Assembly (NCBI GenBank): GCA_034520665.1
Contig: JAXHNJ010000001.1
Coordinates: 2,579-66,578 of the forward strand
Source of the DNA: Patescibacteria group bacterium
GTDB lineage: Bacteria > Patescibacteriota > Patescibacteriia > JAXHNJ01
Direction of reading: 5' to 3'
DNA length: 64,000 bases
The first letter of the stretch is position 1. Every line of letters begins with the position of its first letter. A model generated the notes under the pieces. That model ran no database searches. It saw only the letters and a program-made list of their open reading frames with translations, and was not told where the DNA came from. The translations under genes and the position numbers were made by a program. Positions 1-64,000 of this stretch are shown here, piece after piece.

Positions 1-1577
1 AAGGCGATAAAGTTCTATTATCAAACGCTGAAAACAAATCAATTGTTAGGTTGTTTGAAGCTAACATTGACCACGGCAACCCTGAAGGTAAAGACCCTTG
101 GTCAGCTTACCCAACCTTTTACAAGAAGAGGGGTAAAAAATACGGTAAAATAGTTGATGAGTTAACAGGAATTAAGACAGATATAATTGATGTTGTTAAT
201 AAAGATTTAAAAACAATCTATAAAAATATAGAAAACGGTTTAACTCCAGATACAAAATGTTTTGTTATTAGTCAGGTTATTCGTGATACAGGTATTGAAT
301 TGCCAGTAAAAGATATTATTGAATTTGTGAGAAAGAAAAAACAAGAACTTAATCCTAAAGACCCAGATATTTTTGTAATGATTGATGGGGCACAGGCATT
401 AGGCAATGTTTCAGAAGTAAAGTTTGATGACATAGGTTGCGACGCATATTTTGGCACTCCTCATAAAACAATGGCCAGCACCCCATTAGGATTAGGATAT
501 TTTAATCCTGATAGCCCTAAAGTTAAAAAGAATTTGTTCAAATTAAATAAATTACACTGGCAGGATGAGCAGGTTATTTTGAAGTACATGTTTGATGATA
601 AACTAGAGATACATCCGAATACAGATATTGAAGATGAGATTGATTGTGTTGACGCTTTTGGCTTTAATAATGCTATCCAGACTTTAGAGGAGAAAGGCTA
701 CGAAAATGGAAATTTTGAAAAGGTAACACAAGAACGCCAAGAACTTAAAGATTATTTTAGAGATAAAATTCATCAAATTGCTGAACAGGAAGGTTTAACT
801 TTGTACGAAGTTGAAGGAGGAACATCATTTATTTATTCTTTTAGTGTTTCAGGAGTTGATAATAAAGAGTTTGCACAAAAGTTAGCTGATAAAGGCATTT
901 ACCTGTCTTATATAGACCGAACAAAAATTCAGAAAAAAGATTTGCAATGGCACGGAAACGGGGTAATCAGAGCTTCATTTAGTATTGATAACAAAAAAGA
1001 AGAAATTGATAATTATTTGCCTAAAATTCAAGAGGCATTACAAGAAGTTGTCCAGACTGAGTTTACGACTTTTGAAGAAAAGGCAGAGCAAGAAGTATTA
1101 TTCAAAAAACCAGAAAATGTTTATGCTATGTTTGAATGGTTGAAAGAGAAGACCAAATCGCCAATTGTCAAAATTGCCACAACCGCTGCAATGATATTGA
1201 CTATTTTAATTAGTTCAGAGTTATTAAAACAAAAAGAAGGTAAAGAAATAATAGCTGATAAAAGCTTCCTTAAATCAAAAACCGAACAATTTGAAAAATA
1301 TCAAAAAATATATCATCACTATAGAGGGCTATTTGAACGAGACGGTTTTCAGCATCAGGTTGTTCAGCAAATGGGAATGTCGGAGTTAGAGATGGATAAA
1401 TATAAATTACTTGTTAATTTAACTGACGAAGATGAATTAAATAAATTATTAAAGGACGACATTGATATTCAATTAGCTTCAAGTTTTGGATACAACGAAG
1501 TAGAAAAAGACCAAATGGAAAAAGTATATCAGCAGACAAAAAATAAAAAGTTAGAAAAGTTAATTCAGTTGATCTAG
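1..1577 (+). CDS. Window-truncated duplicate of the C-terminal 508 codons of the radical-SAM/aminotransferase fusion gene (full copy at 23011..26832)
   Basis: Protein identical to the C-terminal part of the 1273-aa ORF on the other arm. It contains the PLP-lysine motif GTPHKTMASTPLG. It is part of the left arm of the inverted duplication. Confidence 0.6.
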   Translation, partial: GDKVLLSNAENKSIVRLFEANIDHGNPEGKDPWSAYPTFYKKRGKKYGKIVDELTGIKTDIIDVVNKDLKTIYKNIENGLTPDTKCFVISQVIRDTGIELPVKDIIEFVRKKKQELNPKDPDIFVMIDGAQALGNVSEVKFDDIGCDAYFGTPHKTMASTPLGLGYFNPDSPKVKKNLFKLNKLHWQDEQVILKYMFDDKLEIHPNTDIEDEIDCVDAFGFNNAIQTLEEKGYENGNFEKVTQERQELKDYFRDKIHQIAEQEGLTLYEVEGGTSFIYSFSVSGVDNKEFAQKLADKGIYLSYIDRTKIQKKDLQWHGNGVIRASFSIDNKKEEIDNYLPKIQEALQEVVQTEFTTFEEKAEQEVLFKKPENVYAMFEWLKEKTKSPIVKIATTAAMILTILISSELLKQKEGKEIIADKSFLKSKTEQFEKYQKIYHHYRGLFERDGFQHQVVQQMGMSELEMDKYKLLVNLTDEDELNKLLKDDIDIQLASSFGYNEVEKDQMEKVYQQTKNKKLEKLIQLI

Positions 1578-2032
1578 GAAAAAATAAAGTCGTTTCCGCA
1601 TCCCGCTCAAGCAGGATTACAAATCAAGAAATGGTCAAGAAAGAAGAAAGAAAATTTAATCAAAGGTAAAAAAACTTAATACCTTTTTAAAACACAATTA
1701 TTTATCGAGGGTAACCCCGAGTGGCTTAAATAATACAAACAAACAGCGGTTTTAACGGATTCGTCGTTGTTTTTTTATTTTATTAAGGTAATTTTTTTTA
1801 TCTTTATAGTTTAATCTACTTTTTAAATTCGCTAGCCGTTCACGCTTTTCGTCTAGACTACCCTCTTTTAAGAGATATTTTGCGTATTTTGCGAATATTC
1901 ACTTCAACTTCTCCGAGCCATTTCTTTGTTTTTAAACCCCAATCTACGTACCTCAAAACACTAACTTGAAAAATCCCCTAAAAAAACCTATAATTAGAGT
2001 ATAATTTAAATAATAAACGGAGGAAAAAATAT

Positions 2033-2533
2033 ATGGCTGAAGAAAAAAAAGAAATCCCTGATCGGGGTAAAACCTTACTTTCATGGGATTTTTCAGAATA
2101 TGACATACCTAATCGGGGAAAATTATGGTATGTTTCTACTTTATTAATATCGGCGGCTATTTTAGTGTGGTCAATCTTTACCGGTAATTATCTCTTTACC
2201 CTGGTTATTATTCTGGTGGGTATTATTTTTGTTTTCCAAAACCGTAAAAAACCAAAAATTCTTGAGTGCCGCATTAAAGAAGATGGTATAGAAACTGGCA
2301 CTAGCTTCTATGACTACAATGATATTAAAAAATTCTGGATTGTTTACCGCCCTCCTGAAACAAAAGTGCTTTATATCGATTTTAAAAGCTCACTTAAACC
2401 AACCCTGCCTATTTCTCTGGAAAAACAAAACCCACTTGAAGTCAGAAAAGTGTTAAAAAAATATATTGAAGAAGATTTAGAAAAGGAAGAAGAGCCAGCT
2501 TCAGATCAAATTAGCCGTTCACTTAAGATTTAG
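2033..2533 (+). CDS. Hypothetical membrane protein (two predicted TM helices)
   Basis: ORF with an RBS-like ggagg upstream and hydrophobic segments. An identical copy lies at 22055..22555(-). Confidence 0.5.
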   Translation: MAEEKKEIPDRGKTLLSWDFSEYDIPNRGKLWYVSTLLISAAILVWSIFTGNYLFTLVIILVGIIFVFQNRKKPKILECRIKEDGIETGTSFYDYNDIKKFWIVYRPPETKVLYIDFKSSLKPTLPISLEKQNPLEVRKVLKKYIEEDLEKEEEPASDQISRSLKI

Positions 2534-2559
2534 ATTAATTATAAGATATCTTTACTTTT

Positions 2560-2631
2560 GCCCTCGTCGTTCAACGGATAGGACGTAGGATTGCGGATCC
2601 TAAAATAGAGGTTCAATTCCTCTCGAGGGCA
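2560..2631 (+). tRNA. tRNA-Arg (anticodon GCG)
   Basis: Hand-folded cloverleaf. Acceptor GCCCTCG/CGAGGGC, D-stem GTTC/GGAC, anticodon stem TAGGA/TCCTA with loop TTGCGGA, T-arm AGAGG-TTCAATT-CCTCT, discriminator A. No encoded CCA. Confidence 0.7.
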
Positions 2632-2682
2632 TGGGTAAGGATAATTTTTTATTTTTAAAATTAATTATGCTATCATATAAAC

Positions 2683-3504
2683 ATGGATAATTTTTATAAA
2701 GAGCCAAAAATATTTTCTGAAAATCAACAAGGTTTTAAAACTGGTTTTATTGCCGCCATTGTTATAATTATTTCTTTATTAATAATTTTCGCTGGTTTAA
2801 CTAAAGCTGCTATTATAGATAATTTTCTTAATATACCTTTATTAGAACCAAATTCATCTAGTATCGATACCAGAAAATCTGACTCTTTAAATACTAATAC
2901 AAGGGGTTATCCAGTTATAACTTCTTATAGTATTGAAGATATTGGCTCTCCTGTAGAAAAACCAGTAATTTATCTTTACCCAGAAAAAGAAACTCAAATA
3001 GAAATAAATATAGATTTCCCCGGAAAAATATTCGCATCAAATCCCGAATATCAAAATGGCTGGCATGTGATAGCAAAACCTAGTGGGGAAATATTAAATC
3101 TAATAAATAATAAAAAATACAACTATCTTTTCTGGGAAGGACAATACCAGAACAAGATCGCCTACGATCTTTCACAAGGCTTTATTGTAAAAGGAAAAAA
3201 TACAAAATTATTCTTCCAAAAAAGTTTAAAAGATATGGGCCTTATTGACCAAGAAATAAAAGAATTTATCGAATATTGGCTACCACGTATGCAAAACAAT
3301 AAATTTAACCTTATTCATTTTGCTACGGCAGAAGAATATCATAATCGAGTTAAATTAAATATTTTACCAAAACCGGATTCAGTACAAAGAATTATTATGG
3401 TTTACAAAGCCTTAGAAGACCCAATAAAAATTACACCTCAATTAATAAAAAACTTCGAAAGAATAGGATTTACTGTAATCGAATGGGGTGGCATCGAATT
3501 ATAA
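2683..3504 (+). CDS. Hypothetical N-terminally membrane-anchored protein
   Basis: ORF with an N-terminal TM helix. No recognisable catalytic motif. Mirrored at 21084..21905(-). Confidence 0.45.
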   Translation: MDNFYKEPKIFSENQQGFKTGFIAAIVIIISLLIIFAGLTKAAIIDNFLNIPLLEPNSSSIDTRKSDSLNTNTRGYPVITSYSIEDIGSPVEKPVIYLYPEKETQIEINIDFPGKIFASNPEYQNGWHVIAKPSGEILNLINNKKYNYLFWEGQYQNKIAYDLSQGFIVKGKNTKLFFQKSLKDMGLIDQEIKEFIEYWLPRMQNNKFNLIHFATAEEYHNRVKLNILPKPDSVQRIIMVYKALEDPIKITPQLIKNFERIGFTVIEWGGIEL

Positions 3505-3524
3505 AGTAACTCTTAAAAATACTG

Positions 3525-5630
3525 TTGATAATTTTAGTATTTTTATTGAATAGATCTATGATCAAAGCTAATTCTGATTTTACAGAAATTCCTACTGTCG
3601 GACCAACCACAGCCCGACGGCTAAAAAGTCTTGGCTTAAATAAAGTACAAGACCTTCTTTTTTATTTTCCTAATAGATACCAGGATTTTTCCGAAATAAC
3701 CCCTATCAAAGACATTAAGCCGGAAGAAGTTTATACTATCAGAGGTACCTTACAACTTATAAAAAGCCGGCGCAGCTGGAAAAAGCGTCGTCTGACTATT
3801 ACTGAAGCTATGGTTAAAGATAAGACTGCTTCTATTAAAATAATTTGGTTTAATCAGCCTTATCTAAAGAAAATACTTAATCCCGGAGATGAAATTATTC
3901 TTTCGGGTAAGGTTAAAATGCAGGAATTAACTTTGGAATTCTTAGCTCCTTCTTTTGAAAAAGTAAAAAAAGAACAAACCCACACCGGCCGTATAGTACC
4001 GGTTTATCCCTTAACTAGCGGACTTTCTCAAAGACAAATAAGATTTTTTATAAAAACTGCACTAACTTTGCGTAAAAAAATTAAAGAAACCCTGCCTGAA
4101 AGAATTACCAAAAAATACCAGCTAATGCCTTTGCCAGAAGCTATAAAACAAATTCATTTTCCTGATTCTTTTGAAAAGTTAGAAAAGGCTTCAAAGAGAC
4201 TTAAATTTGGCGAGCTTTTTTATATTCAGATACAATCACTGCAAAATAAAAGATTTATTAAACAAACTCGTGCTCCGGTTATAAATTATAAAGATAAATA
4301 TATTGATGATTTTAAAAATAACCTGCCTTTTAAACTAACCAAGGCTCAGGAAAAAGCAAGTCAGGAAATTATTAAAGATCTTAAAAAAGGTAACCCCATG
4401 AACAGGCTTTTAGAAGGAGACGTAGGCTCTGGAAAAACAGTAGTGGCCCTAATGGCTGCTTTTCTAGCCATTAAAAATGGCTTTCAAGTGGCTTTTATGG
4501 CTCCGACAGAAATACTGGCCCGGCAGCATTATTTAAAAATAAAAAATATATTAAAAACTTTTAACTTCTCTCTGGGGCTTTTAACCAGTAAACTGATAAA
4601 AATTAACGATGAGGAATTATCAAAAAAGAAAGCCAGTACTATAATAAAAAAAGGTGGCGTGAATATAGTTATTGGCACTCATTCTATAATCCAGGAAAAA
4701 ATTAGTTTTCACAATTTAGCTTTTGTGGTGGTTGATGAACAGCACCGTTTCGGAGTTGAGCAAAGAAAAGCCCTAAGAGACAAATCCTCAAAAAAACATG
4801 ATTTAGCGCCACATTTACTCTCAATGACCGCCACCCCCATTCCTCGCTCGCTGGCTCTAACTGTCTACGCTGACCTTGACCTTTCTATAATTGACCAAAT
4901 GCCTCAGGGCCGTAAAAAAATAAAAACTGAAGTGATTGAACCGGAAAAAAGAAAAAAAACTTACAAGTTTATTAAAGAAGAAATTAAAAATGGAAACCAG
5001 GTTTTTGTAGTCTGTCCTTTAATCGAACCTTCGGATAAACTAGGTGTAAAATCTGTTAAAGAGGAATATGAGAAAATAGCTAAAGATATTTTTCCAGATT
5101 TTAAAGTGGCCAGGCTCCACGGTAAAATGAAAACCCAAGAAAAAGAAAAAATTATGGATCAAATGAAAAATAAAGCCATAGATATCCTAGTTTCCACCTC
5201 AGTTATTGAAGTCGGCATAGATATTCCTGACGCCACGGTCATGATGATTGAAGGAGCTGAAAGATTTGGTTTGGCTCAACTGCATCAGTTTCGGGGGCGA
5301 GTGGGGCGCAGTGAAAAACAATCTTTTTGCTTTGTTTTTACAGAAAGTGAATCACCCAAAAATCTAAAAAGACTGGAGGCTTTAGAAAAATCTCAAGATG
5401 GTTTTAAATTAGCTGAATATGACTTAAAAATGCGCGGTCCCGGTGTGTTAACCGGTGCCCAACAATCTGGTTTGCCCGATTTCAAAATGGCCACTTTGGC
5501 AGACGTAGATATTATTAAAATGGCACGTGAAGCAGCCCAAGATTTAACTAAAAAAGATCCGGCCTTGAAAAAATATTATAAAATTAAGCAAAAGGCCGAG
5601 AATTTATATAAAGACACACATTGGGAATAA
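3525..5630 (+). CDS. recG: ATP-dependent DNA helicase RecG
   Basis: Walker A GDVGSGKT, DEQHRFG (DEAH-like box) and a helicase C-terminal domain with the QxxGRVGR motif. Size ~700 aa with an N-terminal wedge region. Confidence 0.9.
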   Translation: MIILVFLLNRSMIKANSDFTEIPTVGPTTARRLKSLGLNKVQDLLFYFPNRYQDFSEITPIKDIKPEEVYTIRGTLQLIKSRRSWKKRRLTITEAMVKDKTASIKIIWFNQPYLKKILNPGDEIILSGKVKMQELTLEFLAPSFEKVKKEQTHTGRIVPVYPLTSGLSQRQIRFFIKTALTLRKKIKETLPERITKKYQLMPLPEAIKQIHFPDSFEKLEKASKRLKFGELFYIQIQSLQNKRFIKQTRAPVINYKDKYIDDFKNNLPFKLTKAQEKASQEIIKDLKKGNPMNRLLEGDVGSGKTVVALMAAFLAIKNGFQVAFMAPTEILARQHYLKIKNILKTFNFSLGLLTSKLIKINDEELSKKKASTIIKKGGVNIVIGTHSIIQEKISFHNLAFVVVDEQHRFGVEQRKALRDKSSKKHDLAPHLLSMTATPIPRSLALTVYADLDLSIIDQMPQGRKKIKTEVIEPEKRKKTYKFIKEEIKNGNQVFVVCPLIEPSDKLGVKSVKEEYEKIAKDIFPDFKVARLHGKMKTQEKEKIMDQMKNKAIDILVSTSVIEVGIDIPDATVMMIEGAERFGLAQLHQFRGRVGRSEKQSFCFVFTESESPKNLKRLEALEKSQDGFKLAEYDLKMRGPGVLTGAQQSGLPDFKMATLADVDIIKMAREAAQDLTKKDPALKKYYKIKQKAENLYKDTHWE

Positions 5631-5639
5631 GCCAAGCTC

Positions 5640-5668
5640 TTGACAAATATTAAAATTTTAGATAGTAT
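5640..5668 (+). promoter_or_regulatory. Sigma70-like promoter (TTGACA-N17-TAGTAT) immediately downstream of recG
   Basis: Perfect -35 hexamer and 17-nt spacer read directly from the sequence. It precedes the structured leader of the 91-aa ORF. Confidence 0.4.
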
Positions 5669-5680
5669 TTATTATTATAG

Positions 5681-5810
5681 GCACTTTAAGTACACACGAG
5701 GGAGCGCTTCCGCTCATAAATAACTAAAGTCTTAAACAGGTAAAGATTGATCCTCTCGCCTGTTTAAAAGACTATTTATAAAAAAAGTGCTCCCTCTTTA
5801 ATTTTTTCAA
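5681..5810 (+). promoter_or_regulatory. Structured 5' leader (nested hairpins, terminator-like long-range stem + T-run); candidate riboswitch/attenuator
   Basis: GAGCG-CTTC-CGCTC hairpin. A 13-bp interrupted stem agtcttaaacagg/cctgtttaaaagact. A long-range stem gagggagc...gctccctc followed by tttaatttttt. A 7-codon uORF with AGGAGG lies downstream. Confidence 0.35.
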
Positions 5811-5923
5811 TTAATTAATTATTTCTTGGTCTAGTTGACTTAAAAACAAAAAAAGGAGGTGAATTAATTGAAATATAAAACCATAAATTAGCTAAGTTTG
5901 TCTGTTTAAAGAGAGGATCAAAG

Positions 5924-6199
5924 ATGTGTGTCTACACAAATAATCTCTGTTCTTTACTGGGAGTTAACAACGCCAGTCAGATTATACATCGCAACGGAGA
6001 AAAAACATTATTAGAAGAAATCCGGAAATTTTCAAAAAAGGAAGGATTCAAAAAACATCTTGAAAGAAACAGCAGTGGCTTAATCAACTGGGCCCGGCAA
6101 TGGGCTGAGCATGAAAATCACTCCAAGTTAAGAAATGAGGTTATTAAAATAATTGGGGATGTTAATCCCGAAATTAAAAAACATCTACAGACAAACTAG
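5924..6199 (+). CDS. Hypothetical 91-aa protein
   Basis: Good RBS (gagagga 7 nt upstream of the ATG) and a strong intrinsic terminator immediately downstream. Identical copy at 18389..18664(-). Confidence 0.5.
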   Translation: MCVYTNNLCSLLGVNNASQIIHRNGEKTLLEEIRKFSKKEGFKKHLERNSSGLINWARQWAEHENHSKLRNEVIKIIGDVNPEIKKHLQTN

Positions 6200-6208
6200 T
6201 ACTTTCAC

Positions 6209-6242
6209 CAGGGTGGTTCAGCCGAACCACCCTTCTTTTTTT
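6209..6242 (+). terminator. Rho-independent terminator
   Basis: GGGTGGTTC-agcc-GAACCACCC stem-loop followed by TTCTTTTTTT. Confidence 0.8.
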
Positions 6243-6305
6243 ATAGATTAAAAAAAATCTTATTTAAAAAAAAGATCTTTTTATATTATTTGGCTTAATT
6301 AATTT

Positions 6306-6926
6306 TTAAAGCAATGAATCAATAATATCTTTGAGTTCCTCCTCTTCAATTAACTCAGTTATTTCATAATTATTTACAAAGAAATGAGGCGTGCCCTGAA
6401 CACCTAAACTTGTTCCTTCCTCTATATCTTTCTGAATTAAAGCTAGGGTTTCATTATTATTAACACATTGAATAAATTCATCAGTGTCCAAATCTAAGCC
6501 AGAAGCTAAGGGTACATATAAGTCATCAGTTAGTTTTTTTTGGTTTTGAAAAAGTAGATCGTGCATCTGCCAAAATTTATCCTGCTTCTGAGCGCAACGG
6601 GCCGCCTTAGCCGCGTTTAAAGATTGATCATGAATTTGATGAAGCGGAAAATCCTTCCAGACAATAGCTATCTCTCCTTCATATTCATCATTTAAATTAC
6701 GAAAAATATCGGCCAACTCTCTGCAATAAGGACACTGAAAATCCCCATATTGAATTATTACCACTTCATTACTTTTTTTCCCTATAATGGGGTTTTCTGA
6801 TTTAATTTTCGGAAAACTTGAACCAGTTTTATCATTAAAAAAAGACAAAACCGAATAAGCAAATAGAATAACTATTAATACAGCTAATACTATTAAAGCA
6901 TTTAGGCCTAGCTTTTTTTTATCCAT
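6306..6926 (-). CDS. DsbA-like thiol:disulfide oxidoreductase (membrane-anchored thioredoxin fold, CPYC active site); intact copy
   Basis: N-terminal TM helix. CxxC motif FQCPYCRE with a thioredoxin-fold context. 206 aa. The copy on the other arm is frameshifted. Confidence 0.8.
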   Translation of the reverse strand: MDKKKLGLNALIVLAVLIVILFAYSVLSFFNDKTGSSFPKIKSENPIIGKKSNEVVIIQYGDFQCPYCRELADIFRNLNDEYEGEIAIVWKDFPLHQIHDQSLNAAKAARCAQKQDKFWQMHDLLFQNQKKLTDDLYVPLASGLDLDTDEFIQCVNNNETLALIQKDIEEGTSLGVQGTPHFFVNNYEITELIEEEELKDIIDSLL

Positions 6927-6929
6927 TTA

Positions 6930-8186
6930 TTATTTCAGTCTTATTTTATAAACTCGTCCTGTATTTTTATCGGTAAAATAAATATATTCTTCATTATTGG
7001 AAAGATAAACATTCTGGGCCGTATAGTTACCAAATCCGGAAGAATTTACCGGTCTAGCTAATAATTCTTTTGAACCTGTTTCCAGATTAATTTTATAAAA
7101 ATCATCAGGTACATTATTAGCTAATTCCGGATAAATGTCACTGCCACTGGGCAGAAATTCAGGTACGGCGCAGTAAATATAATTATTATCGCCAAAAACA
7201 CATTTATCAGGCCAGGTCTGTATGTTTAAATCAACTTGACTGGCTCCTATATTTTCCATAGTGCCGTCCATTATATGAAGACTGGGGTTATAATTTGATT
7301 CTTTGTCAAAAACACTGTATAAAATAGTATTGCCTGTCGGTGACCATTTTGATTTAAAACCCCTTCCGGATACATCAACAGAGGGGAAATTTTCATTATT
7401 AGCCCCTAAAAAAATTATTTCCTGCTCTTCAGTACTGGTTGATTTGTTATAAGTAGCAATAACCTGATTATTAGGAGCCCAATTTACAGTTACTTGATTA
7501 GCATATTGCCCCAAGTCTTCCACCAATCTGGCTGAAGTGCCTTCAGGGTCAGAAACAGCTAAATAATTATCTCCTTCCTGCTCGCCCTGATACTTATAAG
7601 CTAATTTACCTGATGACGGAGAAAAAGAAAATTCATATGTTTCTTTAGGTAAACTGTACTGCTTTTTTAGGTTAAAATCGTAAGTTATTTTGGATCGGTC
7701 AGGAAAAGTAATAACAGCTTTATCACGTGAAGGAGACCAGTAAATATCTTCGGCTCCGGGATATTTATCGTCAGTTAATTTTGTTTTAGTGGTGCCATCC
7801 GGCGAAGTTTTAATAAATTCTCCAGTTAATTCATCATAATAAATCAAATCCTTTTTATTGGTATCTATTACAGCTGACTTGGTTAAGTCTTCGGTAATCT
7901 TACTAACCTCGGTAATCCCGCCGGAAGCTACCTGGGAGGGCGGTTCGGGCTGAGCTGTACCATTAATATTAGGCAAAGCTTCGTTAACATTTAAATTATC
8001 ATTAATATTGCCTGTGGGGCGATTAACCGCGTTAATATTAGGTAAAATGCCGTTGACATTATAATTATCATTATCATTAGTATCTATTATTGGCGAAAAT
8101 AAGATACGGTAAATTAAATAGCCAAAAAAAACGGCTACGGCTATAAAGCCGATAATGAGTAAAATTCTTTTTAATTTTGGGTTCAT
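6930..8186 (-). CDS. Membrane-anchored PD40/TolB-like beta-propeller repeat protein
   Basis: N-terminal TM, an N-rich linker, then repeated Y/W-rich blade-like segments (YWSPSRDKAVITF, SFSPSSGKLAY, VNWAPNNQVIATY, KWSPTGNTILYSV). Confidence 0.5.
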   Translation of the reverse strand: MNPKLKRILLIIGFIAVAVFFGYLIYRILFSPIIDTNDNDNYNVNGILPNINAVNRPTGNINDNLNVNEALPNINGTAQPEPPSQVASGGITEVSKITEDLTKSAVIDTNKKDLIYYDELTGEFIKTSPDGTTKTKLTDDKYPGAEDIYWSPSRDKAVITFPDRSKITYDFNLKKQYSLPKETYEFSFSPSSGKLAYKYQGEQEGDNYLAVSDPEGTSARLVEDLGQYANQVTVNWAPNNQVIATYNKSTSTEEQEIIFLGANNENFPSVDVSGRGFKSKWSPTGNTILYSVFDKESNYNPSLHIMDGTMENIGASQVDLNIQTWPDKCVFGDNNYIYCAVPEFLPSGSDIYPELANNVPDDFYKINLETGSKELLARPVNSSGFGNYTAQNVYLSNNEEYIYFTDKNTGRVYKIRLK

Positions 8187-8341
8187 ATAATCTATTTATA
8201 AATTAATTAAATTATTTATTAATAGTTAAAATACAGATAAGTTTGGAGCTAAAATTTTATAATTAATAGTAGAGTTTATTAGCTGTATTTAGATATAAAA
8301 AAATATTTCTCTAATAATTTGACGATATAATCAAGTAAATT

Positions 8342-9616
8342 TTAATGAAGATAAGTTTGAGCACAACAAATATGATCAGCTGGACAAAAACATTCATTAT
8401 TATCAATACAAGCAAGATCCTCGCCGCCACCTTGGTATTTCATATCATTAAATTCCGGGCTATTATAGGTGTCACAGTCTACCTCAATTTCATTTTTACT
8501 ATCACATTTCCCAGGATCCCGACAATCAATTTCTGTTTTTAAGGCTTTCATACAACAAATAGTGTCAGCTTCTACGTTAGCCCGGGAATCACTGCTACAA
8601 AAAATTTTGCTAGGAGCTATGAGATATCTTGGTTCATTATTATCAGAGTCCCAACATTGGGTACCGCCACGTTCACAATCTATTCTTATATCAGTAACTT
8701 CTTCACAGACTTTTTCAGTCAACTCATCTTGTAAAAGATTAACTTCAAATATTCCATTACTACTAGTACCACGTATTTTTGCAAAACGGCAGTCCATATT
8801 CCCAAAACCCTTATTAATTCTACGGCAGCTTGATTTTATTTCTGGATTTTTAGCAATAACAGCATCCACTTCTTGGCATTTTTCATCATCAGCTTCATCG
8901 CATAAATCCTTGGGGTCAAAACAATTTAAAGGACAATCCTTTTTAGAAGTAACGTCATTGGCGCAAATTTTTGGTTCTCCGGATTTAGTTTCTACAGTCG
9001 GATCACATTCACTACCACAACAATATGATTCACCATAAGCTGCTTTATCCTGGGCACTTTTAGGAATATCATATCTTGTACCACAAGCAAAATATGGGTA
9101 ACTATCTATTGATTCTTTATCCGGGAAATCTTTGCAATAAAAAGTATCTAAAACATTTTTTGATATATTAGACAAGGGCAAAAGTTTAAAGCGGACCAAG
9201 GCTGGGTTAATAGTATTAAGTAAAACAAAAGCCCCTAAGGTTAAAACCAGACCCATTAAAGCGCCGTTTAAAGTGGCTTTGGCTTTTTCTATTTTGGTGG
9301 CATTGCCGCTGGCAGTAATCCACTGGAAACCAGCAAAGACAATCATGACAGCGGCAAAGATACCGGCCGCTCGAGCAAACCATTGGTAAAACTGTATAAT
9401 ATAATCGCCAAAGTTATTGACACAATAATCACAGGTAGAGGTATTACAATCGGGATCACATTTTTTGGTTAAGCCGGGAATTTGTAAATTTACTTTAATC
9501 TGTTTTTCACCCACTTCTGTATCACTTCCTTCTTCCTGAGCTAAAACTTGCCCTGAATAAAATAACAAAACGGAAAAAATTGATAGGATTAAGATTATTT
9601 TAGCTATTTTTTTCAT
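8342..9616 (-). CDS. Cys-rich secreted/membrane protein, paralog B. It has a signal peptide, a conserved two-TM-helix module (possibly TrbC/VirB2-like pilin; uncertain) and a divergent Cys-rich C-terminal domain with about 30 Cys.
   Basis: Signal peptide ending AQEEG. A module FYQWFARAAGIFAAVMIVFAGFQWITASGNATKIEKAKATLNGALMGLVLTLGAFVLL that is near-identical at nucleotide level to paralog A. The C-terminal ~220 aa is dominated by Cys. Confidence 0.6.
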   Translation of the reverse strand: MKKIAKIILILSIFSVLLFYSGQVLAQEEGSDTEVGEKQIKVNLQIPGLTKKCDPDCNTSTCDYCVNNFGDYIIQFYQWFARAAGIFAAVMIVFAGFQWITASGNATKIEKAKATLNGALMGLVLTLGAFVLLNTINPALVRFKLLPLSNISKNVLDTFYCKDFPDKESIDSYPYFACGTRYDIPKSAQDKAAYGESYCCGSECDPTVETKSGEPKICANDVTSKKDCPLNCFDPKDLCDEADDEKCQEVDAVIAKNPEIKSSCRRINKGFGNMDCRFAKIRGTSSNGIFEVNLLQDELTEKVCEEVTDIRIDCERGGTQCWDSDNNEPRYLIAPSKIFCSSDSRANVEADTICCMKALKTEIDCRDPGKCDSKNEIEVDCDTYNSPEFNDMKYQGGGEDLACIDNNECFCPADHICCAQTYLH

Positions 9617-9796
9617 CTTATTATTTAATTAGGAAAAATATTATTTTCATTTTTAACATATAAGTTAACATCCATACAGCAATGTCCATTAGGCACAATA
9701 CTGCAATCAGTAGCACTGGCAGATGCACTTGATCCACAAGGATTTTCTCCACATAAAGCCGATAATGAGTAAAATTCTTTTTAATTTTGGGTTCAT
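9617..9796 (-). pseudogene. Gene remnants: 42-nt copy of the first 14 codons of the 418-aa propeller gene (MNPKLKRILLIIGF) fused to a decayed Cys-rich C-terminal tail (..ENPCGSSASASATDCSIVPNGHCCMDVN..)
   Basis: 9755..9796 is identical to 8145..8186. Downstream, an alternative frame reads a Cys-rich tail resembling paralog C-termini. Confidence 0.5.
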
Positions 9797-9818
9797 ATTA
9801 ATAATATTTACTTATATT

Positions 9819-11045
9819 TTAATTTTTCCACAATAAATTAGTGCGCATCCAACAATTTGAACTACAATTTTCAGTAGTGTTGTCGTAATAGGTACCTGAC
9901 ATACTATTATAACTTTCTCCATTGTCTAAAATATCACTATCACAATCTATCTGTATAATATCTTTTTCTTCCCAAACATCTCCCATACTCGAGTAAGGTT
10001 TTTCTTCTTGGCAAAATATATTTTCTTTAGGAAATAGAGCGCAACACCATTTATCAATATCTCCTACTCTTTCATCATTTGTACAATAATCCCTTGGCTC
10101 ATCTTTATCCCAACAAGCTGTTTCTACTTCTCCAGAATATTCTCCTTTAAAACTACAATTTATTCTTTTCCAATTTCCTTCACAAGGATTTTCTACTATT
10201 TCAACATAAGCACAGGAGTCAAAGGAAAGACCGGGTCTATCCTTACTACATTTATAATCAGTTATTTTATTTTTTTCCAATATGTCGTCAATTTTATAAC
10301 ACTCATCTTTATTAGCTTCCTCACATAATTTTTGTGGGTCAAAACAATTTAAAGGACAATCTTCACCCACCATAGTTACATCATTAGCACAAATTTGTGG
10401 GTTACCCTCCTCATCAACATCACTACAGACACTACCACAACAATAAGATTCACCATAACCCACTTCATCCTGGACACTTTTAGGAATATCATAACTTGTA
10501 CCACAAGCAAAATGTGGGTAATTATCTATTGATTCTTTATCCGGGAAATCTTTGCAATAAAAAGTATCTAAAACATTTTTTGATATATTAGACAAGGGCA
10601 AAAGTTTAAAGCGGACCAAGGCCGGGTTAATAGTATTAAGTAAAACAAAAGCCCCTAAGGTTAAAACCAGACCGATTAAAGCGCCGTTTAAAGTGGCTTT
10701 GGCTTTTTCTATTTTGGTGGCATTGCCGCTGGCAGTAATCCACTGGAAACCAGCAAAGACAATCATGACAGCGGCAAAGATACCGGCCGCTCGAGCAAAC
10801 CATTGGTAAAACTGTATAATATATTCGCCAAAGTTATTGACACAGTAACTACCAGCAAATTTTCCGTTTTCATCACAGGGTTTAGTCAATTTTGGTATTT
10901 TCAAATTTACTGGTATTTCCTTTTCTCCGGTTTCATTACTACCCTCTTCTTGAGCTAAAGTATTATAAAAAGGAAAGAGTAAAAAAAGTAATACTGTTAA
11001 AACTAAAGTTAATTTAGTTAATATTTTTATATTTTTATTTATCAT
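9819..11045 (-). CDS. Cys-rich secreted/membrane protein, paralog A (408-aa model). The ORF track extends it to 11180 because of an indel that fuses the upstream gene's tail.
   Basis: Identical to 13545..14771(+) from the MINKNIK start. It has the same conserved N-terminal module as paralog B and a different Cys-rich C-terminus. Confidence 0.55.
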   Translation of the reverse strand: MINKNIKILTKLTLVLTVLLFLLFPFYNTLAQEEGSNETGEKEIPVNLKIPKLTKPCDENGKFAGSYCVNNFGEYIIQFYQWFARAAGIFAAVMIVFAGFQWITASGNATKIEKAKATLNGALIGLVLTLGAFVLLNTINPALVRFKLLPLSNISKNVLDTFYCKDFPDKESIDNYPHFACGTSYDIPKSVQDEVGYGESYCCGSVCSDVDEEGNPQICANDVTMVGEDCPLNCFDPQKLCEEANKDECYKIDDILEKNKITDYKCSKDRPGLSFDSCAYVEIVENPCEGNWKRINCSFKGEYSGEVETACWDKDEPRDYCTNDERVGDIDKWCCALFPKENIFCQEEKPYSSMGDVWEEKDIIQIDCDSDILDNGESYNSMSGTYYDNTTENCSSNCWMRTNLLWKN

Positions 11046-11601
11046 ATTATAATTTAATAAATAGGACTTAAAAATTGCCTTTAAAGCCTCAAAAGTTTCT
11101 TTATCCAAAAAATTTGTAATCTCGCTAGGATTTTCATAAATATAATGTCCTAAAATAATCAGAAAAATAATTACTGCCAAACCAAGCCAAATATACCAGG
11201 TAGCCAGAAAAAAACTGACGATAGCCCCGAGAATTGGTATTATTATTCTTTGAATGAGTATTTTTAAAAACTTTTTAGCTGCTTTTTTAACTACTTTTTT
11301 GACTTTTTCTCTTAACCTCCTCTTTGGCTATTTTTCTTACTCTTTCTAATTTTCTTCTTCTTTGTCTTTCCTCATCTTCTTCTTCCTCCTTTTTTGTATC
11401 TTCCTGATTAAAATCTAATCCATCTTTTTCAGAGGATGAATTTCTATATTCTTCTGGAGTTTCCCCATCATCCGCTTGGGTTTCAGGAATTTCACGTAAA
11501 TTTTCTTGATTAATGTTTCTTTCATTAAAACGTTTTTCTTTTAACTCTCTTTCAATTTCCCTATCTTTATTTTCACTTTTTTTTTCATCTAATTCTTTCA
11601 T
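11046..11601 (-). pseudogene. K/E-rich small membrane protein, frameshifted copy (intact 182-aa version at 12988..13536)
   Basis: The N-terminal 104 codons are in one frame. The C-terminal TM part (WLGLAVIIFLIILGHYIY..) is shifted and read as an N-terminal extension of paralog A. Indels relative to the other arm were seen directly. Confidence 0.5.
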
Positions 11602-11611
11602 AACTTATATT

Positions 11612-12199
11612 TTATAGATCACTCTTTTCACCCCAGGAAGCAGCATTAATTTTCCATGTATTATCAATTTTTTTTAACTCTAAAACTAATTTCTGATAAT
11701 AATTATCCAGAGTATCTGTTAGATCTTCTTCAGTTCTTTCAGTTAATAACTCTACTCTAGCGCTTTCGTCGGAAAAATTAGTTATTTTATTAGAAATTAC
11801 TTTACTCACCATAGCTTTATAATCATCGTCTTCAGATCTAATTTTCTCTTGTTCTTCAATATAGCTATCTATATCTTTTTGGTAGCTAGAAGTCATCCAT
11901 GATTTAAGGTTTTCTAAATTTTCAAAATCATTTTTGTTTGAATAACTGCCGAAACGTTCAGCAAAAGTATGGGCCATTCCTATTATTTCATTTTTTTCTT
12001 TACTTTTATCAATAGCCGAATTAGTATTATTATTCGCATTTGTATTAACCGAAAGATTTAGATTTTGATTCTGATTTAAATTTAAAGCAAAATTAGTATT
12101 TGCTTGATTAAGATTGTCGTCATTCACATTGCCATTACCCTCATACCAATAAAAAAATACAAAGGCCAGACCTCCTAAAATAATTATAACGGCTACCAT
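11612..12199 (-). CDS. Hypothetical membrane-anchored protein with N-rich linker (195 aa)
   Basis: N-terminal TM and a low-complexity N/Q-rich region. Identical divergent copy at 12390..12977. Confidence 0.5.
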   Translation of the reverse strand: MVAVIIILGGLAFVFFYWYEGNGNVNDDNLNQANTNFALNLNQNQNLNLSVNTNANNNTNSAIDKSKEKNEIIGMAHTFAERFGSYSNKNDFENLENLKSWMTSSYQKDIDSYIEEQEKIRSEDDDYKAMVSKVISNKITNFSDESARVELLTERTEEDLTDTLDNYYQKLVLELKKIDNTWKINAASWGEKSDL

Positions 12200-12240
12200 A
12201 ATGATAAATAGATAATTTTTTCATATATTTATATTTTAAT

Positions 12241-12350
12241 TAACCTAAACCTTGGCTGTCTTTACTAACACTTTATACCTCTGATAGCTTTCGGCGGTAA
12301 GCTATCAGAGGTATAAAGTGTTAGTAAAGACAGCCAAGGTTTAGGTTAAT
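12241..12350. repeat. Symmetry junction of the inverted duplication: arms meet at 12291..12298 with an 8-nt asymmetric spacer (tcggcggt)
   Basis: Perfect reverse-complement symmetry on both sides (..ctgatagctt|tcggcggt|aagctatcag..). Confidence 0.9.
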
Positions 12351-12389
12351 TAAAATATAAATATATGAAAAAATTATCTATTTATCATT

Positions 12390-12977
12390 ATGGTAGCCGT
12401 TATAATTATTTTAGGAGGTCTGGCCTTTGTATTTTTTTATTGGTATGAGGGTAATGGCAATGTGAATGACGACAATCTTAATCAAGCAAATACTAATTTT
12501 GCTTTAAATTTAAATCAGAATCAAAATCTAAATCTTTCGGTTAATACAAATGCGAATAATAATACTAATTCGGCTATTGATAAAAGTAAAGAAAAAAATG
12601 AAATAATAGGAATGGCCCATACTTTTGCTGAACGTTTCGGCAGTTATTCAAACAAAAATGATTTTGAAAATTTAGAAAACCTTAAATCATGGATGACTTC
12701 TAGCTACCAAAAAGATATAGATAGCTATATTGAAGAACAAGAGAAAATTAGATCTGAAGACGATGATTATAAAGCTATGGTGAGTAAAGTAATTTCTAAT
12801 AAAATAACTAATTTTTCCGACGAAAGCGCTAGAGTAGAGTTATTAACTGAAAGAACTGAAGAAGATCTAACAGATACTCTGGATAATTATTATCAGAAAT
12901 TAGTTTTAGAGTTAAAAAAAATTGATAATACATGGAAAATTAATGCTGCTTCCTGGGGTGAAAAGAGTGATCTATAA
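12390..12977 (+). CDS. Hypothetical membrane-anchored protein with N-rich linker (195 aa), right-arm copy
   Basis: Identical protein to 11612..12199(-). Confidence 0.5.
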   Translation: MVAVIIILGGLAFVFFYWYEGNGNVNDDNLNQANTNFALNLNQNQNLNLSVNTNANNNTNSAIDKSKEKNEIIGMAHTFAERFGSYSNKNDFENLENLKSWMTSSYQKDIDSYIEEQEKIRSEDDDYKAMVSKVISNKITNFSDESARVELLTERTEEDLTDTLDNYYQKLVLELKKIDNTWKINAASWGEKSDL

Positions 12978-12987
12978 AATATAAGTT

Positions 12988-13536
12988 ATGAAAGAATTAG
13001 ACATGAAAAAAAAGAGTGAAAATAAAGATAGGGAAATTGAAAGAGAGTTAAAAGAAAAACGTTTTAATGAAAGAAACATTAATCAAGAAAATTTACGTGA
13101 AATTCCTGAAACCCAAGCGGATGATGGGGAAACTCCAGAAGAATATAGAAATTCATCCTCTGAAAAAGATGGATTAGATTTTAATCAGGAAGATACAAAA
13201 AAGGAGGAAGAAGAAGATGAGGAAAGACAAAGAAGAAGAAAATTAGAAAGAGTAAGAAAAATAGCCAAAGAGGAGGTTAAGAAAAAAGTCAAAAAAGTAG
13301 TTAAAAAAGCAGCTAAAAAGTTTTTAAAAATACTCATTCAAAGAATAATAATACCAATTCTCGGGGCTATCGTCAGTTTTTTTCTGGCTACCTGGTATAT
13401 TTGGCTTGGTTTGGCAGTAATTATTTTTCTGATTATTTTAGGACATTATATTTATGAAAATCCTAGCGAGATTACAAATTTTTTGGATAAAGAAACTTTT
13501 GAGGCTTTAAAGGCAATTTTTAAGTCCTATTTTTAA
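12988..13536 (+). CDS. K/E-rich protein with C-terminal TM helix (182 aa), intact copy
   Basis: Highly charged N-terminal region, a KK-rich segment, then a hydrophobic C-terminal helix. Confidence 0.45.
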   Translation: MKELDMKKKSENKDREIERELKEKRFNERNINQENLREIPETQADDGETPEEYRNSSSEKDGLDFNQEDTKKEEEEDEERQRRRKLERVRKIAKEEVKKKVKKVVKKAAKKFLKILIQRIIIPILGAIVSFFLATWYIWLGLAVIIFLIILGHYIYENPSEITNFLDKETFEALKAIFKSYF

Positions 13537-13544
13537 ATTATAAT

Positions 13545-14771
13545 ATGATAAATAAAAATATAAAAATATTAACTAAATTAACTTTAGTTTTAACAGTATT
13601 ACTTTTTTTACTCTTTCCTTTTTATAATACTTTAGCTCAAGAAGAGGGTAGTAATGAAACCGGAGAAAAGGAAATACCAGTAAATTTGAAAATACCAAAA
13701 TTGACTAAACCCTGTGATGAAAACGGAAAATTTGCTGGTAGTTACTGTGTCAATAACTTTGGCGAATATATTATACAGTTTTACCAATGGTTTGCTCGAG
13801 CGGCCGGTATCTTTGCCGCTGTCATGATTGTCTTTGCTGGTTTCCAGTGGATTACTGCCAGCGGCAATGCCACCAAAATAGAAAAAGCCAAAGCCACTTT
13901 AAACGGCGCTTTAATCGGTCTGGTTTTAACCTTAGGGGCTTTTGTTTTACTTAATACTATTAACCCGGCCTTGGTCCGCTTTAAACTTTTGCCCTTGTCT
14001 AATATATCAAAAAATGTTTTAGATACTTTTTATTGCAAAGATTTCCCGGATAAAGAATCAATAGATAATTACCCACATTTTGCTTGTGGTACAAGTTATG
14101 ATATTCCTAAAAGTGTCCAGGATGAAGTGGGTTATGGTGAATCTTATTGTTGTGGTAGTGTCTGTAGTGATGTTGATGAGGAGGGTAACCCACAAATTTG
14201 TGCTAATGATGTAACTATGGTGGGTGAAGATTGTCCTTTAAATTGTTTTGACCCACAAAAATTATGTGAGGAAGCTAATAAAGATGAGTGTTATAAAATT
14301 GACGACATATTGGAAAAAAATAAAATAACTGATTATAAATGTAGTAAGGATAGACCCGGTCTTTCCTTTGACTCCTGTGCTTATGTTGAAATAGTAGAAA
14401 ATCCTTGTGAAGGAAATTGGAAAAGAATAAATTGTAGTTTTAAAGGAGAATATTCTGGAGAAGTAGAAACAGCTTGTTGGGATAAAGATGAGCCAAGGGA
14501 TTATTGTACAAATGATGAAAGAGTAGGAGATATTGATAAATGGTGTTGCGCTCTATTTCCTAAAGAAAATATATTTTGCCAAGAAGAAAAACCTTACTCG
14601 AGTATGGGAGATGTTTGGGAAGAAAAAGATATTATACAGATAGATTGTGATAGTGATATTTTAGACAATGGAGAAAGTTATAATAGTATGTCAGGTACCT
14701 ATTACGACAACACTACTGAAAATTGTAGTTCAAATTGTTGGATGCGCACTAATTTATTGTGGAAAAATTAA
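13545..14771 (+). CDS. Cys-rich secreted/membrane protein, paralog A (right-arm copy)
   Basis: Signal peptide, conserved two-helix module and a Cys-rich C-terminal domain. Forms a tandem pair with 14974..16248. Confidence 0.6.
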   Translation: MINKNIKILTKLTLVLTVLLFLLFPFYNTLAQEEGSNETGEKEIPVNLKIPKLTKPCDENGKFAGSYCVNNFGEYIIQFYQWFARAAGIFAAVMIVFAGFQWITASGNATKIEKAKATLNGALIGLVLTLGAFVLLNTINPALVRFKLLPLSNISKNVLDTFYCKDFPDKESIDNYPHFACGTSYDIPKSVQDEVGYGESYCCGSVCSDVDEEGNPQICANDVTMVGEDCPLNCFDPQKLCEEANKDECYKIDDILEKNKITDYKCSKDRPGLSFDSCAYVEIVENPCEGNWKRINCSFKGEYSGEVETACWDKDEPRDYCTNDERVGDIDKWCCALFPKENIFCQEEKPYSSMGDVWEEKDIIQIDCDSDILDNGESYNSMSGTYYDNTTENCSSNCWMRTNLLWKN

Positions 14772-14793
14772 AATATAAGTAAATATTATTAAT

Positions 14794-14973
14794 ATGAACC
14801 CAAAATTAAAAAGAATTTTACTCATTATCGGCTTTATGTGGAGAAAATCCTTGTGGATCAAGTGCATCTGCCAGTGCTACTGATTGCAGTATTGTGCCTA
14901 ATGGACATTGCTGTATGGATGTTAACTTATATGTTAAAAATGAAAATAATATTTTTCCTAATTAAATAATAAG
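14794..14973 (+). pseudogene. Gene remnants (propeller-gene start fragment + decayed Cys-rich tail), right-arm copy
   Basis: Mirror of 9617..9796. Confidence 0.5.
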
Positions 14974-16248
14974 ATGAAAAAAATAGCTAAAATAATCTTA
15001 ATCCTATCAATTTTTTCCGTTTTGTTATTTTATTCAGGGCAAGTTTTAGCTCAGGAAGAAGGAAGTGATACAGAAGTGGGTGAAAAACAGATTAAAGTAA
15101 ATTTACAAATTCCCGGCTTAACCAAAAAATGTGATCCCGATTGTAATACCTCTACCTGTGATTATTGTGTCAATAACTTTGGCGATTATATTATACAGTT
15201 TTACCAATGGTTTGCTCGAGCGGCCGGTATCTTTGCCGCTGTCATGATTGTCTTTGCTGGTTTCCAGTGGATTACTGCCAGCGGCAATGCCACCAAAATA
15301 GAAAAAGCCAAAGCCACTTTAAACGGCGCTTTAATGGGTCTGGTTTTAACCTTAGGGGCTTTTGTTTTACTTAATACTATTAACCCAGCCTTGGTCCGCT
15401 TTAAACTTTTGCCCTTGTCTAATATATCAAAAAATGTTTTAGATACTTTTTATTGCAAAGATTTCCCGGATAAAGAATCAATAGATAGTTACCCATATTT
15501 TGCTTGTGGTACAAGATATGATATTCCTAAAAGTGCCCAGGATAAAGCAGCTTATGGTGAATCATATTGTTGTGGTAGTGAATGTGATCCGACTGTAGAA
15601 ACTAAATCCGGAGAACCAAAAATTTGCGCCAATGACGTTACTTCTAAAAAGGATTGTCCTTTAAATTGTTTTGACCCCAAGGATTTATGCGATGAAGCTG
15701 ATGATGAAAAATGCCAAGAAGTGGATGCTGTTATTGCTAAAAATCCAGAAATAAAATCAAGCTGCCGTAGAATTAATAAGGGTTTTGGGAATATGGACTG
15801 CCGTTTTGCAAAAATACGTGGTACTAGTAGTAATGGAATATTTGAAGTTAATCTTTTACAAGATGAGTTGACTGAAAAAGTCTGTGAAGAAGTTACTGAT
15901 ATAAGAATAGATTGTGAACGTGGCGGTACCCAATGTTGGGACTCTGATAATAATGAACCAAGATATCTCATAGCTCCTAGCAAAATTTTTTGTAGCAGTG
16001 ATTCCCGGGCTAACGTAGAAGCTGACACTATTTGTTGTATGAAAGCCTTAAAAACAGAAATTGATTGTCGGGATCCTGGGAAATGTGATAGTAAAAATGA
16101 AATTGAGGTAGACTGTGACACCTATAATAGCCCGGAATTTAATGATATGAAATACCAAGGTGGCGGCGAGGATCTTGCTTGTATTGATAATAATGAATGT
16201 TTTTGTCCAGCTGATCATATTTGTTGTGCTCAAACTTATCTTCATTAA
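14974..16248 (+). CDS. Cys-rich secreted/membrane protein, paralog B (right-arm copy)
   Basis: Identical protein to 8342..9616(-). Confidence 0.6.
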   Translation: MKKIAKIILILSIFSVLLFYSGQVLAQEEGSDTEVGEKQIKVNLQIPGLTKKCDPDCNTSTCDYCVNNFGDYIIQFYQWFARAAGIFAAVMIVFAGFQWITASGNATKIEKAKATLNGALMGLVLTLGAFVLLNTINPALVRFKLLPLSNISKNVLDTFYCKDFPDKESIDSYPYFACGTRYDIPKSAQDKAAYGESYCCGSECDPTVETKSGEPKICANDVTSKKDCPLNCFDPKDLCDEADDEKCQEVDAVIAKNPEIKSSCRRINKGFGNMDCRFAKIRGTSSNGIFEVNLLQDELTEKVCEEVTDIRIDCERGGTQCWDSDNNEPRYLIAPSKIFCSSDSRANVEADTICCMKALKTEIDCRDPGKCDSKNEIEVDCDTYNSPEFNDMKYQGGGEDLACIDNNECFCPADHICCAQTYLH

Positions 16249-16403
16249 AATTTACTTGATTATATCGTCAAATTATTAGAGAAATATTTTTTTATATCTA
16301 AATACAGCTAATAAACTCTACTATTAATTATAAAATTTTAGCTCCAAACTTATCTGTATTTTAACTATTAATAAATAATTTAATTAATTTATAAATAGAT
16401 TAT

Positions 16404-17660
16404 ATGAACCCAAAATTAAAAAGAATTTTACTCATTATCGGCTTTATAGCCGTAGCCGTTTTTTTTGGCTATTTAATTTACCGTATCTTATTTTCGCCAA
16501 TAATAGATACTAATGATAATGATAATTATAATGTCAACGGCATTTTACCTAATATTAACGCGGTTAATCGCCCCACAGGCAATATTAATGATAATTTAAA
16601 TGTTAACGAAGCTTTGCCTAATATTAATGGTACAGCTCAGCCCGAACCGCCCTCCCAGGTAGCTTCCGGCGGGATTACCGAGGTTAGTAAGATTACCGAA
16701 GACTTAACCAAGTCAGCTGTAATAGATACCAATAAAAAGGATTTGATTTATTATGATGAATTAACTGGAGAATTTATTAAAACTTCGCCGGATGGCACCA
16801 CTAAAACAAAATTAACTGACGATAAATATCCCGGAGCCGAAGATATTTACTGGTCTCCTTCACGTGATAAAGCTGTTATTACTTTTCCTGACCGATCCAA
16901 AATAACTTACGATTTTAACCTAAAAAAGCAGTACAGTTTACCTAAAGAAACATATGAATTTTCTTTTTCTCCGTCATCAGGTAAATTAGCTTATAAGTAT
17001 CAGGGCGAGCAGGAAGGAGATAATTATTTAGCTGTTTCTGACCCTGAAGGCACTTCAGCCAGATTGGTGGAAGACTTGGGGCAATATGCTAATCAAGTAA
17101 CTGTAAATTGGGCTCCTAATAATCAGGTTATTGCTACTTATAACAAATCAACCAGTACTGAAGAGCAGGAAATAATTTTTTTAGGGGCTAATAATGAAAA
17201 TTTCCCCTCTGTTGATGTATCCGGAAGGGGTTTTAAATCAAAATGGTCACCGACAGGCAATACTATTTTATACAGTGTTTTTGACAAAGAATCAAATTAT
17301 AACCCCAGTCTTCATATAATGGACGGCACTATGGAAAATATAGGAGCCAGTCAAGTTGATTTAAACATACAGACCTGGCCTGATAAATGTGTTTTTGGCG
17401 ATAATAATTATATTTACTGCGCCGTACCTGAATTTCTGCCCAGTGGCAGTGACATTTATCCGGAATTAGCTAATAATGTACCTGATGATTTTTATAAAAT
17501 TAATCTGGAAACAGGTTCAAAAGAATTATTAGCTAGACCGGTAAATTCTTCCGGATTTGGTAACTATACGGCCCAGAATGTTTATCTTTCCAATAATGAA
17601 GAATATATTTATTTTACCGATAAAAATACAGGACGAGTTTATAAAATAAGACTGAAATAA
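16404..17660 (+). CDS. Membrane-anchored PD40/TolB-like beta-propeller repeat protein (right-arm copy)
   Basis: Identical protein to 6930..8186(-). Confidence 0.5.
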   Translation: MNPKLKRILLIIGFIAVAVFFGYLIYRILFSPIIDTNDNDNYNVNGILPNINAVNRPTGNINDNLNVNEALPNINGTAQPEPPSQVASGGITEVSKITEDLTKSAVIDTNKKDLIYYDELTGEFIKTSPDGTTKTKLTDDKYPGAEDIYWSPSRDKAVITFPDRSKITYDFNLKKQYSLPKETYEFSFSPSSGKLAYKYQGEQEGDNYLAVSDPEGTSARLVEDLGQYANQVTVNWAPNNQVIATYNKSTSTEEQEIIFLGANNENFPSVDVSGRGFKSKWSPTGNTILYSVFDKESNYNPSLHIMDGTMENIGASQVDLNIQTWPDKCVFGDNNYIYCAVPEFLPSGSDIYPELANNVPDDFYKINLETGSKELLARPVNSSGFGNYTAQNVYLSNNEEYIYFTDKNTGRVYKIRLK

Positions 17661-17663
17661 TAA

Positions 17664-18282
17664 ATGGATAAAAAAAAGCTAGGCCTAAATGCTTTAATAG
17701 TATTAGCTGTATTAATAGTTATTCTATTTGCTTATTCGGTTTTGTCTTTTTTAATGATAAAACTGGTTCAAGTTTTCCGAAAATTAAATCAGAAAACCCC
17801 ATTATAGGGAAAAAAGTAATGAAGTGGTAATAATTCAATATGGGGATTTTCAGTGTCCTTATTGCAGAGAGTTGGCCGATATTTTTCGTAATTTAAATGA
17901 TGAATATGAAGGAGAGATAGCTATTGTCTGGAAGGATTTTCCGCTTCATCAAATTCATGATCAATCTTTAAACGCGGCTAAGGCGGCCCGTTGCGCTCAG
18001 AAGCAGGATAAATTTTGGCAGATGCACGATCTACTTTTTCAAAACCAAAAAAAACTAACTGATGACTTATATGTACCCTTAGCTTCTGGCTTAGATTTGG
18101 ACACTGATGAATTTATTCAATGTGTTAATAATAATGAAACCCTAGCTTTAATTCAGAAAGATATAGAGGAAGGAACAAGTTTAGGTGTTCAGGGCACGCC
18201 TCATTTCTTTGTAAATAATTATGAAATAACTGAGTTAATTGAAGAGGAGGAACTCAAAGATATTATTGATTCATTGCTTTAA
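17664..18282 (+). pseudogene. DsbA-like thiol:disulfide oxidoreductase, frameshifted copy (homopolymer indels vs left arm)
   Basis: The ATG at 17664 reads MDKKKLGLNALIVLAVLIVILFAYSVLSF, then the frame is lost. The CPYC-containing part survives as the ORF 17824..18282. T6 vs T7 and A6 vs A7 run differences relative to the left arm. Confidence 0.6.
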
Positions 18283-18345
18283 AAATTAATTAAGCCAAAT
18301 AATATAAAAAGATCTTTTTTTTAAATAAGATTTTTTTTAATCTAT

Positions 18346-18379
18346 AAAAAAAGAAGGGTGGTTCGGCTGAACCACCCTG
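18346..18379 (-). terminator. Rho-independent terminator (mirror of 6209..6242)
   Basis: Same GC stem and T-run on the minus strand. Confidence 0.8.
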
Positions 18380-18388
18380 GTGAAAGTA

Positions 18389-18664
18389 CTAGTTTGTCTG
18401 TAGATGTTTTTTAATTTCGGGATTAACATCCCCAATTATTTTAATAACCTCATTTCTTAACTTGGAGTGATTTTCATGCTCAGCCCATTGCCGGGCCCAG
18501 TTGATTAAGCCACTGCTGTTTCTTTCAAGATGTTTTTTGAATCCTTCCTTTTTTGAAAATTTCCGGATTTCTTCTAATAATGTTTTTTCTCCGTTGCGAT
18601 GTATAATCTGACTGGCGTTGTTAACTCCCAGTAAAGAACAGAGATTATTTGTGTAGACACACAT
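18389..18664 (-). CDS. Hypothetical 91-aa protein (right-arm copy)
   Basis: Identical to 5924..6199. Confidence 0.5.
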   Translation of the reverse strand: MCVYTNNLCSLLGVNNASQIIHRNGEKTLLEEIRKFSKKEGFKKHLERNSSGLINWARQWAEHENHSKLRNEVIKIIGDVNPEIKKHLQTN

Positions 18665-18777
18665 CTTTGATCCTCTCTTTAAACAGACAAACTTAGCTAA
18701 TTTATGGTTTTATATTTCAATTAATTCACCTCCTTTTTTTGTTTTTAAGTCAACTAGACCAAGAAATAATTAATTAA

Positions 18778-18907
18778 TTGAAAAAATTAAAGAGGGAGCA
18801 CTTTTTTTATAAATAGTCTTTTAAACAGGCGAGAGGATCAATCTTTACCTGTTTAAGACTTTAGTTATTTATGAGCGGAAGCGCTCCCTCGTGTGTACTT
18901 AAAGTGC
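18778..18907 (-). promoter_or_regulatory. Structured 5' leader, mirror copy of 5681..5810
   Basis: Reverse complement of the left-arm leader. Confidence 0.35.
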
Positions 18908-18957
18908 CTATAATAATAAATACTATCTAAAATTTTAATATTTGTCAAGAGCTTGGC

Positions 18958-21063
18958 TTATTCCCAATGTGTGTCTTTATATAAATTCTCGGCCTTTTGC
19001 TTAATTTTATAATATTTTTTCAAGGCCGGATCTTTTTTAGTTAAATCTTGGGCTGCTTCACGTGCCATTTTAATAATATCTACGTCTGCCAAAGTGGCCA
19101 TTTTGAAATCGGGCAAACCAGATTGTTGGGCACCGGTTAACACACCGGGACCGCGCATTTTTAAGTCATATTCAGCTAATTTAAAACCATCTTGAGATTT
19201 TTCTAAAGCCTCCAGTCTTTTTAGATTTTTGGGTGATTCACTTTCTGTAAAAACAAAGCAAAAAGATTGTTTTTCACTGCGCCCCACTCGCCCCCGAAAC
19301 TGATGCAGTTGAGCCAAACCAAATCTTTCAGCTCCTTCAATCATCATGACCGTGGCGTCAGGAATATCTATGCCGACTTCAATAACTGAGGTGGAAACTA
19401 GGATATCTATGGCTTTATTTTTCATTTGATCCATAATTTTTTCTTTTTCTTGGGTTTTCATTTTACCGTGGAGCCTGGCCACTTTAAAATCTGGAAAAAT
19501 ATCTTTAGCTATTTTCTCATATTCCTCTTTAACAGATTTTACACCTAGTTTATCCGAAGGTTCGATTAAAGGACAGACTACAAAAACCTGGTTTCCATTT
19601 TTAATTTCTTCTTTAATAAACTTGTAAGTTTTTTTTCTTTTTTCCGGTTCAATCACTTCAGTTTTTATTTTTTTACGGCCCTGAGGCATTTGGTCAATTA
19701 TAGAAAGGTCAAGGTCAGCGTAGACAGTTAGAGCCAGCGAGCGAGGAATGGGGGTGGCGGTCATTGAGAGTAAATGTGGCGCTAAATCATGTTTTTTTGA
19801 GGATTTGTCTCTTAGGGCTTTTCTTTGCTCAACTCCGAAACGGTGCTGTTCATCAACCACCACAAAAGCTAAATTGTGAAAACTAATTTTTTCCTGGATT
19901 ATAGAATGAGTGCCAATAACTATATTCACGCCACCTTTTTTTATTATAGTACTGGCTTTCTTTTTTGATAATTCCTCATCGTTAATTTTTATCAGTTTAC
20001 TGGTTAAAAGCCCCAGAGAGAAGTTAAAAGTTTTTAATATATTTTTTATTTTTAAATAATGCTGCCGGGCCAGTATTTCTGTCGGAGCCATAAAAGCCAC
20101 TTGAAAGCCATTTTTAATGGCTAGAAAAGCAGCCATTAGGGCCACTACTGTTTTTCCAGAGCCTACGTCTCCTTCTAAAAGCCTGTTCATGGGGTTACCT
20201 TTTTTAAGATCTTTAATAATTTCCTGACTTGCTTTTTCCTGAGCCTTGGTTAGTTTAAAAGGCAGGTTATTTTTAAAATCATCAATATATTTATCTTTAT
20301 AATTTATAACCGGAGCACGAGTTTGTTTAATAAATCTTTTATTTTGCAGTGATTGTATCTGAATATAAAAAAGCTCGCCAAATTTAAGTCTCTTTGAAGC
20401 CTTTTCTAACTTTTCAAAAGAATCAGGAAAATGAATTTGTTTTATAGCTTCTGGCAAAGGCATTAGCTGGTATTTTTTGGTAATTCTTTCAGGCAGGGTT
20501 TCTTTAATTTTTTTACGCAAAGTTAGTGCAGTTTTTATAAAAAATCTTATTTGTCTTTGAGAAAGTCCGCTAGTTAAGGGATAAACCGGTACTATACGGC
20601 CGGTGTGGGTTTGTTCTTTTTTTACTTTTTCAAAAGAAGGAGCTAAGAATTCCAAAGTTAATTCCTGCATTTTAACCTTACCCGAAAGAATAATTTCATC
20701 TCCGGGATTAAGTATTTTCTTTAGATAAGGCTGATTAAACCAAATTATTTTAATAGAAGCAGTCTTATCTTTAACCATAGCTTCAGTAATAGTCAGACGA
20801 CGCTTTTTCCAGCTGCGCCGGCTTTTTATAAGTTGTAAGGTACCTCTGATAGTATAAACTTCTTCCGGCTTAATGTCTTTGATAGGGGTTATTTCGGAAA
20901 AATCCTGGTATCTATTAGGAAAATAAAAAAGAAGGTCTTGTACTTTATTTAAGCCAAGACTTTTTAGCCGTCGGGCTGTGGTTGGTCCGACAGTAGGAAT
21001 TTCTGTAAAATCAGAATTAGCTTTGATCATAGATCTATTCAATAAAAATACTAAAATTATCAA
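18958..21063 (-). CDS. recG: ATP-dependent DNA helicase RecG (right-arm copy)
   Basis: Identical to 3525..5630. Confidence 0.9.
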   Translation of the reverse strand: MIILVFLLNRSMIKANSDFTEIPTVGPTTARRLKSLGLNKVQDLLFYFPNRYQDFSEITPIKDIKPEEVYTIRGTLQLIKSRRSWKKRRLTITEAMVKDKTASIKIIWFNQPYLKKILNPGDEIILSGKVKMQELTLEFLAPSFEKVKKEQTHTGRIVPVYPLTSGLSQRQIRFFIKTALTLRKKIKETLPERITKKYQLMPLPEAIKQIHFPDSFEKLEKASKRLKFGELFYIQIQSLQNKRFIKQTRAPVINYKDKYIDDFKNNLPFKLTKAQEKASQEIIKDLKKGNPMNRLLEGDVGSGKTVVALMAAFLAIKNGFQVAFMAPTEILARQHYLKIKNILKTFNFSLGLLTSKLIKINDEELSKKKASTIIKKGGVNIVIGTHSIIQEKISFHNLAFVVVDEQHRFGVEQRKALRDKSSKKHDLAPHLLSMTATPIPRSLALTVYADLDLSIIDQMPQGRKKIKTEVIEPEKRKKTYKFIKEEIKNGNQVFVVCPLIEPSDKLGVKSVKEEYEKIAKDIFPDFKVARLHGKMKTQEKEKIMDQMKNKAIDILVSTSVIEVGIDIPDATVMMIEGAERFGLAQLHQFRGRVGRSEKQSFCFVFTESESPKNLKRLEALEKSQDGFKLAEYDLKMRGPGVLTGAQQSGLPDFKMATLADVDIIKMAREAAQDLTKKDPALKKYYKIKQKAENLYKDTHWE

Positions 21064-21083
21064 CAGTATTTTTAAGAGTTACT

Positions 21084-21905
21084 TTATAATTCGATGCCAC
21101 CCCATTCGATTACAGTAAATCCTATTCTTTCGAAGTTTTTTATTAATTGAGGTGTAATTTTTATTGGGTCTTCTAAGGCTTTGTAAACCATAATAATTCT
21201 TTGTACTGAATCCGGTTTTGGTAAAATATTTAATTTAACTCGATTATGATATTCTTCTGCCGTAGCAAAATGAATAAGGTTAAATTTATTGTTTTGCATA
21301 CGTGGTAGCCAATATTCGATAAATTCTTTTATTTCTTGGTCAATAAGGCCCATATCTTTTAAACTTTTTTGGAAGAATAATTTTGTATTTTTTCCTTTTA
21401 CAATAAAGCCTTGTGAAAGATCGTAGGCGATCTTGTTCTGGTATTGTCCTTCCCAGAAAAGATAGTTGTATTTTTTATTATTTATTAGATTTAATATTTC
21501 CCCACTAGGTTTTGCTATCACATGCCAGCCATTTTGATATTCGGGATTTGATGCGAATATTTTTCCGGGGAAATCTATATTTATTTCTATTTGAGTTTCT
21601 TTTTCTGGGTAAAGATAAATTACTGGTTTTTCTACAGGAGAGCCAATATCTTCAATACTATAAGAAGTTATAACTGGATAACCCCTTGTATTAGTATTTA
21701 AAGAGTCAGATTTTCTGGTATCGATACTAGATGAATTTGGTTCTAATAAAGGTATATTAAGAAAATTATCTATAATAGCAGCTTTAGTTAAACCAGCGAA
21801 AATTATTAATAAAGAAATAATTATAACAATGGCGGCAATAAAACCAGTTTTAAAACCTTGTTGATTTTCAGAAAATATTTTTGGCTCTTTATAAAAATTA
21901 TCCAT
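21084..21905 (-). CDS. Hypothetical membrane-anchored protein (right-arm copy)
   Basis: Identical to 2683..3504. Confidence 0.45.
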   Translation of the reverse strand: MDNFYKEPKIFSENQQGFKTGFIAAIVIIISLLIIFAGLTKAAIIDNFLNIPLLEPNSSSIDTRKSDSLNTNTRGYPVITSYSIEDIGSPVEKPVIYLYPEKETQIEINIDFPGKIFASNPEYQNGWHVIAKPSGEILNLINNKKYNYLFWEGQYQNKIAYDLSQGFIVKGKNTKLFFQKSLKDMGLIDQEIKEFIEYWLPRMQNNKFNLIHFATAEEYHNRVKLNILPKPDSVQRIIMVYKALEDPIKITPQLIKNFERIGFTVIEWGGIEL

Positions 21906-21956
21906 GTTTATATGATAGCATAATTAATTTTAAAAATAAAAAATTATCCTTACCCA

Positions 21957-22028
21957 TGCCCTCGAGAGGAATTGAACCTCTATTTTAGGATCCGCAATCC
22001 TACGTCCTATCCGTTGAACGACGAGGGC
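21957..22028 (-). tRNA. tRNA-Arg (GCG), right-arm copy
   Basis: Reverse complement of 2560..2631. Confidence 0.7.
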
Positions 22029-22054
22029 AAAAGTAAAGATATCTTATAATTAAT

Positions 22055-22555
22055 CTAAATCTTAAGTGAACGGCTAATTTGATCTGAAGCTGGCTCTTCT
22101 TCCTTTTCTAAATCTTCTTCAATATATTTTTTTAACACTTTTCTGACTTCAAGTGGGTTTTGTTTTTCCAGAGAAATAGGCAGGGTTGGTTTAAGTGAGC
22201 TTTTAAAATCGATATAAAGCACTTTTGTTTCAGGAGGGCGGTAAACAATCCAGAATTTTTTAATATCATTGTAGTCATAGAAGCTAGTGCCAGTTTCTAT
22301 ACCATCTTCTTTAATGCGGCACTCAAGAATTTTTGGTTTTTTACGGTTTTGGAAAACAAAAATAATACCCACCAGAATAATAACCAGGGTAAAGAGATAA
22401 TTACCGGTAAAGATTGACCACACTAAAATAGCCGCCGATATTAATAAAGTAGAAACATACCATAATTTTCCCCGATTAGGTATGTCATATTCTGAAAAAT
22501 CCCATGAAAGTAAGGTTTTACCCCGATCAGGGATTTCTTTTTTTTCTTCAGCCAT
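22055..22555 (-). CDS. Hypothetical membrane protein (right-arm copy)
   Basis: Identical to 2033..2533. Confidence 0.5.
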   Translation of the reverse strand: MAEEKKEIPDRGKTLLSWDFSEYDIPNRGKLWYVSTLLISAAILVWSIFTGNYLFTLVIILVGIIFVFQNRKKPKILECRIKEDGIETGTSFYDYNDIKKFWIVYRPPETKVLYIDFKSSLKPTLPISLEKQNPLEVRKVLKKYIEEDLEKEEEPASDQISRSLKI

Positions 22556-23010
22556 ATATTTTTTCCTCCGTTTATTATTTAAATTATACTCTAATTATAG
22601 GTTTTTTTAGGGGATTTTTCAAGTTAGTGTTTTGAGGTACGTAGATTGGGGTTTAAAAACAAAGAAATGGCTCGGAGAAGTTGAAGTGAATATTCGCAAA
22701 ATACGCAAAATATCTCTTAAAAGAGGGTAGTCTAGACGAAAAGCGTGAACGGCTAGCGAATTTAAAAAGTAGATTAAACTATAAAGATAAAAAAAATTAC
22801 CTTAATAAAATAAAAAAACAACGACGAATCCGTTAAAACCGCTGTTTGTTTGTATTATTTAAGCCACTCGGGGTTACCCTCGATAAATAATTGTGTTTTA
22901 AAAAGGTATTAAGTTTTTTTACCTTTGATTAAATTTTCTTTCTTCTTTCTTGACCATTTCTTGATTTGTAATCCTGCTTGAGCGGGATGCGGAAACGACT
23001 TTATTTTTTC

Positions 23011-26000
23011 CTAGATCAACTGAATTAACTTTTCTAACTTTTTATTTTTTGTCTGCTGATATACTTTTTCCATTTGGTCTTTTTCTACTTCGTTGTATCC
23101 AAAACTTGAAGCTAATTGAATATCAATGTCGTCCTTTAATAATTTATTTAATTCATCTTCGTCAGTTAAATTAACAAGTAATTTATATTTATCCATCTCT
23201 AACTCCGACATTCCCATTTGCTGAACAACCTGATGCTGAAAACCGTCTCGTTCAAATAGCCCTCTATAGTGATGATATATTTTTTGATATTTTTCAAATT
23301 GTTCGGTTTTTGATTTAAGGAAGCTTTTATCAGCTATTATTTCTTTACCTTCTTTTTGTTTTAATAACTCTGAACTAATTAAAATAGTCAATATCATTGC
23401 AGCGGTTGTGGCAATTTTGACAATTGGCGATTTGGTCTTCTCTTTCAACCATTCAAACATAGCATAAACATTTTCTGGTTTTTTGAATAATACTTCTTGC
23501 TCTGCCTTTTCTTCAAAAGTCGTAAACTCAGTCTGGACAACTTCTTGTAATGCCTCTTGAATTTTAGGCAAATAATTATCAATTTCTTCTTTTTTGTTAT
23601 CAATACTAAATGAAGCTCTGATTACCCCGTTTCCGTGCCATTGCAAATCTTTTTTCTGAATTTTTGTTCGGTCTATATAAGACAGGTAAATGCCTTTATC
23701 AGCTAACTTTTGTGCAAACTCTTTATTATCAACTCCTGAAACACTAAAAGAATAAATAAATGATGTTCCTCCTTCAACTTCGTACAAAGTTAAACCTTCC
23801 TGTTCAGCAATTTGATGAATTTTATCTCTAAAATAATCTTTAAGTTCTTGGCGTTCTTGTGTTACCTTTTCAAAATTTCCATTTTCGTAGCCTTTCTCCT
23901 CTAAAGTCTGGATAGCATTATTAAAGCCAAAAGCGTCAACACAATCAATCTCATCTTCAATATCTGTATTCGGATGTATCTCTAGTTTATCATCAAACAT
24001 GTACTTCAAAATAACCTGCTCATCCTGCCAGTGTAATTTATTTAATTTGAACAAATTCTTTTTAACTTTAGGGCTATCAGGATTAAAATATCCTAATCCT
24101 AATGGGGTGCTGGCCATTGTTTTATGAGGAGTGCCAAAATATGCGTCGCAACCTATGTCATCAAACTTTACTTCTGAAACATTGCCTAATGCCTGTGCCC
24201 CATCAATCATTACAAAAATATCTGGGTCTTTAGGATTAAGTTCTTGTTTTTTCTTTCTCACAAATTCAATAATATCTTTTACTGGCAATTCAATACCTGT
24301 ATCACGAATAACCTGACTAATAACAAAACATTTTGTATCTGGAGTTAAACCGTTTTCTATATTTTTATAGATTGTTTTTAAATCTTTATTAACAACATCA
24401 ATTATATCTGTCTTAATTCCTGTTAACTCATCAACTATTTTACCGTATTTTTTACCCCTCTTCTTGTAAAAGGTTGGGTAAGCTGACCAAGGGTCTTTAC
24501 CTTCAGGGTTGCCGTGGTCAATGTTAGCTTCAAACAACCTAACAATTGATTTGTTTTCAGCGTTTGATAATAGAACTTTATCGCCTTTTTTAAGTCCTAC
24601 CAACCAAGAAACTAATTTCATTGCCTCGGTTGTATTTCTGCCAAAAACAACTGCTTCTGGTTTAACCCCCACCAATTCAGCTGCTTTTTCTCTCGCTTGT
24701 TCAAATAATTGTTCTTTTTGATTTTCAGACACATCTTTTGCCTCTGCTAACATCTTTTCAATTTCTTTTGGTCTGTTGGTAATAGAAGCGTGGTTTAAGT
24801 GTAGCGCTTCTCTTTCTCCATCAAGATATTCTTGATAATAATCCCAATTAAAATAAAAATCTTCTTCAAATTCCTGCCTATATTTTTCAAGATGTTGTTG
24901 AATTTCTTGGCTGTCAAATTCTACTCCTATCAAGCCCTTACCTAATTTTTTACGAGCATAAGCATATATCTCATTTACTTTCGGGATATTTAAATTAGAC
25001 AGATGATGAGCCGACTCAAAACGAGGATGTCTTTTAAGTTTTTGGCTAAAATCTGGAAGCACTCCCTTTTTGGACAACTCCAACCACTCTTGTGTTCCTG
25101 GATAGGCAGTATTTATATTTATACCAACAGAATTTTTAGATATTAAACCTTGAGATTTTAACTCTGAAATATAATCAATAGTCTGCTGATAGCTTCCTAT
25201 ACCTTCTAATCCGAACTGAAGAGAAACCCCTACTTTTATGCCAGCCTCTTTGCACCAATCCAATACATTTTCAACTTTTTCTAATTTAATTTTTTTACCA
25301 CCTTTAGATATAGCTTCTTCTAATTGTTCAAAGCCAAAATAAATATAGGAACAACCCGATTCTTTCATCTTATCAATAAATTCTTTATTTGGAATATCAA
25401 TAAAAGTTGTTTGACAGCCCCATTCAAAAGAAGCTTCTTCTTTTTGTAAATCAATTATCCCATCCAATAATTTTTCTGTTCTTTTTGGTTTTTGAGTAAA
25501 AGTCGAGTCATCAAAAAATACTGCTTCGTATCCATAATCTTTAATTAGAATTTCAATTTCTTTTAATGCTCGCTCTGGAGTTGGTCTGTCTTTACATAAT
25601 TTGTAAAGTGATGGTTGTTTATCTTTATTTGACAAGAGTGACTCCATACAAAAACTGCAAGCGTATTTACACATTATTTGGGTCATAACTTGAGCTGTTT
25701 TTTTATCACCAAAAACAGGAAACTTATTTTCTGTGGTCAATCTACCTCTAAACATAAAAGGCAATTTATTCCAGTCAACTGGGTTGCCTGACAAAGAAAT
25801 TGAATTAACTTTGTCTTTCTTATCTTTGACAAAGATATTGCCAGACCCTTCCACATTTTGAAAAATATCTTTATTTTTTATTATTTCGTCAATTATTTCC
25901 TGATTTTTTTTATCTGTATTATTAGCAATAAACTTAAAAATTTCTGTCAGGGCATATTGCCCGTCGCCAGCAACTAAAATATCAATTAACTCTTTTTCCT

Positions 26001-26832
26001 GCTCCTTGCTTAAAGTTGATTGTTTTTCAAGTGTCTTTTTTTGTTCATCTGTTAAACCAAGTTTTTCTCTAATACTTGGGTTAAAATACGCTTCGTGATT
26101 TGTCCCATCTTCATGAGAACCGCCCAAAATAACCAATGTGTCTGGGGAGTATTGCTTAACAATTTTAGCCAGCTCAATAGCAAAATAATGACCTTCGGAA
26201 GTGTTGCTTATCCCAACCGCTCTTGGTTTTTTGTCTTTTATTTCTTCAACAAAATTTTTAACAAATTCATCACTATACTCAGCGGGATTTTGCATTGATA
26301 AAATTTCAGGACTTTTCTCTGCTGGGAAAGTATCAGTTCTGACATATCTGTCCAAAACAGAAGTTGCATACATTAAAGGAGTTGGTTCGCCTGGGAATGT
26401 TCCGCTAACACCTTCTGAAATATGCGGGGCACTAACAAACATTACTGAAAAATGTTTCAGCTTATATTTCTCGTCTTCAAGTGCTTCAACAAATTTTTCG
26501 TGGCTTGTAAATTTCATATCTTTCAAATTTTGTTTAGCCTGTTTTTCTATTTTCAAATCCCGCTCCTTCAAAAAACTAATATATTCATTCGTATTAAATT
26601 CTTGTTCAGGACTGAAATAGTAAGCCTTACCTGTCTCTTTTTCAATTTTCTTTTCTGTATCAGTTAAATCTTCTGAAACCTTTTTCTCTTGACCTTCCCT
26701 AATCACTTCCAAATCAGCGCCTTCCTGTAAGGTGTCAGCAAGGCCTTTATTCTTTAAAGTTTTTGCCCTCTTTTCTAAGTTAATGGCTTCTTCGTGAAGA
26801 CTGTTTATATTATTTTCCTTTCTCTTAATCAT
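23011..26832 (-). CDS. Multidomain fusion: coiled-coil N-terminus + B12-binding domain + radical SAM core + class-V aminotransferase/cysteine-desulfurase-like PLP domain + C-terminal extension
   Basis: Rossmann-like B12-binding stretch RAVGISNTSEGHYFAIELAKIVKQYSPDTLVILGGSH. Radical-SAM CxxxCxxC (MCKYACSFCME). PLP-fold region with GTPHKTMASTPLG (Lys-PLP) and FVMIDGAQALG. 1273 aa. Confidence 0.7.
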   Translation of the reverse strand: MIKRKENNINSLHEEAINLEKRAKTLKNKGLADTLQEGADLEVIREGQEKKVSEDLTDTEKKIEKETGKAYYFSPEQEFNTNEYISFLKERDLKIEKQAKQNLKDMKFTSHEKFVEALEDEKYKLKHFSVMFVSAPHISEGVSGTFPGEPTPLMYATSVLDRYVRTDTFPAEKSPEILSMQNPAEYSDEFVKNFVEEIKDKKPRAVGISNTSEGHYFAIELAKIVKQYSPDTLVILGGSHEDGTNHEAYFNPSIREKLGLTDEQKKTLEKQSTLSKEQEKELIDILVAGDGQYALTEIFKFIANNTDKKNQEIIDEIIKNKDIFQNVEGSGNIFVKDKKDKVNSISLSGNPVDWNKLPFMFRGRLTTENKFPVFGDKKTAQVMTQIMCKYACSFCMESLLSNKDKQPSLYKLCKDRPTPERALKEIEILIKDYGYEAVFFDDSTFTQKPKRTEKLLDGIIDLQKEEASFEWGCQTTFIDIPNKEFIDKMKESGCSYIYFGFEQLEEAISKGGKKIKLEKVENVLDWCKEAGIKVGVSLQFGLEGIGSYQQTIDYISELKSQGLISKNSVGININTAYPGTQEWLELSKKGVLPDFSQKLKRHPRFESAHHLSNLNIPKVNEIYAYARKKLGKGLIGVEFDSQEIQQHLEKYRQEFEEDFYFNWDYYQEYLDGEREALHLNHASITNRPKEIEKMLAEAKDVSENQKEQLFEQAREKAAELVGVKPEAVVFGRNTTEAMKLVSWLVGLKKGDKVLLSNAENKSIVRLFEANIDHGNPEGKDPWSAYPTFYKKRGKKYGKIVDELTGIKTDIIDVVNKDLKTIYKNIENGLTPDTKCFVISQVIRDTGIELPVKDIIEFVRKKKQELNPKDPDIFVMIDGAQALGNVSEVKFDDIGCDAYFGTPHKTMASTPLGLGYFNPDSPKVKKNLFKLNKLHWQDEQVILKYMFDDKLEIHPNTDIEDEIDCVDAFGFNNAIQTLEEKGYENGNFEKVTQERQELKDYFRDKIHQIAEQEGLTLYEVEGGTSFIYSFSVSGVDNKEFAQKLADKGIYLSYIDRTKIQKKDLQWHGNGVIRASFSIDNKKEEIDNYLPKIQEALQEVVQTEFTTFEEKAEQEVLFKKPENVYAMFEWLKEKTKSPIVKIATTAAMILTILISSELLKQKEGKEIIADKSFLKSKTEQFEKYQKIYHHYRGLFERDGFQHQVVQQMGMSELEMDKYKLLVNLTDEDELNKLLKDDIDIQLASSFGYNEVEKDQMEKVYQQTKNKKLEKLIQLI

Positions 26833-26918
26833 AGTAAATTTTAATTAACCCTGTGGATTAATTTATTTTAATAATTCATCAGGTAAAACACCTAATGCTT
26901 TGGTCAATTTTTTGATAG

Positions 26919-27113
26919 TTAATAAAAAGTGGGGTTTCTTAGCCCGCTTTCAAGGCTACTACTGATATACCCTCTGTCCATATTTAAAGCACGAGAAATA
27001 TTCCCTTGAGATGTTCCCTTTTTAGTCCGAATTTCCTTTAAATTTTTACCTAATTTTTTAGATAAATCGTCCATAATATCAATGATATTATATAACTTAT
27101 TAAATTTATTCAA
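26919..27113 (-). CDS. XRE-family helix-turn-helix transcriptional regulator (short, possibly truncated)
   Basis: LGKNLKEIRTKKGTSQGNISRALNMDRGYISSLESGLRNP matches the Cro/C1 HTH pattern. Confidence 0.55.
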   Translation of the reverse strand: MNKFNKLYNIIDIMDDLSKKLGKNLKEIRTKKGTSQGNISRALNMDRGYISSSLESGLRNPTFY

Positions 27114-27335
27114 CTCTCATGGCCGGTAAGGTTTTGTAGACAAACTTAATCCTTATGTTCTTTAAATCTTTTGTTTAGGTTAGTTGAATAACCTACATAT
27201 CTTTGCTTAGGATATTTTATACTTTTTAGATAATAAACGTAATATAAGATATTTTTTTTGGCGACCAGAATCATAAAACTTTGTTTCGGTTCTGGTCTGC
27301 CACGAACCGAAAAATTCTTTTCTGGTTCGTGGCGG
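27112..27335. repeat. Direct repeat copy 1 (~225 bp) flanking tRNA-Ser(UGA)
   Basis: Near-identical to 27560..27788. Contains hairpins CCACGAACC/GGTTCGTGG, GACCAGAA/TTCTGGTC and AGGTTA/TAACCT. Confidence 0.85.
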
Positions 27336-27419
27336 TGGGAGCAGGATTCGAACCTGCGGTCCCCGTTAAGAGACTCTGGTTTTCAAAACCAGTGCATTCG
27401 ACCACTCTGCCATCCCACC
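27330..27419 (-). tRNA. tRNA-Ser (anticodon UGA), CCA encoded
   Basis: The reverse complement folds as GGTGGGA..TCCCACC-G-CCA with anticodon loop TTTGAAA, a long variable arm and T-arm GCAGGTTCGAATCCTGC. Confidence 0.8.
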
Positions 27420-27559
27420 GGGTTATTTTTATCGTGCGTCTCTCTTTATTTTAAAGTATTTCTTAACATCAATTTTAAGGCTTTTCTTCCCTTGCTTGTT
27501 TTTAGGTATTTTTCTTGTCTTTTTGCATCAGCTTTATTTTTAAAAACCTCATAAAAAAT

Positions 27560-27788
27560 CAACTCTCATGGCCGGTAAGGCTTTGTAGATAAACTTAATC
27601 CTTGATTATGTTCTTTAAATCTTTTGTTTAGGTTAGTTGAATAACCTACATATCTTTGCTTAGGATATTTTATACTTTTTAGATAATAAACGTAATATAA
27701 CATATTTTTTTTGGCGACCAGAATCATAAAACTTTGTTTCGGTTCTGGTCTGCCACGAACCGAAAAATTCTTTTCTGGTTTGTGGCGG
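27560..27788. repeat. Direct repeat copy 2 flanking tRNA-Ser(GCU)
   Basis: Same sequence as 27112..27335 with a 7-nt insertion and two substitutions. Confidence 0.85.
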
Positions 27789-27874
27789 AGAGGGTGGGAC
27801 TTGAACCCACAAACGGCTTTTGAAACCGTTACAGTTTAGCAAACTGCTGCCTTACCAATTCGGCGCACCTCTCC
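27783..27874 (-). tRNA. tRNA-Ser (anticodon GCU), CCA encoded
   Basis: The reverse complement folds as GGAGAGG..CCTCTCC-G-CCA with anticodon stem GCAGT/ACTGT, loop TTGCTAA, a long variable arm and T-arm GTGGGTTCAAGTCCCAC. Confidence 0.75.
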
Positions 27875-28199
27875 ATAAAGTTTAATCTATTGGTATTTCT
27901 AATATTTAATTGAGGGAATTACTCAATCTATTTTTTAAAAGTTCTTTTTGTTGACCGGTTTTTAAATGATATTTTCTCTTTGTGGCCTCTTTTTTAGATA
28001 CATATGTTTCGTTTAGTCAATATAAAGATCATTATTATTAATTTTTAAAACATAAACATAGAACATAATAAAGTTTAAGTTTAGTCTCACACCGTGAGAT
28101 GTCCCGCCGGGAGACTAAACCGCGGCCTTATTTATTCCGTCGAACTTGTCCCGTTATATAGCGGGATGACGGGACCAATTTGGTACATCTCTCCCTGAT

Positions 28200-28913
28200 T
28201 TATATTTTATTACGAGCAATAACCAAGCCTTTTACATCTTTAGCTCCAGCTTTTTTTAAGGCTTTAGCGGCTTCATTCATAGTAGCGCCGGTAGTGTAAA
28301 CATCATCTATAAGAATAGCAGTTTTACCTAAAATTTCAAGTTTTTGGCTTACTTTAAAGGCATTTTCCAGGTTTTTTTGTCTTTGTTTAGCTTTTAGCTT
28401 AATCTGTGATTTTGTATTTTTAGTTCTTTTTAAGGAATTTTCGGATAAATATATATTAGTAATTTTTGAAAGTTCCTTGGCAATAATTAAGGCTTGATTA
28501 AAGCCTCGCCACTTTTCTCTTTTTTTATGCAAAGGAATAGGAATAATAACTGAATTTTTGAGAAAATTATAATCATTGTTTTGTAAGTGGAAGTTAATTA
28601 TAAGGTTAAAAAATTTTTTTAAGTCTCGGGCGTATTTATATTTTAAAGAATGTATGGCCTTTTCTATTATTTGATCCTGATAATCACAAATTACTACTAA
28701 TGATTTTAGTTTAATATTTTTTTGACATATAAAACAAACTTGACCTTGGTTTGAAGGTTTTCGGCAAACTGGACAAACTTGTTTTTTATTAAATTTTATT
28801 TGATTTAGACAAGTTTGACAAAGCCATTGGCCTTCCTTTCCGCAACCCAGACAAGTGACCGGAAATAAAAGGTCAAGTAAAAATATGGCCGCTTTTCTTA
28901 ATTTATTTTTCAT
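28200..28913 (-). CDS. comFC: ComF family competence protein / phosphoribosyltransferase (ComFC)
   Basis: N-terminal double zinc ribbon (CLGC...CQTC, CPVC...CFIC) plus PRTase motif ILIDDVYTTGATM. Confidence 0.8.
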   Translation of the reverse strand: MKNKLRKAAIFLLDLLFPVTCLGCGKEGQWLCQTCLNQIKFNKKQVCPVCRKPSNQGQVCFICQKNIKLKSLVVICDYQDQIIEKAIHSLKYKYARDLKKFFNLIINFHLQNNDYNFLKNSVIIPIPLHKKREKWRGFNQALIIAKELSKITNIYLSENSLKRTKNTKSQIKLKAKQRQKNLENAFKVSQKLEILGKTAILIDDVYTTGATMNEAAKALKKAGAKDVKGLVIARNKI

Positions 28914-28972
28914 AAAAAAGTCTGGCCTTAATGATTAATTAAGGCTAAAAATTCTACTCTAAGCCACCAAAA

Positions 28973-31471
28973 TTATTTTTTTTCTAATTTAATTTCACCT
29001 TTTTTTAATTTTACGGCTACTTTATCAGAAATGTCAACTTGGCCTTCAAGTATTTTTTGAGCCAAGGGATTTTCTACTTTTTCCTGGATTAGTTTTCTAA
29101 CGGCTCTGGCTCCTTCATCGGGAGAAAAAGCTTCTTTGGCCATAGCTTTTTTGGCTCGGCTACTTAAGTCTAAGGTAATACCTTTATCTTTTAATCTTTC
29201 TTCCAGTTCCTGGATTTGCAGATTAACAATTTTCTCCACGGCTTTTTTATCCAGAGGCTTAAAAACAATAATTTTATCGACGCGGTTTAAAAATTCTGGC
29301 CGAAATTCTTTTTTTAAATCTTTAAGAATATTCTCCTTAGTTTTTTCGTAATTTTTTTCGGCTTTTTCTTTATCTTTTTTATCAGACTCAAATCCGACAT
29401 CAGCCAACTGGTTAAGGTTTTCTAAGCCAATATTGGAGGTCATTATAATAATGGTATTTTTAAAGTTAATTTTTTTGCCGACACTATCAGTAAGATGGCC
29501 GTCTTCCATAATCTGCAGTAGTAAATTAAAGACGTCCGGATGAGCTTTTTCTATTTCGTCGAAAAGTACCACGGAATAAGGCTTTCTTTTGACCTGATCG
29601 GTTAATTTAGTCGATTCTTTGTAGCCAACATAGCCGGCCGGAGCTCCGATTAATTTTGAGGTATTAAATTTTTCCGAAAATTCAGACATATCAATGCGAA
29701 TTAAAGCCTCTTCGTCTTCAAATACAATACTGGTTAAAACCTTTGCTAGCTCTGTTTTGCCGACTCCAGAAGGACCCAGAAAAATAAATGAACCTAAGGG
29801 ACGCCTTGGGTGTGAAAGACCGACTCGGGAGCGACGGATAAAATCAGAAACTTTGTTCACAGCTTCGTCCTGACCGACTATAAATTTCTCTATCTTTTTT
29901 TCCATATTGATTAGTCTTTCTTTTTCAGATTTTACTAACTCAGATAAAGGCACGCCGGTTATTTTTGAAATTATTTCAGCTATGTCTTTTTCTTTAATCT
30001 CGCCAACCATCTTTTTATTTTTTTGGGCTAATTCTTCCATTAGTTTATGAATGCTGGCTCTTAGATTTTTTTCCTCCTCTTTTTTATAAATAGCTTTCTT
30101 AAAGTTTTCCATCTGGACGGCTTTTGCCTTTTCTTGAATAAGCTTTTTTAAGTCTTTCTCTTTTTTTCTTATCTTTTTTTGCAAAGGCGAGGGTTTGACA
30201 CTAACTTTAATTTTAGAAGCGGCTTCATCAATCAAATCAATAGCTTTATCAGGCAGAAATTTATCTTGAATATAACGGCTGGAGAGTTTTACCGCGGCCT
30301 GAATAGCTTTTGGTGTAATAGTGACACGGTGATATTTTTCAAAATTATCCTTAATGCCCTCAAGGATTTTAATAGTTTCTTCTGGTGTAGACTGACGAAC
30401 AATAATAGACTGAAATCTTCTCTCTAAAGCCGGATCAGACTCGATATTTTTTTTGTATTCCTCCATAGTGGTAGCGCCAATAGTACGGATTTGGCCCTTG
30501 GCTAAGGCCGGTTTTAAAATATTAGCCGCATCCATTGAACCAGAAGCACTGCCAGTGCCCATAATATTATGTATTTCATCAATAAAAAGTATATTACGCT
30601 TATCTGACTTTATTTCCTCAATCAGTTGTCTTACGCGACTTTCAAATTCACCGCGATAAACAGTGCCGGCAATAACTAGGCTTAAATCAAGTGAGAGAAT
30701 TTTTTTGTCTTTGAGTATTTCTGGTACTTCGTCTTTAATTATTTTTTTAGCTAAACCTTCTATAATAGCAGTTTTACCGACTCCGGGATCGCCGATTAAA
30801 ATGGGGTTATTTTTTGTACGACGCGATAAAATATGAATTAGCCTTTCTATTTCTTTTTCTCGGCCAATAACCGGATCAATATTTTTCTGGAGTTTTTCAT
30901 CAGTTAAATTAGTGGCAAAAAAGTCTAAAGCCGGTGTTTTACTGGGTTTGGGAGCGGCTGGCACTTTTTCTTTTTCTTCACTTTCTTCAAAAAACCCGGT
31001 TAAATCAGGAAATTTAGAAGTACTTTTTAATATAGAGGAAATTCTTTTTTTAATTTCTTTTTTACTAATACTATTTTTTATTAAAATCTCCTCTATTTTT
31101 TTATTGTTTAATTCAATTAAAGAAATCAGGAGATGTTCAGTACCGACATATTTATGATTATATTTATTAGCCAGCAAGACTGCTTTTTCCAATACTTTTT
31201 TGGCCGGGGATGAAAATTTTAGATCCTCGTTTTTTAATGCTTTTTCAGAAATAGGGTTAATGGTATTATCTATATGATCTTTTATATTTTCCGGTTTTAG
31301 ATTTATCTTTTTTAAAATATCATAAGAAATACTGCCGCGACTAGAAGCTAGGCCATAAAGCAAATGTTCTAAATTTATTTGTTTATGGCGCATTTGCCAG
31401 GCCAAACTAGCCCCTGTTTTTAGAGATTTTTTTAGATGTTTAGTTAATTTATGTAGAATAGGGATATCCAT
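28973..31471 (-). CDS. clpC: Clp/Hsp100 AAA+ chaperone, ClpC/ClpB family ATP-binding subunit
   Basis: Clp_N repeats. Two AAA modules with Walker A GDPGVGKT and GPSGVGKT. Sensor motifs. 832 aa. Confidence 0.9.
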
Positions 31472-31548
31472 ATTTAAAATTGATTTAAAAATAAATTAGC
31501 AAACTATAGTATAACTAATAGATTGCTTACTGTCAAGAAAAAAGAAAT

Positions 31549-31738
31549 ACTCCGATGCCCTCCCGGTCCGCCGCACAAGACTTTGGCAGGCGGGGCCTCG
31601 GAGCTTGACCATTAATAAAGATTTGGCTGCGCTGAGTCCTGCACGCCGAAGCCTATCATATTATTAGTTTACTTATAATTTAGGCTCCGCTATCCTTTCC
31701 CAAGGCCAAGCATTGGGGCTTTGCCGCGGAGGCGTGTC
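31549..31738. ncRNA. GC-rich structured island (~190 nt) in an AT-rich intergenic region; probable small ncRNA of undetermined class
   Basis: Multiple complementary GC blocks (ctccga/tcggag, ccgcc/ggcgg, cacgcc/ggcgtg, cccaagg/ccttggg) between the clpC start and the htpX stop. No ORF. Confidence 0.4.
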
Positions 31739-31758
31739 AAAAAATGAAGTATTTAATT

Positions 31759-32655
31759 TTACATATTTCTTAAGGCTTTAATTCTTTTTTCAACTGGCGG
31801 ATGAGTGGAGAAAAACTTTTTAAAACCTTTTTTAGCTTTGGCTCCAAAAGGGTTAGAGATAAAAAGATGAGCGGTAGCACTAGTAGCTTTTTTCATAGGC
31901 TTATTATATTGGGATATTTTTTCTAAAGCATTAGCTAAGCCTTCCGGATAGCGAGTAATCAGAGAGCCGGAAGCATCAGCCAGATATTCCCTTTTTCTAG
32001 AAATAGCAAACTGAATTAATTTGGCAAAAATGGGAGAAAGAATTAAAAAAACTAAACTGACAATCATTAAAATACCACCTAGGCGGCCGCCACCACTACT
32101 CCGATTCCTTCGCCCGCCAATAATTCGAAAGCGGATAAACCAGTGGCCAATAAGCATAATCGTCCCCACTAAAACAATTACTATGGTCATTAAACGAATA
32201 TCATAATTTTTAATATGGGATAGTTCATGAGCAATAACCCCCTCTAATTCTTCATTTTCTAATTTATCAACCAATCCCGAAGTTAGAGCTAAAGAAGCGT
32301 GGTCAGGATCGCGGCCGGTAGCAAAAGCGTTCAGAGCCTGATCATCAATAATATAAATATCTGGCCGGGGCAGGCCGGCTGTAATGCATAAGTTTTCTAC
32401 CAGACGATAAACATAAGGATTATCTTTTTTTCCAATCGGTTTGGCGCCAGCTGTCCAGAGAGCGATTGAGTCTCCCCGAAAAAAGCTAAGCAGGGTCATA
32501 AAAACAGCCAAACCAAAAGCTAAGGAAAGACCAGTATAGCCGATACCCATATAATAACCGGCAAAATAGCCGACCGCTAAAACTAAAATAACAAAAACAG
32601 CTATTAAAAAAAAGCTTCTTCTTTTATTACTTTTAATAATGTCGTAAGTAGTCAT
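31759..32655 (-). CDS. htpX: Zinc metalloprotease HtpX
   Basis: HEXXH in IAHELSHIKNYD. Four TM segments. Peptidase M48 architecture. Confidence 0.9.
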   Translation of the reverse strand: MTTYDIIKSNKRRSFFLIAVFVILVLAVGYFAGYYMGIGYTGLSLAFGLAVFMTLLSFFRGDSIALWTAGAKPIGKKDNPYVYRLVENLCITAGLPRPDIYIIDDQALNAFATGRDPDHASLALTSGLVDKLENEELEGVIAHELSHIKNYDIRLMTIVIVLVGTIMLIGHWFIRFRIIGGRRNRSSGGGRLGGILMIVSLVFLILSPIFAKLIQFAISRKREYLADASGSLITRYPEGLANALEKISQYNKPMKKATSATAHLFISNPFGAKAKKGFKKFFSTHPPVEKRIKALRNM

Positions 32656-32694
32656 TATATTGACTTAGAACTGATAACTTCGAACTAATAACAA

Positions 32695-33054
32695 TTAATT
32701 ATTACGTAATTTTTTAGTAAATCCAATTAATTGCTTGCCTAGCTCTTCAGCTAATAAAATGTAATCTTGGTGTTCATTTTTTGAAATATATTTTTCATCT
32801 AAAGCTATATCTAAACAGGCGATCACTTCTTCTAGTGAACTGGATGAATTTATTAAAAAACGGCCAAAATCTTTATCTGACATTCTGTTTGAGCCCTCGG
32901 CGATATTTAAGAGAATAGAATTAGCGGCTCTTTTAATTTGAGAAGTCAAATTGTATATTTCTTCTTTGGGAAACTTATTTGCTAAGAGATATACAGCTTT
33001 TCTAAAACGGCGGGCGTCTTTATAAACAGGAAATTTTCTAAAACGAAACAACAT
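32695..33054 (-). CDS. Four-helix-bundle protein (23S rRNA intervening-sequence protein family)
   Basis: Characteristic EEIYNLTSQIKRAANSILLNIAEGSNR...LEEV pattern. ~119 aa. Confidence 0.7.
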   Translation of the reverse strand: MLFRFRKFPVYKDARRFRKAVYLLANKFPKEEIYNLTSQIKRAANSILLNIAEGSNRMSDKDFGRFLINSSSSLEEVIACLDIALDEKYISKNEHQDYILLAEELGKQLIGFTKKLRNN

Positions 33055-33089
33055 AAGTTTTTAGTTCTAAGTTCTAAGTACTTGGTTTA

Positions 33090-33647
33090 TTAAAAGCTAA
33101 CCTTGGGATTTTCTCTGGCTTTATCTTCGGCAATTTCAAAAAATTCTCTTTTGTTAAAACCAAGTTTTTTAGCAAAAATATTAGTGGGAAAAACTTGAAT
33201 TTTAGTGTTAAAGTCACGGACATTACCGTTGTAAAACCGGCGGGAGGCTTGGATTTTATTTTCGGTGTCGGTCAATTCATCTTGAAGCTTAGCAAAGTTA
33301 TTTGAAGCTTTGAGGTCCGGATAGTTTTCAGCCACGGCAAAAAGACTTTTCAAAGCCCCTTTAAGCATGTTCTCGGCTTGTCCCTGCTGCTTTGGTCCTT
33401 CCGCTTGCATGGCTTGTGAACGGGCTTGGGTTACTTTTTCAAAAACTCCCTTTTCATGCGCGGCGTAACCTTTAACAGTTTTCACTAAATTTGGAATCAG
33501 GTTATAGCGCCTCTTGAGCTGAACATCAATATCTGACCAGGCTTCATTAACCTGATTTTTTTTGCTGATCAGAGAATTATAAACAGCAATCAGCCAGAAG
33601 ATAGCGATGAAAAGAAGACCTAAGATTATCCATATGATATAAGACAT
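33090..33647 (-). CDS. lemA: LemA family protein
   Basis: N-terminal TM and conserved LemA segments (RRYNLIPNLVKTVKGYAAHE, RRFYNGNVRDFNTKIQVFPTNIFA). Confidence 0.85.
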   Translation of the reverse strand: MSYIIWIILGLLFIAIFWLIAVYNSLISKKNQVNEAWSDIDVQLKRRYNLIPNLVKTVKGYAAHEKGVFEKVTQARSQAMQAEGPKQQGQAENMLKGALKSLFAVAENYPDLKASNNFAKLQDELTDTENKIQASRRFYNGNVRDFNTKIQVFPTNIFAKKLGFNKREFFEIAEDKARENPKVSF

Positions 33648-33675
33648 ATATTTCCTTTCTATTCTTTTTTAATAA

Positions 33676-34200
33676 TTAATTAATTTTTTCAATGCGTGAA
33701 GCCATAAACTCTTCTTTGTATTTTATATTTTCTTTAGCATAAACCAATACCCGATCGCCTTTTTTTAGGTCTTTTCTTTCTATGGAGTTTAGAGCTTCAC
33801 TTTCTCCTTGGTGTCCGTATTTATAAATTATAGCCATGTTTTTTTTATAAAAAGAGGTGTCAGTATTTAAATTGGCTTTTAAAGTGGAGAGAACGATATT
33901 ATTATCGCGGATATATTTAGCTTCAAAAATTATGTAATTTTCTTTTACTTCTTTTACTCTACCGGAATAACTTTTTCTTATTCTTAGTTCTGCTTGACTG
34001 GGTTCGCCTTCTTTGTAATCAACCGCTCCTAAAATACGGCTACTAACCTGATTATCATCTGATGATGTTTTTTTTATCGGTGAATAATAATAACCAGCTA
34101 TAAATAAAATAACTAATATTAGTAATAAAATAAAAGAGCCTAAAATAACACTTTTTTCCGGTTTATTGAGAAGATTACTGGTTTTTTTAAATAAATTCAT
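33676..34200 (-). CDS. Hypothetical membrane-anchored protein
   Basis: N-terminal TM. No motif recognised. Confidence 0.4.
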   Translation of the reverse strand: MNLFKKTSNLLNKPEKSVILGSFILLLILVILFIAGYYYSPIKKTSSDDNQVSSRILGAVDYKEGEPSQAELRIRKSYSGRVKEVKENYIIFEAKYIRDNNIVLSTLKANLNTDTSFYKKNMAIIYKYGHQGESEALNSIERKDLKKGDRVLVYAKENIKYKEEFMASRIEKIN

Positions 34201-34300
34201 ATTTTTTATGAGGTTTTTCTTAATCTAGACAAAAACCCCTTTCTTATGTTATTATATAATTAGTTTATAGGTACTGTCAAAGACCTAATATAGGAAAAAA

Positions 34301-37300
34301 ATGAAAAATAAAAAGCTTTTTATTAGCCAGACTGGAAATTTTTATAGCATTATAATTAAAATACTGCCTATTTTAGTCATTATAGGCGGTTTTTTCTTAT
34401 TTAAGAGTGAGGCCCTAGCCTGGTCAGAACCGACTGCCGGGCCACCAGGGGGCAATATAGCGGCTCCGATAAATATTTCAGCCAGTTCACAGACAAAATT
34501 AGGTAATCTAAAAATCGGCGACAATGAAAAAGGTTTATTTTGGCTGGCTCCGAAAGATTCTGATTATAGTCCTTCAAATGCTGAAGCCGGCCAAATATAT
34601 TACAATAGTGATAATAAAATAGTTTATTTTGATGGATCATCATCATCATGGGTGGAGTTAGGAGCTGGCGGTAGTGGTGTTAACCCTTTTAAATTATATA
34701 ATGATACTCAAACTGGCTGGGCTTATTTAAAATCAAATGGTAGTAGTGAAGATCCAGATATTGATTATGCTATAAAAGGAGTAGCTGAAGATTTAGGCCC
34801 TAATGAAAGTTATGGCCTTTATGGTCAGGCTGATGGAGCTAGTGCCACCAGTTTTGGTATTTATGGTTATGATGGCGGATATTCAGGAGCTTACGCCGGT
34901 TATTTTCAAGGCAAGGTTGGTATTAGTGGTGATTTATGTTTGAATAGCAATTGCCGTTCTACTTGGCCCAGTGGTGGTGGCAGTGGTTTATGGGCTGAAA
35001 ATCCCGGGCATACTTATTTGATTGACACAGATTCAAATTTGAGTTTAGGCGGCAATACGCCGGAAGATTCTGTTTTTAATGTTGATGTTAATAATGGCGG
35101 TAGTCTGGTTATTGGTAGCCCTCTGGATGTATCAGATTCTACTTATTCTTGTGGCGACAGTATCTGTCAAACCAGTTCTTTTGGCGAGGATAATACGAAT
35201 TGTGATCAAGATTGTCCGCCTACGGGCATGGAGCCTTCTTCTCAATCGCCAACCGAAAATAGTATTACTATTTCTTGGCAAGCTGATGAAGAGCATTACG
35301 CTAGGATAGATTATACTTCGGATTTTTCGGAAAGTGTATATAGCGACTCAAGTTTACCGGACGGACAGCCGGCTGCTAGTTATAATCACGAAATATCCGG
35401 ATTAGATTCTGAAACCACTTATCATTATCGGGTAGTTGTTTGGGATGGATATAATAATTATGGATTTAGTGGAGATAAAACATTTACTACGACTACCTCC
35501 GGCTGTGGTAATGGGACTTGTGATGCTGGTGAAGATTGTGATAATTGTGGATTAGATTGTGGATGTGGTGGACAAATTTGCTGTTATCATGATAATGCTT
35601 ATACTTGTGAGGATTGTTGTGGTGGCTCTGATTGTAGTGGTGATGATTATTGTTGTACTGGTATAGATTGGCAGTGCCATGATTGTTGTGCTTCTAGTGA
35701 TTGTTTGGATGGCTATGTATGTTGTGCTGATTTTAGCTGTCATGAAAGTTGCGAAAAATACGGCGGAAAGCTTATACCTTTCGAAGAGTTAGGATCCACG
35801 GCTCTGCCCTTGAGTTATCAGAATTCAGAATTGATTAATCAGACAAAGATTTTGGGCCAAACTACTAAAAAACTGAGCCAGTCACTTTTAATTCCTGAAG
35901 CTAAAGCTTCTACAGAATGGTTTGAAAATATAATACCCGTAGCCCAGGCGGCCGCTCCCTTTGATACCGAAAATAACCGTAAATTAACAATTTACGGCGG
36001 CGTGGCGACTGTAATTAATAGCACGGATACAAATACTTACGCTTTGGAAATGGGCAAAGCCTTTGATGACGGTTTAGCTATACTGACCGGCAATAAATTA
36101 TATTTAGGCGGCAATAGTAATAATAAAATTTTGACTGTTGATACTCTTAATAGCCAGCTGCGGATGGACGGCTCTTTAGCCCGTCAGGGAGCAGAATTTT
36201 TAGGTGATAGTAATGATAGTACTAAAACTAATATTAATTTGGGTGTAACTTGGGTTGATCCCTCTAGTACACCTGAACCTGATGAAGAAAGTAAGGTTGG
36301 AGTTGATGGCAGTGATTATAAATATATTACAATTTCCGGCGGCGGCGGCAATGTGGCTGAAGGCAGAGGAACTACTGTTTCTGGAGGTATGCGTAATTTT
36401 GCTGATCGAAGAGAAGCCACAGTTTCCGGGGGTTATAGTAATCAAGCTATTGGCCATGCTTCAACTGTTTCCGGAGGGTGGGAAAATACAGCGGAAGCTA
36501 CAAAAAGTACTATTTCCGGGGGGTTAAGTAATTTAACCAGAGGCACCTATTCAGCAGTAGCTGGGGGGGTACATAATGAAGCGGATGGGTTTGGCAGTTT
36601 TGTTTCCGGAGGTGGATATAATGACGCTGAAGGAAGTTATTCATGGGCTGGCGGTTATAGCTCTCAGGCCGTCCATGAAGGTTCTTTTGTTTGGTCTGAT
36701 AATACTGAATCTTCTAATGGTTATCCATCAAAAGCCGCCTATACTTTTAATGTTTATGCCAGTGGCGGGTCATTTTTTGAAGGGGATACTAATGCTAGTA
36801 GTGGTGAGATCGCTGGAACTACTAATTTACTTACAATTAATCCTAGCGAAAATTCATCTGGTAATTATAGAAGTACTACTAATATAACTAATTATAATAG
36901 TAATAATTATTCTAATAGTGGATGGGTAACTGGTTCAAAAGATTATTCTAGGAATAATGGAAATAAAACCTTAGAAAATGTAGCTGGTAGTTTGAGCTTT
37001 GCAGTAAATAATTCAACTGGGACAATAAATCTTGCTATAGGAACATTAGGTGCAATTAAGAATAAGTCAACTGGAACAATACATAATGCTTATAGTGTTG
37101 TTGGTGATTTATTTGTTAAAGAAGGTTCTACTGTAGAAAATGCTCATATGCTTCGTGCCGAAGATCCTAATCAACTAGCTGAATATAATGGTACTATTAA
37201 TAATTTATATGGTCTTTCTATTGAAGATCAAACTTATGGTATTAATCAATGGGCAATTTATCAAGAAGGTAGTGATGATAAATCATATTTTGCCGGTAAT

Positions 37301-37879
37301 ATTGGTATTGGTAATGATAATCCTGTGGCAAAATTAACAATTAATAATGGTGTTAGTGATTCAGGTAGTTCAGGTGATGGGGTTTTTGCAGCAGTTGATA
37401 GTAGTAATGCTGCTATTTCTGGTAAGCAAACTGGTTCTGGTTACGCCGGTTATTTTTCCGGAAATGTAAAAGTGGATGGTAATTTTGAAGCGGATAATGT
37501 GGGTAGAATAACAATTACTGAACCTTATGAAGATTCTGGTATAATTGTTTCTGAAGATATTATTATTGAATATTGTGGTGATTTAGATGGTTGTAAAATA
37601 AGGCAAAGTGTATATAGTTTTGATACTAAGGGTACTCATGCTTCTAGAGATTTTTTATTTTTTTATAATCCTGATACTGGATGGTGGCGTCAAAATTATA
37701 ATGATGGAGGAGACGGGGATGCTCATAATAATGTTTCTGATACTATTACAAGGTTTTGGGAAAGTGAGTTCGTTGATGAATTTATAAATATTTATCCTTA
37801 TTATCATTTTGGATTCTATTGCCGTAATGATGATGATGGGAAGGTACCTGAGGGGTGTAAGCTTACCATTATAGATTAA
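34301..37879 (+). CDS. Giant surface protein (1192 aa): TM anchor, AGPPG motif, FN3-like domain, Cys-rich knots, YadA/Hep_Hag-like Gly-rich 14-mer repeats (xxVSGGxxNxAxGxxST)
   Basis: PTGMEPSSQSPTENSITISWQ...YHYRVVVWDG (FN3-like). CGNGTCDAGEDCDNCGLDCGCGG. Tandem TVSGG/ATVSGG/STVSGG/TISGG/AVAGG/FVSGG repeats. Confidence 0.6.
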   Translation: MKNKKLFISQTGNFYSIIIKILPILVIIGGFFLFKSEALAWSEPTAGPPGGNIAAPINISASSQTKLGNLKIGDNEKGLFWLAPKDSDYSPSNAEAGQIYYNSDNKIVYFDGSSSSWVELGAGGSGVNPFKLYNDTQTGWAYLKSNGSSEDPDIDYAIKGVAEDLGPNESYGLYGQADGASATSFGIYGYDGGYSGAYAGYFQGKVGISGDLCLNSNCRSTWPSGGGSGLWAENPGHTYLIDTDSNLSLGGNTPEDSVFNVDVNNGGSLVIGSPLDVSDSTYSCGDSICQTSSFGEDNTNCDQDCPPTGMEPSSQSPTENSITISWQADEEHYARIDYTSDFSESVYSDSSLPDGQPAASYNHEISGLDSETTYHYRVVVWDGYNNYGFSGDKTFTTTTSGCGNGTCDAGEDCDNCGLDCGCGGQICCYHDNAYTCEDCCGGSDCSGDDYCCTGIDWQCHDCCASSDCLDGYVCCADFSCHESCEKYGGKLIPFEELGSTALPLSYQNSELINQTKILGQTTKKLSQSLLIPEAKASTEWFENIIPVAQAAAPFDTENNRKLTIYGGVATVINSTDTNTYALEMGKAFDDGLAILTGNKLYLGGNSNNKILTVDTLNSQLRMDGSLARQGAEFLGDSNDSTKTNINLGVTWVDPSSTPEPDEESKVGVDGSDYKYITISGGGGNVAEGRGTTVSGGMRNFADRREATVSGGYSNQAIGHASTVSGGWENTAEATKSTISGGLSNLTRGTYSAVAGGVHNEADGFGSFVSGGGYNDAEGSYSWAGGYSSQAVHEGSFVWSDNTESSNGYPSKAAYTFNVYASGGSFFEGDTNASSGEIAGTTNLLTINPSENSSGNYRSTTNITNYNSNNYSNSGWVTGSKDYSRNNGNKTLENVAGSLSFAVNNSTGTINLAIGTLGAIKNKSTGTIHNAYSVVGDLFVKEGSTVENAHMLRAEDPNQLAEYNGTINNLYGLSIEDQTYGINQWAIYQEGSDDKSYFAGNIGIGNDNPVAKLTINNGVSDSGSSGDGVFAAVDSSNAAISGKQTGSGYAGYFSGNVKVDGNFEADNVGRITITEPYEDSGIIVSEDIIIEYCGDLDGCKIRQSVYSFDTKGTHASRDFLFFYNPDTGWWRQNYNDGGDGDAHNNVSDTITRFWESEFVDEFINIYPYYHFGFYCRNDDDGKVPEGCKLTIID

Positions 37880-37973
37880 TTTTTTTGATATTATAAATTT
37901 CAAAGAATATAATAATAGTTATCTATAGATTACCTTTATAAAATTATTATTAAAAAAATTTTTTAATTTTAAA

Positions 37974-40900
37974 ATGCCCAAAATAATTCGTGAAAAACCA
38001 GTCTTTTTCTTAGTCCCGGCTTTCATCTTGATTCTCGGGGCTGTCTTTTTATTTACTCATGTTAGCCGTTCAGCCTCAGAATTTGAAAAAGAAGCCGGAC
38101 CGCCGGGGTATGATGATATTAATATTATGGATATAGCGGCCCATTTTAATCCGCATACCAGCCGTTACTACGCCTGGACCGTGGGTTATAAGCACTCACC
38201 TTATATTGAAGCGCAAATTTTTACTTATAATGGAGCTACTTATTCCTGGCAGGCTCAAAATTTAAAACCTTGCGGAAAGCTAAAAGCAGTGGATTTGTTT
38301 TATGATACAGATTATAACCACCAAGATGACAGTCAGGGCCGTAATGGCTACCGAGCCTGGGCTGTCGGAGAATATGGTTATATATTAAAGTATACTGACT
38401 GGGAAAGAGGGGATCCGAATGATGATTCAGATAATTATGAAGGCTGGGGCTATTTATGTGATACTAGTAAAAATGATTGCAATTCAGACGGGACAATTGG
38501 AGAAGGTTTTGATGGTTCTCAAAATATTTCTGAACTTGTGGGCAGTAATTTGACAGATGTTGATTTTATTAATAAAGATACGGGCTGGATAGTAGCCAGT
38601 GACGGTAAAATTTTTAAAACTACCAATGGCGGGTTAGAGTGGGAGGAGAAAGCTGATTATGACTGGAATATAAACGCTATTAGTATGCTGCCAGACGGCA
38701 GTGCGGGTCTTGTAGTAGGTTATGACTATATTAACAATCGTGGCTATTATGCTTTATATGACGGCAATAATTGGACACCAGACGATATTGGCAGTGATAT
38801 TCTCACGGATGTAGAATTTGTTGATTCAAATCACGCCTGGATAGCTATTAATGCCAATCAATATTATTATTATCATAATTTAAGTTTTAGCCCGCTGAAT
38901 ACCGGATTAGGATTAACCAGTCCGCCAATTATGAACTCAGTCACGGCTACTCTTGACGGAGACGGCCAGTATAACGTTTGGTTTGCCGGCGAGGACGGAA
39001 AAATAATTTTTTCCAAAGATAATACTAACTGGTATTTTCAAACTACTGAAGTGCCGACCACTCTTCATTCCATTGACGCGGTTAACCCGACTCATGTCTG
39101 GTCAGTCGGTAACGATAGCTTAATCATGAAAATATCACCGGGCAACGCGGCTGGCTGGGGCTGGGTCGGGGCTGATAATTGTGAAAGCGATGATACTTGC
39201 GACACGCCTAATCCGGCTGACACTTCAAGACAATACCCGGCCCAGTGGATTAGTTTTAATTGCGCTAACCAACAGGTTTGTGATGAAACCACTTTTTCCT
39301 ATGGAGTAAATATTAAAACCAAGGTTGATGATTGGGGAGATTGCACCGATACCAGGCAAGATAAGGACGTCGGAGCTTTGTCAGGCTATGCCTGGTTTGG
39401 CAAGTATGATCCTTATGAAAGGCTGGAAGATGTAAAATGTGATTATGAACCAGGAGATGGCAATACTTATTGCTCAAACAATCATCTAGTTATATGTAAT
39501 GGTGATATAACTCGATGTGATTGCGGTAATAACAAACAAAGCTGTTATTCATCAGGCTGGCTTTCTTTTGATCGGGATGACACTGGTGATCCGCCGGCTG
39601 AGCCTTACCAAAATCTGCCAGTAACTACTCCTTTTAACGATGATACCGCTTGTACTAATAAAATAATTGATGACGGCGACCCGGAAGATTATGTTTTAGC
39701 CACTTTTGATTATGAGACCTATGGACTAGACGGCTGGGCTCGGTTTAAACTGGGTCAGTGTAGCAATGATATTAGTCAGTCTTGTTTTAAAGACAGTGAG
39801 TGTGGCAGCGGCAATACTTGTGATTATAATGGCCAGGGCCGATGTCAAGATGATTGGAGCATTTTATGTATTAATAATAGCGATTGTCCAGCTAGCGATT
39901 GTCAGTACCCCCAGGGCTGGGTCAAATTTCGGGGTGTTGATAAAACTGGAGAGGCTAATAATTATACCCCCTGCCAGGCTTGTCTAACCCATGACCCGAA
40001 TAACGATGATGAAGATTTATCTGATGATGATGGAGATGAATATATGACTTGTAAAATATGTGAGGGAGTAAAAGATTCAGATACTAGTTATATGTGTAAT
40101 CAGTGTGGCCAGTCAGTGGATAAAGGTCCTTGTGATACTGGAACTTGGTTTTGTGAAGGAGATGGTTCAATAACTTGTACTACAGATGCTGATTGTATTA
40201 CTTATCCCATGCAATGTGGCAATGGACTTTGTTCTGGGGATACAAGTAAAGCTTGTTTGGTTGATAGTAATTATAATCACTGTGGTAGTGACGGAGTTTG
40301 TGTTGGTAATGGCTATTGTTCAGAAGGTAATGATGTGGGCCAACCCTGTCTTTATAACAGTGATTGTGAAGGTACCTCTACTTGTGAAAATGTAGTAAAA
40401 GGTACTTGTTCAAATGATGATACAAAAAAGTGTATTATCGATGGCGGTTGTGAAAATGGGGGGGTTTGTGAAAATTATTTACCCAGCCTCCAAAATTTTT
40501 GTTTTGAATGTAATAGCTGTAATTTATACGGAGTGTCTGTTGATATAGACGCGGGGGACTGGTATGGTCATGCTTATTCGGAAGATTTTGGCTGGATAGA
40601 TATGTCTAAAGTGGGTCAATACAATACGGCCTGGGTCAGAGCCGAATACGGTGATATATACTCCAGCGGTAATGTCGGCACGCCCCAAACGGCCAGAGCG
40701 CCGGGCTGGACCACAGCTGACCGAGACTGTAATGCCACCTATCTTATTTTAGCTGGTGGTAGTGTAACTAATTTTTGTTCAGAAGCAGATTTTAATAAAA
40801 AATATTCTATTTCAAATCCAGGCAATCCTTCTGATGCCAATCCTTATGTAGTAGAAGGGTATCGGGCTTTTAATAAACCAGAAGAAACCAGTCCGCATAG

Positions 40901-41522
40901 TCTTTTAGGTACTATAAAAGTGGATAAATTAATTGAAAAAAAAGATGTAGAATTACAACGTAATGGTATCGAGGACCCATTATCCAGAGTCTCATCTAAT
41001 CAATTATTTGATGAAACTAATAGCGGAGATTTAGGCGGAAAAATCTATTATGTTAATGATAATTTATGGTTTTATGATTTACCATATTGGCAAACTTATT
41101 TATATAATGGAGAAAGTAACAGTTCTGGTTTAATTATTGTAGAAGGAGATTTATTTATTGATTCTGATATTTATTATGATGATAGTGACGTTGATAAAAT
41201 TAATAAATTACCTTCAGTTGGCTTTTATGTTAAAGGCAATATTCATATTGGCAAAGAGGTGGAAAATATTGTCGGTGCTTATTATACTGAAGGCAATGTC
41301 TATGTAAGCTCTACTGGGAGTGCTAATACAGACAAGAAATTAACAGTTAAAGGCTTAATGATCGCCAGTGGCTATAGTTTTAAGAGAAGATTCAAAGGCA
41401 CTATGAATAATCCCCAGCCGGCTGAAGTGATCAGTTATGACGGCCGAATTCAGCTTAACCCGCCGCCGGGCTTTCGTGATTTAGTCCAGTCTTTGCCCAA
41501 AATGAGGCCAGCTACCCCTTAA
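37974..41522 (+). CDS. Giant Cys-rich surface protein (1182 aa) with the same TM-then-AGPPG N-terminal arrangement
   Basis: N-terminal TM, then EKEAGPPG. Long Cys/Asp/Gly-rich central region. Putative adhesin or host-interaction protein. Confidence 0.55.
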   Translation: MPKIIREKPVFFLVPAFILILGAVFLFTHVSRSASEFEKEAGPPGYDDINIMDIAAHFNPHTSRYYAWTVGYKHSPYIEAQIFTYNGATYSWQAQNLKPCGKLKAVDLFYDTDYNHQDDSQGRNGYRAWAVGEYGYILKYTDWERGDPNDDSDNYEGWGYLCDTSKNDCNSDGTIGEGFDGSQNISELVGSNLTDVDFINKDTGWIVASDGKIFKTTNGGLEWEEKADYDWNINAISMLPDGSAGLVVGYDYINNRGYYALYDGNNWTPDDIGSDILTDVEFVDSNHAWIAINANQYYYYHNLSFSPLNTGLGLTSPPIMNSVTATLDGDGQYNVWFAGEDGKIIFSKDNTNWYFQTTEVPTTLHSIDAVNPTHVWSVGNDSLIMKISPGNAAGWGWVGADNCESDDTCDTPNPADTSRQYPAQWISFNCANQQVCDETTFSYGVNIKTKVDDWGDCTDTRQDKDVGALSGYAWFGKYDPYERLEDVKCDYEPGDGNTYCSNNHLVICNGDITRCDCGNNKQSCYSSGWLSFDRDDTGDPPAEPYQNLPVTTPFNDDTACTNKIIDDGDPEDYVLATFDYETYGLDGWARFKLGQCSNDISQSCFKDSECGSGNTCDYNGQGRCQDDWSILCINNSDCPASDCQYPQGWVKFRGVDKTGEANNYTPCQACLTHDPNNDDEDLSDDDGDEYMTCKICEGVKDSDTSYMCNQCGQSVDKGPCDTGTWFCEGDGSITCTTDADCITYPMQCGNGLCSGDTSKACLVDSNYNHCGSDGVCVGNGYCSEGNDVGQPCLYNSDCEGTSTCENVVKGTCSNDDTKKCIIDGGCENGGVCENYLPSLQNFCFECNSCNLYGVSVDIDAGDWYGHAYSEDFGWIDMSKVGQYNTAWVRAEYGDIYSSGNVGTPQTARAPGWTTADRDCNATYLILAGGSVTNFCSEADFNKKYSISNPGNPSDANPYVVEGYRAFNKPEETSPHSLLGTIKVDKLIEKKDVELQRNGIEDPLSRVSSNQLFDETNSGDLGGKIYYVNDNLWFYDLPYWQTYLYNGESNSSGLIIVEGDLFIDSDIYYDDSDVDKINKLPSVGFYVKGNIHIGKEVENIVGAYYTEGNVYVSSTGSANTDKKLTVKGLMIASGYSFKRRFKGTMNNPQPAEVISYDGRIQLNPPPGFRDLVQSLPKMRPATP

Positions 41523-41598
41523 TAAAAAACTTTTCTAATTATAAAAAATCTGTTATAATATAAAGGTAATTTAAAGAAATTAAGAATAAAACATCAAT

Positions 41599-42699
41599 AT
41601 GGGTCTTTTTTCCCGAAAAAAAAATTATTTAGGCGTTGATTTAGGCACTTCTTCAGTTAAAGTAGTGGAATTGGGCTTTGAATCAGGGGCCCCTAAATTA
41701 GTTACTTATGGTTTTATTGAAGAATCAACAAAAATTGTTAAAAGTGACTCTTCTGAGCAAAAAAAGAAAATTTCCTTATTAATAAAAAATTTACTGAAAA
41801 AAACCGGGGCCACCACTGATCAGGTTGTAGCGGCTTTGCCTAGTTTTAGCGTTTTTAGCTCTATTATATCTTTACCAGCTATGTCGGAAAAAGACCTTAA
41901 TTCGGCGGTACGCTGGGAAGCTAAAAAATTTGTACCCATGCCTTTGGAAGAGATGGTTTTAGACTGGCGTTTGGTTGAAGAAGAGAAAAAGAAAGAAAAG
42001 TCTAATGATGAAGATAAAAAAAAGAAAAAGGATAAAAAAATCAGTGATTATAAAATATTATTGACAGCCGCCCCTAAAAATTTAGCCAAAAAATACATTG
42101 ATATTTTTAAATCTTTAAATTTACAAATTGTCAGTTTAGAAACAGAATCTTTTGCTTTACAGAGATCCTTGATTGGTGATGATCCCTCGCCGGTTATGAT
42201 TGTGGATATAGGGGCTTTAGCCACTGACATTAGTGTAATAAAGAATGGCATTCCCATTTTAAATCGGGGTGTTGATGTCGGTGGCGATACTATCACTAAA
42301 TCAATTGCTAACGCTCTAAATATTGATTCTGAAAGAGCCGAGCAGTTTAAAAGAGATTTTGGTATTTCTAGTGGTCTAAGTCAAAATAATAATAGCCATC
42401 AAAATAAAATACCAAAGACTATAGAATTTGTTTTATCATCAGTGATCAATGAAATAAAACATGTTTTTAATCTTTATAAAAATATTGAAGATCTGCCGGT
42501 AGAGAAAATTGTACTTTCAGGCGGCTCGGCTTTTTTACCAAATTTTACCGAATATTTATCTAAATTATTTGATACCAAAGTAATTATTGGCAATCCCTGG
42601 TCTAGGGTGAGCTATCCTAAAGAATTAGAGCCGGCTTTAATGGAAATTGGTCCCCGTTTTTCAGTGGCCATAGGACTGGCTTTAAGAGAATTGATTTAA
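41599..42699 (+). CDS. pilM: Type IV pilus assembly protein PilM (actin-like ATPase fold)
   Basis: N-terminal GVDLGTSSVKVVEL motif. 366 aa. First gene of a pilMNO-like block. Confidence 0.8.
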   Translation: MGLFSRKKNYLGVDLGTSSVKVVELGFESGAPKLVTYGFIEESTKIVKSDSSEQKKKISLLIKNLLKKTGATTDQVVAALPSFSVFSSIISLPAMSEKDLNSAVRWEAKKFVPMPLEEMVLDWRLVEEEKKKEKSNDEDKKKKKDKKISDYKILLTAAPKNLAKKYIDIFKSLNLQIVSLETESFALQRSLIGDDPSPVMIVDIGALATDISVIKNGIPILNRGVDVGGDTITKSIANALNIDSERAEQFKRDFGISSGLSQNNNSHQNKIPKTIEFVLSSVINEIKHVFNLYKNIEDLPVEKIVLSGGSAFLPNFTEYLSKLFDTKVIIGNPWSRVSYPKELEPALMEIGPRFSVAIGLALRELI

Positions 42700-42707
42700 C
42701 AAAAAAA

Positions 42708-44219
42708 ATGCCTGATATAAATCTATTGAAAGACACTACCAGTGTAGAAAAGGATAATAAAAAATCCAAATCTTCGGATACTTCAGAAAAATCTGAAGTC
42801 AGTATGAAAAGGCCGAAAACTGATAAGCCAGGATTTTTTAAAAGAATTTTTTCTAAGAAGAATAAGCCAGATAAACAAATAAAAAAATATAATAAAGATT
42901 CAAGTTTTAAAAAGAATAAAAAATCAGAAAAGAAAGAAAAAAAGAAAGAAGAGAATAAATTAAAAGAAGCTTTTACTAGTAAGCCTGATAAAAAAGAAAA
43001 AGAAAAGCCTAAAAAAATTGAATATAAAAAAGCTGAGGAGCCAAAAGAAAAAAGCGCTGGTGGTTTTAGTAGTGTTTTTTCGGAAAAAAAAGCAGAAAAA
43101 AATGATATTAATAAAAAAGATTCTTTTAAGAGTAAAGATTTTTCAGATAATGAGAAGGTAGAGGATATTTTTTCTTCTACTGAAGAAGAAAAAGAAACGA
43201 AAAAACCCAAGCCAAAATTAATGACTGATAAAAAAACCTTGTCTTCTCAAAAGAAAAAAGAAAAACAAAAAGTAAAAAAAGAAGAAAAGGAAAAAAAGGA
43301 AAAAGAGGAGGGCCATAAAGATTCTTTTTTGGTTAATCTTATGCCGGAGGAAATTGCCAGTCATGAGAAACCAAAAAAGAAATTAATAAACCTGGCTTTA
43401 ATAGCTCTAACAGCTCTCGTATTGGTTGGTTTAGTCTATGCCGGCTTAGTTTTTTATCAAACTAGAATTGTAACAGAAATCCAGGATGTTAAAGCACAAA
43501 GAATAGAATTAGATAGGAGAATTAGAGAGTTAAAAGATGATCAAGAGAAATCAATTGAGTTTAAGCAAAATTTACAAGCTGTTAAAAGTGTTTTAAACAC
43601 CCATGTTTATTGGTCTAAATTTTTTGAAAAACTGGAAAAATATACCATAAAAGATGTTTACTATACTGGGGCTTTTAATGCTTCTACCGAAGGGAGTTTG
43701 ACTCTTTCGGCCATAGCAGCTGATTATACTTCAGTAGCGGAACAGCTCCTGGTTTTTCAGAATGCCGAAGATTTTTTATCAAATGTCAGTATTACTGGAG
43801 CTAGTAAATCTTCTCCGGAAATTCAAAGTTCTAATTTGGGAGAAACTGTATCAAAGGTTAGTTTTTCAGTCACTTTAGAAATTCTACCCACAATATTTTA
43901 TAAAATGGAAGAAGAGGATACTCAAGAGTCTCAATCTGAAAACATTAATTTAAATACTAATACTAACACTAGTACTAATACCAACAATAATAACTATAAT
44001 ATTAGTATTATTGATTTAAACTCCAATATCAATTCAAATTCTAATTCCAATACTAATATTAATTATGGTTATGATAACTTAAATACTAATACCAACACAA
44101 ACTTAATTAATAACAATACAAATAATAATATAAATTCTAATTCTAATTCTAATAATTCTTCTTTGAATGTTAATTATAATAGTAGTAATACCAATAGTGA
44201 TATATTAAATATTGAGTAA
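42708..44219 (+). CDS. PilN-like type IV pilus assembly protein with long K/E-rich N-terminal and N/T-rich C-terminal low-complexity extensions
   Basis: Single TM (LINLALIALTALVLVGLVYAGLVFY) followed by a coiled-coil periplasmic domain typical of PilN. Located directly after pilM. Confidence 0.55.
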   Translation: MPDINLLKDTTSVEKDNKKSKSSDTSEKSEVSMKRPKTDKPGFFKRIFSKKNKPDKQIKKYNKDSSFKKNKKSEKKEKKKEENKLKEAFTSKPDKKEKEKPKKIEYKKAEEPKEKSAGGFSSVFSEKKAEKNDINKKDSFKSKDFSDNEKVEDIFSSTEEEKETKKPKPKLMTDKKTLSSQKKKEKQKVKKEEKEKKEKEEGHKDSFLVNLMPEEIASHEKPKKKLINLALIALTALVLVGLVYAGLVFYQTRIVTEIQDVKAQRIELDRRIRELKDDQEKSIEFKQNLQAVKSVLNTHVYWSKFFEKLEKYTIKDVYYTGAFNASTEGSLTLSAIAADYTSVAEQLLVFQNAEDFLSNVSITGASKSSPEIQSSNLGETVSKVSFSVTLEILPTIFYKMEEEDTQESQSENINLNTNTNTSTNTNNNNYNISIIDLNSNINSNSNSNTNINYGYDNLNTNTNTNLINNNTNNNINSNSNSNNSSLNVNYNSSNTNSDILNIE

Positions 44220-44222
44220 ATT

Positions 44223-44906
44223 ATGAAAATAAATTTTTCAAAAATTGTAAACCTGATGCGGAGTCTGTTTTTAAGGTATTTTAAAATATTAGCCATTGTT
44301 TTAGCTGTTTTGATTTTAGTTCTCGGATTTTTATTTATCGTTAAACCAAAATGGAATGAAGTTAAGGAAACAGGAATATTTGACCTTAATGCTGAAAAAG
44401 AAAAAAAGGAAGACAATGAACTGTATTTATCTAGATTGAAAGAATCTTTGGATAAATTTAAAGAGATAAATCAGAAAGATATTGATTCTTTAAGTCAGAT
44501 AATACCAAGTAAAAAAGAAATTCCCGAGCTTTTTATAATTTTAGAGGATTTAGTGAGTCATTCAGCTTTGAGTCTGGATTCTATAACTTTTTCTGAAGGC
44601 AGTGTCTTGAGTCAAGAAAATGATTCTTTAAGTGATAACCTTGATGAATTACCGGCGGCGCAAGCCAAGGTTATTAAAAATACCTCAGTGAGTAAAAATA
44701 TTAATATACTTAATATTTCTTTGAGTATCAGCGGTGGACGTAATTATAATGATTTAAAGACTCTTCTTAATGATATTGAAGAAGAACAGAGAATAATGGA
44801 TATTTCAAGTTTAAGTTTTAATCCGCAAAGTCAGAGTAGTATTGATGCCGGCATGAATTTTGGTTTGAATTTAAAAACTTATTATATAGAGAGAGATAAT
44901 GATTAA
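44223..44906 (+). CDS. PilO-like type IV pilus assembly protein
   Basis: N-terminal TM plus coiled coil. Positioned after the PilN-like gene. Confidence 0.5.
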   Translation: MKINFSKIVNLMRSLFLRYFKILAIVLAVLILVLGFLFIVKPKWNEVKETGIFDLNAEKEKKEDNELYLSRLKESLDKFKEINQKDIDSLSQIIPSKKEIPELFIILEDLVSHSALSLDSITFSEGSVLSQENDSLSDNLDELPAAQAKVIKNTSVSKNINILNISLSISGGRNYNDLKTLLNDIEEEQRIMDISSLSFNPQSQSSIDAGMNFGLNLKTYYIERDND

Positions 44907-44912
44907 AATAAT

Positions 44913-45203
44913 ATGGTCTTAGTAAGAAAAAGAAATTATAAAAAAATAGCTGTCTACAGCGTTATTTTAGTTATTGTAATAATTTTAGGCGGTTATATGG
45001 TTTATAATTCCATGAGTGAAAATGGCGGTAGTAAAGTAATAGATGTTAGTTCAGAGCATAATCGGCCTATTATTAGTGATTATGAAAAAGATTTTCTTGA
45101 AAAAGAAGATTATAAAAATTTAATTGAATTTGGTAAAAATAAGTTACCATTGGATTTAGAAAACATTAGGACAAAGCGTAATAATCCTTTTAATCCTATT
45201 TAG
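44913..45203 (+). CDS. Small membrane protein (possible PilP-like accessory)
   Basis: N-terminal TM. 96 aa. Lies between the pilO-like gene and pilB. Confidence 0.35.
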   Translation: MVLVRKRNYKKIAVYSVILVIVIILGGYMVYNSMSENGGSKVIDVSSEHNRPIISDYEKDFLEKEDYKNLIEFGKNKLPLDLENIRTKRNNPFNPI

Positions 45204-45206
45204 ATT

Positions 45207-46982
45207 ATGGCTTTAAAAAAAGATGTAAAAAATAAAGGGATAGAAGGAGATAACGAGCTCCTTGATATTTTATTAAAAGAGAAAAAAATAAAGCGTACAC
45301 AGTACGAGGAAATTAAAAAAGAAGCTAAAGAAAAAAACACCACGCCTGAGAAACTGTTAGAAGATAAAAAAATTGTCAGGGAAGATGATTTATCAAAAGC
45401 AAAATCAAAGGTTTACAATCTGCCTTATATAGATCTTTTCGGTCGGATGGTTCGAGCCGATGTTTTAAATATTATACCGCAAGAACTGGCTCAAAATTAC
45501 AAAGTAGTAGCCTTTAATAAATCAGGTCAGGAAGTTAGTTTAGCTATGACGGATCCTTCCAATTATAAAGCCCTCCAAGCTATTGAATTTTTGGCTCGTA
45601 AAAATAATTTTAAAATAAAATATTATTTAACTTCTATTTCTTCTTTGAAATACGTACTTCGCCAGTATGAAAGCTTATCAACTGAAGTAGAGGAAGCTTT
45701 AAAAGGAGCCGAAGCTGAAAGTAGACCTAAAGAAGAAATATCCTTAGCCGAAGGCCGTGAAGATTTAGAAGAAGTGGTGAAAACAGCGCCAGTTTCAAAA
45801 ATGGTTTCGGTTATTATGCGTCATGCGGTTGAAGGTAAGGCCTCTGATGTACACATTGAACCGGTGGGTAATGAGACGAGAGTACGTTACCGTATTGATG
45901 GTGTTTTACATACTTCTCTAGTATTGCCAAAACGAGTACACTCTTCTTTAATTGCTCGTATTAAAGTGGTTTCAAATTTAAAGATTGATGAAACTCGCGT
46001 ACCCCAGGATGGGCGTTTTAGAATGACTATAGAAGAGCGTAATATAGATTACCGTGTTTCTACCTTACCTTTAATAGACGCGGAAAAAGTAGTGATGCGT
46101 ATTTTGGATACGGCTTCAGCTACTTTAGACTTAGAGGATTTGGGATTTTGGGGTCAGTCTTTAGATATTATGAAAAAGAATATTGATAAATCTCACGGTA
46201 TGTTCCTTATTACCGGTCCTACTGGTAGCGGTAAATCAACCACTTTATACGCTTTATTAAGTATTTTAAATGAAGAATCTGTTAATATTATTACCCTGGA
46301 AGATCCGGTTGAGTATTATATGCAGGGTATTAACCAATCTCAAATTAATACTGAGGTGGGCCTGACTTTTGCGGCGGGTTTAAGATCTATTTTACGGCAA
46401 GACCCTGATATTATTATGGTTGGTGAGGTGCGTGATACGGAAACAGCTGAGTTAGCGGTGCATGCGGCTTTAACTGGTCATATTGTACTTTCTACTTTGC
46501 ATACTAATGATGCTATTGGAGCTATACCCAGATTAATTGATATGAAAATAGAACCTTTTTTGCTTACTTCTTCGGTTAATCTGGTTATGGCCCAGCGTCT
46601 GGTCAGAAAGATTTGTCCGCATTGCAAAGAAGAATTTAAGTTGCCAGAAATTTTGGAAAAGCAGGCTTGGGAAGAGCTGGAAAAAATTGATAAAGAACAT
46701 TTACCGGATAATATTAAGTTAACTAAACCCTTAAAAATGTACCGCGGTAAAGGCTGTGCTCGCTGTGATAATACTGGCTACAAAGGCCGGATTGCTATTT
46801 GTGAAGTAATGGAAATTAACGCTAAAATGAAAGAAGTAATTCTGAGCAGTGGAGATATACAAGAAAAAACTTTAGAAGAATTTTTAAACCAGGGTAATTT
46901 TCTTATGAGACAGGACGGCATTATTAAGGCCTTACACGGAAAAACTACTATTGAAGAGGTTTGGGATGCTACGCGCGCTTAA
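45207..46982 (+). CDS. pilB: Type IV pilus assembly ATPase PilB (GspE family)
   Basis: N-terminal GSPII_E-N domain, Walker A GPTGSGKSTTLYA, Asp/His boxes, tetracysteine CPHC...CARC. Confidence 0.9.
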   Translation: MALKKDVKNKGIEGDNELLDILLKEKKIKRTQYEEIKKEAKEKNTTPEKLLEDKKIVREDDLSKAKSKVYNLPYIDLFGRMVRADVLNIIPQELAQNYKVVAFNKSGQEVSLAMTDPSNYKALQAIEFLARKNNFKIKYYLTSISSLKYVLRQYESLSTEVEEALKGAEAESRPKEEISLAEGREDLEEVVKTAPVSKMVSVIMRHAVEGKASDVHIEPVGNETRVRYRIDGVLHTSLVLPKRVHSSLIARIKVVSNLKIDETRVPQDGRFRMTIEERNIDYRVSTLPLIDAEKVVMRILDTASATLDLEDLGFWGQSLDIMKKNIDKSHGMFLITGPTGSGKSTTLYALLSILNEESVNIITLEDPVEYYMQGINQSQINTEVGLTFAAGLRSILRQDPDIIMVGEVRDTETAELAVHAALTGHIVLSTLHTNDAIGAIPRLIDMKIEPFLLTSSVNLVMAQRLVRKICPHCKEEFKLPEILEKQAWEELEKIDKEHLPDNIKLTKPLKMYRGKGCARCDNTGYKGRIAICEVMEINAKMKEVILSSGDIQEKTLEEFLNQGNFLMRQDGIIKALHGKTTIEEVWDATRA

Positions 46983-47003
46983 ATACTATTAATTTATAAA
47001 TAT

Positions 47004-47399
47004 ATGACTAAAAAAGATAAGGCAAAAAAGCAAAAAATATTATTAGTGGAAGATGATACTTTTCTTTCTGGGATGTATGTTTCCAAACTTGATATAGAGG
47101 GTTTTGAGACGGTTCTGGCCTCAGAAGGTAAGCAAGGTTTGAAAATGGTAAAACAAGAAAATCCAGATCTTATTTTATTGGATATAATTTTGCCAAAAAT
47201 GGACGGTTTTGAAATTTTAAAAGAAATAAGAAAAGATAAAAAAACTAAAGATATTCCGGTTATTCTTTTAACTAATTTAGGTCAAAAAAAAGACGTAGAC
47301 AAGGCTTTTAATCTGGGAGCGGTTGATTACTTAATCAAAGCCCATTTTATGCCTTCAGAGGTAGTGGAAAAAATTAAAAAAACTTTAAGGAAAGAATAA
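47004..47399 (+). CDS. Stand-alone response-regulator receiver domain (CheY/PilH-like)
   Basis: ILLVEDD...LLDIILPKMDGF...LTNLGQ receiver motifs. 131 aa. Confidence 0.8.
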   Translation: MTKKDKAKKQKILLVEDDTFLSGMYVSKLDIEGFETVLASEGKQGLKMVKQENPDLILLDIILPKMDGFEILKEIRKDKKTKDIPVILLTNLGQKKDVDKAFNLGAVDYLIKAHFMPSEVVEKIKKTLRKE

Positions 47400-47400
47400 T

Positions 47401-48474
47401 ATGCCCACCGGAGAAAAGATAATTTTAGATAAAATATTATCTACTGGCGCTGAATATAATGCCAGTGATTTTCATTTAACTGTCGGCAATCCACCTATCT
47501 TGCGGGTAGATGGCAAGTTAGTGCCTTTGACTGATCAGCCAGTAATTAATCCGGATTTTATGAAAGACATGGTAAATAATATTTTAAATGATAAGCAAAA
47601 AAATAAATTAGAAAAGGAAAAAGAAATTGTTTTGGCTCATACCATGTCCAATAAATCAAGATTTAAAATTAGTATTTTTTATCAAAAAGGTTATTTGGCC
47701 GCTTCTTTGCGCCTGATTGATAAAAAAATTAAAAATTTGGATGAATTAGGCTTACCCGGAGTGATTAAAAAATTTACTGAGATTGAAAAAGGATTAGTTA
47801 TTATAAGCGGTCCTTTTGGTTCCGGGCGAACCTCAACTATCTCGGCTATTATTAATGAAATCAATAAAAATAGAGCTGATCATATTATTACTATTGAAAA
47901 ACCAATAGAGCATATTTATATCAATAACAAGTCAATAATTGAACAGAGAGAAGTAGGCCGGGATACTAAGTCATTTACCCAGGCTTTGAATACAGCCTCA
48001 CATGAAGACGTGGATGTGATTTATGTTTCAGAGGTTGAAAAGCTGGAAGTGGCTGAAGCTATGTTAAATGCCGCTGAATCCTCTCGCTTAGTTATTTGCT
48101 CTATGAATACTGATTCAGTTTTACGGACTATTGAAAAAATTATTTCTTTTTTCCCCGAAGACAGAGAAGAACAAATAAGAAATCAATTTGCCGGTGTTTT
48201 GTCAGGTATAGTTTCACAAAGGCTGCTGCCCCGGGTGGGCGGCGGACGTATTGCTGTGGCGGAAGTTATGATCCCTAATGATGCGGTACGATCAGTTATT
48301 CGTGAGGGAGCTATTTATCAAATCAATAATGTTCTCCAGACTTCCAGAGATGAAGGTATGATTTCTCTTGATAAATCTTTATCCGAGTTAACAAAAACCG
48401 GTGAAATACTAAGAGAAGACGCTTTAACTAATGCTAATGATAAGCAAAATATTAAATCAATGATAAAACGTTAA
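47401..48474 (+). CDS. PilT-like retraction ATPase paralog with degenerate Walker A (GPFGSGRTST) and no His-box histidine
   Basis: Aligns to the PilT core (GLVIISGPFGSGRTSTISAIINEINKNRADHIITIE), but Walker A has Lys replaced by Arg and the TLHT His-box reads CSMNT. Confidence 0.7.
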   Translation: MPTGEKIILDKILSTGAEYNASDFHLTVGNPPILRVDGKLVPLTDQPVINPDFMKDMVNNILNDKQKNKLEKEKEIVLAHTMSNKSRFKISIFYQKGYLAASLRLIDKKIKNLDELGLPGVIKKFTEIEKGLVIISGPFGSGRTSTISAIINEINKNRADHIITIEKPIEHIYINNKSIIEQREVGRDTKSFTQALNTASHEDVDVIYVSEVEKLEVAEAMLNAAESSRLVICSMNTDSVLRTIEKIISFFPEDREEQIRNQFAGVLSGIVSQRLLPRVGGGRIAVAEVMIPNDAVRSVIREGAIYQINNVLQTSRDEGMISLDKSLSELTKTGEILREDALTNANDKQNIKSMIKR

Positions 48475-48482
48475 GATAAATT

Positions 48483-49691
48483 ATGGCCGTTTTTGATTAT
48501 AAAGCAAAAAATAAATCAGGGGATACAGTCAATGGGGCGGTAGAGGCGCCTTCAGAAAATGTCGCTCAGGAAGTTCTGCGCGACAAGGGCTTGATTGTCC
48601 TTTCGGTTAATGAACGGAGTAAAATAACTCTTTTTCAGTCTACTTTTGGTTTTTTGAAAAGAGTGCCGCGCAAAGACGTGGTTATGTTTTCCCGCCAATT
48701 AGCGGTTTTAATTGCGGCCACGGTGCCGATTGTTCAAGCCTTGCGCATATTGGTGAAGCAGCAGAAGAATGTTAATTTTAAAATAATTTTATCAGAAATT
48801 GCTGATGAAGTCGACGGCGGGGCCCGGCTCTCCCAAACCTTGGGAAAATATCCTCAGGTTTTTTCTGATTTTTTTGTTCATATGATTCGTTCTGGTGAAA
48901 CCACTGGTAAACTAGATGAAACTTTAAATTATCTGGCTGATCAGCAGGAGAGGGATTATGACTTAATGAGTAAGATTAAAGGAGCCATGATTTATCCGGT
49001 ATTTATTGTCGGCGGTATGATCGCGGTGGGTGTTTTAATGATGATTTTTGTGCTGCCAAAGTTAACCGAAGTTTTGGAACAAGGCGGCGGTGAACTGCCT
49101 TGGTCCACTAAGTTGGTTATGGGGACTAGCGGATTTTTACAAAGTAAGTGGTGGCTCTTGCTTTTGATAATTATAATACTAGTAGCGGTTTTTATTTTAA
49201 TCAGAAAAAATCCGGCTGGCCAGAGAAAGCTGGATGAGCTAAAAATGCGTCTGCCGGTTTTTGGCCAAATTTACCAAAATATTTATTTAGTCCGTTTTTC
49301 TCGCAGTCTTGCTACTCTTCTTGTCTCTGGGGTTACTTTAACAAAATCTTTGGAAATTACCGGTGATATTGTCGGTAATCTTTTGTATAAGGAATTAGTA
49401 GAGGATACTATTGAGGACGTAGAATCGGGAAAGTCTATTGCCACTAGTTTTTTAAAAAGTAAAGCCGTACCGGTAATGCTGCCCCATATGATGGCTATTG
49501 GTGAACAAACCGGTAAAATGGACTTAATTTTAGACAAAATTTCCGGATTTTACGCTCGCGAGCTGGAAAATACAGTGAATAATTTAGTTAGCCTGATCCA
49601 GCCCTTTATTCTTGTAATTATGGGTATTGGCGTAGCCGTAATGGTTATGTCTATATTACTACCGATGTATAATTTGTCGCAAGCTGTATAA
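48483..49691 (+). CDS. pilC: Type IV pilus inner-membrane platform protein PilC (GspF family)
   Basis: Two GspF-type repeats and three TM regions. 402 aa. Confidence 0.85.
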   Translation: MAVFDYKAKNKSGDTVNGAVEAPSENVAQEVLRDKGLIVLSVNERSKITLFQSTFGFLKRVPRKDVVMFSRQLAVLIAATVPIVQALRILVKQQKNVNFKIILSEIADEVDGGARLSQTLGKYPQVFSDFFVHMIRSGETTGKLDETLNYLADQQERDYDLMSKIKGAMIYPVFIVGGMIAVGVLMMIFVLPKLTEVLEQGGGELPWSTKLVMGTSGFLQSKWWLLLLIIIILVAVFILIRKNPAGQRKLDELKMRLPVFGQIYQNIYLVRFSRSLATLLVSGVTLTKSLEITGDIVGNLLYKELVEDTIEDVESGKSIATSFLKSKAVPVMLPHMMAIGEQTGKMDLILDKISGFYARELENTVNNLVSLIQPFILVIMGIGVAVMVMSILLPMYNLSQAV

Positions 49692-49747
49692 ATAAGCCTT
49701 ATTATGCTATAATTTAGGGGCAGATAAGGATAAAAAAGTTTTTAAAC

Positions 49748-49776
49748 TTGACAAAATATATAATATTTGTTAAAAT
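49748..49776 (+). promoter_or_regulatory. Sigma70-like promoter for the major pilin gene (TTGACA-N17-TAAAAT)
   Basis: Consensus -35, a 17-nt spacer and an AT-rich -10. Strong RBS aagggagg upstream of the ATG at 49898. Confidence 0.5.
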
Positions 49777-49897
49777 ATAAGTAGTCGAGATATAAAGATA
49801 AACAATAATTTTCAGAATTTTCATAATTTGTTGTCAGGCTAGTCGATTACTGATAACAAAAAGAAAACTGAAAAACAAAAAGAAGGGAGGTGACAAA

Positions 49898-50437
49898 ATG
49901 AAAAACAAAAAAGGTTTTACTTTAATTGAATTGTTAGTGGTTATTGCTATTATTGGTATTTTGTCAGCCATTGGTTTGGTGGCTTTGAACGGAGCTCGTG
50001 AAAAAGCTCGTGACGCCCAGGCCAAGTCTGACTTAGGCCAGATTAGAACCGCTTTGACTCTTTATAACGATGATGAAGGGGAATATCCTGACGCCGCTAC
50101 TTTAGTAAGTATTAATGCTAGTATTATGGGTACCGATTTAGTGCCTGATTATTTGGGTACAGCATTAACTCCACCTGATGGAGCAACTGCAATAGGCTCA
50201 ACTACTTCATTTGATAGAGTATACTATTATATTGAAGATGATGCTGAAAATACTTTTGGATTAGCTTATATCCTAGAAGGAGGCGGTGGTGATTCGGTTT
50301 ATTTTCTTAACTCTGATGGAGGCTCGGGAGAGTTAGATATTACTGAGCCAGTCGATGAGGCCGCTTTTATAGATAGTGTTGAATGTTTAGATAGCACAAG
50401 CGGTAGCTTAGATATATGTGAGGGTGTTATTAATTAA
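49898..50437 (+). CDS. pilA: Type IV major pilin (prepilin-type N-terminal cleavage/methylation)
   Basis: [19 protein letters not shown] class III signal (G-1, E+5). 179 aa. Own promoter and terminator. Confidence 0.85.
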
Positions 50438-50505
50438 CCCATAGAAAATCTCTAAAGATATTATTGATACAGGAATAAGCAAAAAAACACTTATTTATAT
50501 AGAGG

Positions 50506-50541
50506 AAAGGACCTTTATTAAAAGAGGTCCTTTTTCTTTTT
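50506..50541 (+). terminator. Rho-independent terminator after the major pilin gene
   Basis: AAAGGACC-tttattaaaaga-GGTCCTTT followed by a T-run. Confidence 0.75.
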
Positions 50542-50565
50542 ATAAATATTTGTTATAATTTATAT

Positions 50566-50976
50566 ATGAATAATAAAGGCTTAAATTTAAAAGAATTAAT
50601 TATATTCACGGCTTTGCTTTTACTGATTATTGTTTTGGGGATTTTACTTCTTCGCAGTGAAAGAGCCCGAGTTAGGGACGCTAAAAGAGTAGCTGATATG
50701 ACGCGTCTGCGCTATGGTTTTGAAATACTATTTAATGAAGAGAATAGCTACGCTCCGGCCGCTGAAGGATGTGAGCAGGAAAATTCTTTAGCCTCAAAGT
50801 GTAATTTGAGTCAATATTTGCCTAATATTTCTTCTATCAAAGATCCGGGTAAATACAGTTATCAAGTAAAATCAGTACCGGATAAAGAAAATTATGTTAT
50901 AAGTTTTTCTTTGGAAAAAGATTATGATGGTTTAGTAGCTGGCAAACACCTTTTAGACTCAAACGGCATACATTAA
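50566..50976 (+). CDS. Minor pilin-like protein (non-canonical prepilin signal KG|LNLKEL)
   Basis: G at -1 and E at +5 relative to the predicted cleavage site. Hydrophobic helix follows. Confidence 0.55.
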   Translation: MNNKGLNLKELIIFTALLLLIIVLGILLLRSERARVRDAKRVADMTRLRYGFEILFNEENSYAPAAEGCEQENSLASKCNLSQYLPNISSIKDPGKYSYQVKSVPDKENYVISFSLEKDYDGLVAGKHLLDSNGIH

Positions 50977-52321
50977 TGGTGTTTGAAAGTTTGAATTTTT
51001 TCAAGCAGAGATAAATCTTTTGCCTACGCGTTGAGTAGTAGGTGTTTCTTCTTTTTGAATCGCTATTGATTTATCTTTGTTTTTTAATTCATCCTCATTC
51101 CGCGTCGGTGGAGATCCTCATCTCCACTTTAACAATAGTAAGCGGTGTCCACGCGAAAGCGTGAGAATGTATCAATTTTTTTGTTAACATAGCGCCGGAT
51201 AAATCCGGCGCCAGGGTGTTAAATAATATAAAATACAACCCGGCGTAACATCCATATGGCGACATTTTAAAAAGATTACTCCACGAGTATAAATTAATTA
51301 GTATTAAAACAAAGGGTTTTGGGCCGAGCCGCTAGTTTGGTTATTAGGCTGAGTCAATGGTTTTTTATTCCAAACCCACCACCAAAACCTTACTAGCTGC
51401 TATAACCATAACCAATTAGCAAAACATAAATCGCCGGATAAATCCGGCGCCTTCACTTCTCCATCCGCGTAGCTGGAGATTTATCTCCAGGGGTTAGAAT
51501 AATTCGGGTAGAGGTGAGCCCTCGCTCGCCTCTAAAATAAGGCCAAAGCGAGGGCTTTGGCCGACCCTTTTTATTATAAATACTAAAATAATTTTCAAAA
51601 AGCTAAATTCTCTAAAATTATTAATCTGTCTTCATTAAATAATCATTTAAATAATAATTCCTATAACCTGAGTATTTATAATCTTCCGAATTTTTAAAGC
51701 TTTTATAAAATACTCTATTATTTTATCGCGAGAAGAACTGGTCCCCAGACCTGTTCTGGCAATATATTTACTAAGCTCAAGGCCGAGTGACTAGAGCTTC
51801 TCGGTGAGTTAAAGATTTAATAATCTATTTTTTCTCGAGAAGGTTGGATCTCCTGATCCAACCGAATAAGGTGACGCGGATCAGGAGATCCGCGCTTCTC
51901 GGGTAATTTTAAGGGCTTCCTTGGCAGTTTGTTTTATACTAGGTAGAGGCGGGTCATGGCTCGTCTCTAGGCCTGGTCTATTAATATTAAAAATAAATTT
52001 AAACAAAAGCATAATATTTGAAATATTTAATATATTGCGGGAATAGGCATTCCCGGCTAGGCGGTTTTATTTAAAGGCGGAGATAAATCTCCGCCTACGC
52101 GAAAACAAACATCTTTATCTGCGTCGGTGGAGATCTCCATCTCCACATTAATAATAGTAAGTGGTGTCCACGCGAAAGCGTGAGAATGTATCAATTTTTT
52201 TGTTAACATAGCGCCGGATAAATTCGGCGCCTTCACCTCTTCATCCGCGTAGCTGGAGATTTATCTCCAGATTCATCTTCGGTTTAAATAAGGTCTTTTT
52301 TATGGTATAATATAATAAAGT
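50977..52321. repeat. 1.35-kb noncoding region dense in GC-rich hairpin repeats (GGAGAT...ATCTCC cores, GCGCCGGAT-AAA-TCCGGCGC, CACGC-GAAA-GCGTG)
   Basis: Composite units at ~51001..51217, 51425..51490 and 52076..52270 are near-identical. Additional hairpins at 51497..51560, 51843..51894, 51930..51962 and 52037..52056. No ORF of 60 aa or more. Confidence 0.8.
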
Positions 52322-53092
52322 ATGAGCATTATTTATTATTTATTAATCTTTATTTTTGGCCTCATTGGTGGCAGTTTTTTAAATGCGGTTATTTACCGTC
52401 TTCATGCGAAAAAGTCATTTTTAAAGGGACGTTCATTTTGCCCTCATTGCCAACATCAGCTAAAAACCGCTGATTTAATACCACTTTTCAGCTTTATTTT
52501 TTTAAAAGGTCAATGCCGCTATTGCCAAAAAAAAATATCCTGGCAGTATCCTCTGGTGGAATTAGCAACCGCTTTGTGTTTTTGTCTTTTATTTTTTCGT
52601 TTTAACTGGTCTTTAGAATTTATTTTTTATCTGGTTATTACTCTTTTTCTGATTATTATTTTTGTTTATGACTGGCGCTATCATCTTATTTTAGATAAGG
52701 TCAGTATAACGGCTGTGATTTTGGCTTTAATTTTTAGTTTAATATTAGGCTTATCAATTTATAGCCTTTTATTAGGCGCTTTGATTGGTGGCGGTTTTTT
52801 CTTTTTGCAGTATTTAATATCAAAAGGTAAATGGATTGGCGGCGGTGATATTCGTTTGGGAGTTTTAATGGGTTTTATACTGGGCTGGCAAAAAATTTTA
52901 GTAGCGCTGTTTTTAGCTTATTTTGTTGGCGCTGTATTTGCCATATTTTTAATAATATTAAAGAATAAGAAATTAAAAAGTCATCTGCCTTTTGGCACTT
53001 TTTTAACTGCCGGAACTTTTGTGGCTCTGCTTTGGGGCCAAGTAATTATAGACTGGTATTTATCGGGGAGTTTAGTCAATTGGTTTTATTAA
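52322..53092 (+). CDS. pilD: Prepilin peptidase PilD (A24 family)
   Basis: N-terminal zinc-binding CPHC...CRYC, multiple TM helices, catalytic Asp-containing segments. Confidence 0.85.
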
Positions 53093-53095
53093 ATT

Positions 53096-53788
53096 ATGAA
53101 ATTATCATCAAGAAAAAAAGGTTTTACCCTAATTGAAATAATTGTTTCTTTTGCGGTTTTTACTATATTAATGGGGGTGGTTATTTTTGGCTTCCAAGAC
53201 ACCAAGAAACATGAAGAATTGCGTGGGGCTAGTTTACAGATGGTGAGCAATATTAAAAAGGTGCAAAATTACGCTCAGACTGGCCATGAATTTGAAGATG
53301 AGGTACCGGCCGGTGGCTATGGTTTGCATATAGATTTGAGTAATCAATCCCAGTATTTATTGTTTGCTGATAAATCATCTGTTAGTACGGCTACTGGTTG
53401 TGTTGATGATGCTGGTAATCAAAGATATGATAATGAAGATGGCTACAGTCCGTCTTGTATTGAGGATAAGATAATCGGAGCTGGGCAGGTTAATTTTGAT
53501 CAAGGAGTTACCATAAACAAAATTGAAGTAAAAGAAATAAATAAAAGCGAAATTATTTTGGATACAAGCCATGATTTTGATCTTACTTTTAAAAATCTTA
53601 AACCCTTCCCTTTTATTGGTTGGCTCAATCAAAATATCAACCGAGATCCGGGTAATGAAAATTTTAATTCTGAAAAAATAGAATATGTTAATATTTATTT
53701 GAGTCATGAAGACTTAAATAAATGCCGTAAAATTCATATTATTGGCGCTTCCGGTGCTGTTAATGAAGAGAGTTCAGATTGCCCCTAA
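53096..53788 (+). CDS. Pilin-like protein (prepilin signal [13 protein letters not shown])
   Basis: Class III signal peptide with E+5. Confidence 0.75.
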   Translation: MKLSSRKKGFTLIEIIVSFAVFTILMGVVIFGFQDTKKHEELRGASLQMVSNIKKVQNYAQTGHEFEDEVPAGGYGLHIDLSNQSQYLLFADKSSVSTATGCVDDAGNQRYDNEDGYSPSCIEDKIIGAGQVNFDQGVTINKIEVKEINKSEIILDTSHDFDLTFKNLKPFPFIGWLNQNINRDPGNENFNSEKIEYVNIYLSHEDLNKCRKIHIIGASGAVNEESSDCP

Positions 53789-53798
53789 ATTAAAAATT

Positions 53799-54350
53799 AT
53801 GAGAATATTTAGAAAAATCAAAAATAAAATTAAAGGTATGTCGCTGATGGAGACTATTTTAGCCGTGGGTTTGGTGATGTCAGTCATTATTGGTTCTTTA
53901 ACTATTGGCATCTACACCACTCGTATTGGCCGCAGCAGCCAGAATCGCTTAATTGCTATAAATTTAGCACAAGAAGGGGTTGAAGTAGTGAGAAATATAA
54001 GAGATACAAACTGGCTTAAGGAAAATTCTTGGAATGATGGTTTAGCGGAAGGAACTTATAAGATTGATCAATACGTACTAACAAGCCCTCCGGAAAAATG
54101 GTTCCAAAAATTGAAAGGAGCTGGAAACTGTGATGATAGCAATCCTTGCTGGCTATATTTAGATAATGATTATGGTTTTTATTCGCTTAATTCAACTGCA
54201 GGAAAAAACACGGGATTTTCTCGTGTTATTGAAATAACAAATATTGATGTCAATACAATTCAGGTGGTCTCAAGAATTAACTGGCAGGAAAATGGGAAAG
54301 ATAAAGAATATTTAATAGAAGAAAAATTAACTGACTGGCGCGATGATTAA
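53799..54350 (+). CDS. Pilin/pseudopilin-like protein (KG|MSLMETI)
   Basis: Start chosen at the internal ATG preceding the KGMSLMETILAVGLV prepilin signal. The ORF track begins earlier at 53742. Confidence 0.6.
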   Translation: MRIFRKIKNKIKGMSLMETILAVGLVMSVIIGSLTIGIYTTRIGRSSQNRLIAINLAQEGVEVVRNIRDTNWLKENSWNDGLAEGTYKIDQYVLTSPPEKWFQKLKGAGNCDDSNPCWLYLDNDYGFYSLNSTAGKNTGFSRVIEITNIDVNTIQVVSRINWQENGKDKEYLIEEKLTDWRDD

Positions 54351-55032
54351 TATATTTAAAAATAATAAAAAAGGTTTTACCTTATTGGAGATGCTAATTT
54401 CAGCGTCTATTTTTGCTATTACGGTAGTGATTGGAGTGGATATATTTTTTGGGGTAGCCCGGATGCAGAAGAGAACTACTTATGTCCAAAATGTGCAAGC
54501 TGACGCCCGGTATGTCCTGGAAGAAATGGCTAAACAGCTCCGGCAGGGGATGATAAATTACCAGTGGTATGATAAAGAAAATTCTCCAGTTAAAGAAAAA
54601 ATACCGCTTTCAGATTTAAGAGATAACAGCCATGAAGATAATAAAATTTTAGCCACTAAAGACTTGGACGGCAATCAATTCTTTTTTGAAAGGGTACCAG
54701 AAGGTACCTTGCATGATGGCTCTGTTCGCTATGTAATGAAAGTTTGTTCTATTGATATTACCGGCGGTGACGATTTAGATAAATGTGATGACCGAACAAA
54801 TAATAGTAGTTGGCAAATAGTAACTCCAAACGAAATAAATGTTGATAAATTTTACCTTTTTGTTTCTCCCTCAAAAGATCCTTTTGTATTAGATGAGAAT
54901 TCTCAATATGAAGCCAACCAGCAGCCGATGGTAACTATTGTTTTTCACACCTCAACTGACCGGCCCGAAAAAGAATATCAAATTGATACCAAGTTATCAA
55001 CCACTATTTCCTCGCGTATTTACAAAAGATAA
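54343..55032 (+). CDS. Pilin-like protein (KKGFTLLEMLISASIFAITVVIG)
   Basis: Canonical prepilin cleavage motif. Confidence 0.75.
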   Translation: MINIFKNNKKGFTLLEMLISASIFAITVVIGVDIFFGVARMQKRTTYVQNVQADARYVLEEMAKQLRQGMINYQWYDKENSPVKEKIPLSDLRDNSHEDNKILATKDLDGNQFFFERVPEGTLHDGSVRYVMKVCSIDITGGDDLDKCDDRTNNSSWQIVTPNEINVDKFYLFVSPSKDPFVLDENSQYEANQQPMVTIVFHTSTDRPEKEYQIDTKLSTTISSRIYKR

Positions 55033-55037
55033 ATTTT

Positions 55038-57882
<2,845 letters not shown>

Positions 57883-57899
57883 TTAGTTATAATAAAGCT

Positions 57900-58187
57900 A
57901 TGAAAATATCAAAAAAAGAAGTAAAACATATTGCCAGTTTGGCCCGGCTAGATCTCACCGAGCCGGAAAAAAATAAATTTTCCCAGGAACTAACTTCGGT
58001 TATTGATTATATTGACCAACTAAAAAAAATTAAAACAAAAAAGACTAAACCTCTTTACCAAACCGGAGTTTCGGCCAATAACACCGCCAGAGATAGGGTA
58101 AACCAATCTAGTAATCAAGATAATATTAAAAAAGAGTTTCCTGAAGAAGAAGATGATTATCTTAAAATTAACAAGGTTTTTGAATAA
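57900..58187 (+). CDS. gatC: Asp/Glu-tRNA amidotransferase subunit C
   Basis: ISKKEVKHIASLARLDLTEPEKNKFSQELTSVIDYIDQL. 95 aa. Overlaps the gatA start. Confidence 0.85.
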   Translation: MKISKKEVKHIASLARLDLTEPEKNKFSQELTSVIDYIDQLKKIKTKKTKPLYQTGVSANNTARDRVNQSSNQDNIKKEFPEEEDDYLKINKVFE

Positions 58188-59626
58188 TGAAATTTGATAA
58201 GCTAAGTATTAAAAAAGCTCATCAGGGCCTTATAAACCAGGATTTTTCGGCTCAGGAGTTAACAGAGTATTATTTAAAAAAGATAGAAGAAAAAAACAAA
58301 TCATTAAATGCTTTTTTGCAGTTAAACAAAGATTTAGCCTTGGATCAGGCTAAAAAAGTAGATAATAAAATTAGCCAGGGAGAAGACTTAAGTGCTTTGG
58401 CTGGTTTGCCTATGGCTATGAAGGACAATATTCTGGTTAAAGGTTTACCAGCCACAGCTGGCTCAAAAATTTTAGAAAACTATCGGGCCGTTTATGACGC
58501 CACTGTGGCTAAAAAATTAAAAAATAATAATTTTATACATTTGGGACGCACAAATTTAGATGAATTTGCTATGGGCTCATCTTGTGAAAATTCAGCCTTT
58601 GGCCCGACAAAAAATCCGCTTGACCTCACTCGGGTGCCCGGAGGTTCATCCGGCGGCAGTGCCGCGGCCGTGGCGGCCGATATGGCTTTGTACGCTTTGG
58701 GCTCGGACACTGGCGGTTCTGTACGGCAGCCAGCCGCTTTCTGCGGCTTGGTCGGCCTCAAGCCGACCTACGGCCGCGTCTCACGCTATGGTTTATTCTC
58801 TCTTACTTCTTCAACGGATGTCATTGGCTCTTTAACCCGCTCGGTTCCAGACGCTGCTTTTGTTTTAGAAGGTATAGCCGGTTTTGATAAAAAAGATTCA
58901 ACCAGCGCTAATAAAAAAGTGGAAAATTATTCTAAGGATATTGATAAACATCCCGGCCGTTTAAAAATAGGTCTACCTAAAGAGTATTTTGGCGACCAGT
59001 TAGATAACGATATTAAAAAGAGTTTGAATAAAGTAATAGAAAATATGGGACACGATAAATTTGAAATAAAAAAAATTTCCTTACCGCACACAGAATATGC
59101 CGTAGCCACTTATTATATTGTTAATCCTTGCGAGGCTTCTTCCAACCTGGCTCGTTATGATGGTATTCGTTATGGAAGACGAGATAAAGAAAGTGAAAAT
59201 TTACGGCAAACCTATATTAATTCCCGAGTAAAAGGCCTAGGAGCTGAACCCAAGCGCCGTATTATGCTGGGCACCTATGCTCTTTCCTCGGGCTATTTTG
59301 AGGCTTATTATCTCAAGGCGCAAAAAGTAAGAAGATTGATTTATGAGGATTTTATTAAATCTTTTGAAAAAGTTGATATTATTATTACTCCGACTGTGCC
59401 GACGGTTGCTTTTAAACTAGGGGAAAAACAAGAGCCCTTATCTATGTATTTATCGGATATATTCTTAAGTGGCGTCAGCTTAGCTGGGTTGCCGGCTTTG
59501 AGTCTGCCTTTTTATGGAAAGAAAAAACTGCCTTATTCACTCCAGCTTATCTCACCTCATTTTACCGAAAAAAAGCTTCTCAATTTTGGTAATTATATGG
59601 AAAAAAATTATTTGATAAAAAAGTAA
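58187..59626 (+). CDS. gatA: Asp/Glu-tRNA amidotransferase subunit A (amidase signature)
   Basis: Amidase signature GGSSGGSAAAVAA. 479 aa. Confidence 0.95.
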   Translation: MKFDKLSIKKAHQGLINQDFSAQELTEYYLKKIEEKNKSLNAFLQLNKDLALDQAKKVDNKISQGEDLSALAGLPMAMKDNILVKGLPATAGSKILENYRAVYDATVAKKLKNNNFIHLGRTNLDEFAMGSSCENSAFGPTKNPLDLTRVPGGSSGGSAAAVAADMALYALGSDTGGSVRQPAAFCGLVGLKPTYGRVSRYGLFSLTSSTDVIGSLTRSVPDAAFVLEGIAGFDKKDSTSANKKVENYSKDIDKHPGRLKIGLPKEYFGDQLDNDIKKSLNKVIENMGHDKFEIKKISLPHTEYAVATYYIVNPCEASSNLARYDGIRYGRRDKESENLRQTYINSRVKGLGAEPKRRIMLGTYALSSGYFEAYYLKAQKVRRLIYEDFIKSFEKVDIIITPTVPTVAFKLGEKQEPLSMYLSDIFLSGVSLAGLPALSLPFYGKKKLPYSLQLISPHFTEKKLLNFGNYMEKNYLIKK

Positions 59627-59664
59627 ATAACTGATATAATGTTATTAATTAATAATGAAAAAAT

Positions 59665-60039
59665 ATGACAAACAAAACTAAAATTTTACTAGTAGAAGAC
59701 GAGAAAACGCTTTCTGACATGTATAAAACCAAGTTTGAAATGGAAAATTATGAAATTATTCAATCTTTTGACGGTAAAGATGGTTTGGAAAAAGCCAAAA
59801 AAATAGATCCGGATATAATTCTATTGGATATTATACTGCCTAAGTTAGATGGTTTTTTGGTTTTGAAAGATTTAAAGTCAGATGATCAATTAAAGAAAAT
59901 TCCGGTTTTGCTTTTGACTAATTTGGGTCAGGAAGATGACATTAAAAAAGGCAAGAAACTGGGAGCTGACGGCTATTTTGTCAAAGCCAATCATAACCCA
60001 GCGGAAATAGTTGACAAGGTTAGAGAACAATTAAAATAA
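59665..60039 (+). CDS. Stand-alone response-regulator receiver domain (paralog of 47004..47399)
   Basis: ILLVEDE...LLDIILPKLDGF...LLTNLGQ. Confidence 0.8.
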   Translation: MTNKTKILLVEDEKTLSDMYKTKFEMENYEIIQSFDGKDGLEKAKKIDPDIILLDIILPKLDGFLVLKDLKSDDQLKKIPVLLLTNLGQEDDIKKGKKLGADGYFVKANHNPAEIVDKVREQLK

Positions 60040-60054
60040 ATAAAATAAAAATAT

Positions 60055-60648
60055 ATGAGCGATTTGATCGAAAAAACCGTAGTTTTAATAAAACCTGACG
60101 GGGTAAAAAGAGGAGTAGTTGGTGAAATAATCAGCCGCTTTGAAAAAGCAGGCCTTAAAATTATCGGCATGAAAATGATTTGGATTGATAAAGAAATAGC
60201 TCAAAAGCATTATCCCGACGCCCGCGAGGAGCTTCTTAAGGGAATAGGCGAAAAAACTTTAAAGACTTATGAAAAATACGGTATGGACCCGAATGAAGAT
60301 TTAGGCACCAAAAACCCTCTTGAAATCGGAAAGATGGTCAACAGCTGGAATATGGATTTTATTACTTCTGGCCCGGTAGTGGCTATTCTTTTAGAAGGTT
60401 TGCACGCTATTGAAAATGTTCGTTCCATGGCTGGTAACACTCTGCCGACTTTTGCTACTCCCGGCACTATCCGTGGCGATTATTCTCTTGATTCACCGGC
60501 CTTGGCTAATGTCAAGAAAAGAGCGGTGCGCAACATAATTCATGCTTCCGGCAACAAAGAAGAAGCCAAGTACGAAGAGCAATTATGGTTTAAAGAACAT
60601 CAAATATATGATTATAAGAGAGCTGATGAAGATGTTATGTTTGAATAG
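60055..60648 (+). CDS. ndk: Nucleoside diphosphate kinase (long form with insertion)
   Basis: KPDGV motif and active-site NIIHASGN. Confidence 0.8.
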   Translation: MSDLIEKTVVLIKPDGVKRGVVGEIISRFEKAGLKIIGMKMIWIDKEIAQKHYPDAREELLKGIGEKTLKTYEKYGMDPNEDLGTKNPLEIGKMVNSWNMDFITSGPVVAILLEGLHAIENVRSMAGNTLPTFATPGTIRGDYSLDSPALANVKKRAVRNIIHASGNKEEAKYEEQLWFKEHQIYDYKRADEDVMFE

Positions 60649-60879
60649 ATTGAATATAAATTTGACCAGTTAAATATTATTTGATAGCATAAATATCAAT
60701 ATGTGGATAAATAGCAAAAAAAATATTTTAAATATTATTATCCGACCCGGCTTGGTATAGTATTGATATAATAGAATATTAAGATTATCCCGAGCCTTAT
60801 AAAAAGGGTCGGTTTTTTTGTTATTACTGGTTCTTTTAAAAAAATGGAAAGCTTTGCTTTCCAAAGAGAAAGGAGAAAA

Positions 60880-61041
60880 ATGAAAACTTGTCCAAAGTGT
60901 CAGTCTTTTTTACAGCCAACAGTGGTTGAAAAAGACGGAAAAAAAGAGATAATTAATGCTTGTTTGCGATGTCATCCGGAGTTATTCAATTTACCTAAAG
61001 GCTTAAAGGAGGTTTATCATGGCCCAAGACAAGAATGTTGA
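60880..61041 (+). CDS. Small zinc-ribbon protein (CPKC...CLRCH)
   Basis: RBS aaaggag 8 nt upstream of the internal ATG. Two Cys pairs. Low confidence. Confidence 0.3.
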   Translation: MKTCPKCQSFLQPTVVEKDGKKEIINACLRCHPELFNLPKGLKEVYHGPRQEC

Positions 61042-61157
61042 AACTAAGGAAGAGATGGAAGAAAATTCAAAGAAAAAAAGAGAAGAGACACCTAAAAAAG
61101 AGTTAACAGCTGAGGAATTCTTTAGTACTTTGGAGGTTTAACTCTCCTTTTTCTACT

Positions 61158-61200
61158 AAAGCCGCCGGTTACTAGAACTAGGCGGCTTTTTTTCTTTTTT
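61158..61200 (+). terminator. Rho-independent terminator
   Basis: GCCGCC-ggttactagaact-aGGCGGC followed by TTTTTTTCTTTTTT. Confidence 0.8.
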
Positions 61201-61295
61201 ATAAACCTAAAGGTTTATATCAAGCTATGCGGCTTCATAAAACTTATTTTGCGCAGAAGGCATTTTTTTAAATTTAAATATCTTATTAGCTGAAT

Positions 61296-61392
61296 AAGCT
61301 CAGCGCCCCGCCAGCCGTTTTTTTGGGGAAATAACTTCAGTAGACCGCCAGCCGTTTTTTTGGGGAAATAACTTCAGCACACCGCCAGTGGC
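61296..61392. repeat. Tandem ~38-bp direct repeat (2.3 copies) in a convergent intergenic region
   Basis: ccgccagccgtttttttggggaaataacttcag occurs twice, plus a partial third copy. Confidence 0.8.
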
Positions 61393-61423
61393 CTTAGACT
61401 TAAATGTTATTAGCTTAAGCTAA

Positions 61424-62533
61424 TTATTTAATTTCTTTTAAGCTGTAGTCTAGTAAATTATCTTTATCTTTAAAATAAAATACTCCTTTTAAGTTTTTAC
61501 CTTTTAAAAATAAAGGCAGCCAAAATTTATCATCCGGCCACATTTTTTTATAAGGTATTTTGTCAAAATCAAACCACTTTGGTTTCATTTCTTCAGTTTC
61601 TTTTGGTTTGCCCTGAAATTCTGGACAATCAAACAAATGAACATGTAATATTTCCGGATTATTTTCAAATTCAAATATGAATAAGCCTCTTTGATTTATT
61701 TTTTTTGGGAAAATTTCACATTCCTCTTTTATTTCTCTAATTAGAGATGATCGGATATTTTCTCCTGGTTTAAGTTTGCCGCCAAAACCGTTCCAACGAC
61801 CCTGACCAAAGCCTCTTTTTTTCATACCCAACAGTATTTTATTATTTTTTATAATTGGACAAAGAGTTAAGTCCATTTTTCTTTTTTGATATTCTTTTTT
61901 AAAGGCGGTTAAAGTGTATGAATTTTTTTTGATAAATTTACCCACTCTGGTTCTTTCTAATTTATATAACACTCCGCCAGTATCTAATATTTCTCCTAGG
62001 TCTCGAGCTAATGATCGAATATAAACTCCGGGACCGGTAATAATTTTTAAATCTAAAAAAGGCCATTTATAGTTAATTAATTTTATATTTTTAATATTAA
62101 CCAGTCTTTTTTTTATGGGAGGTTTTTTGCCTTGAAGGGAAATCTTATAGGCTCTTTGTCCTTTTATTTTAATAGCTGAAAAATCAGGCGGTTTTTGTTT
62201 TATATTGCCTTTAAAGTTTTTGAGCGCTTTTTTTACATCCTTAATATCAGGCTTAGGAATATTTTTAAGTTTTTTAATTTGGCCGGTTTTGTCGTCAGTA
62301 TTACTTTTTTCGCCTAATTTTATTTGGGCTAGGTATTCTTTTTCTTCTAGGTTATTTGACCATATTTTTTTTACAGCCCAGCGCCCAATGCCAACCACTA
62401 AAATACCGCTGGCCATCGGGTCTAAAGTACCGGCGTGGCCAATAGTTTTTATTTGGGTAATTTTTCTCAGCTCATTAATAATTTGGTGAGAGCTGGGGCC
62501 TTTGGGCTTATAAATAGAATGTATACCTTGCAT
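61424..62533 (-). CDS. truB: tRNA pseudouridine(55) synthase TruB catalytic domain fused to a C-terminal NUDIX hydrolase domain
   Basis: N-terminal GHAGTLDPMASGILVVGIG (TruB catalytic Asp motif). C-terminal Nudix box GKLKPGENIRSSLIREIKEECEI. Confidence 0.8.
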   Translation of the reverse strand: MQGIHSIYKPKGPSSHQIINELRKITQIKTIGHAGTLDPMASGILVVGIGRWAVKKIWSNNLEEKEYLAQIKLGEKSNTDDKTGQIKKLKNIPKPDIKDVKKALKNFKGNIKQKPPDFSAIKIKGQRAYKISLQGKKPPIKKRLVNIKNIKLINYKWPFLDLKIITGPGVYIRSLARDLGEILDTGGVLYKLERTRVGKFIKKNSYTLTAFKKEYQKRKMDLTLCPIIKNNKILLGMKKRGFGQGRWNGFGGKLKPGENIRSSLIREIKEECEIFPKKINQRGLFIFEFENNPEILHVHLFDCPEFQGKPKETEEMKPKWFDFDKIPYKKMWPDDKFWLPLFLKGKNLKGVFYFKDKDNLLDYSLKEIK

Positions 62534-62543
62534 ATATCAATTT

Positions 62544-63749
62544 TTAATTCCGCCCCCAAATAGCGTCTAAAATTTTCATGCGGGTGACCATAAAAACGGG
62601 AATCAAACCCGAGCCAATGGCTACCAAAATAATAGTTTCCAGACGGAAAATATAATCAGCCGGATTAACCACTAAAGTCGCGTCACCGATTGGTAATTCA
62701 AAAGGAAAGGCCTTAAAATAGGGGACCAAAATGCCAAAAAATAGAGCCGTGCCCAAAAGTACACCTGAGACCGAATAAATGGAAGTTTGGATGACATAGG
62801 CACTGCGGATAATATAAGGCTTAATACCGATGGCCCTTAAAATGCCAATTTGCCTTTTTTTATTAGTAATATCAATATAGATAACAATAAATATAGTGAC
62901 AGCCGCGATGAGAGTGCCGACAAGGGTCAGTAAAATATTAATACTGAGAAAACTGCTGGTGACGGTATCCATCAAACCGGAAACATTTTCCCAGGTAAGA
63001 AAATTTTCATTAATACCTTTTTCTTTCATTTTACTGATAGCTGTTTGGCCGTCGCGTTTATCCAGCCGAACAATAATAGAGGTCGCTTTATTATCGGCCT
63101 CGGGGTTTAGCTCTTGCCAGGCTTTTTTAGTAATAAAGGCTCTCTGGTCAGTGTTAATAAATTTAGTGTAAAATATACCCTGAATTTCAAATTCTTTAGT
63201 AATCTCTCCTAAGTTAAGAGTAACTTTTTCCCCGACTGAAACGCCTTTAAAAGAAAAGGCATTCATTTCTACCTCTTCGCCGCCGGCAATTTGGCGTCCG
63301 ATTATAATTTTATCAGTATCATGACTGTTAAGATATTCTCCGCTGATCATTTTTTCATGAACATTAGTCACTGTTTTTTCCTTTTCTGGGTCAATAGCTA
63401 AAATTGTCCAGTTGCCTTTAATACCTTTATACTCCAGACTGCCCGGAATAGAAATTTGATCAGAAACACCGGCGATATTTTCAATTTCGTTAATTATTTT
63501 AGTTTTATGCTCAGCTTCTTCAATATAATCCGAGCCAATTTTAGGCGTAATCATAATATGGCCGGTGTAGGTATTGATAATCTGGTCTTCGGAAGACTTG
63601 ATAATCCCGTTAAAGAGTGAAGTAACAAAAACTAAGTTGATAAAAGCAATAGCCATTAAAAAAATGATCAGAAACAAAGTCCATTTGTTGCCTCGATGCA
63701 AATATTTCCACATTAGAAAAAAAGGAATTCTGGTCTCAAACTTTTTCAT
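62544..63749 (-). CDS. ABC transporter permease (FtsX/MacB-like)
   Basis: N-terminal TM, large periplasmic domain, three C-terminal TM helices. 401 aa. Overlaps the upstream ATPase gene by 4 nt. Confidence 0.8.
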
Positions 63750-64000
63750 ACCATCCTCCCGTCTTTTAGTTTAATAATACGGTTGGCGTATTTTTCTTCA
63801 TCCGCTTCATGGGTAATCATGACAATGGTGTGATTTTCTTGTTCGTCCAGGTATTTGAAAATTTCTAAAACTTCATGGCCGGCTGTGGTGTCCAGGTTGG
63901 CTGTTGGTTCATCAGCAAAAATAATTTCCGGGTTATTAACTAAAGCCCGGGCAATAGCCACTTTTTGCTGCTCGCCGCCGGATAATTGACTAGGCAGATT
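63746..64000 (-). CDS. ABC transporter ATP-binding protein (C-terminal part; continues beyond the window end)
   Basis: [15 protein letters not shown] signature, Walker [10 protein letters not shown]-loop ITHE. Confidence 0.85.

Follow-up and report, generated by a model that had tools for sequence, protein, structure and literature searches.

A rare fusion of a class-B-type radical-SAM module with a SufS-like PLP module in a Patescibacteria group bacterium

A fusion gene in a housekeeping region

The window analyzed here, a stretch of 64,000 nucleotides from a Patescibacteria group bacterium, carries a complete open reading frame at positions 23011 to 26832 of the minus strand. According to the open reading frame list, it begins with an ATG start and encodes a radical-SAM/PLP fusion protein of 1273 amino acids. 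This is a genuine, intact gene, collinear with independently assembled homologs over residues 12 to 1273 at 40 to 75% identity. Upstream on the same strand lies an XRE-like frame of 64 amino acids (positions 26919 to 27113), which is probably truncated, since its HTH_3 match (23.1 bits) spans only profile positions 1 to 37 of 55. The original prediction had placed an XRE regulator and tRNA genes next to the fusion, and we find this XRE-like frame as well as two tRNA-Ser genes and one tRNA-Arg gene adjoining it. In the other loci compared, an XRE gene does not recur as a conserved neighbor. Within the window, the surroundings of the fusion are housekeeping genes (RecG, ComF, ClpC, and tRNAs).

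The left part of the window folds back on itself. Positions 1 to 12290 are the reverse complement of 12299 to 24588, with 0 mismatches and 6 gaps, and the arms at 1 to 6781 and 17807 to 24587 are 100% complementary. The inverted-repeat match places a mirror copy of the last ~525 codons of the fusion in the left arm (positions 1 to 1577, plus strand), which is not a second gene. The outer limit, 24587, falls inside the fusion at about codon 749, so that the palindrome boundary that had been said to cut the gene does exist in the sequence, but the palindrome is an assembly fold-back artifact with no bearing on the fusion, and the gene is unbroken. A near-perfect fold-back over 1 to 24588 whose limit lies within the gene might suggest that the fusion is itself a chimera of palindromic misassembly, a notion to which we assign a negligible probability. 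The gene lies some 10.7 kb away from the sole true fold-back junction, the center at 12294/12295, and position 24587 mirrors the first position of the window. Moreover, independent assemblies give a single collinear match across codon 749, and the chimera was rejected on the homologs that span it, namely, L011 (75% identity), L012 (55%), L013 (58%), and L001 (58%).

Domains and conserved residues

The N-terminal 130 residues (positions 26443 to 26832; all parts of the protein are given on the minus strand) are charged (42% K/E/R/D) and poorly conserved, have no Pfam match, and are variable or missing among the aligned homologs, being present in only part of the family. They are followed by a Rossmann-type "B12-binding" domain at about residues 131 to 345 (positions 25798 to 26442), recognized by Pfam, invariant columns, and fold match, with the invariant motifs GEPT, NP, IS, and GGxHED; the cobalamin-binding stretch of the original prediction, RAVGISNTSEGHYFAIELAKIVKQYSPDTLVILGGSH, is found here at residues 203 to 240. 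Pfam B12-binding (PF02310) scores 32.0 bits against a cut-off of 32.1, formally just under threshold. An AlphaFold model of residues 131 to 660 (pLDDT 89.6, pTM 0.89) matches TsrM, TokK, CysS, and AprD4 in Foldseek at E values of 1e-13 to 1e-15, and for the first three the fold match extends across about 500 aligned columns. By its modeled fold, the protein thus has the N-terminal Rossmann-type cobalamin-binding domain of class B enzymes, with marginal Pfam support. AprD4 contains a Rossmann domain yet is B12 independent. Because it is among the best structural matches, "B12" here is a fold assignment, and cobalamin use is predicted only; the earlier description as a "B12" enzyme stands for the type of Rossmann fold and not for the cofactor, given that AprD4 matches the model just as well. 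No motif in a sequence is diagnostic of cobalamin binding, a scan for cobalamin or SAM riboswitches found none, and just one genome (L019/L059) has a gene for cobalamin adenosyltransferase at a distance of 7 kb from the fusion.

The radical-SAM barrel occupies about residues 375 to 640 (positions 24913 to 25710), as indicated by Pfam Radical_SAM (PF04055, 47.0 bits; cut-off, 29.5), invariant columns (FFDDSTFT, EWGCQT, and GCxYxYxGxE), Foldseek, and a model with pLDDT of about 90. The cluster-binding CxxxCxxC (C388, C392, and C395; positions 25648 to 25671) is invariant in sets of 23 and 37 aligned sequences and, in the canonical form already noted before in QIMCKYACSFCMESL (residues 385 to 399), lies within this partial TIM barrel, which places the protein in the radical SAM superfamily. 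Apart from this motif, C473 and C494 are the only cysteines of the radical-SAM half that are invariant, and neither Pfam nor the invariant columns reveal an auxiliary-cluster motif, SPASM, twitch, or UPF0004. It therefore shows no sign of the second Fe-S cluster, with cysteines of its own, that marks sulfur-inserting radical SAM enzymes of the BioB/LipA/MiaB type. The order of an N-terminal Rossmann domain and a CxxxCxxC barrel is shared with TsrM, TokK/ThnK, CysS, and AprD4 (Foldseek TM up to 0.58/0.67). However, identity to any solved member of this group is only 12 to 15%, and none of these four carries a class-V PLP module or is known to have one as a partner. Weak NCBIfam matches to ApyD, HpnJ, Pput_1520, and PhpK were obtained for this half, none reaching its threshold (the highest score was 62 bits, the cut-off being 750).

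The PLP module, at about residues 655 to 1100 (positions 23533 to 24870), has a SufS-like fold. Pfam Aminotran_5 (PF00266) matches at 94.9 bits (cut-off, 21.5), Foldseek returns SufS, NifS, and C-DES at E values of 1e-18 to 1e-19, and the whole core (residues 131 to 1100) is modeled at pLDDT 87 and pTM 0.79. The predicted three-domain architecture of B12-binding, radical-SAM, and Aminotran_5 parts agrees with the Pfam check, B12-binding falling just under its cut-off while its fold is clear. Family motifs of the PLP module (DFY, LNHAS, RNTTEA, AENxS, DHGNPxGxDxWS, SHVxRDxG, DGAQALG, GCDAY, PHKT, SYIxR, and RxSF) are all carried by stand-alone PLP relatives too. The predicted Schiff-base lysine, Lys904 (codon at 24121 to 24123), had been proposed within GTPHKTMASTPLG (residues 900 to 912); the alignment puts the HK of PHKT opposite that of SufS, and K904 is invariant. 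FVMIDGAQALG, also singled out before, is located at residues 873 to 883. K904, D877, Q880, the RNTTEA phosphate loop, and R1072, which maps to the alpha-carboxylate Arg of SufS, are invariant or nearly so, and the module thus has the Schiff-base Lys, the Asp to the pyridine nitrogen, and the phosphate-binding loop of the class-V aminotransferase fold. The PLP residues are kept across fused and free members at a mean column identity of 23 to 32%, and CxxxCxxC and other radical-SAM motifs are invariant; judging by these alignments, both active sites are under selection.

The module shares its fold with SufS/CsdA and C-DES (Foldseek E of about 1e-19, TMt 0.65 to 0.76) and has in common with SufS the PLP Lys (HK), DGAQ, the phosphate-binding loop, and the substrate-carboxylate Arg. 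In contrast, the SufS-type catalytic-Cys loop is deleted or replaced and contains no Cys in any member: SufS RxGHHC aligns with IDRTKIQKK in our protein, and the family profile has a deletion in place of the loop. The acid/base His of SufS (EHH/EHK) is Asn in all members (EHH to ENx; here N760, motif AENxS). As this Asn takes the place of the residue expected to stack on PLP, the PLP environment is atypical. In addition, an invariant Arg (R843) stands where SufS has the Asn that hydrogen bonds PLP O3', and there is a DHGNPxGxDxWS insertion specific to this PLP-module family. NCBIfam scores fall under the curated thresholds (TIGR01979 sufS, 72 against 475.1; CsdA, 49.5 against 607; IscS, 23.6 against 548). 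A cysteine desulfurase identity (SufS/NifS/IscS/CsdA) was rejected on the missing Cys loop, the His-to-Asn change, and these scores; "desulfurase-like" is apt at the level of the fold but not of the catalytic residues.

Past the PLP module, hydropathy analysis locates the C-terminal hydrophobic segment of the original prediction at residues 1135 to 1157 (positions 23362 to 23430). Its maximum Kyte-Doolittle 19-mer is 1.71, and no other hydropathy peak of the protein exceeds 1.6. As a transmembrane helix the segment is only borderline, and it is a possible membrane anchor. The segment is restricted to the sub-clade of our protein (P0001, P0003, P0004, P0007, P0010, and P0012) and absent elsewhere. 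The tail that follows, residues 1158 to 1273 (positions 23011 to 23361), is conserved only in that sub-clade in the alignment and has no known domain in Pfam.

Pairing of the modules and genomic contexts

The fusion is rare, with 64 homologs at E<=1e-30 among 1.84 billion cluster representatives, and is patchily distributed across taxa. It is no singleton, however, being present in about two dozen clusters at 50% identity. Some members bear the automatic NCBI name "aminotransferase class V-fold PLP-dependent enzyme," and we found no curated NCBIfam equivalog, characterized enzyme, or published description of the fusion, in line with the earlier remark that the architecture is not a familiar one among characterized enzymes. 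This is a rare, uncharacterized enzyme family that is not unique to the present genome. The two modules occur fused as radical-SAM then PLP in our protein's clade and in one Gemmatimonadota/Acidobacteriota clade, and as PLP then radical-SAM in P0021-24. They also occur split, a 1560-aa PocR+HD+B12+radical-SAM protein being followed after 28 to 32 nt by a PLP homolog of 429 to 452 aa, and split in the reverse gene order. Because the pairing recurs in four gene arrangements, comparative evidence strongly supports functional coupling of the modules, as the proposal of a coupled radical/PLP transformation would have it.

Several contexts point towards chemistry on amino acids. The stand-alone proteins most closely related to the radical-SAM half, at about 40% identity and with family-HMM scores that exceed those of some fusions, sit in nonribosomal peptide synthetase (NRPS) clusters of the actinobacterial genera Streptomyces, Micromonospora, and Catenulispora, together with C-A-T-TE modules, a CmlA-like beta-hydroxylase, and a second B12-radical-SAM protein. 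Fusions outside the CPR bacteria adjoin amino-acid transporters or other PLP enzymes: those of L004 and L009 follow a LivK/HMGF-type ABC transporter, and that of L039 is the last gene of an operon that also encodes a fold-type II PLP enzyme and a class I/II aminotransferase. Around CPR fusions the neighbors are mostly housekeeping genes; neither a substrate gene, for which a survey of relatives had been proposed, nor a third gene is conserved there.

In a minority of loci, the context is one of phage, recombinase, or defense-island genes. Such surroundings could reflect a role in inter-genomic conflict, either as a mobile accessory module making a toxic or antiviral small molecule or as a phage countermeasure, which we consider unlikely. 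The L002 fusion, of our protein's clade and architecture, has Replic_Relax, two serine recombinases, XRE, and UvrD on its flanks, along with a Septu system that is genuine (PtuA, 553 bits; PtuB, 218 bits). The split pair of L057 adjoins TIR (PDC-S35) and SIR2-TPR proteins, the L053 pair adjoins type I and MmeI-type restriction-modification genes, and TIR-NB-ARC, a GmrSD fragment, and DUF4062 lie on the flanks of the L039 operon. Furthermore, the L007 and L008 fusion lies within a phage tail/lysis region, RVT_1, MazE, and Fic genes occur close by in L001, L058, and L059, serine recombinases are the sole recurrent neighbor (4 loci), and the patchy distribution fits such a role. However, the 4 to 5 of ~18 loci in such contexts may not exceed background, and most CPR loci, this window included, lie among housekeeping genes. 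No homologs occur in 50,697 phage records or IMG/VR, and plasmids give only remote single-domain matches. No PADLOC v2 defense-protein model was matched, weak SspA/DndA matches (E of about 1e-7) reflecting the desulfurase fold. Among the split-system proteins, the giant L053 protein alone gave a match, marginal and sub-threshold, to the candidate PDC-M51A (E of 4e-5, 20.6 bits, no individually significant stretch). The chemical-defense version would resemble prokaryotic viperins in its logic. This reading concerns biological role and is compatible with the chemistry that we favor below.

Proposed chemistry of the fusion

How the two modules cooperate admits several answers. In one that we regard as rather doubtful, the chemistry would be concerted and aminomutase-like: the PLP module would bind the substrate as an external aldimine, on which a 5'-deoxyadenosyl radical or cobalamin-derived species from the adjacent radical-SAM site would act directly to bring about a 1,2-shift or some other rearrangement. 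The tight fusion in both orders and the confident whole-core model (pTM 0.79), which suggests a fixed interdomain arrangement, are consistent with this. There is also general precedent for a 5'-deoxyadenosyl radical source and PLP in one enzyme, lysine 2,3-aminomutase being radical SAM plus PLP and lysine 5,6- and ornithine 4,5-aminomutases being adenosylcobalamin plus PLP. However, PLP in these enzymes lies outside a SufS-like domain, and to our knowledge no aminomutase uses a fold-type-I class-V PLP domain. KamA-type families are absent from the Pfam, NCBIfam, and PDB matches, which show no sequence relationship to any of these aminomutases, so that membership in the lysine 2,3-aminomutase family is not indicated. 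Fold-type-I active sites are, in addition, buried at the homodimer interface, and because the pair also exists as two separate proteins in split loci, diffusion or channeling of an intermediate is favored.

Less probable still is sulfur mobilization or insertion, in which the PLP module would act as a desulfurase or C-S lyase and pass sulfur to a radical intermediate of the radical-SAM module, as the original prediction had envisaged. The nearest relatives of the PLP module by sequence and structure are SufS, CsdA, NifS, and C-DES, a Cys-independent cystine lyase, and C-DES sets the precedent of a persulfide made without an enzyme cysteine. Sulfur delivery is nonetheless improbable because the desulfurase residues are lost in all members (no Cys loop, acid/base His changed to Asn, sufS score of 72 against 475) and the radical-SAM half offers no auxiliary-cluster cysteines, C473 and C494 being its only extra invariant ones. 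Very improbable, finally, is a degenerate, noncatalytic PLP module serving as a scaffold or dimerization domain with the radical-SAM half as sole enzyme. Two canonical desulfurase residues are indeed lost, and relatives of the radical-SAM half stand alone in Actinobacteria or are fused to other partners, TauD and AAA. Yet the PLP Lys, Asp, Gln, phosphate-loop Thr, and carboxylate Arg are (nearly) invariant in fused and free members, in alignments the pattern of an active site rather than of a decayed domain.

CPR bacteria have minimal biosynthetic metabolism, which counts against a special amino-acid product; so too, for the two-step chemistry set out below, do the lack of a conserved substrate gene at CPR loci, the AprD4 match, the lack of a riboswitch, and the PLP-stacking Asn. 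In its favor are the selected active sites, the confident folds, the four arrangements, the amino-acid contexts, and the Orf29/Orf30 (Swb7/Swb6) precedent. There, adjacent genes encode a B12-radical-SAM protein and a PLP enzyme of fold type I, which process a single amino-acid-type substrate one after the other, taking SAM to 4''-methyl-SAM and on to MeACC (1-amino-2-methylcyclopropanecarboxylate) (PMC7277169, PMC10491745). Unlike the present fusion, Orf29 and Orf30 are separate proteins in Streptomyces NRPS clusters; GnmY/Orf30 are described only as members of the aspartate-aminotransferase superfamily, and any homology of the pathway's two proteins (BCD33697, BCD33698) to the halves of our protein would be hypothetical.

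Our best explanation, which we hold tentatively, is a two-module enzyme in which one small substrate of the alpha-amino-acid type is worked on by both modules, through two coupled steps. Starting from the domains, the conserved catalytic residues of both modules, the lost desulfurase residues, and the recurrent pairing, we infer the amino-acid substrate, the step order, and the reaction types. A class-B-type radical-SAM module, comprising the Rossmann "B12" domain and the [4Fe-4S]/SAM barrel, would be permanently paired with a distinctive PLP module that keeps the SufS fold without the desulfurase Cys loop and acid/base His. The radical-SAM module would carry out a radical C-H functionalization, a methylation if cobalamin is bound and otherwise a rearrangement or dehydration-type reaction. 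A PLP-dependent change at C-alpha, C-beta, or C-gamma would follow, whether elimination, replacement, transamination, or cyclization, and the product may be a non-proteinogenic amino acid or a metabolite derived from one.

Architecture and integrity of the fusion gene

The query open reading frame (23011 to 26832, minus strand) has an ATG start and encodes 1273 amino acids, and the four stretches cited in the original prediction are all found in its translation (aa 203 to 240, 385 to 399, 873 to 883, and 900 to 912). Pfam matches place a B12-binding domain at aa 192 to 242 (32.0 bits, 0.1 bit under the curated threshold), Radical_SAM at aa 387 to 542 (47.0 bits), and Aminotran_5 at aa ~700 to 1086 (94.9 bits). 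As NCBIfam gives only subthreshold matches (SufS, 72 versus 475; ApyD, 62 versus 750; HpnJ, 59 versus 578), the protein is claimed by no curated family. An AlphaFold2 model of aa 131 to 1100, built from 28 family sequences, has a mean pLDDT of 87 and a pTM of 0.79, and its PLP half resembles the structures of SufS, NifS, IscS, and C-DES (Foldseek E value about 1e-19). A separate model of aa 131 to 660 (pLDDT 89.6, pTM 0.89) resembles the class B radical-SAM enzymes TsrM, TokK, and CysS (Foldseek E values of 1e-13 to 1e-15, TM up to 0.58/0.67); however, the B12-independent diol dehydratase AprD4 fits this model equally well in Foldseek. The "B12-binding" label is thus used here as an assignment by fold, with cobalamin a putative cofactor. 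Since the Pfam matches agree with the Foldseek comparisons of both models, the three-domain architecture is confirmed. Outside these domains, the N-terminal 130 residues are 42% charged, Pfam negative, and poorly conserved. The sole strongly hydrophobic stretch (aa 1135 to 1157) and the 116-residue tail that follows it are restricted to the query's subclade in the family alignment.

An inverted duplication, with arms of 12,290 nt and an 8-nt centre (12294/12295), makes up the first 24.6 kb of the window. Positions 1 to 12290 are the reverse complement of 12299 to 24588, and the 12.3-kb comparison shows 6 gaps but no mismatch. Because indel-only differences are expected from two error-containing passes over one molecule, the palindrome has the look of a long-read assembly artifact, a fold-back chimera, which is the simplest reading of such a sequence. 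The gene had been described as cut by the palindrome boundary. Position 24587 does fall within it, in codon ~749, but this point is a mere mirror image of window position 1, and the true fold-back junction at the centre lies ~10.7 kb away from the gene. In homologs from other, independent assemblies, the match is single and collinear across codon ~749, with 75% identity over aa 12 to 1189 at locus L011 and 55 to 58% at L012, L013, and L001. As judged from this collinearity, the gene is intact and nonchimeric, and an origin of the fusion by assembly chimera is refuted by the same homologs and by the distance to the junction. The ORF at 51 to 1577 (plus strand) is nothing more than the mirrored copy of the gene's 3' part.

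Every gene in 1 to 12290 likewise mirrors one in 12299 to 24588, as exemplified by tRNA-Arg(gcg) at 2559 and 21956. Within the duplicated region, three tandem paralogous ORFs of 408 to 424 aa lie at 13545 to 17660 (mirror copy, 6930 to 11180), with near-identical N termini and internal repeats of 300 to 424 nt (96 to 99% identity, spacing of 1,420 nt). They look like a small, recently expanded family, probably of secreted or surface proteins.

Neighbors of the query gene in the window are RecG, a DUF5673 membrane protein, tRNA-Arg, an XRE ORF, two tRNA-Ser genes, ComF, and ClpC. The XRE and tRNA neighbors of the original prediction are therefore both present, although the XRE ORF is probably truncated. 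A role for it as a dedicated regulator is unsupported, given this truncation and the fact that XRE is not a conserved neighbor. A search for riboswitches and other RNA elements near the gene returned tRNAs only, and a promoter and terminator scan around it gave no excess over shuffled expectation. Adjoining the truncated XRE ORF is a 202-nt direct repeat (27153 to 27354 and 27606 to 27807; 96% identity, spacing of 453 nt), which takes in the 3' end and downstream flank of each tRNA-Ser gene (anticodons tga and gct) and could be a tandem duplication or an integration scar at a tRNA.

Active-site residues of the two modules

To compare active-site residues, alignments of 23 fusion proteins and of 20 PLP modules, the latter including free-standing relatives, were used. 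In the radical-SAM half, C388, C392, and C395 are invariant, as are the motifs GEPT, GGxHED, FFDDSTFT, EWGCQT, and GCxYxYxGxE. The only further invariant cysteines are C473 and C494, and no auxiliary-cluster motif is found in this half across the 23 fusions. The PLP half shows little or no variation at K904 (PHKT), at D877 and Q880 (DGAQ), in the RNTTEA loop, and at R1072. In a profile search against PDB sequences, these residues align with the SufS Schiff-base Lys, pyridine-nitrogen Asp, O3' Gln, phosphate loop, and substrate-carboxylate Arg, respectively.

In contrast, other elements of the SufS active site are remodeled. The SufS EHH motif becomes AENxS, with N760 replacing the acid/base His, and the Asn of SufS HVSN is replaced by an invariant Arg (R843), after which the PLP module carries a family-specific DHGNPxGxDxWS insertion. 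The family profile lacks the catalytic-Cys loop of SufS (RxGHHC), and the query has a Cys-free stretch in its place. From this residue pattern, the PLP module appears to be catalytically competent and suited to an alpha-amino-acid-type ligand, but it is no cysteine desulfurase.

Distribution and gene arrangements

Among 5.8 billion proteins, a word-indexed search identifies ~35 with the same three domains, mostly from Patescibacteria/CPR metagenomes; a few of these have been automatically named "aminotransferase class V-fold PLP-dependent enzyme" by NCBI, and one (P0034) has a Gemmatimonadaceae bacterium as its NCBI source label. An exhaustive search with phmmer, run against 1.84 billion representatives at 50% identity, yields 9581 matches at an E value of ≤1e-3 and 64 at ≤1e-30, the latter including about two dozen full-length fusions and ~20 free-standing PLP relatives (30 to 40% identity). 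With one genome per GTDB species, the fusion hosts are Patescibacteria, Parcubacteria, Magasanikbacteria, Peribacteria, and one Pyrinomonadaceae metagenome-assembled genome. A full-length fusion with 48% identity to the query and CPR-type N- and C-terminal extensions is also found at L014 (CAZHTA010000011.1), labeled "uncultured Gammaproteobacteria bacterium," a taxonomic label that may be a binning error.

The radical-SAM/PLP pairing is kept in four ARRANGEMENTS, fused in both orders and split in both orders. Radical-SAM precedes PLP in the fusions of the query clade and of a shorter clade of 900 to 1,000 aa, which lacks the N- and C-terminal extensions, while PLP comes first in the single polypeptides P0021 to P0024. 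In one split arrangement, a 1560-aa protein comprising a PocR sensor, HD-CE/HD, B12-binding, and Radical_SAM is followed after 28 to 32 nt by a PLP protein of 429 to 452 aa (29 to 30% identity to the query for the radical-SAM part and 33% for the PLP protein); the other split arrangement has the opposite order. All family-specific motifs are present in the free-standing PLP proteins of the 20-module alignment. Fusion in both orders, together with adjacency in both orders, is classic evidence that the modules serve a single process. Elsewhere, the radical-SAM clade is fused to TauD or an AAA ATPase.

Giants of 1,560 to 2,190 aa, with PocR sensor, HD-CE/HD phosphohydrolase, and B12/radical-SAM portions, are encoded at L053 (5275 to 11290), L056 (8001 to 14078), and L057 (6421 to 14585), and next to each lies a Cys-less PLP module homolog. 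Other neighbors at L053, a DNA polymerase B gene and one of Rad51/RadA type, suggest that its host is archaeal.

The two domain superfamilies are familiar ones, and databases already list the fusion under automatic names. No curated NCBIfam family and no paper was found that describes the fusion, its split counterpart, or the SufS-like subfamily without the Cys, nor did PDB and Foldseek searches find a solved structure with more than ~20% identity to the query. A literature search on PocR/HD-CE radical-SAM proteins and on radical-SAM plus aminotransferase defense returned nothing relevant except the Orf29/Orf30 precedent. The query fusion is a real, rare feature, with a putative mechanism.

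Chemistry, genomic context, and possible roles

The nearest free-standing relatives of the radical-SAM half share ~40% identity over aa ~120 to 634 and score higher with the family HMM (546 to 599 bits) than Gemmatimonadota-type fusions do (519 to 530 bits). Their hosts are Streptomyces (S. griseus NCTC13033 among them), Micromonospora, Catenulispora, Amycolatopsis, and relatives, where they belong to a conserved cluster (L016 to L038) that also encodes a second, distant B12-radical-SAM protein, a thioesterase-like protein, and a single NRPS module, either as C-A-T-TE or with A and T-TE on separate proteins; the Catenulispora version adds a CmlA-like beta-hydroxylase. Examples span 7314 to 16494 at L016 and 7290 to 16056 at L029, and Jatrophihabitans is also among the hosts. 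The family HMM detects no PLP-module homolog within 8 kb in these clusters, and no link to a known product was found for them. Two Gemmatimonadota-type fusions (L004 and L009) lie downstream of a LivK/LivHMGF-type ABC transporter, a context that counts as weak evidence, as the two loci may share descent. At L039, the Pyrinomonadaceae locus, a same-strand operon that also encodes a class I/II aminotransferase and a fold-type II PLP enzyme ends with the fusion. The NRPS clusters, transporters, and PLP-enzyme operon together point to amino-acid chemistry.

By analogy, serial radical-SAM and PLP action has a published precedent in Orf29/Orf30 (Swb7/Swb6), a B12-domain radical-SAM protein and a fold-type I PLP enzyme working in series (PMC7277169; reviewed in PMC10491745), by which SAM is methylated and then cyclized to 1-amino-2-methylcyclopropanecarboxylate (PMC7277169). 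GnmY is described solely as an aspartate aminotransferase superfamily member (PMC10491745).

We tentatively favor, at somewhat below an even chance for the explanation as a whole, that a single small molecule of the amino-acid type is processed by both modules in two coupled steps, one a radical C-H functionalization and the other PLP dependent, yielding a nonproteinogenic amino acid or derivative. At the sequence level, both active sites are intact and conserved, as is their partnership; the substrate class, step order, and reaction types we infer. A concerted, PLP-assisted radical rearrangement of the aminomutase kind is an unlikely route, as split versions exist and fold-type I sites are buried. 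The original prediction's example of sulfur delivery is disfavored, sulfur mobilization and insertion by a canonical cysteine desulfurase being ruled out by the missing catalytic Cys and His and the absence of auxiliary-cluster cysteines; any form of it seems quite improbable. That the PLP domain is a degenerate scaffold is harder still to credit, as its PLP residues are invariant.

Genomic context bears on role. All-against-all clustering of 206 neighbor ORFs from 15 loci reveals no conserved partner or substrate gene around CPR fusions, serine recombinases, at four loci, being the sole recurring neighbor. Bulk Pfam annotation assigns 84 neighbors for the most part to housekeeping families. 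Some loci, a minority, have a clearly mobile or defense-like setting. At L002, where the fusion shares the query's architecture, the neighbors are a true Septu system (PtuA, 553 bits; PtuB, 218 bits), Replic_Relax, XRE, UvrD, and two resolvases; at L007 and L008, the fusion separates phage tail genes from a holin/endolysin cassette; type I and MmeI-type restriction-modification genes adjoin L053, and TIR and SIR2-TPR proteins adjoin L057; and the flanks of L039 carry TIR-NB-ARC, a GmrSD fragment, and DUF4062. These contexts would fit a role in conflict, such as chemical defense, that overlaps and is compatible with the coupled amino-acid chemistry. However, PADLOC gives fold-level SspA/DndA matches and nothing beyond, and there are no homologs in IMG/VR or GenBank phages. 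We regard such a role as rather unlikely, yet a live minority hypothesis. Doubtful in its full form is a horizontally spread two-component system, in CPR, soil phyla, archaea-like genomes, and at least one phage, in which the PLP module would present a substrate to radical chemistry to make an antiviral or antagonistic modified amino acid. If the chemical-defense reading is true, the pair would constitute a new class of chemical-defense module.

At L007 (1 to 19459; JGI Ga0118719_1000163), the fusion is of the PLP-first type and lies on the opposite strand, with a tape-measure/Dit tail module on one side and a holin/M15 peptidase cassette on the other, a moron-like location within a phage or prophage. 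Reverse-transcriptase (RVT_1) genes lie 6 to 7 kb from the fusion at two CPR loci belonging to the query's clade (L001, 17753 to 19243; L058, 1296 to 2315), and at L058 a MazE antitoxin gene is directly downstream. Plasmid searches returned remote single-domain matches only.

Radical-SAM and PLP enzymes are among the most versatile catalyst families. To our knowledge, aminomutases are the only well-understood cases of the two in one protein, and their construction is quite unlike the class B-type radical-SAM and remodeled desulfurase-fold PLP modules described here. The value of the finding lies in this conserved partnership rather than in the surroundings of the query gene. The persistent association signals a reaction yet to be explored, probably one that makes an unusual amino acid. 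Tractable entry points for biochemistry are the radical-SAM half in NRPS clusters of cultured Streptomyces and Micromonospora and the compact fusions and operons of Gemmatimonadota and Acidobacteriota, the latter so far from metagenome-assembled genomes only. CPR bacteria encode very little biosynthesis. For them, a 1273-aa enzyme is a notable investment, one that may relate to host interaction or phage conflict.

Follow-up and report, generated by a model that had tools for sequence, protein, structure and literature searches.

A lineage-conserved PilT orthologue of Patescibacteria with a degenerate catalytic site in the retraction slot of a complete pilus operon

Does the PilT homologue that sits in the retraction position of a pilus operon in an ultrasmall bacterium of the Patescibacteria still work as a motor? 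Few systems are enriched across the CPR/Patescibacteria; type IV pili are one of them and have been put forward as a means of DNA uptake, host attachment and twitching. The question arises from one gene in the 64 kb stretch of DNA analysed here (the window), for which the original prediction, made by eye, had proposed a catalytically impaired PilT-like ATPase with an arginine in place of the Walker A lysine and a lost His box. The corresponding open reading frame is intact at full length:

47401..48474, + strand: degenerate-motif PilT-family protein, 357 aa (TIGR01420, PDB, AF2, Foldseek and dN/dS)

Its product passes the curated cutoff of the NCBIfam PilT/PilU family TIGR01420 (351.3 bits for a threshold of 319.1), with a match that spans residues 9-349 and profile positions 2-342 of 343. 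In HMMER comparisons with the PDB, the top solved relative is A. aeolicus PilT (2EWV, E=2e-85); Geobacter PilT4 is recovered at E about 1e-80, an alignment was also obtained to G. sulfurreducens 5ZFQ, and the protein shares 38-39% identity with solved PilT structures, at TM values of 0.9 or higher. A PilU identity was considered and rejected: the protein is nearer to PilT (290 bits for the PDB PilT vs 224 bits for PilU 9N32), its motifs are degenerate and it has no neighbouring second PilT-family gene. The AF2 monomer model, computed from a 76-sequence alignment of the degenerate clade, reaches a pLDDT of 92.3 and a pTM of 0.87, and Foldseek places it next to G. metallireducens PilT4 (6OKV/6OJX) with a TM of 0.93 and an rmsd of 1.6-1.8 A, the nearest folds being ATP- or AMP-PNP-bound PilT. 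The two-domain PilT fold, with its N-terminal PAS-like and C-terminal RecA-like ATPase domains, is present in this model, and the C-terminal helix carries AVRSVIRE, which resembles the AIRNLIRE motif. By sequence and by modelled fold, the product belongs to the PilT family, but it appears to fall short of what defines a PilT able to catalyse ATP hydrolysis, as seen from four motifs:

47809..47838, + strand: Walker A (P-loop), residues 137-146, GPFGSGRTST vs canonical GPTGSGKSTT, Lys replaced by Arg143 (HMMER alignment)
47890..47910, + strand: Asp box, residues 164-170, TIEKPIE vs canonical TIEDPIE, both Glu kept and Asp replaced by Lys167
48013..48048, + strand: Walker B region, residues 205-216, DVIYVSEVEKLE vs canonical DVIFVGEMRDLE (HMMER alignment)
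48073..48111, + strand: His box, residues 225-237, AESSRLVICSMNT vs canonical AETGHLVFGTLHT, both His gone (HMMER alignment)

Formal HMMER alignments to 2EWV and 5ZFQ uphold the register that had been set by eye. Arg143 stands at the position of the Walker A lysine (K136 in P. aeruginosa), and both histidines of the His box are replaced, H222 by R229 and H229 by N236 (P. aeruginosa numbering first; the Asn236 codon is AAT, 48106-48108). In the Asp box, D160 of P. aeruginosa becomes K167, with E163 retained as E170 and E166 retained as well. The catalytic E204 (P. aeruginosa) is kept as Glu211 in a Walker B context that reads S-E-V-E-K where the canonical one is G-E-M-R-D: Gly210 is replaced by Ser, the R206 equivalent by Glu213 (which corresponds to R206 of V. 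cholerae PilT) and the D207 equivalent by Lys214. Two further canonical invariants, the equivalents of D70 and R194, are lost, with V in place of D77 and H in place of R201. The changes at K167, E213, K214, D77 and R201 come in addition to those listed in the original prediction.

Such an accumulation of changes might stem from a decaying pseudogene or from a sequencing or assembly artefact, a view that the degenerate catalytic motifs themselves and an assembly-like fold-back elsewhere in the window could favour. Yet Arg143 is encoded by CGA (47827-47829); since this codon is two substitutions away from any lysine codon (AAA/AAG), a single-base sequencing error is excluded at this site. The identical protein is also found on an independent Logan contig, and the same motifs recur in 120 homologues from many samples. 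These homologues, the best 120 retrieved from 5.8 billion protein clusters with 50-92% identity, all come from Patescibacteria/CPR where their source is named (Kerfeldbacteria, Nomurabacteria and 'Patescibacteria group'). At the Walker A lysine position, 107 of them have Arg, 12 Lys and one Met. The first His-box position is Arg in 111 and His in 5; the second is Asn in 83 and Ser, Asp or Glu in 31, and never His. The Asp-box aspartate is replaced by K (74), Q (26), R (8) or N (7). The catalytic Glu211 is retained in 102/120, and the P-loop glycines (G137, G142) and the Asp-box E166/E170 in 119-120 of the 120. This motif pattern is far beyond chance. Selection tells the same story: against the closest relative with available DNA (L089, 92% amino-acid identity), dN/dS is 0.028 for the degenerate pilT, 0.030 for pilB and 0.036 for pilC, values that are approximate given a high dS of 1.8 but for which purifying selection is unambiguous. 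It is as strong on this gene as on pilB. A dN/dS of 0.028, the full-length open reading frame and the confident fold (pLDDT 92) refute a decaying pseudogene, and we regard an artefactual or decaying gene as extremely improbable.

The degenerate form extends well beyond the close homologues. An HMMER search run exhaustively on 1.84 billion cluster representatives at 50% identity recovered 33,083 PilT-family representatives, the best 150 of which include 99 single PilT modules with the full K/H/H/E set and about 45 proteins lacking both histidines. The Walker A lysine is present in 99/99 of the canonical representatives. In a neighbour-joining tree, the His-less proteins form one long-branched clade apart from all 99 canonical representatives, and PilT proteins from GTDB genomes show the same degenerate/canonical split. 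Among the named carriers of the degenerate form are Kerfeldbacteria, Komeilibacteria, Buchananbacteria and 'Parcubacteria', and it is also encoded on the 1.03 Mb contig JBAZBY010000001.1; the GTDB class ABY1 includes Kerfeldbacteria (PMC12577380). Across 43 degenerate representatives, 65% have Arg and 33% have Lys at the Walker A position, and 37% keep the catalytic Glu; the others show Q, K, S, N, V, G or L in its place. The canonical invariants D77, R201, R213, D214, T227, H229 and H236 are gone from this set, in which G137, G142, T145/T146, N155, E166, P168, E170, Q182, R183 and D188 are retained at 79-100%. Judged from these alignments, the degenerate family conserves the fold and the phosphate/nucleotide-binding scaffold and not the hydrolysis residues, a profile that has the appearance of a signature of selection on binding rather than on catalysis. 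A compensatory relocation of the lysine was also envisaged, from Walker A (K to R) to the Asp box (D to K), and rejected: covariation is not convincing, with an Asp-box Lys/Arg in 87/135 of the Arg forms vs 13/26 of the Lys forms.

The genomic setting is that of a type IV pilus operon. The window carries a complete Gram-positive-type pilus cluster, in the order large secreted protein, pilM-N-O, a 96-aa gene, pilB, receiver, degenerate pilT, pilC, pilins, pilD and minor pilins, followed by ligA:

41599-42699, + strand: pilM (PilM_2, 150.7 bits)
42708-44219, + strand: gene in the pilN position, without Pfam match
44223-44906, + strand: pilO (PilO, 29.9 bits)
44913-45203, + strand: small 96-aa gene
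45207..46982, + strand: pilB, extension ATPase with canonical motifs (PF00437, 443.6 bits, plus MshEN; TIGR02538, 574 bits)
47004..47399, + strand: single-domain response-regulator receiver (PF00072, 88.7 bits)
48483..49691, + strand: pilC, platform protein (PF00482 T2SSF, 183.8 bits, two stretches)
49898-50437, + strand: pilin (N_methyl motifs among the pilin genes of 49898..55862)
50566-50976, + strand: pilin-like gene
52322-53092, + strand: pilD, prepilin peptidase (A24_N_bact / Peptidase_A24)
53096-55862, + strand: four minor-pilin-like genes (N_methyl motifs among the pilin genes of 49898..55862)

The same gene order is found on two further contigs of 0.38-1.03 Mb (L002, L004), on L089 and at 28 GTDB loci. 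The profile match, the alignments and the cluster map together bear out the core of the original prediction, i.e. a PilT homologue with altered ATP-hydrolysis residues in the retraction slot of a complete pilus operon. PilB of the same operon had been said to keep GPTGSGKST; its translation does so and also retains LEDPVE, MVGEVRD and LTGHIVLSTLHT, so that its four motifs are intact. An Rfam scan of the operon region gave zero families at gathering score.

Immediately upstream of the degenerate pilT, the receiver gene is real, and 1 nt separates its stop codon from the pilT ATG. Its presence had been taken as a sign of a regulatory pseudo-ATPase, an argument that does not survive comparison with other CPR genomes. 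We scanned one genome per GTDB species and, for 88 loci, drew maps of the ORFs and their phmmer matches; the scans gave 34 loci with the degenerate form. The receiver lies between pilB and pilT in 28/29 operon-type degenerate loci, and about 20 CPR loci show the same pilM...pilB-receiver-pilT-pilC layout with a fully canonical PilT (K/D/E/H/H); in WS6/Dojkabacteria-type operons, the order is pilB-pilT-pilC with the receiver farther downstream. The acidic pocket, Asp, Thr and Lys of the receivers are canonical in both sets. As the receiver gene precedes canonical PilTs too, it was rejected as a marker of degeneracy. It is older than the degeneration of PilT, and by its place in the operon the degenerate protein is orthologous to the canonical CPR PilT. 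No histidine kinase partner was found among the window ORFs scanned with Pfam.

Is a second PilT-family protein available to these cells? A tblastn search gave no further PilT-family gene in the window, and the ORF and phmmer maps show none within +/-10 kb around the 34 degenerate loci. A peptide pattern run on the genome collection matches 5/99 canonical representatives, which makes its silence on second copies uninformative. An apparent pairing of degenerate and canonical PilT on one 18199 bp contig (P0024/P0499) was discarded, as it proved to be two separate contigs. In the supplement of the Patescibacterium danicum paper, KEGG figures for two closed ABY1-class genomes and eight relatives are pilT 1, pilB 1 and pilC 1 (PMC11809585); because comEC is 2, these are counts and not presence flags. 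The gene of P. danicum (closed genome GCA_016699775.1), the ABY1-class type species, is labelled 'PilT (retraction ATPase)' in the main text (PMC11809585). If this pilT is of the degenerate type, the degenerate form is the sole PilT homologue there.

These data bear on the possibility that the degenerate PilT is an inactive adaptor ring, which would recruit to the platform a separate active ATPase, be it PilU-like, a canonical PilT paralogue encoded elsewhere or PilB itself. Such a partnership is suggested by PilU, which drives retraction only with PilT present, even a catalytically dead one (PMC6821130, PMC6762196), by Bdellovibrio, which combines a degenerate PilT1 in the operon with a canonical PilT2 elsewhere (PMC4237445), and by natural PilT-PilT tandem fusions with one degenerate and one canonical half (P0128, P0237, P0123). 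Still, neither the window nor the surroundings of the 34 loci offer a second PilT-family gene to recruit, and the pilT count of 1 in closed ABY1-class genomes (PMC11809585) would leave no such partner if that gene is of the degenerate type; an adaptor of this kind is improbable. A more far-reaching proposal, possible in our eyes although rather doubtful, is that the degenerate form is the sole PilT-family protein of a class-level CPR lineage (ABY1-type: Kerfeld-, Komeili-, Buchananbacteria and relatives) devoid of any retraction ATPase. There, the former motor would be a conserved ATP-binding pseudo-enzyme gating PilB at the platform, and retraction would be either motor-independent or PilB-driven.

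The interpretation that we favour, at a probability of roughly 0.55, is that the gene encodes a structurally intact and lineage-conserved descendant of the operon PilT retraction ATPase, which would have kept the nucleotide-binding scaffold and lost the hydrolysis machinery. At the same level of confidence, the sequence data suggest that the protein can bind nucleotide while its hydrolysis is very slow or absent, so that it would not be the retraction motor. Since the fold, the AVRSVIRE helix, the operon slot and strong selection are all kept, it must still act on the pilus machine; changes at four or more catalytic positions, together with the loss of the glutamate in much of the wider clade, make it most likely hydrolysis-impaired. 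Indeed, the Walker A lysine, a contact of the beta- and gamma-phosphates, is regarded as strictly conserved among P-loop NTPases (10.1101/2022.06.23.497301), and the gamma-phosphate is coordinated by H229/H230 of PilT (10.1101/672212). E204A and H229A each abolish twitching in P. aeruginosa (10.1101/672212), and the natural single change R206S renders V. cholerae PilT defective (PMC6762196). Of the regulatory pseudo-ATPase first proposed, impaired catalysis stands as likely on comparative grounds, with the Glu kept in 37% of the wider clade and the P-loop glycines, Walker A Thr and Asp-box Glu near-invariant; the argument drawn from the receiver does not stand.

The main competitor, close to the unconventional use of Arg that the original prediction gave as its alternative, holds that the active site of the degenerate PilT has been rewired and still drives retraction, perhaps more slowly than canonical PilT. 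Arg143 would take over the phosphate-binding role of the lysine, gamma-phosphate sensing would pass from the His box and the Asp-box aspartate to Arg229, Asn236 and Lys167, and Glu211 would still activate water. The substitutes are indeed strongly conserved in the query subclade (R143 in 107/120, E211 in 102/120, R229 in 111/120, N236 in 83/120 and K/Q/R167 in 108/120), next to invariant P-loop glycines and Asp-box glutamates and a strongly conserved Walker A Thr; the intact fold is nearest to ATP/AMP-PNP-bound PilT and the gene evolves at a dN/dS of 0.028. Besides, closed ABY1 genomes have one pilT each (PMC11809585) and CPR are thought to rely on pilus-mediated DNA uptake (PMC6744442); if the lone ABY1 pilT is of the degenerate type, DNA uptake and twitching without a retraction ATPase would be unusual. 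On the other hand, a rewired site would have to dispense with a lysine regarded as strictly conserved among P-loop NTPases (10.1101/2022.06.23.497301), and H229A, E204A and R206S singly cripple canonical PilT, where the degenerate protein combines four or more such changes. Across the wider clade, just 37% of the representatives retain the catalytic Glu, which indicates that catalysis is not what the whole family conserves, and R143 shows no clear covariation with an Asp-box Lys/Arg (87/135 vs 13/26). A rewired ATPase is, in sum, rather unlikely.

How might a hydrolysis-impaired PilT serve the pilus? It would still form PilT-type hexamers, and its arginine-containing P-loop would bind ATP or ADP. 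With hydrolysis very slow or absent, it would not power retraction and would act instead as a non-motor element at the PilC/PilM platform, most likely as a switch, set by its ATP state, that would compete with PilB or displace it. This would either end extension and allow slow motor-independent retraction, or keep the pili extended so that they can attach. The receiver, whose gene separates pilB from pilT, probably shifts the balance as to the hexamer that docks on the platform, a control layer that would be older than the degeneration of PilT. The specific role, be it switch, brake or adaptor, is what we infer from these elements. That a PilT without activity can matter is illustrated in V. 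cholerae, where ATPase-dead PilT supports PilU-driven retraction (PMC6821130, PMC6762196).

Our literature search on PilT with Patescibacteria/Parcubacteria, His box, pseudo-ATPase and K136R found no description of a degenerate CPR PilT clade. What we describe is a lineage-wide, selected and catalytically degenerate PilT orthologue. Genome reconstructions routinely label such genes 'PilT, retraction ATPase', P. danicum (PMC11809585) being an example if its pilT is of this type. If the degenerate PilT cannot hydrolyse ATP, functional inferences on pili need revising for a large fraction of CPR diversity, and CPR carrying it may operate their type IV pili with no conventional motor for retraction. 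The family would then also be a natural and deeply conserved case of a secretion-superfamily ATPase turned into a pseudo-enzyme, and it bears on motor-independent retraction and on the exchange of PilB and PilT at the platform.

Set against known systems, the protein shares with canonical PilT (P. aeruginosa PilT, G. metallireducens PilT4, A. aeolicus PilT) its family, two-domain fold, length, AIRNLIRE-like helix and position between pilB and pilC, but it lacks the Walker A lysine, both His-box histidines, the Asp-box aspartate and the equivalents of R206, D207, R194 and D70. Its closest canonical relatives by score are CPR PilTs (P0141 and P0144 groups), i.e. those of Saccharibacteria TM7x T4P-1 and the long form of WS6/Dojkabacteria or 'Nomurabacteria'. 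These occupy the same slot, pilB-(receiver)-pilT-pilC, and are often preceded by the same receiver gene. Unlike the degenerate protein, they keep K/D/E/H/H, and those of WS6 type carry long disordered N-terminal extensions that it does not have; the Walker A and B boxes of TM7x PilT are reported as well conserved (PMC11623550). ATPase-dead PilT of V. cholerae (Walker A/B mutants and the natural R206S of MO10) likewise occupies the machine and retains a function without ATP hydrolysis; however, these are laboratory mutants or a single-strain variant whose residual function depends on PilU, whereas the CPR form is ancient, fixed and altered at multiple sites, with no PilU seen nearby. Finally, PilT1 of Bdellovibrio bacteriovorus (Bd1510), inside a pilB-pilT1-pilC operon, is reported to have no recognisable Walker A box and has been proposed to be regulatory or stabilising rather than a motor (PMC4237445). 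Compared by its published description, it resembles the CPR protein as a degenerate PilT homologue within a pil operon; but PilT1 lacks most PilT motifs and has a canonical PilT2 elsewhere, whereas the degenerate CPR PilT keeps a complete P-loop scaffold with arginine and belongs to a large, deeply conserved clade.

Among the PilT-family representatives recovered by the HMMER search, many proteins of 700–1000 aa are tandem PilT-PilT fusions (P0121-P0129, P0165, P0183 and P0237), several of which join a degenerate module to a fully canonical one in the same protein. In P0128, for instance, the degenerate module is the N-terminal half, with GNRGSGRSCT and TLQDRIR. Fusions with one degenerate half are predicted to be covalent pairs of a pseudo-ATPase and an ATPase.

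A second subtype of PilT* (the PilT-family protein with degenerate catalytic motifs) keeps the Walker A lysine and has its two histidines replaced by R/E. At the four loci concerned (L015-L018; for example L018, 10001-12139, on the 1.15-Mb contig JBMOKY010000001.1), the gene order is pth, pilT*, a pilM-like gene and mfd. pilT* and the pilM-like gene form an isolated pair, with neither pilB nor pilC within 10 kb.

Within the pilus operon of the window, the 1.35 kb between a pilin-like gene and pilD (50977-52321) hold no ORF of at least 60 aa. Small GC-rich hairpins (GCGCCGGATAAATCCGGCGC and GGAGATAAATCTCC) are found there, together with two direct repeats:

51099-51212 / 52118-52231, 114 nt, 94% identity
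51432-51490 / 52212-52270, 59 nt, 95% identity

No family reached its gathering score in an Rfam scan of this stretch; a REP/MITE-like element and a structured RNA are both possible readings of it.

Directly 5' of pilM, two very large, secreted-looking proteins (34301-41522; 1192 and 1182 aa) are rich in Cys, Asp and Gly and have only faint Pfam matches (BNR/YCF48-like; Pur_ac_phosph_N). Since a large protein is conserved at this position in two other loci (L002 and L004), they are candidates for a pilus-associated adhesin.

At its left end, the window carries a near-perfect single palindrome (1-24587, the first 24.6 kb) centred at about 12295, with these arm pairs:

1-6781 / 17807-24587, 100% identity
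6838-11114 / 13476-17752, 99% identity
11577-12290 / 12299-13012, 99% identity, arms separated by 8 nt

Every gene in it recurs in mirror image: those for an aminotransferase, DUF5673, RecG, a DsbA-like protein and two proteins with T4SS_pilin domains. The palindrome has the appearance of a chimera produced by fold-back during assembly or amplification, though it might be a genuine hairpin-type inverted duplication; because it begins at position 1, it may extend leftward beyond the window.

Finally, canonical PilTs from WS6/Dojkabacteria-type CPR (P0144, P0148-P0154 and relatives; loci L007, 8930-11584, and L008, 10001-12070) carry disordered-looking N-terminal extensions of 150–500 aa, in which S, T, P, Q and N abound and which are devoid of any Pfam domain. 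Both PilT* and the PilT of Saccharibacteria lack such extensions.

Follow-up and report, generated by a model that had tools for sequence, protein, structure and literature searches.

A probable mosaic cluster of GTAG-tagged, REP-like hairpins between a pilin-like gene and pilD in a Patescibacteria genome

Patescibacteria genomes are tiny and streamlined, so persistent selfish or domesticated repeats are not expected in them. What, then, fills a gap of 1345 bp between a pilin-like gene and the prepilin peptidase gene pilD in a genome of this phylum? We analyzed a window of 64 000 nucleotides around this gap (the window hereafter; positions are numbered within it, and relatives and other loci carry L numbers). 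The window is low in GC (∼33%), and the homologues of its PilD belong to Patescibacteria or Kerfeldbacteria according to their source labels. At its start the window carries an apparent perfect palindrome of 24.6 kb. The genes run in the order pilB-like ATPase, response regulator, pilT-like ATPase, pilC, an N_methyl pilin (179 aa), a 136-aa pilin-like ORF, the gap, pilD, and further pseudopilins. The gap is framed by the following features:

50566..50976, + strand: 136-aa pilin-like ORF, the final gene 5′ of the island, with a degenerate class III signal (KGLNLKE, Glu at +5)
52283..52311, + strand: putative pilD promoter with an extended −10, TGGTATAAT, the best of the promoter-like sites in this region
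52322..53092, + strand: pilD, prepilin peptidase, with domains A24_N_bact and Peptidase_A24

The 136-aa pilin-like ORF has no Pfam match, and orthologues of 136–137 aa stand 5′ of pilD in every relative compared. The first-pass annotation had described positions 50977–52321 as an ORF-free island, and the description holds: the interval contains zero ORFs of at least 60 aa and is the longest stretch of the window without ORFs of at least 90 aa, the runner-up measuring 775 bp. A decayed gene in the AT-rich middle of the island was considered and rejected, as the tblastx matches were to repeat modules only. Small ORFs over the composite units described below were likewise rejected as coding, because the differences between the two copies are mostly non-synonymous, and a search of predicted proteins with the 59-aa minus-strand ORF over one of these units (unit B) gave no candidates for other copies. 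No blastn match pointed to a phage or plasmid origin of the island.

The distance between the pilin-like gene and pilD varies among relatives. It is 62 bp in L004–L006 (PilD 72% identical), 99 bp in L053 (66%), 176 bp in L007 (65%), and 657 bp in L003, the closest relative (84%), whose island consists of decayed, rearranged versions of the window's modules. Because the more distant relatives have short gaps and the closest one a decayed island, we interpret the 1345 bp of the window as a lineage-specific expansion; this spacing comparison had been suggested at first pass to see whether an insertion had taken place. Just 5′ of pilD, an extended −10, TGGTATAAT or TGTTATAAT, is present in four lineages (the window, L003, L004, and L007). 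Since this element is conserved next to pilD, the island sits between the pilin-like gene and what is probably a promoter of pilD itself, and it is probably neutral or acts as a terminator.

The island is exceptionally rich in hairpins. Eleven of the window's 15 perfect GC-rich hairpins (stem of at least 7 bp) lie inside it, giving a density of 8.2 per kb against 0.064 per kb elsewhere (∼128-fold). Two motif searches of the window, with chance expectations of 0.03 and 0.00 matches, found family motifs in the island only, where all family copies in the 64-kb window fall. Two pairs of segments are direct repeats, 51099-51212 with 52118-52231 (94%) and 51432-51490 with 52212-52270 (95%), and together they outline two composite units that are 92–95% identical and 1 kb apart. 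The repeated GC-rich palindromes reported at first pass are thus real, with motif counts far beyond chance, and the further hairpins named there (GGATC/GATCC-type) fold as claimed.

The composite unit had been described as intact at 52076..52270 and split in a second copy. The intact copy (unit B, ∼52076-52270) is confirmed; it carries a 23-nt terminal inverted repeat (91% complementary) and folds with z = −7.9 and −8.0 for its two strands. The split copy A is confirmed for 51099-51212 and 51432-51490, whereas its left third, 51001-51098, only weakly resembles copy B and is a distinct variant module that is found in L040 too. The parts of the island are as follows:

51005..51038, − strand: variant or degenerate left head, CGCGTAG and a weak stem GCAAAAGATTTATCTCTGC, then a TTGAGTAG tail; poor fold (z = 0.25)
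51101..51127, + strand: H2 copy A, a head like that of a REP but tagged GTCG (CGCGTCG); stem of 8 bp, GTGGAGAT/ATCTCCAC; loop of 4 nt
51149..51163, + strand: H3 copy A, CCACGCGAAAGCGTG hairpin, with two occurrences in L040 as well
51192..51212, + strand: H4 copy A1, GCGCCGGATAAATCCGGCGCC hairpin
51213..51430, + strand: family block (the "insert" of the first-pass annotation), with a degenerate H5 at ∼51247-51270 and M6 at 51322-51356
51431..51451, + strand: H4 copy A2, TCGCCGGATAAATCCGGCGCC
51466..51500, + strand: C-type REP head copy A, CGCGTAG, CTGGAGAT-TT-ATCTCCAG, with a conserved tail GGGTTAGAAT common to L040
51509..51562, + strand: GGTAGAGG-type hairpin (51509-51534), then a terminator-like hairpin (51541-51562) and a T-run
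51834..51903, + strand: three-way module, outer stem CTCGAGAAG/CTTCTCGGG around hairpins 51842-51863 and 51876-51893
51941..51974, + strand: second GGTAGAGG-type hairpin
52038..52055, + strand: CGGGAATAGGCATTCCCG hairpin
52076..52101, − strand: G-type REP head copy B, CGCGTAG, GCGGAGAT-TT-ATCTCCGC, the left arm of the 23-nt terminal inverted repeat
52121..52146, + strand: H2 copy B, GCGTCG tag, GTGGAGAT-CTCC-ATCTCCAC
52168..52182, + strand: H3 copy B
52211..52231, + strand: H4 copy B, GCGCCGGATAAATTCGGCGCC, with a single stem mismatch
52246..52270, + strand: C-type REP head copy B, forming the other (right) arm of the 23-nt repeat

H2 copy B and the G-type head form a dimer with tags facing inward, ∼19 nt from tag to tag. 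The left variant head is the same module as L040 556(−) and has a partial match at L003 9780-9805.

The core unit of the family consists of CGCGTAG, an 8-bp stem (GC, CT, or GT, then GGAGAT), and a TT or TC loop. The published rule set for REPs specifies GTAG or GTGG 0–2 nt 5′ of a hairpin, a fully paired stem of 7–20 bp, a loop of 2–5 nt, and G or C in at least three of the four basal positions (Quentin et al. 2018, PMC6006769). Run on the 64-kb window, this rule set gave three matches, all in the island, vs 0.05 per dinucleotide shuffle. The GTAG tag stands at offset 0 in all three intact window heads and in eight heads from other loci, and it is invariant or near-invariant over 13 aligned heads, H2 being a GTCG variant. 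Stems of 8 bp, loops of 2 nt, and basal positions reading GCGG, CTGG, or GTGG lie within the published limits. GTAG REPs have the loop consensus TY and GTMG tag variants (Di Nocera et al. 2013, PMC3733652), which accommodate the TT/TC loops and the CGCGTCG tag of H2, respectively. In the terms of the same authors (PMC3733652), the REP pair of the window would be classed as a tail-tail heterodimer: its stems differ and its tags point inward.

Location fits as well: REPs are taken to be extragenic and often 3′ of ORFs, with at most 150 nt between the REPs of BIME dimers or clusters, and here every head lies between ORFs, usually just 3′ of one, with inverted dimer spacers of ∼20–144 nt. Because two heads are inverted with their tags inward, such a pair can fold into one long hairpin. 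Across the 13 heads (7 loci), all cells of the 8-bp stem (100%) are paired, and compensatory changes occur in three of its eight pairs, with a covariation score of 0.359 compared to 0.163 in shuffles. Judged from this alignment, the head hairpin is under selection.

We assessed dispersal by exact-motif scans with GTAGNNGGAGATTTATCTCC across 185 579 genomes (one per species), JGI metagenomes, and viral collections. Most matches were chance occurrences inside coding regions, and ∼8 were true family members, including L012, L018, L019, L032, and L040 with the full CGCGTAG tag and L031 with a variant tag. L018 and L019 are two contigs of one Patescibacteria MAG (JAHIVO01) and both carry heads; heads were also present on three contigs of metagenome Ga0102934. 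On at least six other contigs, the same heads and modules thus stand among unrelated genes, and tblastx found no genes common to the window and the head-bearing contigs. G-type and C-type heads form dimers of 73–144 nt in L012, L019, L032, and L040, and single heads are found in L018 and L031. A target-site duplication of at least 3 bp, sought with a boundary tolerance of 3 nt, is absent at all five dimers.

The shared parts are arranged as a mosaic. In L040, an intergenic island of 590 bp lies among different genes on the opposite strand and shares with the window, in changed order, H2-H3, H3 with its tail, H5, and the variant left head with its spacer, as well as a C-head with a GGTTAGAAT tail. 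The H4-H5 pair is common to the window, L003, and L031, and L003 alone also has M6 and the three-way module. Across genomes, heads are conserved as exact matches of 25–27 nt and modules as stretches of 80–110 nt at 72–77% identity. We propose, with a probability of roughly 0.7, that the island is a BIME-like cluster of REPs and companion hairpin modules belonging to a dispersed, non-coding mosaic family of Patescibacteria.

The H4 hairpin GCGCCGGATAAATCCGGCGCC occurs twice, at 51192-51212 and 51431-51451, around ∼218 bp that had been read as a 205-bp insertion with a 21-bp target-site duplication. A discrete block is indeed present, but the duplication reading is doubtful. The first 80 nt of the block, H4 followed by H5, are a conserved adjacency in L003, L031, and L040, so one H4 belongs to the block itself as its own 5′ end; in L003, moreover, the block sits upstream of the left-variant head and not within a unit. 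In light of these comparisons, the H4 duplication appears better explained by recombination or nesting of two H4-bearing modules than by a staggered-cut duplication. Alternatively, unit B could have arisen from a copy-A-like unit by deletion between two H4 copies.

By analogy with REP/RAYT and IS200/IS605 systems, the heads of the proposed BIME-like cluster would fold in single-stranded DNA, and a trans-acting Y1 HUH tyrosine transposase would recognize the hairpin together with its 5′ GTAG, cut, and rejoin; a Y1-type reaction of this kind would leave no target-site duplication. The H2, H3, and H4 hairpins occupy the spacer between the two different inverted heads. The cluster may have grown by local segmental duplication, as the identity and 1-kb distance of the two units suggest, and by recombination or nesting of modules that share hairpins, e.g. 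the H4-flanked 218-bp block. Between the pilin-like gene and the conserved promoter of pilD, such an island would be tolerated, and its hairpins may terminate transcription or protect mRNA 3′ ends, uncoupling pilin from pilD expression.

A candidate for the mobilizing enzyme exists in the lineage. L004, a relative with the same gene order, encodes a 184-aa protein that scores 112.5 bits against NCBIfam REP_Tyr_transpos (cut-off 80); its sole PDB match is TnpA_REP (4ER8), with which its HUH and YxxxNP motifs align, and homologues of this RAYT are common in Patescibacteria. By homology, then, a RAYT-type enzyme is present in the lineage, as in REPIN-RAYT systems. In E. coli, TnpA_REP requires a 5′ GTAG and the REP hairpin, cuts single-stranded DNA at CT, and can transfer strands (PMC3479197). 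A tblastn search with the relative's RAYT found no Y1 transposase, either in the window or at the head-bearing loci, and GGAGAT heads are absent near RAYT genes in seven of the seven neighborhoods inspected. The RAYT genes of L004, L044, L047, L049, and L050 are flanked by ATAAACCTTTAGGTTTAT and GTAAGRC-TAAA-GYCTTAC hairpins or variants, and those of L048 and L052 have upstream ATAAA-type hairpins only. Window positions 61201-61218 hold a relic of the ATAAACCTTTAGGTTTAT hairpin at the place where L004 carries its RAYT. A REPtron has at least one family REP within ∼1 kb of a RAYT (tnpA_REP) gene, and no RAYT gene flanked by these heads was found in the window, the head-bearing loci, or the seven RAYT neighborhoods. 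A difference from REPIN-RAYT systems is that the lineage's RAYT homologues lie beside hairpins of another family and, in L050, stand in tandem.

As the window has no RAYT and those of the lineage are associated with other hairpins, the enzyme that mobilizes the heads is one that we infer: the heads may use a RAYT elsewhere in the genome, or another enzyme, or may no longer be mobile. The same observations leave room for a tentative alternative, clearly less probable than the reading above, in which the heads are an orphan GTAG REP/BIME family, unlike the RAYT-flanking hairpins, that was spread by another enzyme or exchanged between CPR genomes; the composite units could then have a host function, e.g. 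insulating the pilin genes from pilD through RNA or DNA structure.

It is improbable that the 195-nt composite unit, with its two copies, is a gene for a structured ncRNA or regulates pilD in cis as RNA. Such a role is suggested by its very stable fold (z about −8), the GAAA tetraloop of H3 on the coding strand, the compensatory stem changes, and the three-way module (51834-51903), which retains its architecture at L003 9406-9480 despite changed stems, with compensatory changes. However, both strands fold equally well, the units lie upstream of the pilD promoter, and the promoter-like sites beside them are weak consensus matches, no more numerous than in shuffles. The modules are reshuffled among loci, being inverted relative to the flanking genes in L040, with no single architecture kept. 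Within a dimer there is one head on each strand, and the only non-Watson–Crick pairs in the 13 heads are two G·T wobbles on the GTAG strand; those of L019 each fall on their own head's GTAG strand, hence on opposite DNA strands within one dimer. Although there are only two such pairs, their placement seems to fit per-head folding in single-stranded DNA better than folding of one RNA transcript. An Rfam scan of the window, gap included, at gathering and E-value thresholds returned nothing credible (the best sub-threshold match in the gap, isrK, reached 25 bits vs 50 required), nor did any of seven related loci match. The notion of several copies of a small structured RNA, raised at first pass, is thus not borne out.

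We give somewhat less credence still to the composite unit being a MITE, a deletion derivative of a DDE-type IS moved by cut-and-paste through its 23-bp terminal inverted repeats. The elements are non-coding, their size (73–194 nt) is typical of MITEs, and the terminal repeat of unit B would suit this origin in length and complementarity. Yet none of the five elements has a target-site duplication of at least 3 bp, the terminal repeats are themselves self-folding, non-identical GTAG hairpins, single heads exist in L018 and L031, and no transposase gene with matching ends was found. From the earlier label of a "REP/MITE-like palindrome family" we accordingly keep the REP half, on account of the GTAG tag, 8-bp stem, 2-nt loop, inverted dimers, and recurrence in other genomes, and drop the MITE half.

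That the island arose purely locally, by slippage and duplication, with no dispersed family behind it, is very unlikely: the confinement of the window's motifs to the island and the two direct-repeat units would accord with it, but it is contradicted by the heads and modules in unrelated contexts on other contigs, two of them in one Patescibacteria MAG. A CRISPR array or a tRNA-/tmRNA-derived integration site can be dismissed, for although GC-rich palindromes recur and a ...CCCACCA string lies at 51376-51382, spacing is uneven (1019 and 780 nt, two copies each), as the first-pass annotation had also judged, TRF found no tandem array, ARAGORN predicted no tRNA or tmRNA in the gap, so that the supposed tRNA-like 3′ end CCAAACCCACCA is part of neither, and no integrase or cas gene is adjacent.

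To our knowledge, nearly all characterized REP, BIME, and REPIN elements come from Proteobacteria and from a small number of further phyla. A full-text literature search found no report of REP-type elements in Patescibacteria. Pneumococcal BOX and enterobacterial ERIC/IRU elements are short intergenic modules of variable order and number with stable folds, and the island modules, which are intergenic, stably folding, and variably combined, can be likened to them by description only. We know of no GTAG tag in the BOX and ERIC/IRU families and of no sequence relation between them and the island family. The ends of IS200/IS605 elements and their PATE derivatives offer another parallel, with subterminal hairpins, a 5′ guide tetranucleotide, recognition of single-stranded DNA by a Y1 HUH transposase, and no target-site duplication. 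Unlike IS200/IS605, however, the units have no tnpA or tnpB in or beside them, and their REP heads are near-symmetrical rather than distinct left and right ends with guide-defined cleavage sites.

The family resembles the GTAG REPs and BIMEs of Enterobacteria, Pseudomonas, and Stenotrophomonas in its unpaired 5′ GTAG at the foot of a GC-rich stem (6–13 bp) (PMC3733652, PMC3479197). It also shares with them a loop of 2–3 nt fitting TY, inverted heterodimers with spacers of 20–100 bp or more that can hold stem-loops, clusters mixing monomers, dimers, and flanking DNA, and an extragenic position 3′ of ORFs with no target-site duplication (PMC3733652). It departs from known GTAG REPs in its Patescibacteria host, its longer conserved tag CGCGTAG, and a copy number that looks low here, judged from 64 kb. 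The ∼73–86-nt hairpins of L012, L019, and L032, each with two inverted REPs and a short spacer, are like REPINs (Bertels and Rainey 2011, PMC3116915, PMC3337134), from which the window dimer differs in that its 144-nt spacer carries extra hairpins. The kind of element is well known; both this family and its occurrence in this phylum are new.

If true, a bona fide mosaic GTAG family in Patescibacteria widens the range of this element type. Its recognition is useful for annotation, and its mechanism is ordinary unless the heads turn out to be true orphans; together, the heads and the lineage's RAYT-like Y1 transposases raise the question of whether one enzyme serves both hairpin families or the heads are orphans. 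Such a family would also explain a feature of the assemblies: in a short-read assembly of the same sample, contigs end 61 nt inside the island and 66 nt before pilD, and the family could account for short-read assembly breaks at such sites in these genomes.

The gene for the RAYT, a REP-associated Y1 HUH tyrosine transposase, lies between NDK and TruB in L004, a relative with the same gene order, and is absent from the NDK–TruB intergenic region of the window (60649–61423), where the following features were found:

60844–61041, Cys-rich small ORF of 65 aa
61201–61218, RAYT-upstream hairpin ATAAACCTAAAGGTTTAT, retained
61293–61388, 37-bp tandem repeat, 2.6 copies

Because there is no RAYT here, yet the hairpin, the small ORF and the tandem repeat are present, we suggest that the gene was lost or replaced at this site.

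In several Patescibacteria relatives the RAYT-like gene is embedded in a long run of 5–13 consecutive paralogues encoding PEP-utilizers-domain proteins, located as follows:

L044, 1–12859
L047, 325–17340
L049, 4755–10892

At a further locus, L050, RAYT genes occur in tandem, each flanked by GTAAGRC-TAAA-GYCTTAC hairpins.

A Pseudomonadota MAG (L021) contains a doublet of similar hairpins:

2901–2945, REP doublet with a GTAG tag: GTAGTAGGAGATTTATCTCCTAC, then a partner in inverted orientation with a GGGGATAAATCCCC stem and the tag CTAC on the strand shown

This doublet is unrelated to the window family, and the GGAGAT-TT-ATCTCC core that it has in common with the window heads is a product of convergence or chance. 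The head dimer of L012, a 7-kb contig (CAZJUO010000066.1) binned as 'uncultured Gammaproteobacteria', matches the window C-type head exactly over 27 nt; either this contig is misbinned or the head family crosses phyla.

The start of the window (1–24587) forms a near-perfect palindrome centred near 12294, matching its own reverse complement at 99.93%, with mirror-image duplication of all genes within it. This 24.6-kb structure appears to be an artefact of fold-back during assembly, not a biological feature, and includes:

2559 and 21956, mirrored pair of tRNA-Arg(gcg)
8888–9428 and 10311–10848, 545-bp direct repeat, ~90% identity
13742–14279 and 15162–15702, mirror copies of the 545-bp repeat

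Another direct repeat accompanies tRNA-Ser genes:

27110–27335 and 27559–27788, 230-bp direct repeat, 96.5% identity

Each copy lies directly 3' of a different tRNA-Ser gene (anticodons tga and gct; minus strand).
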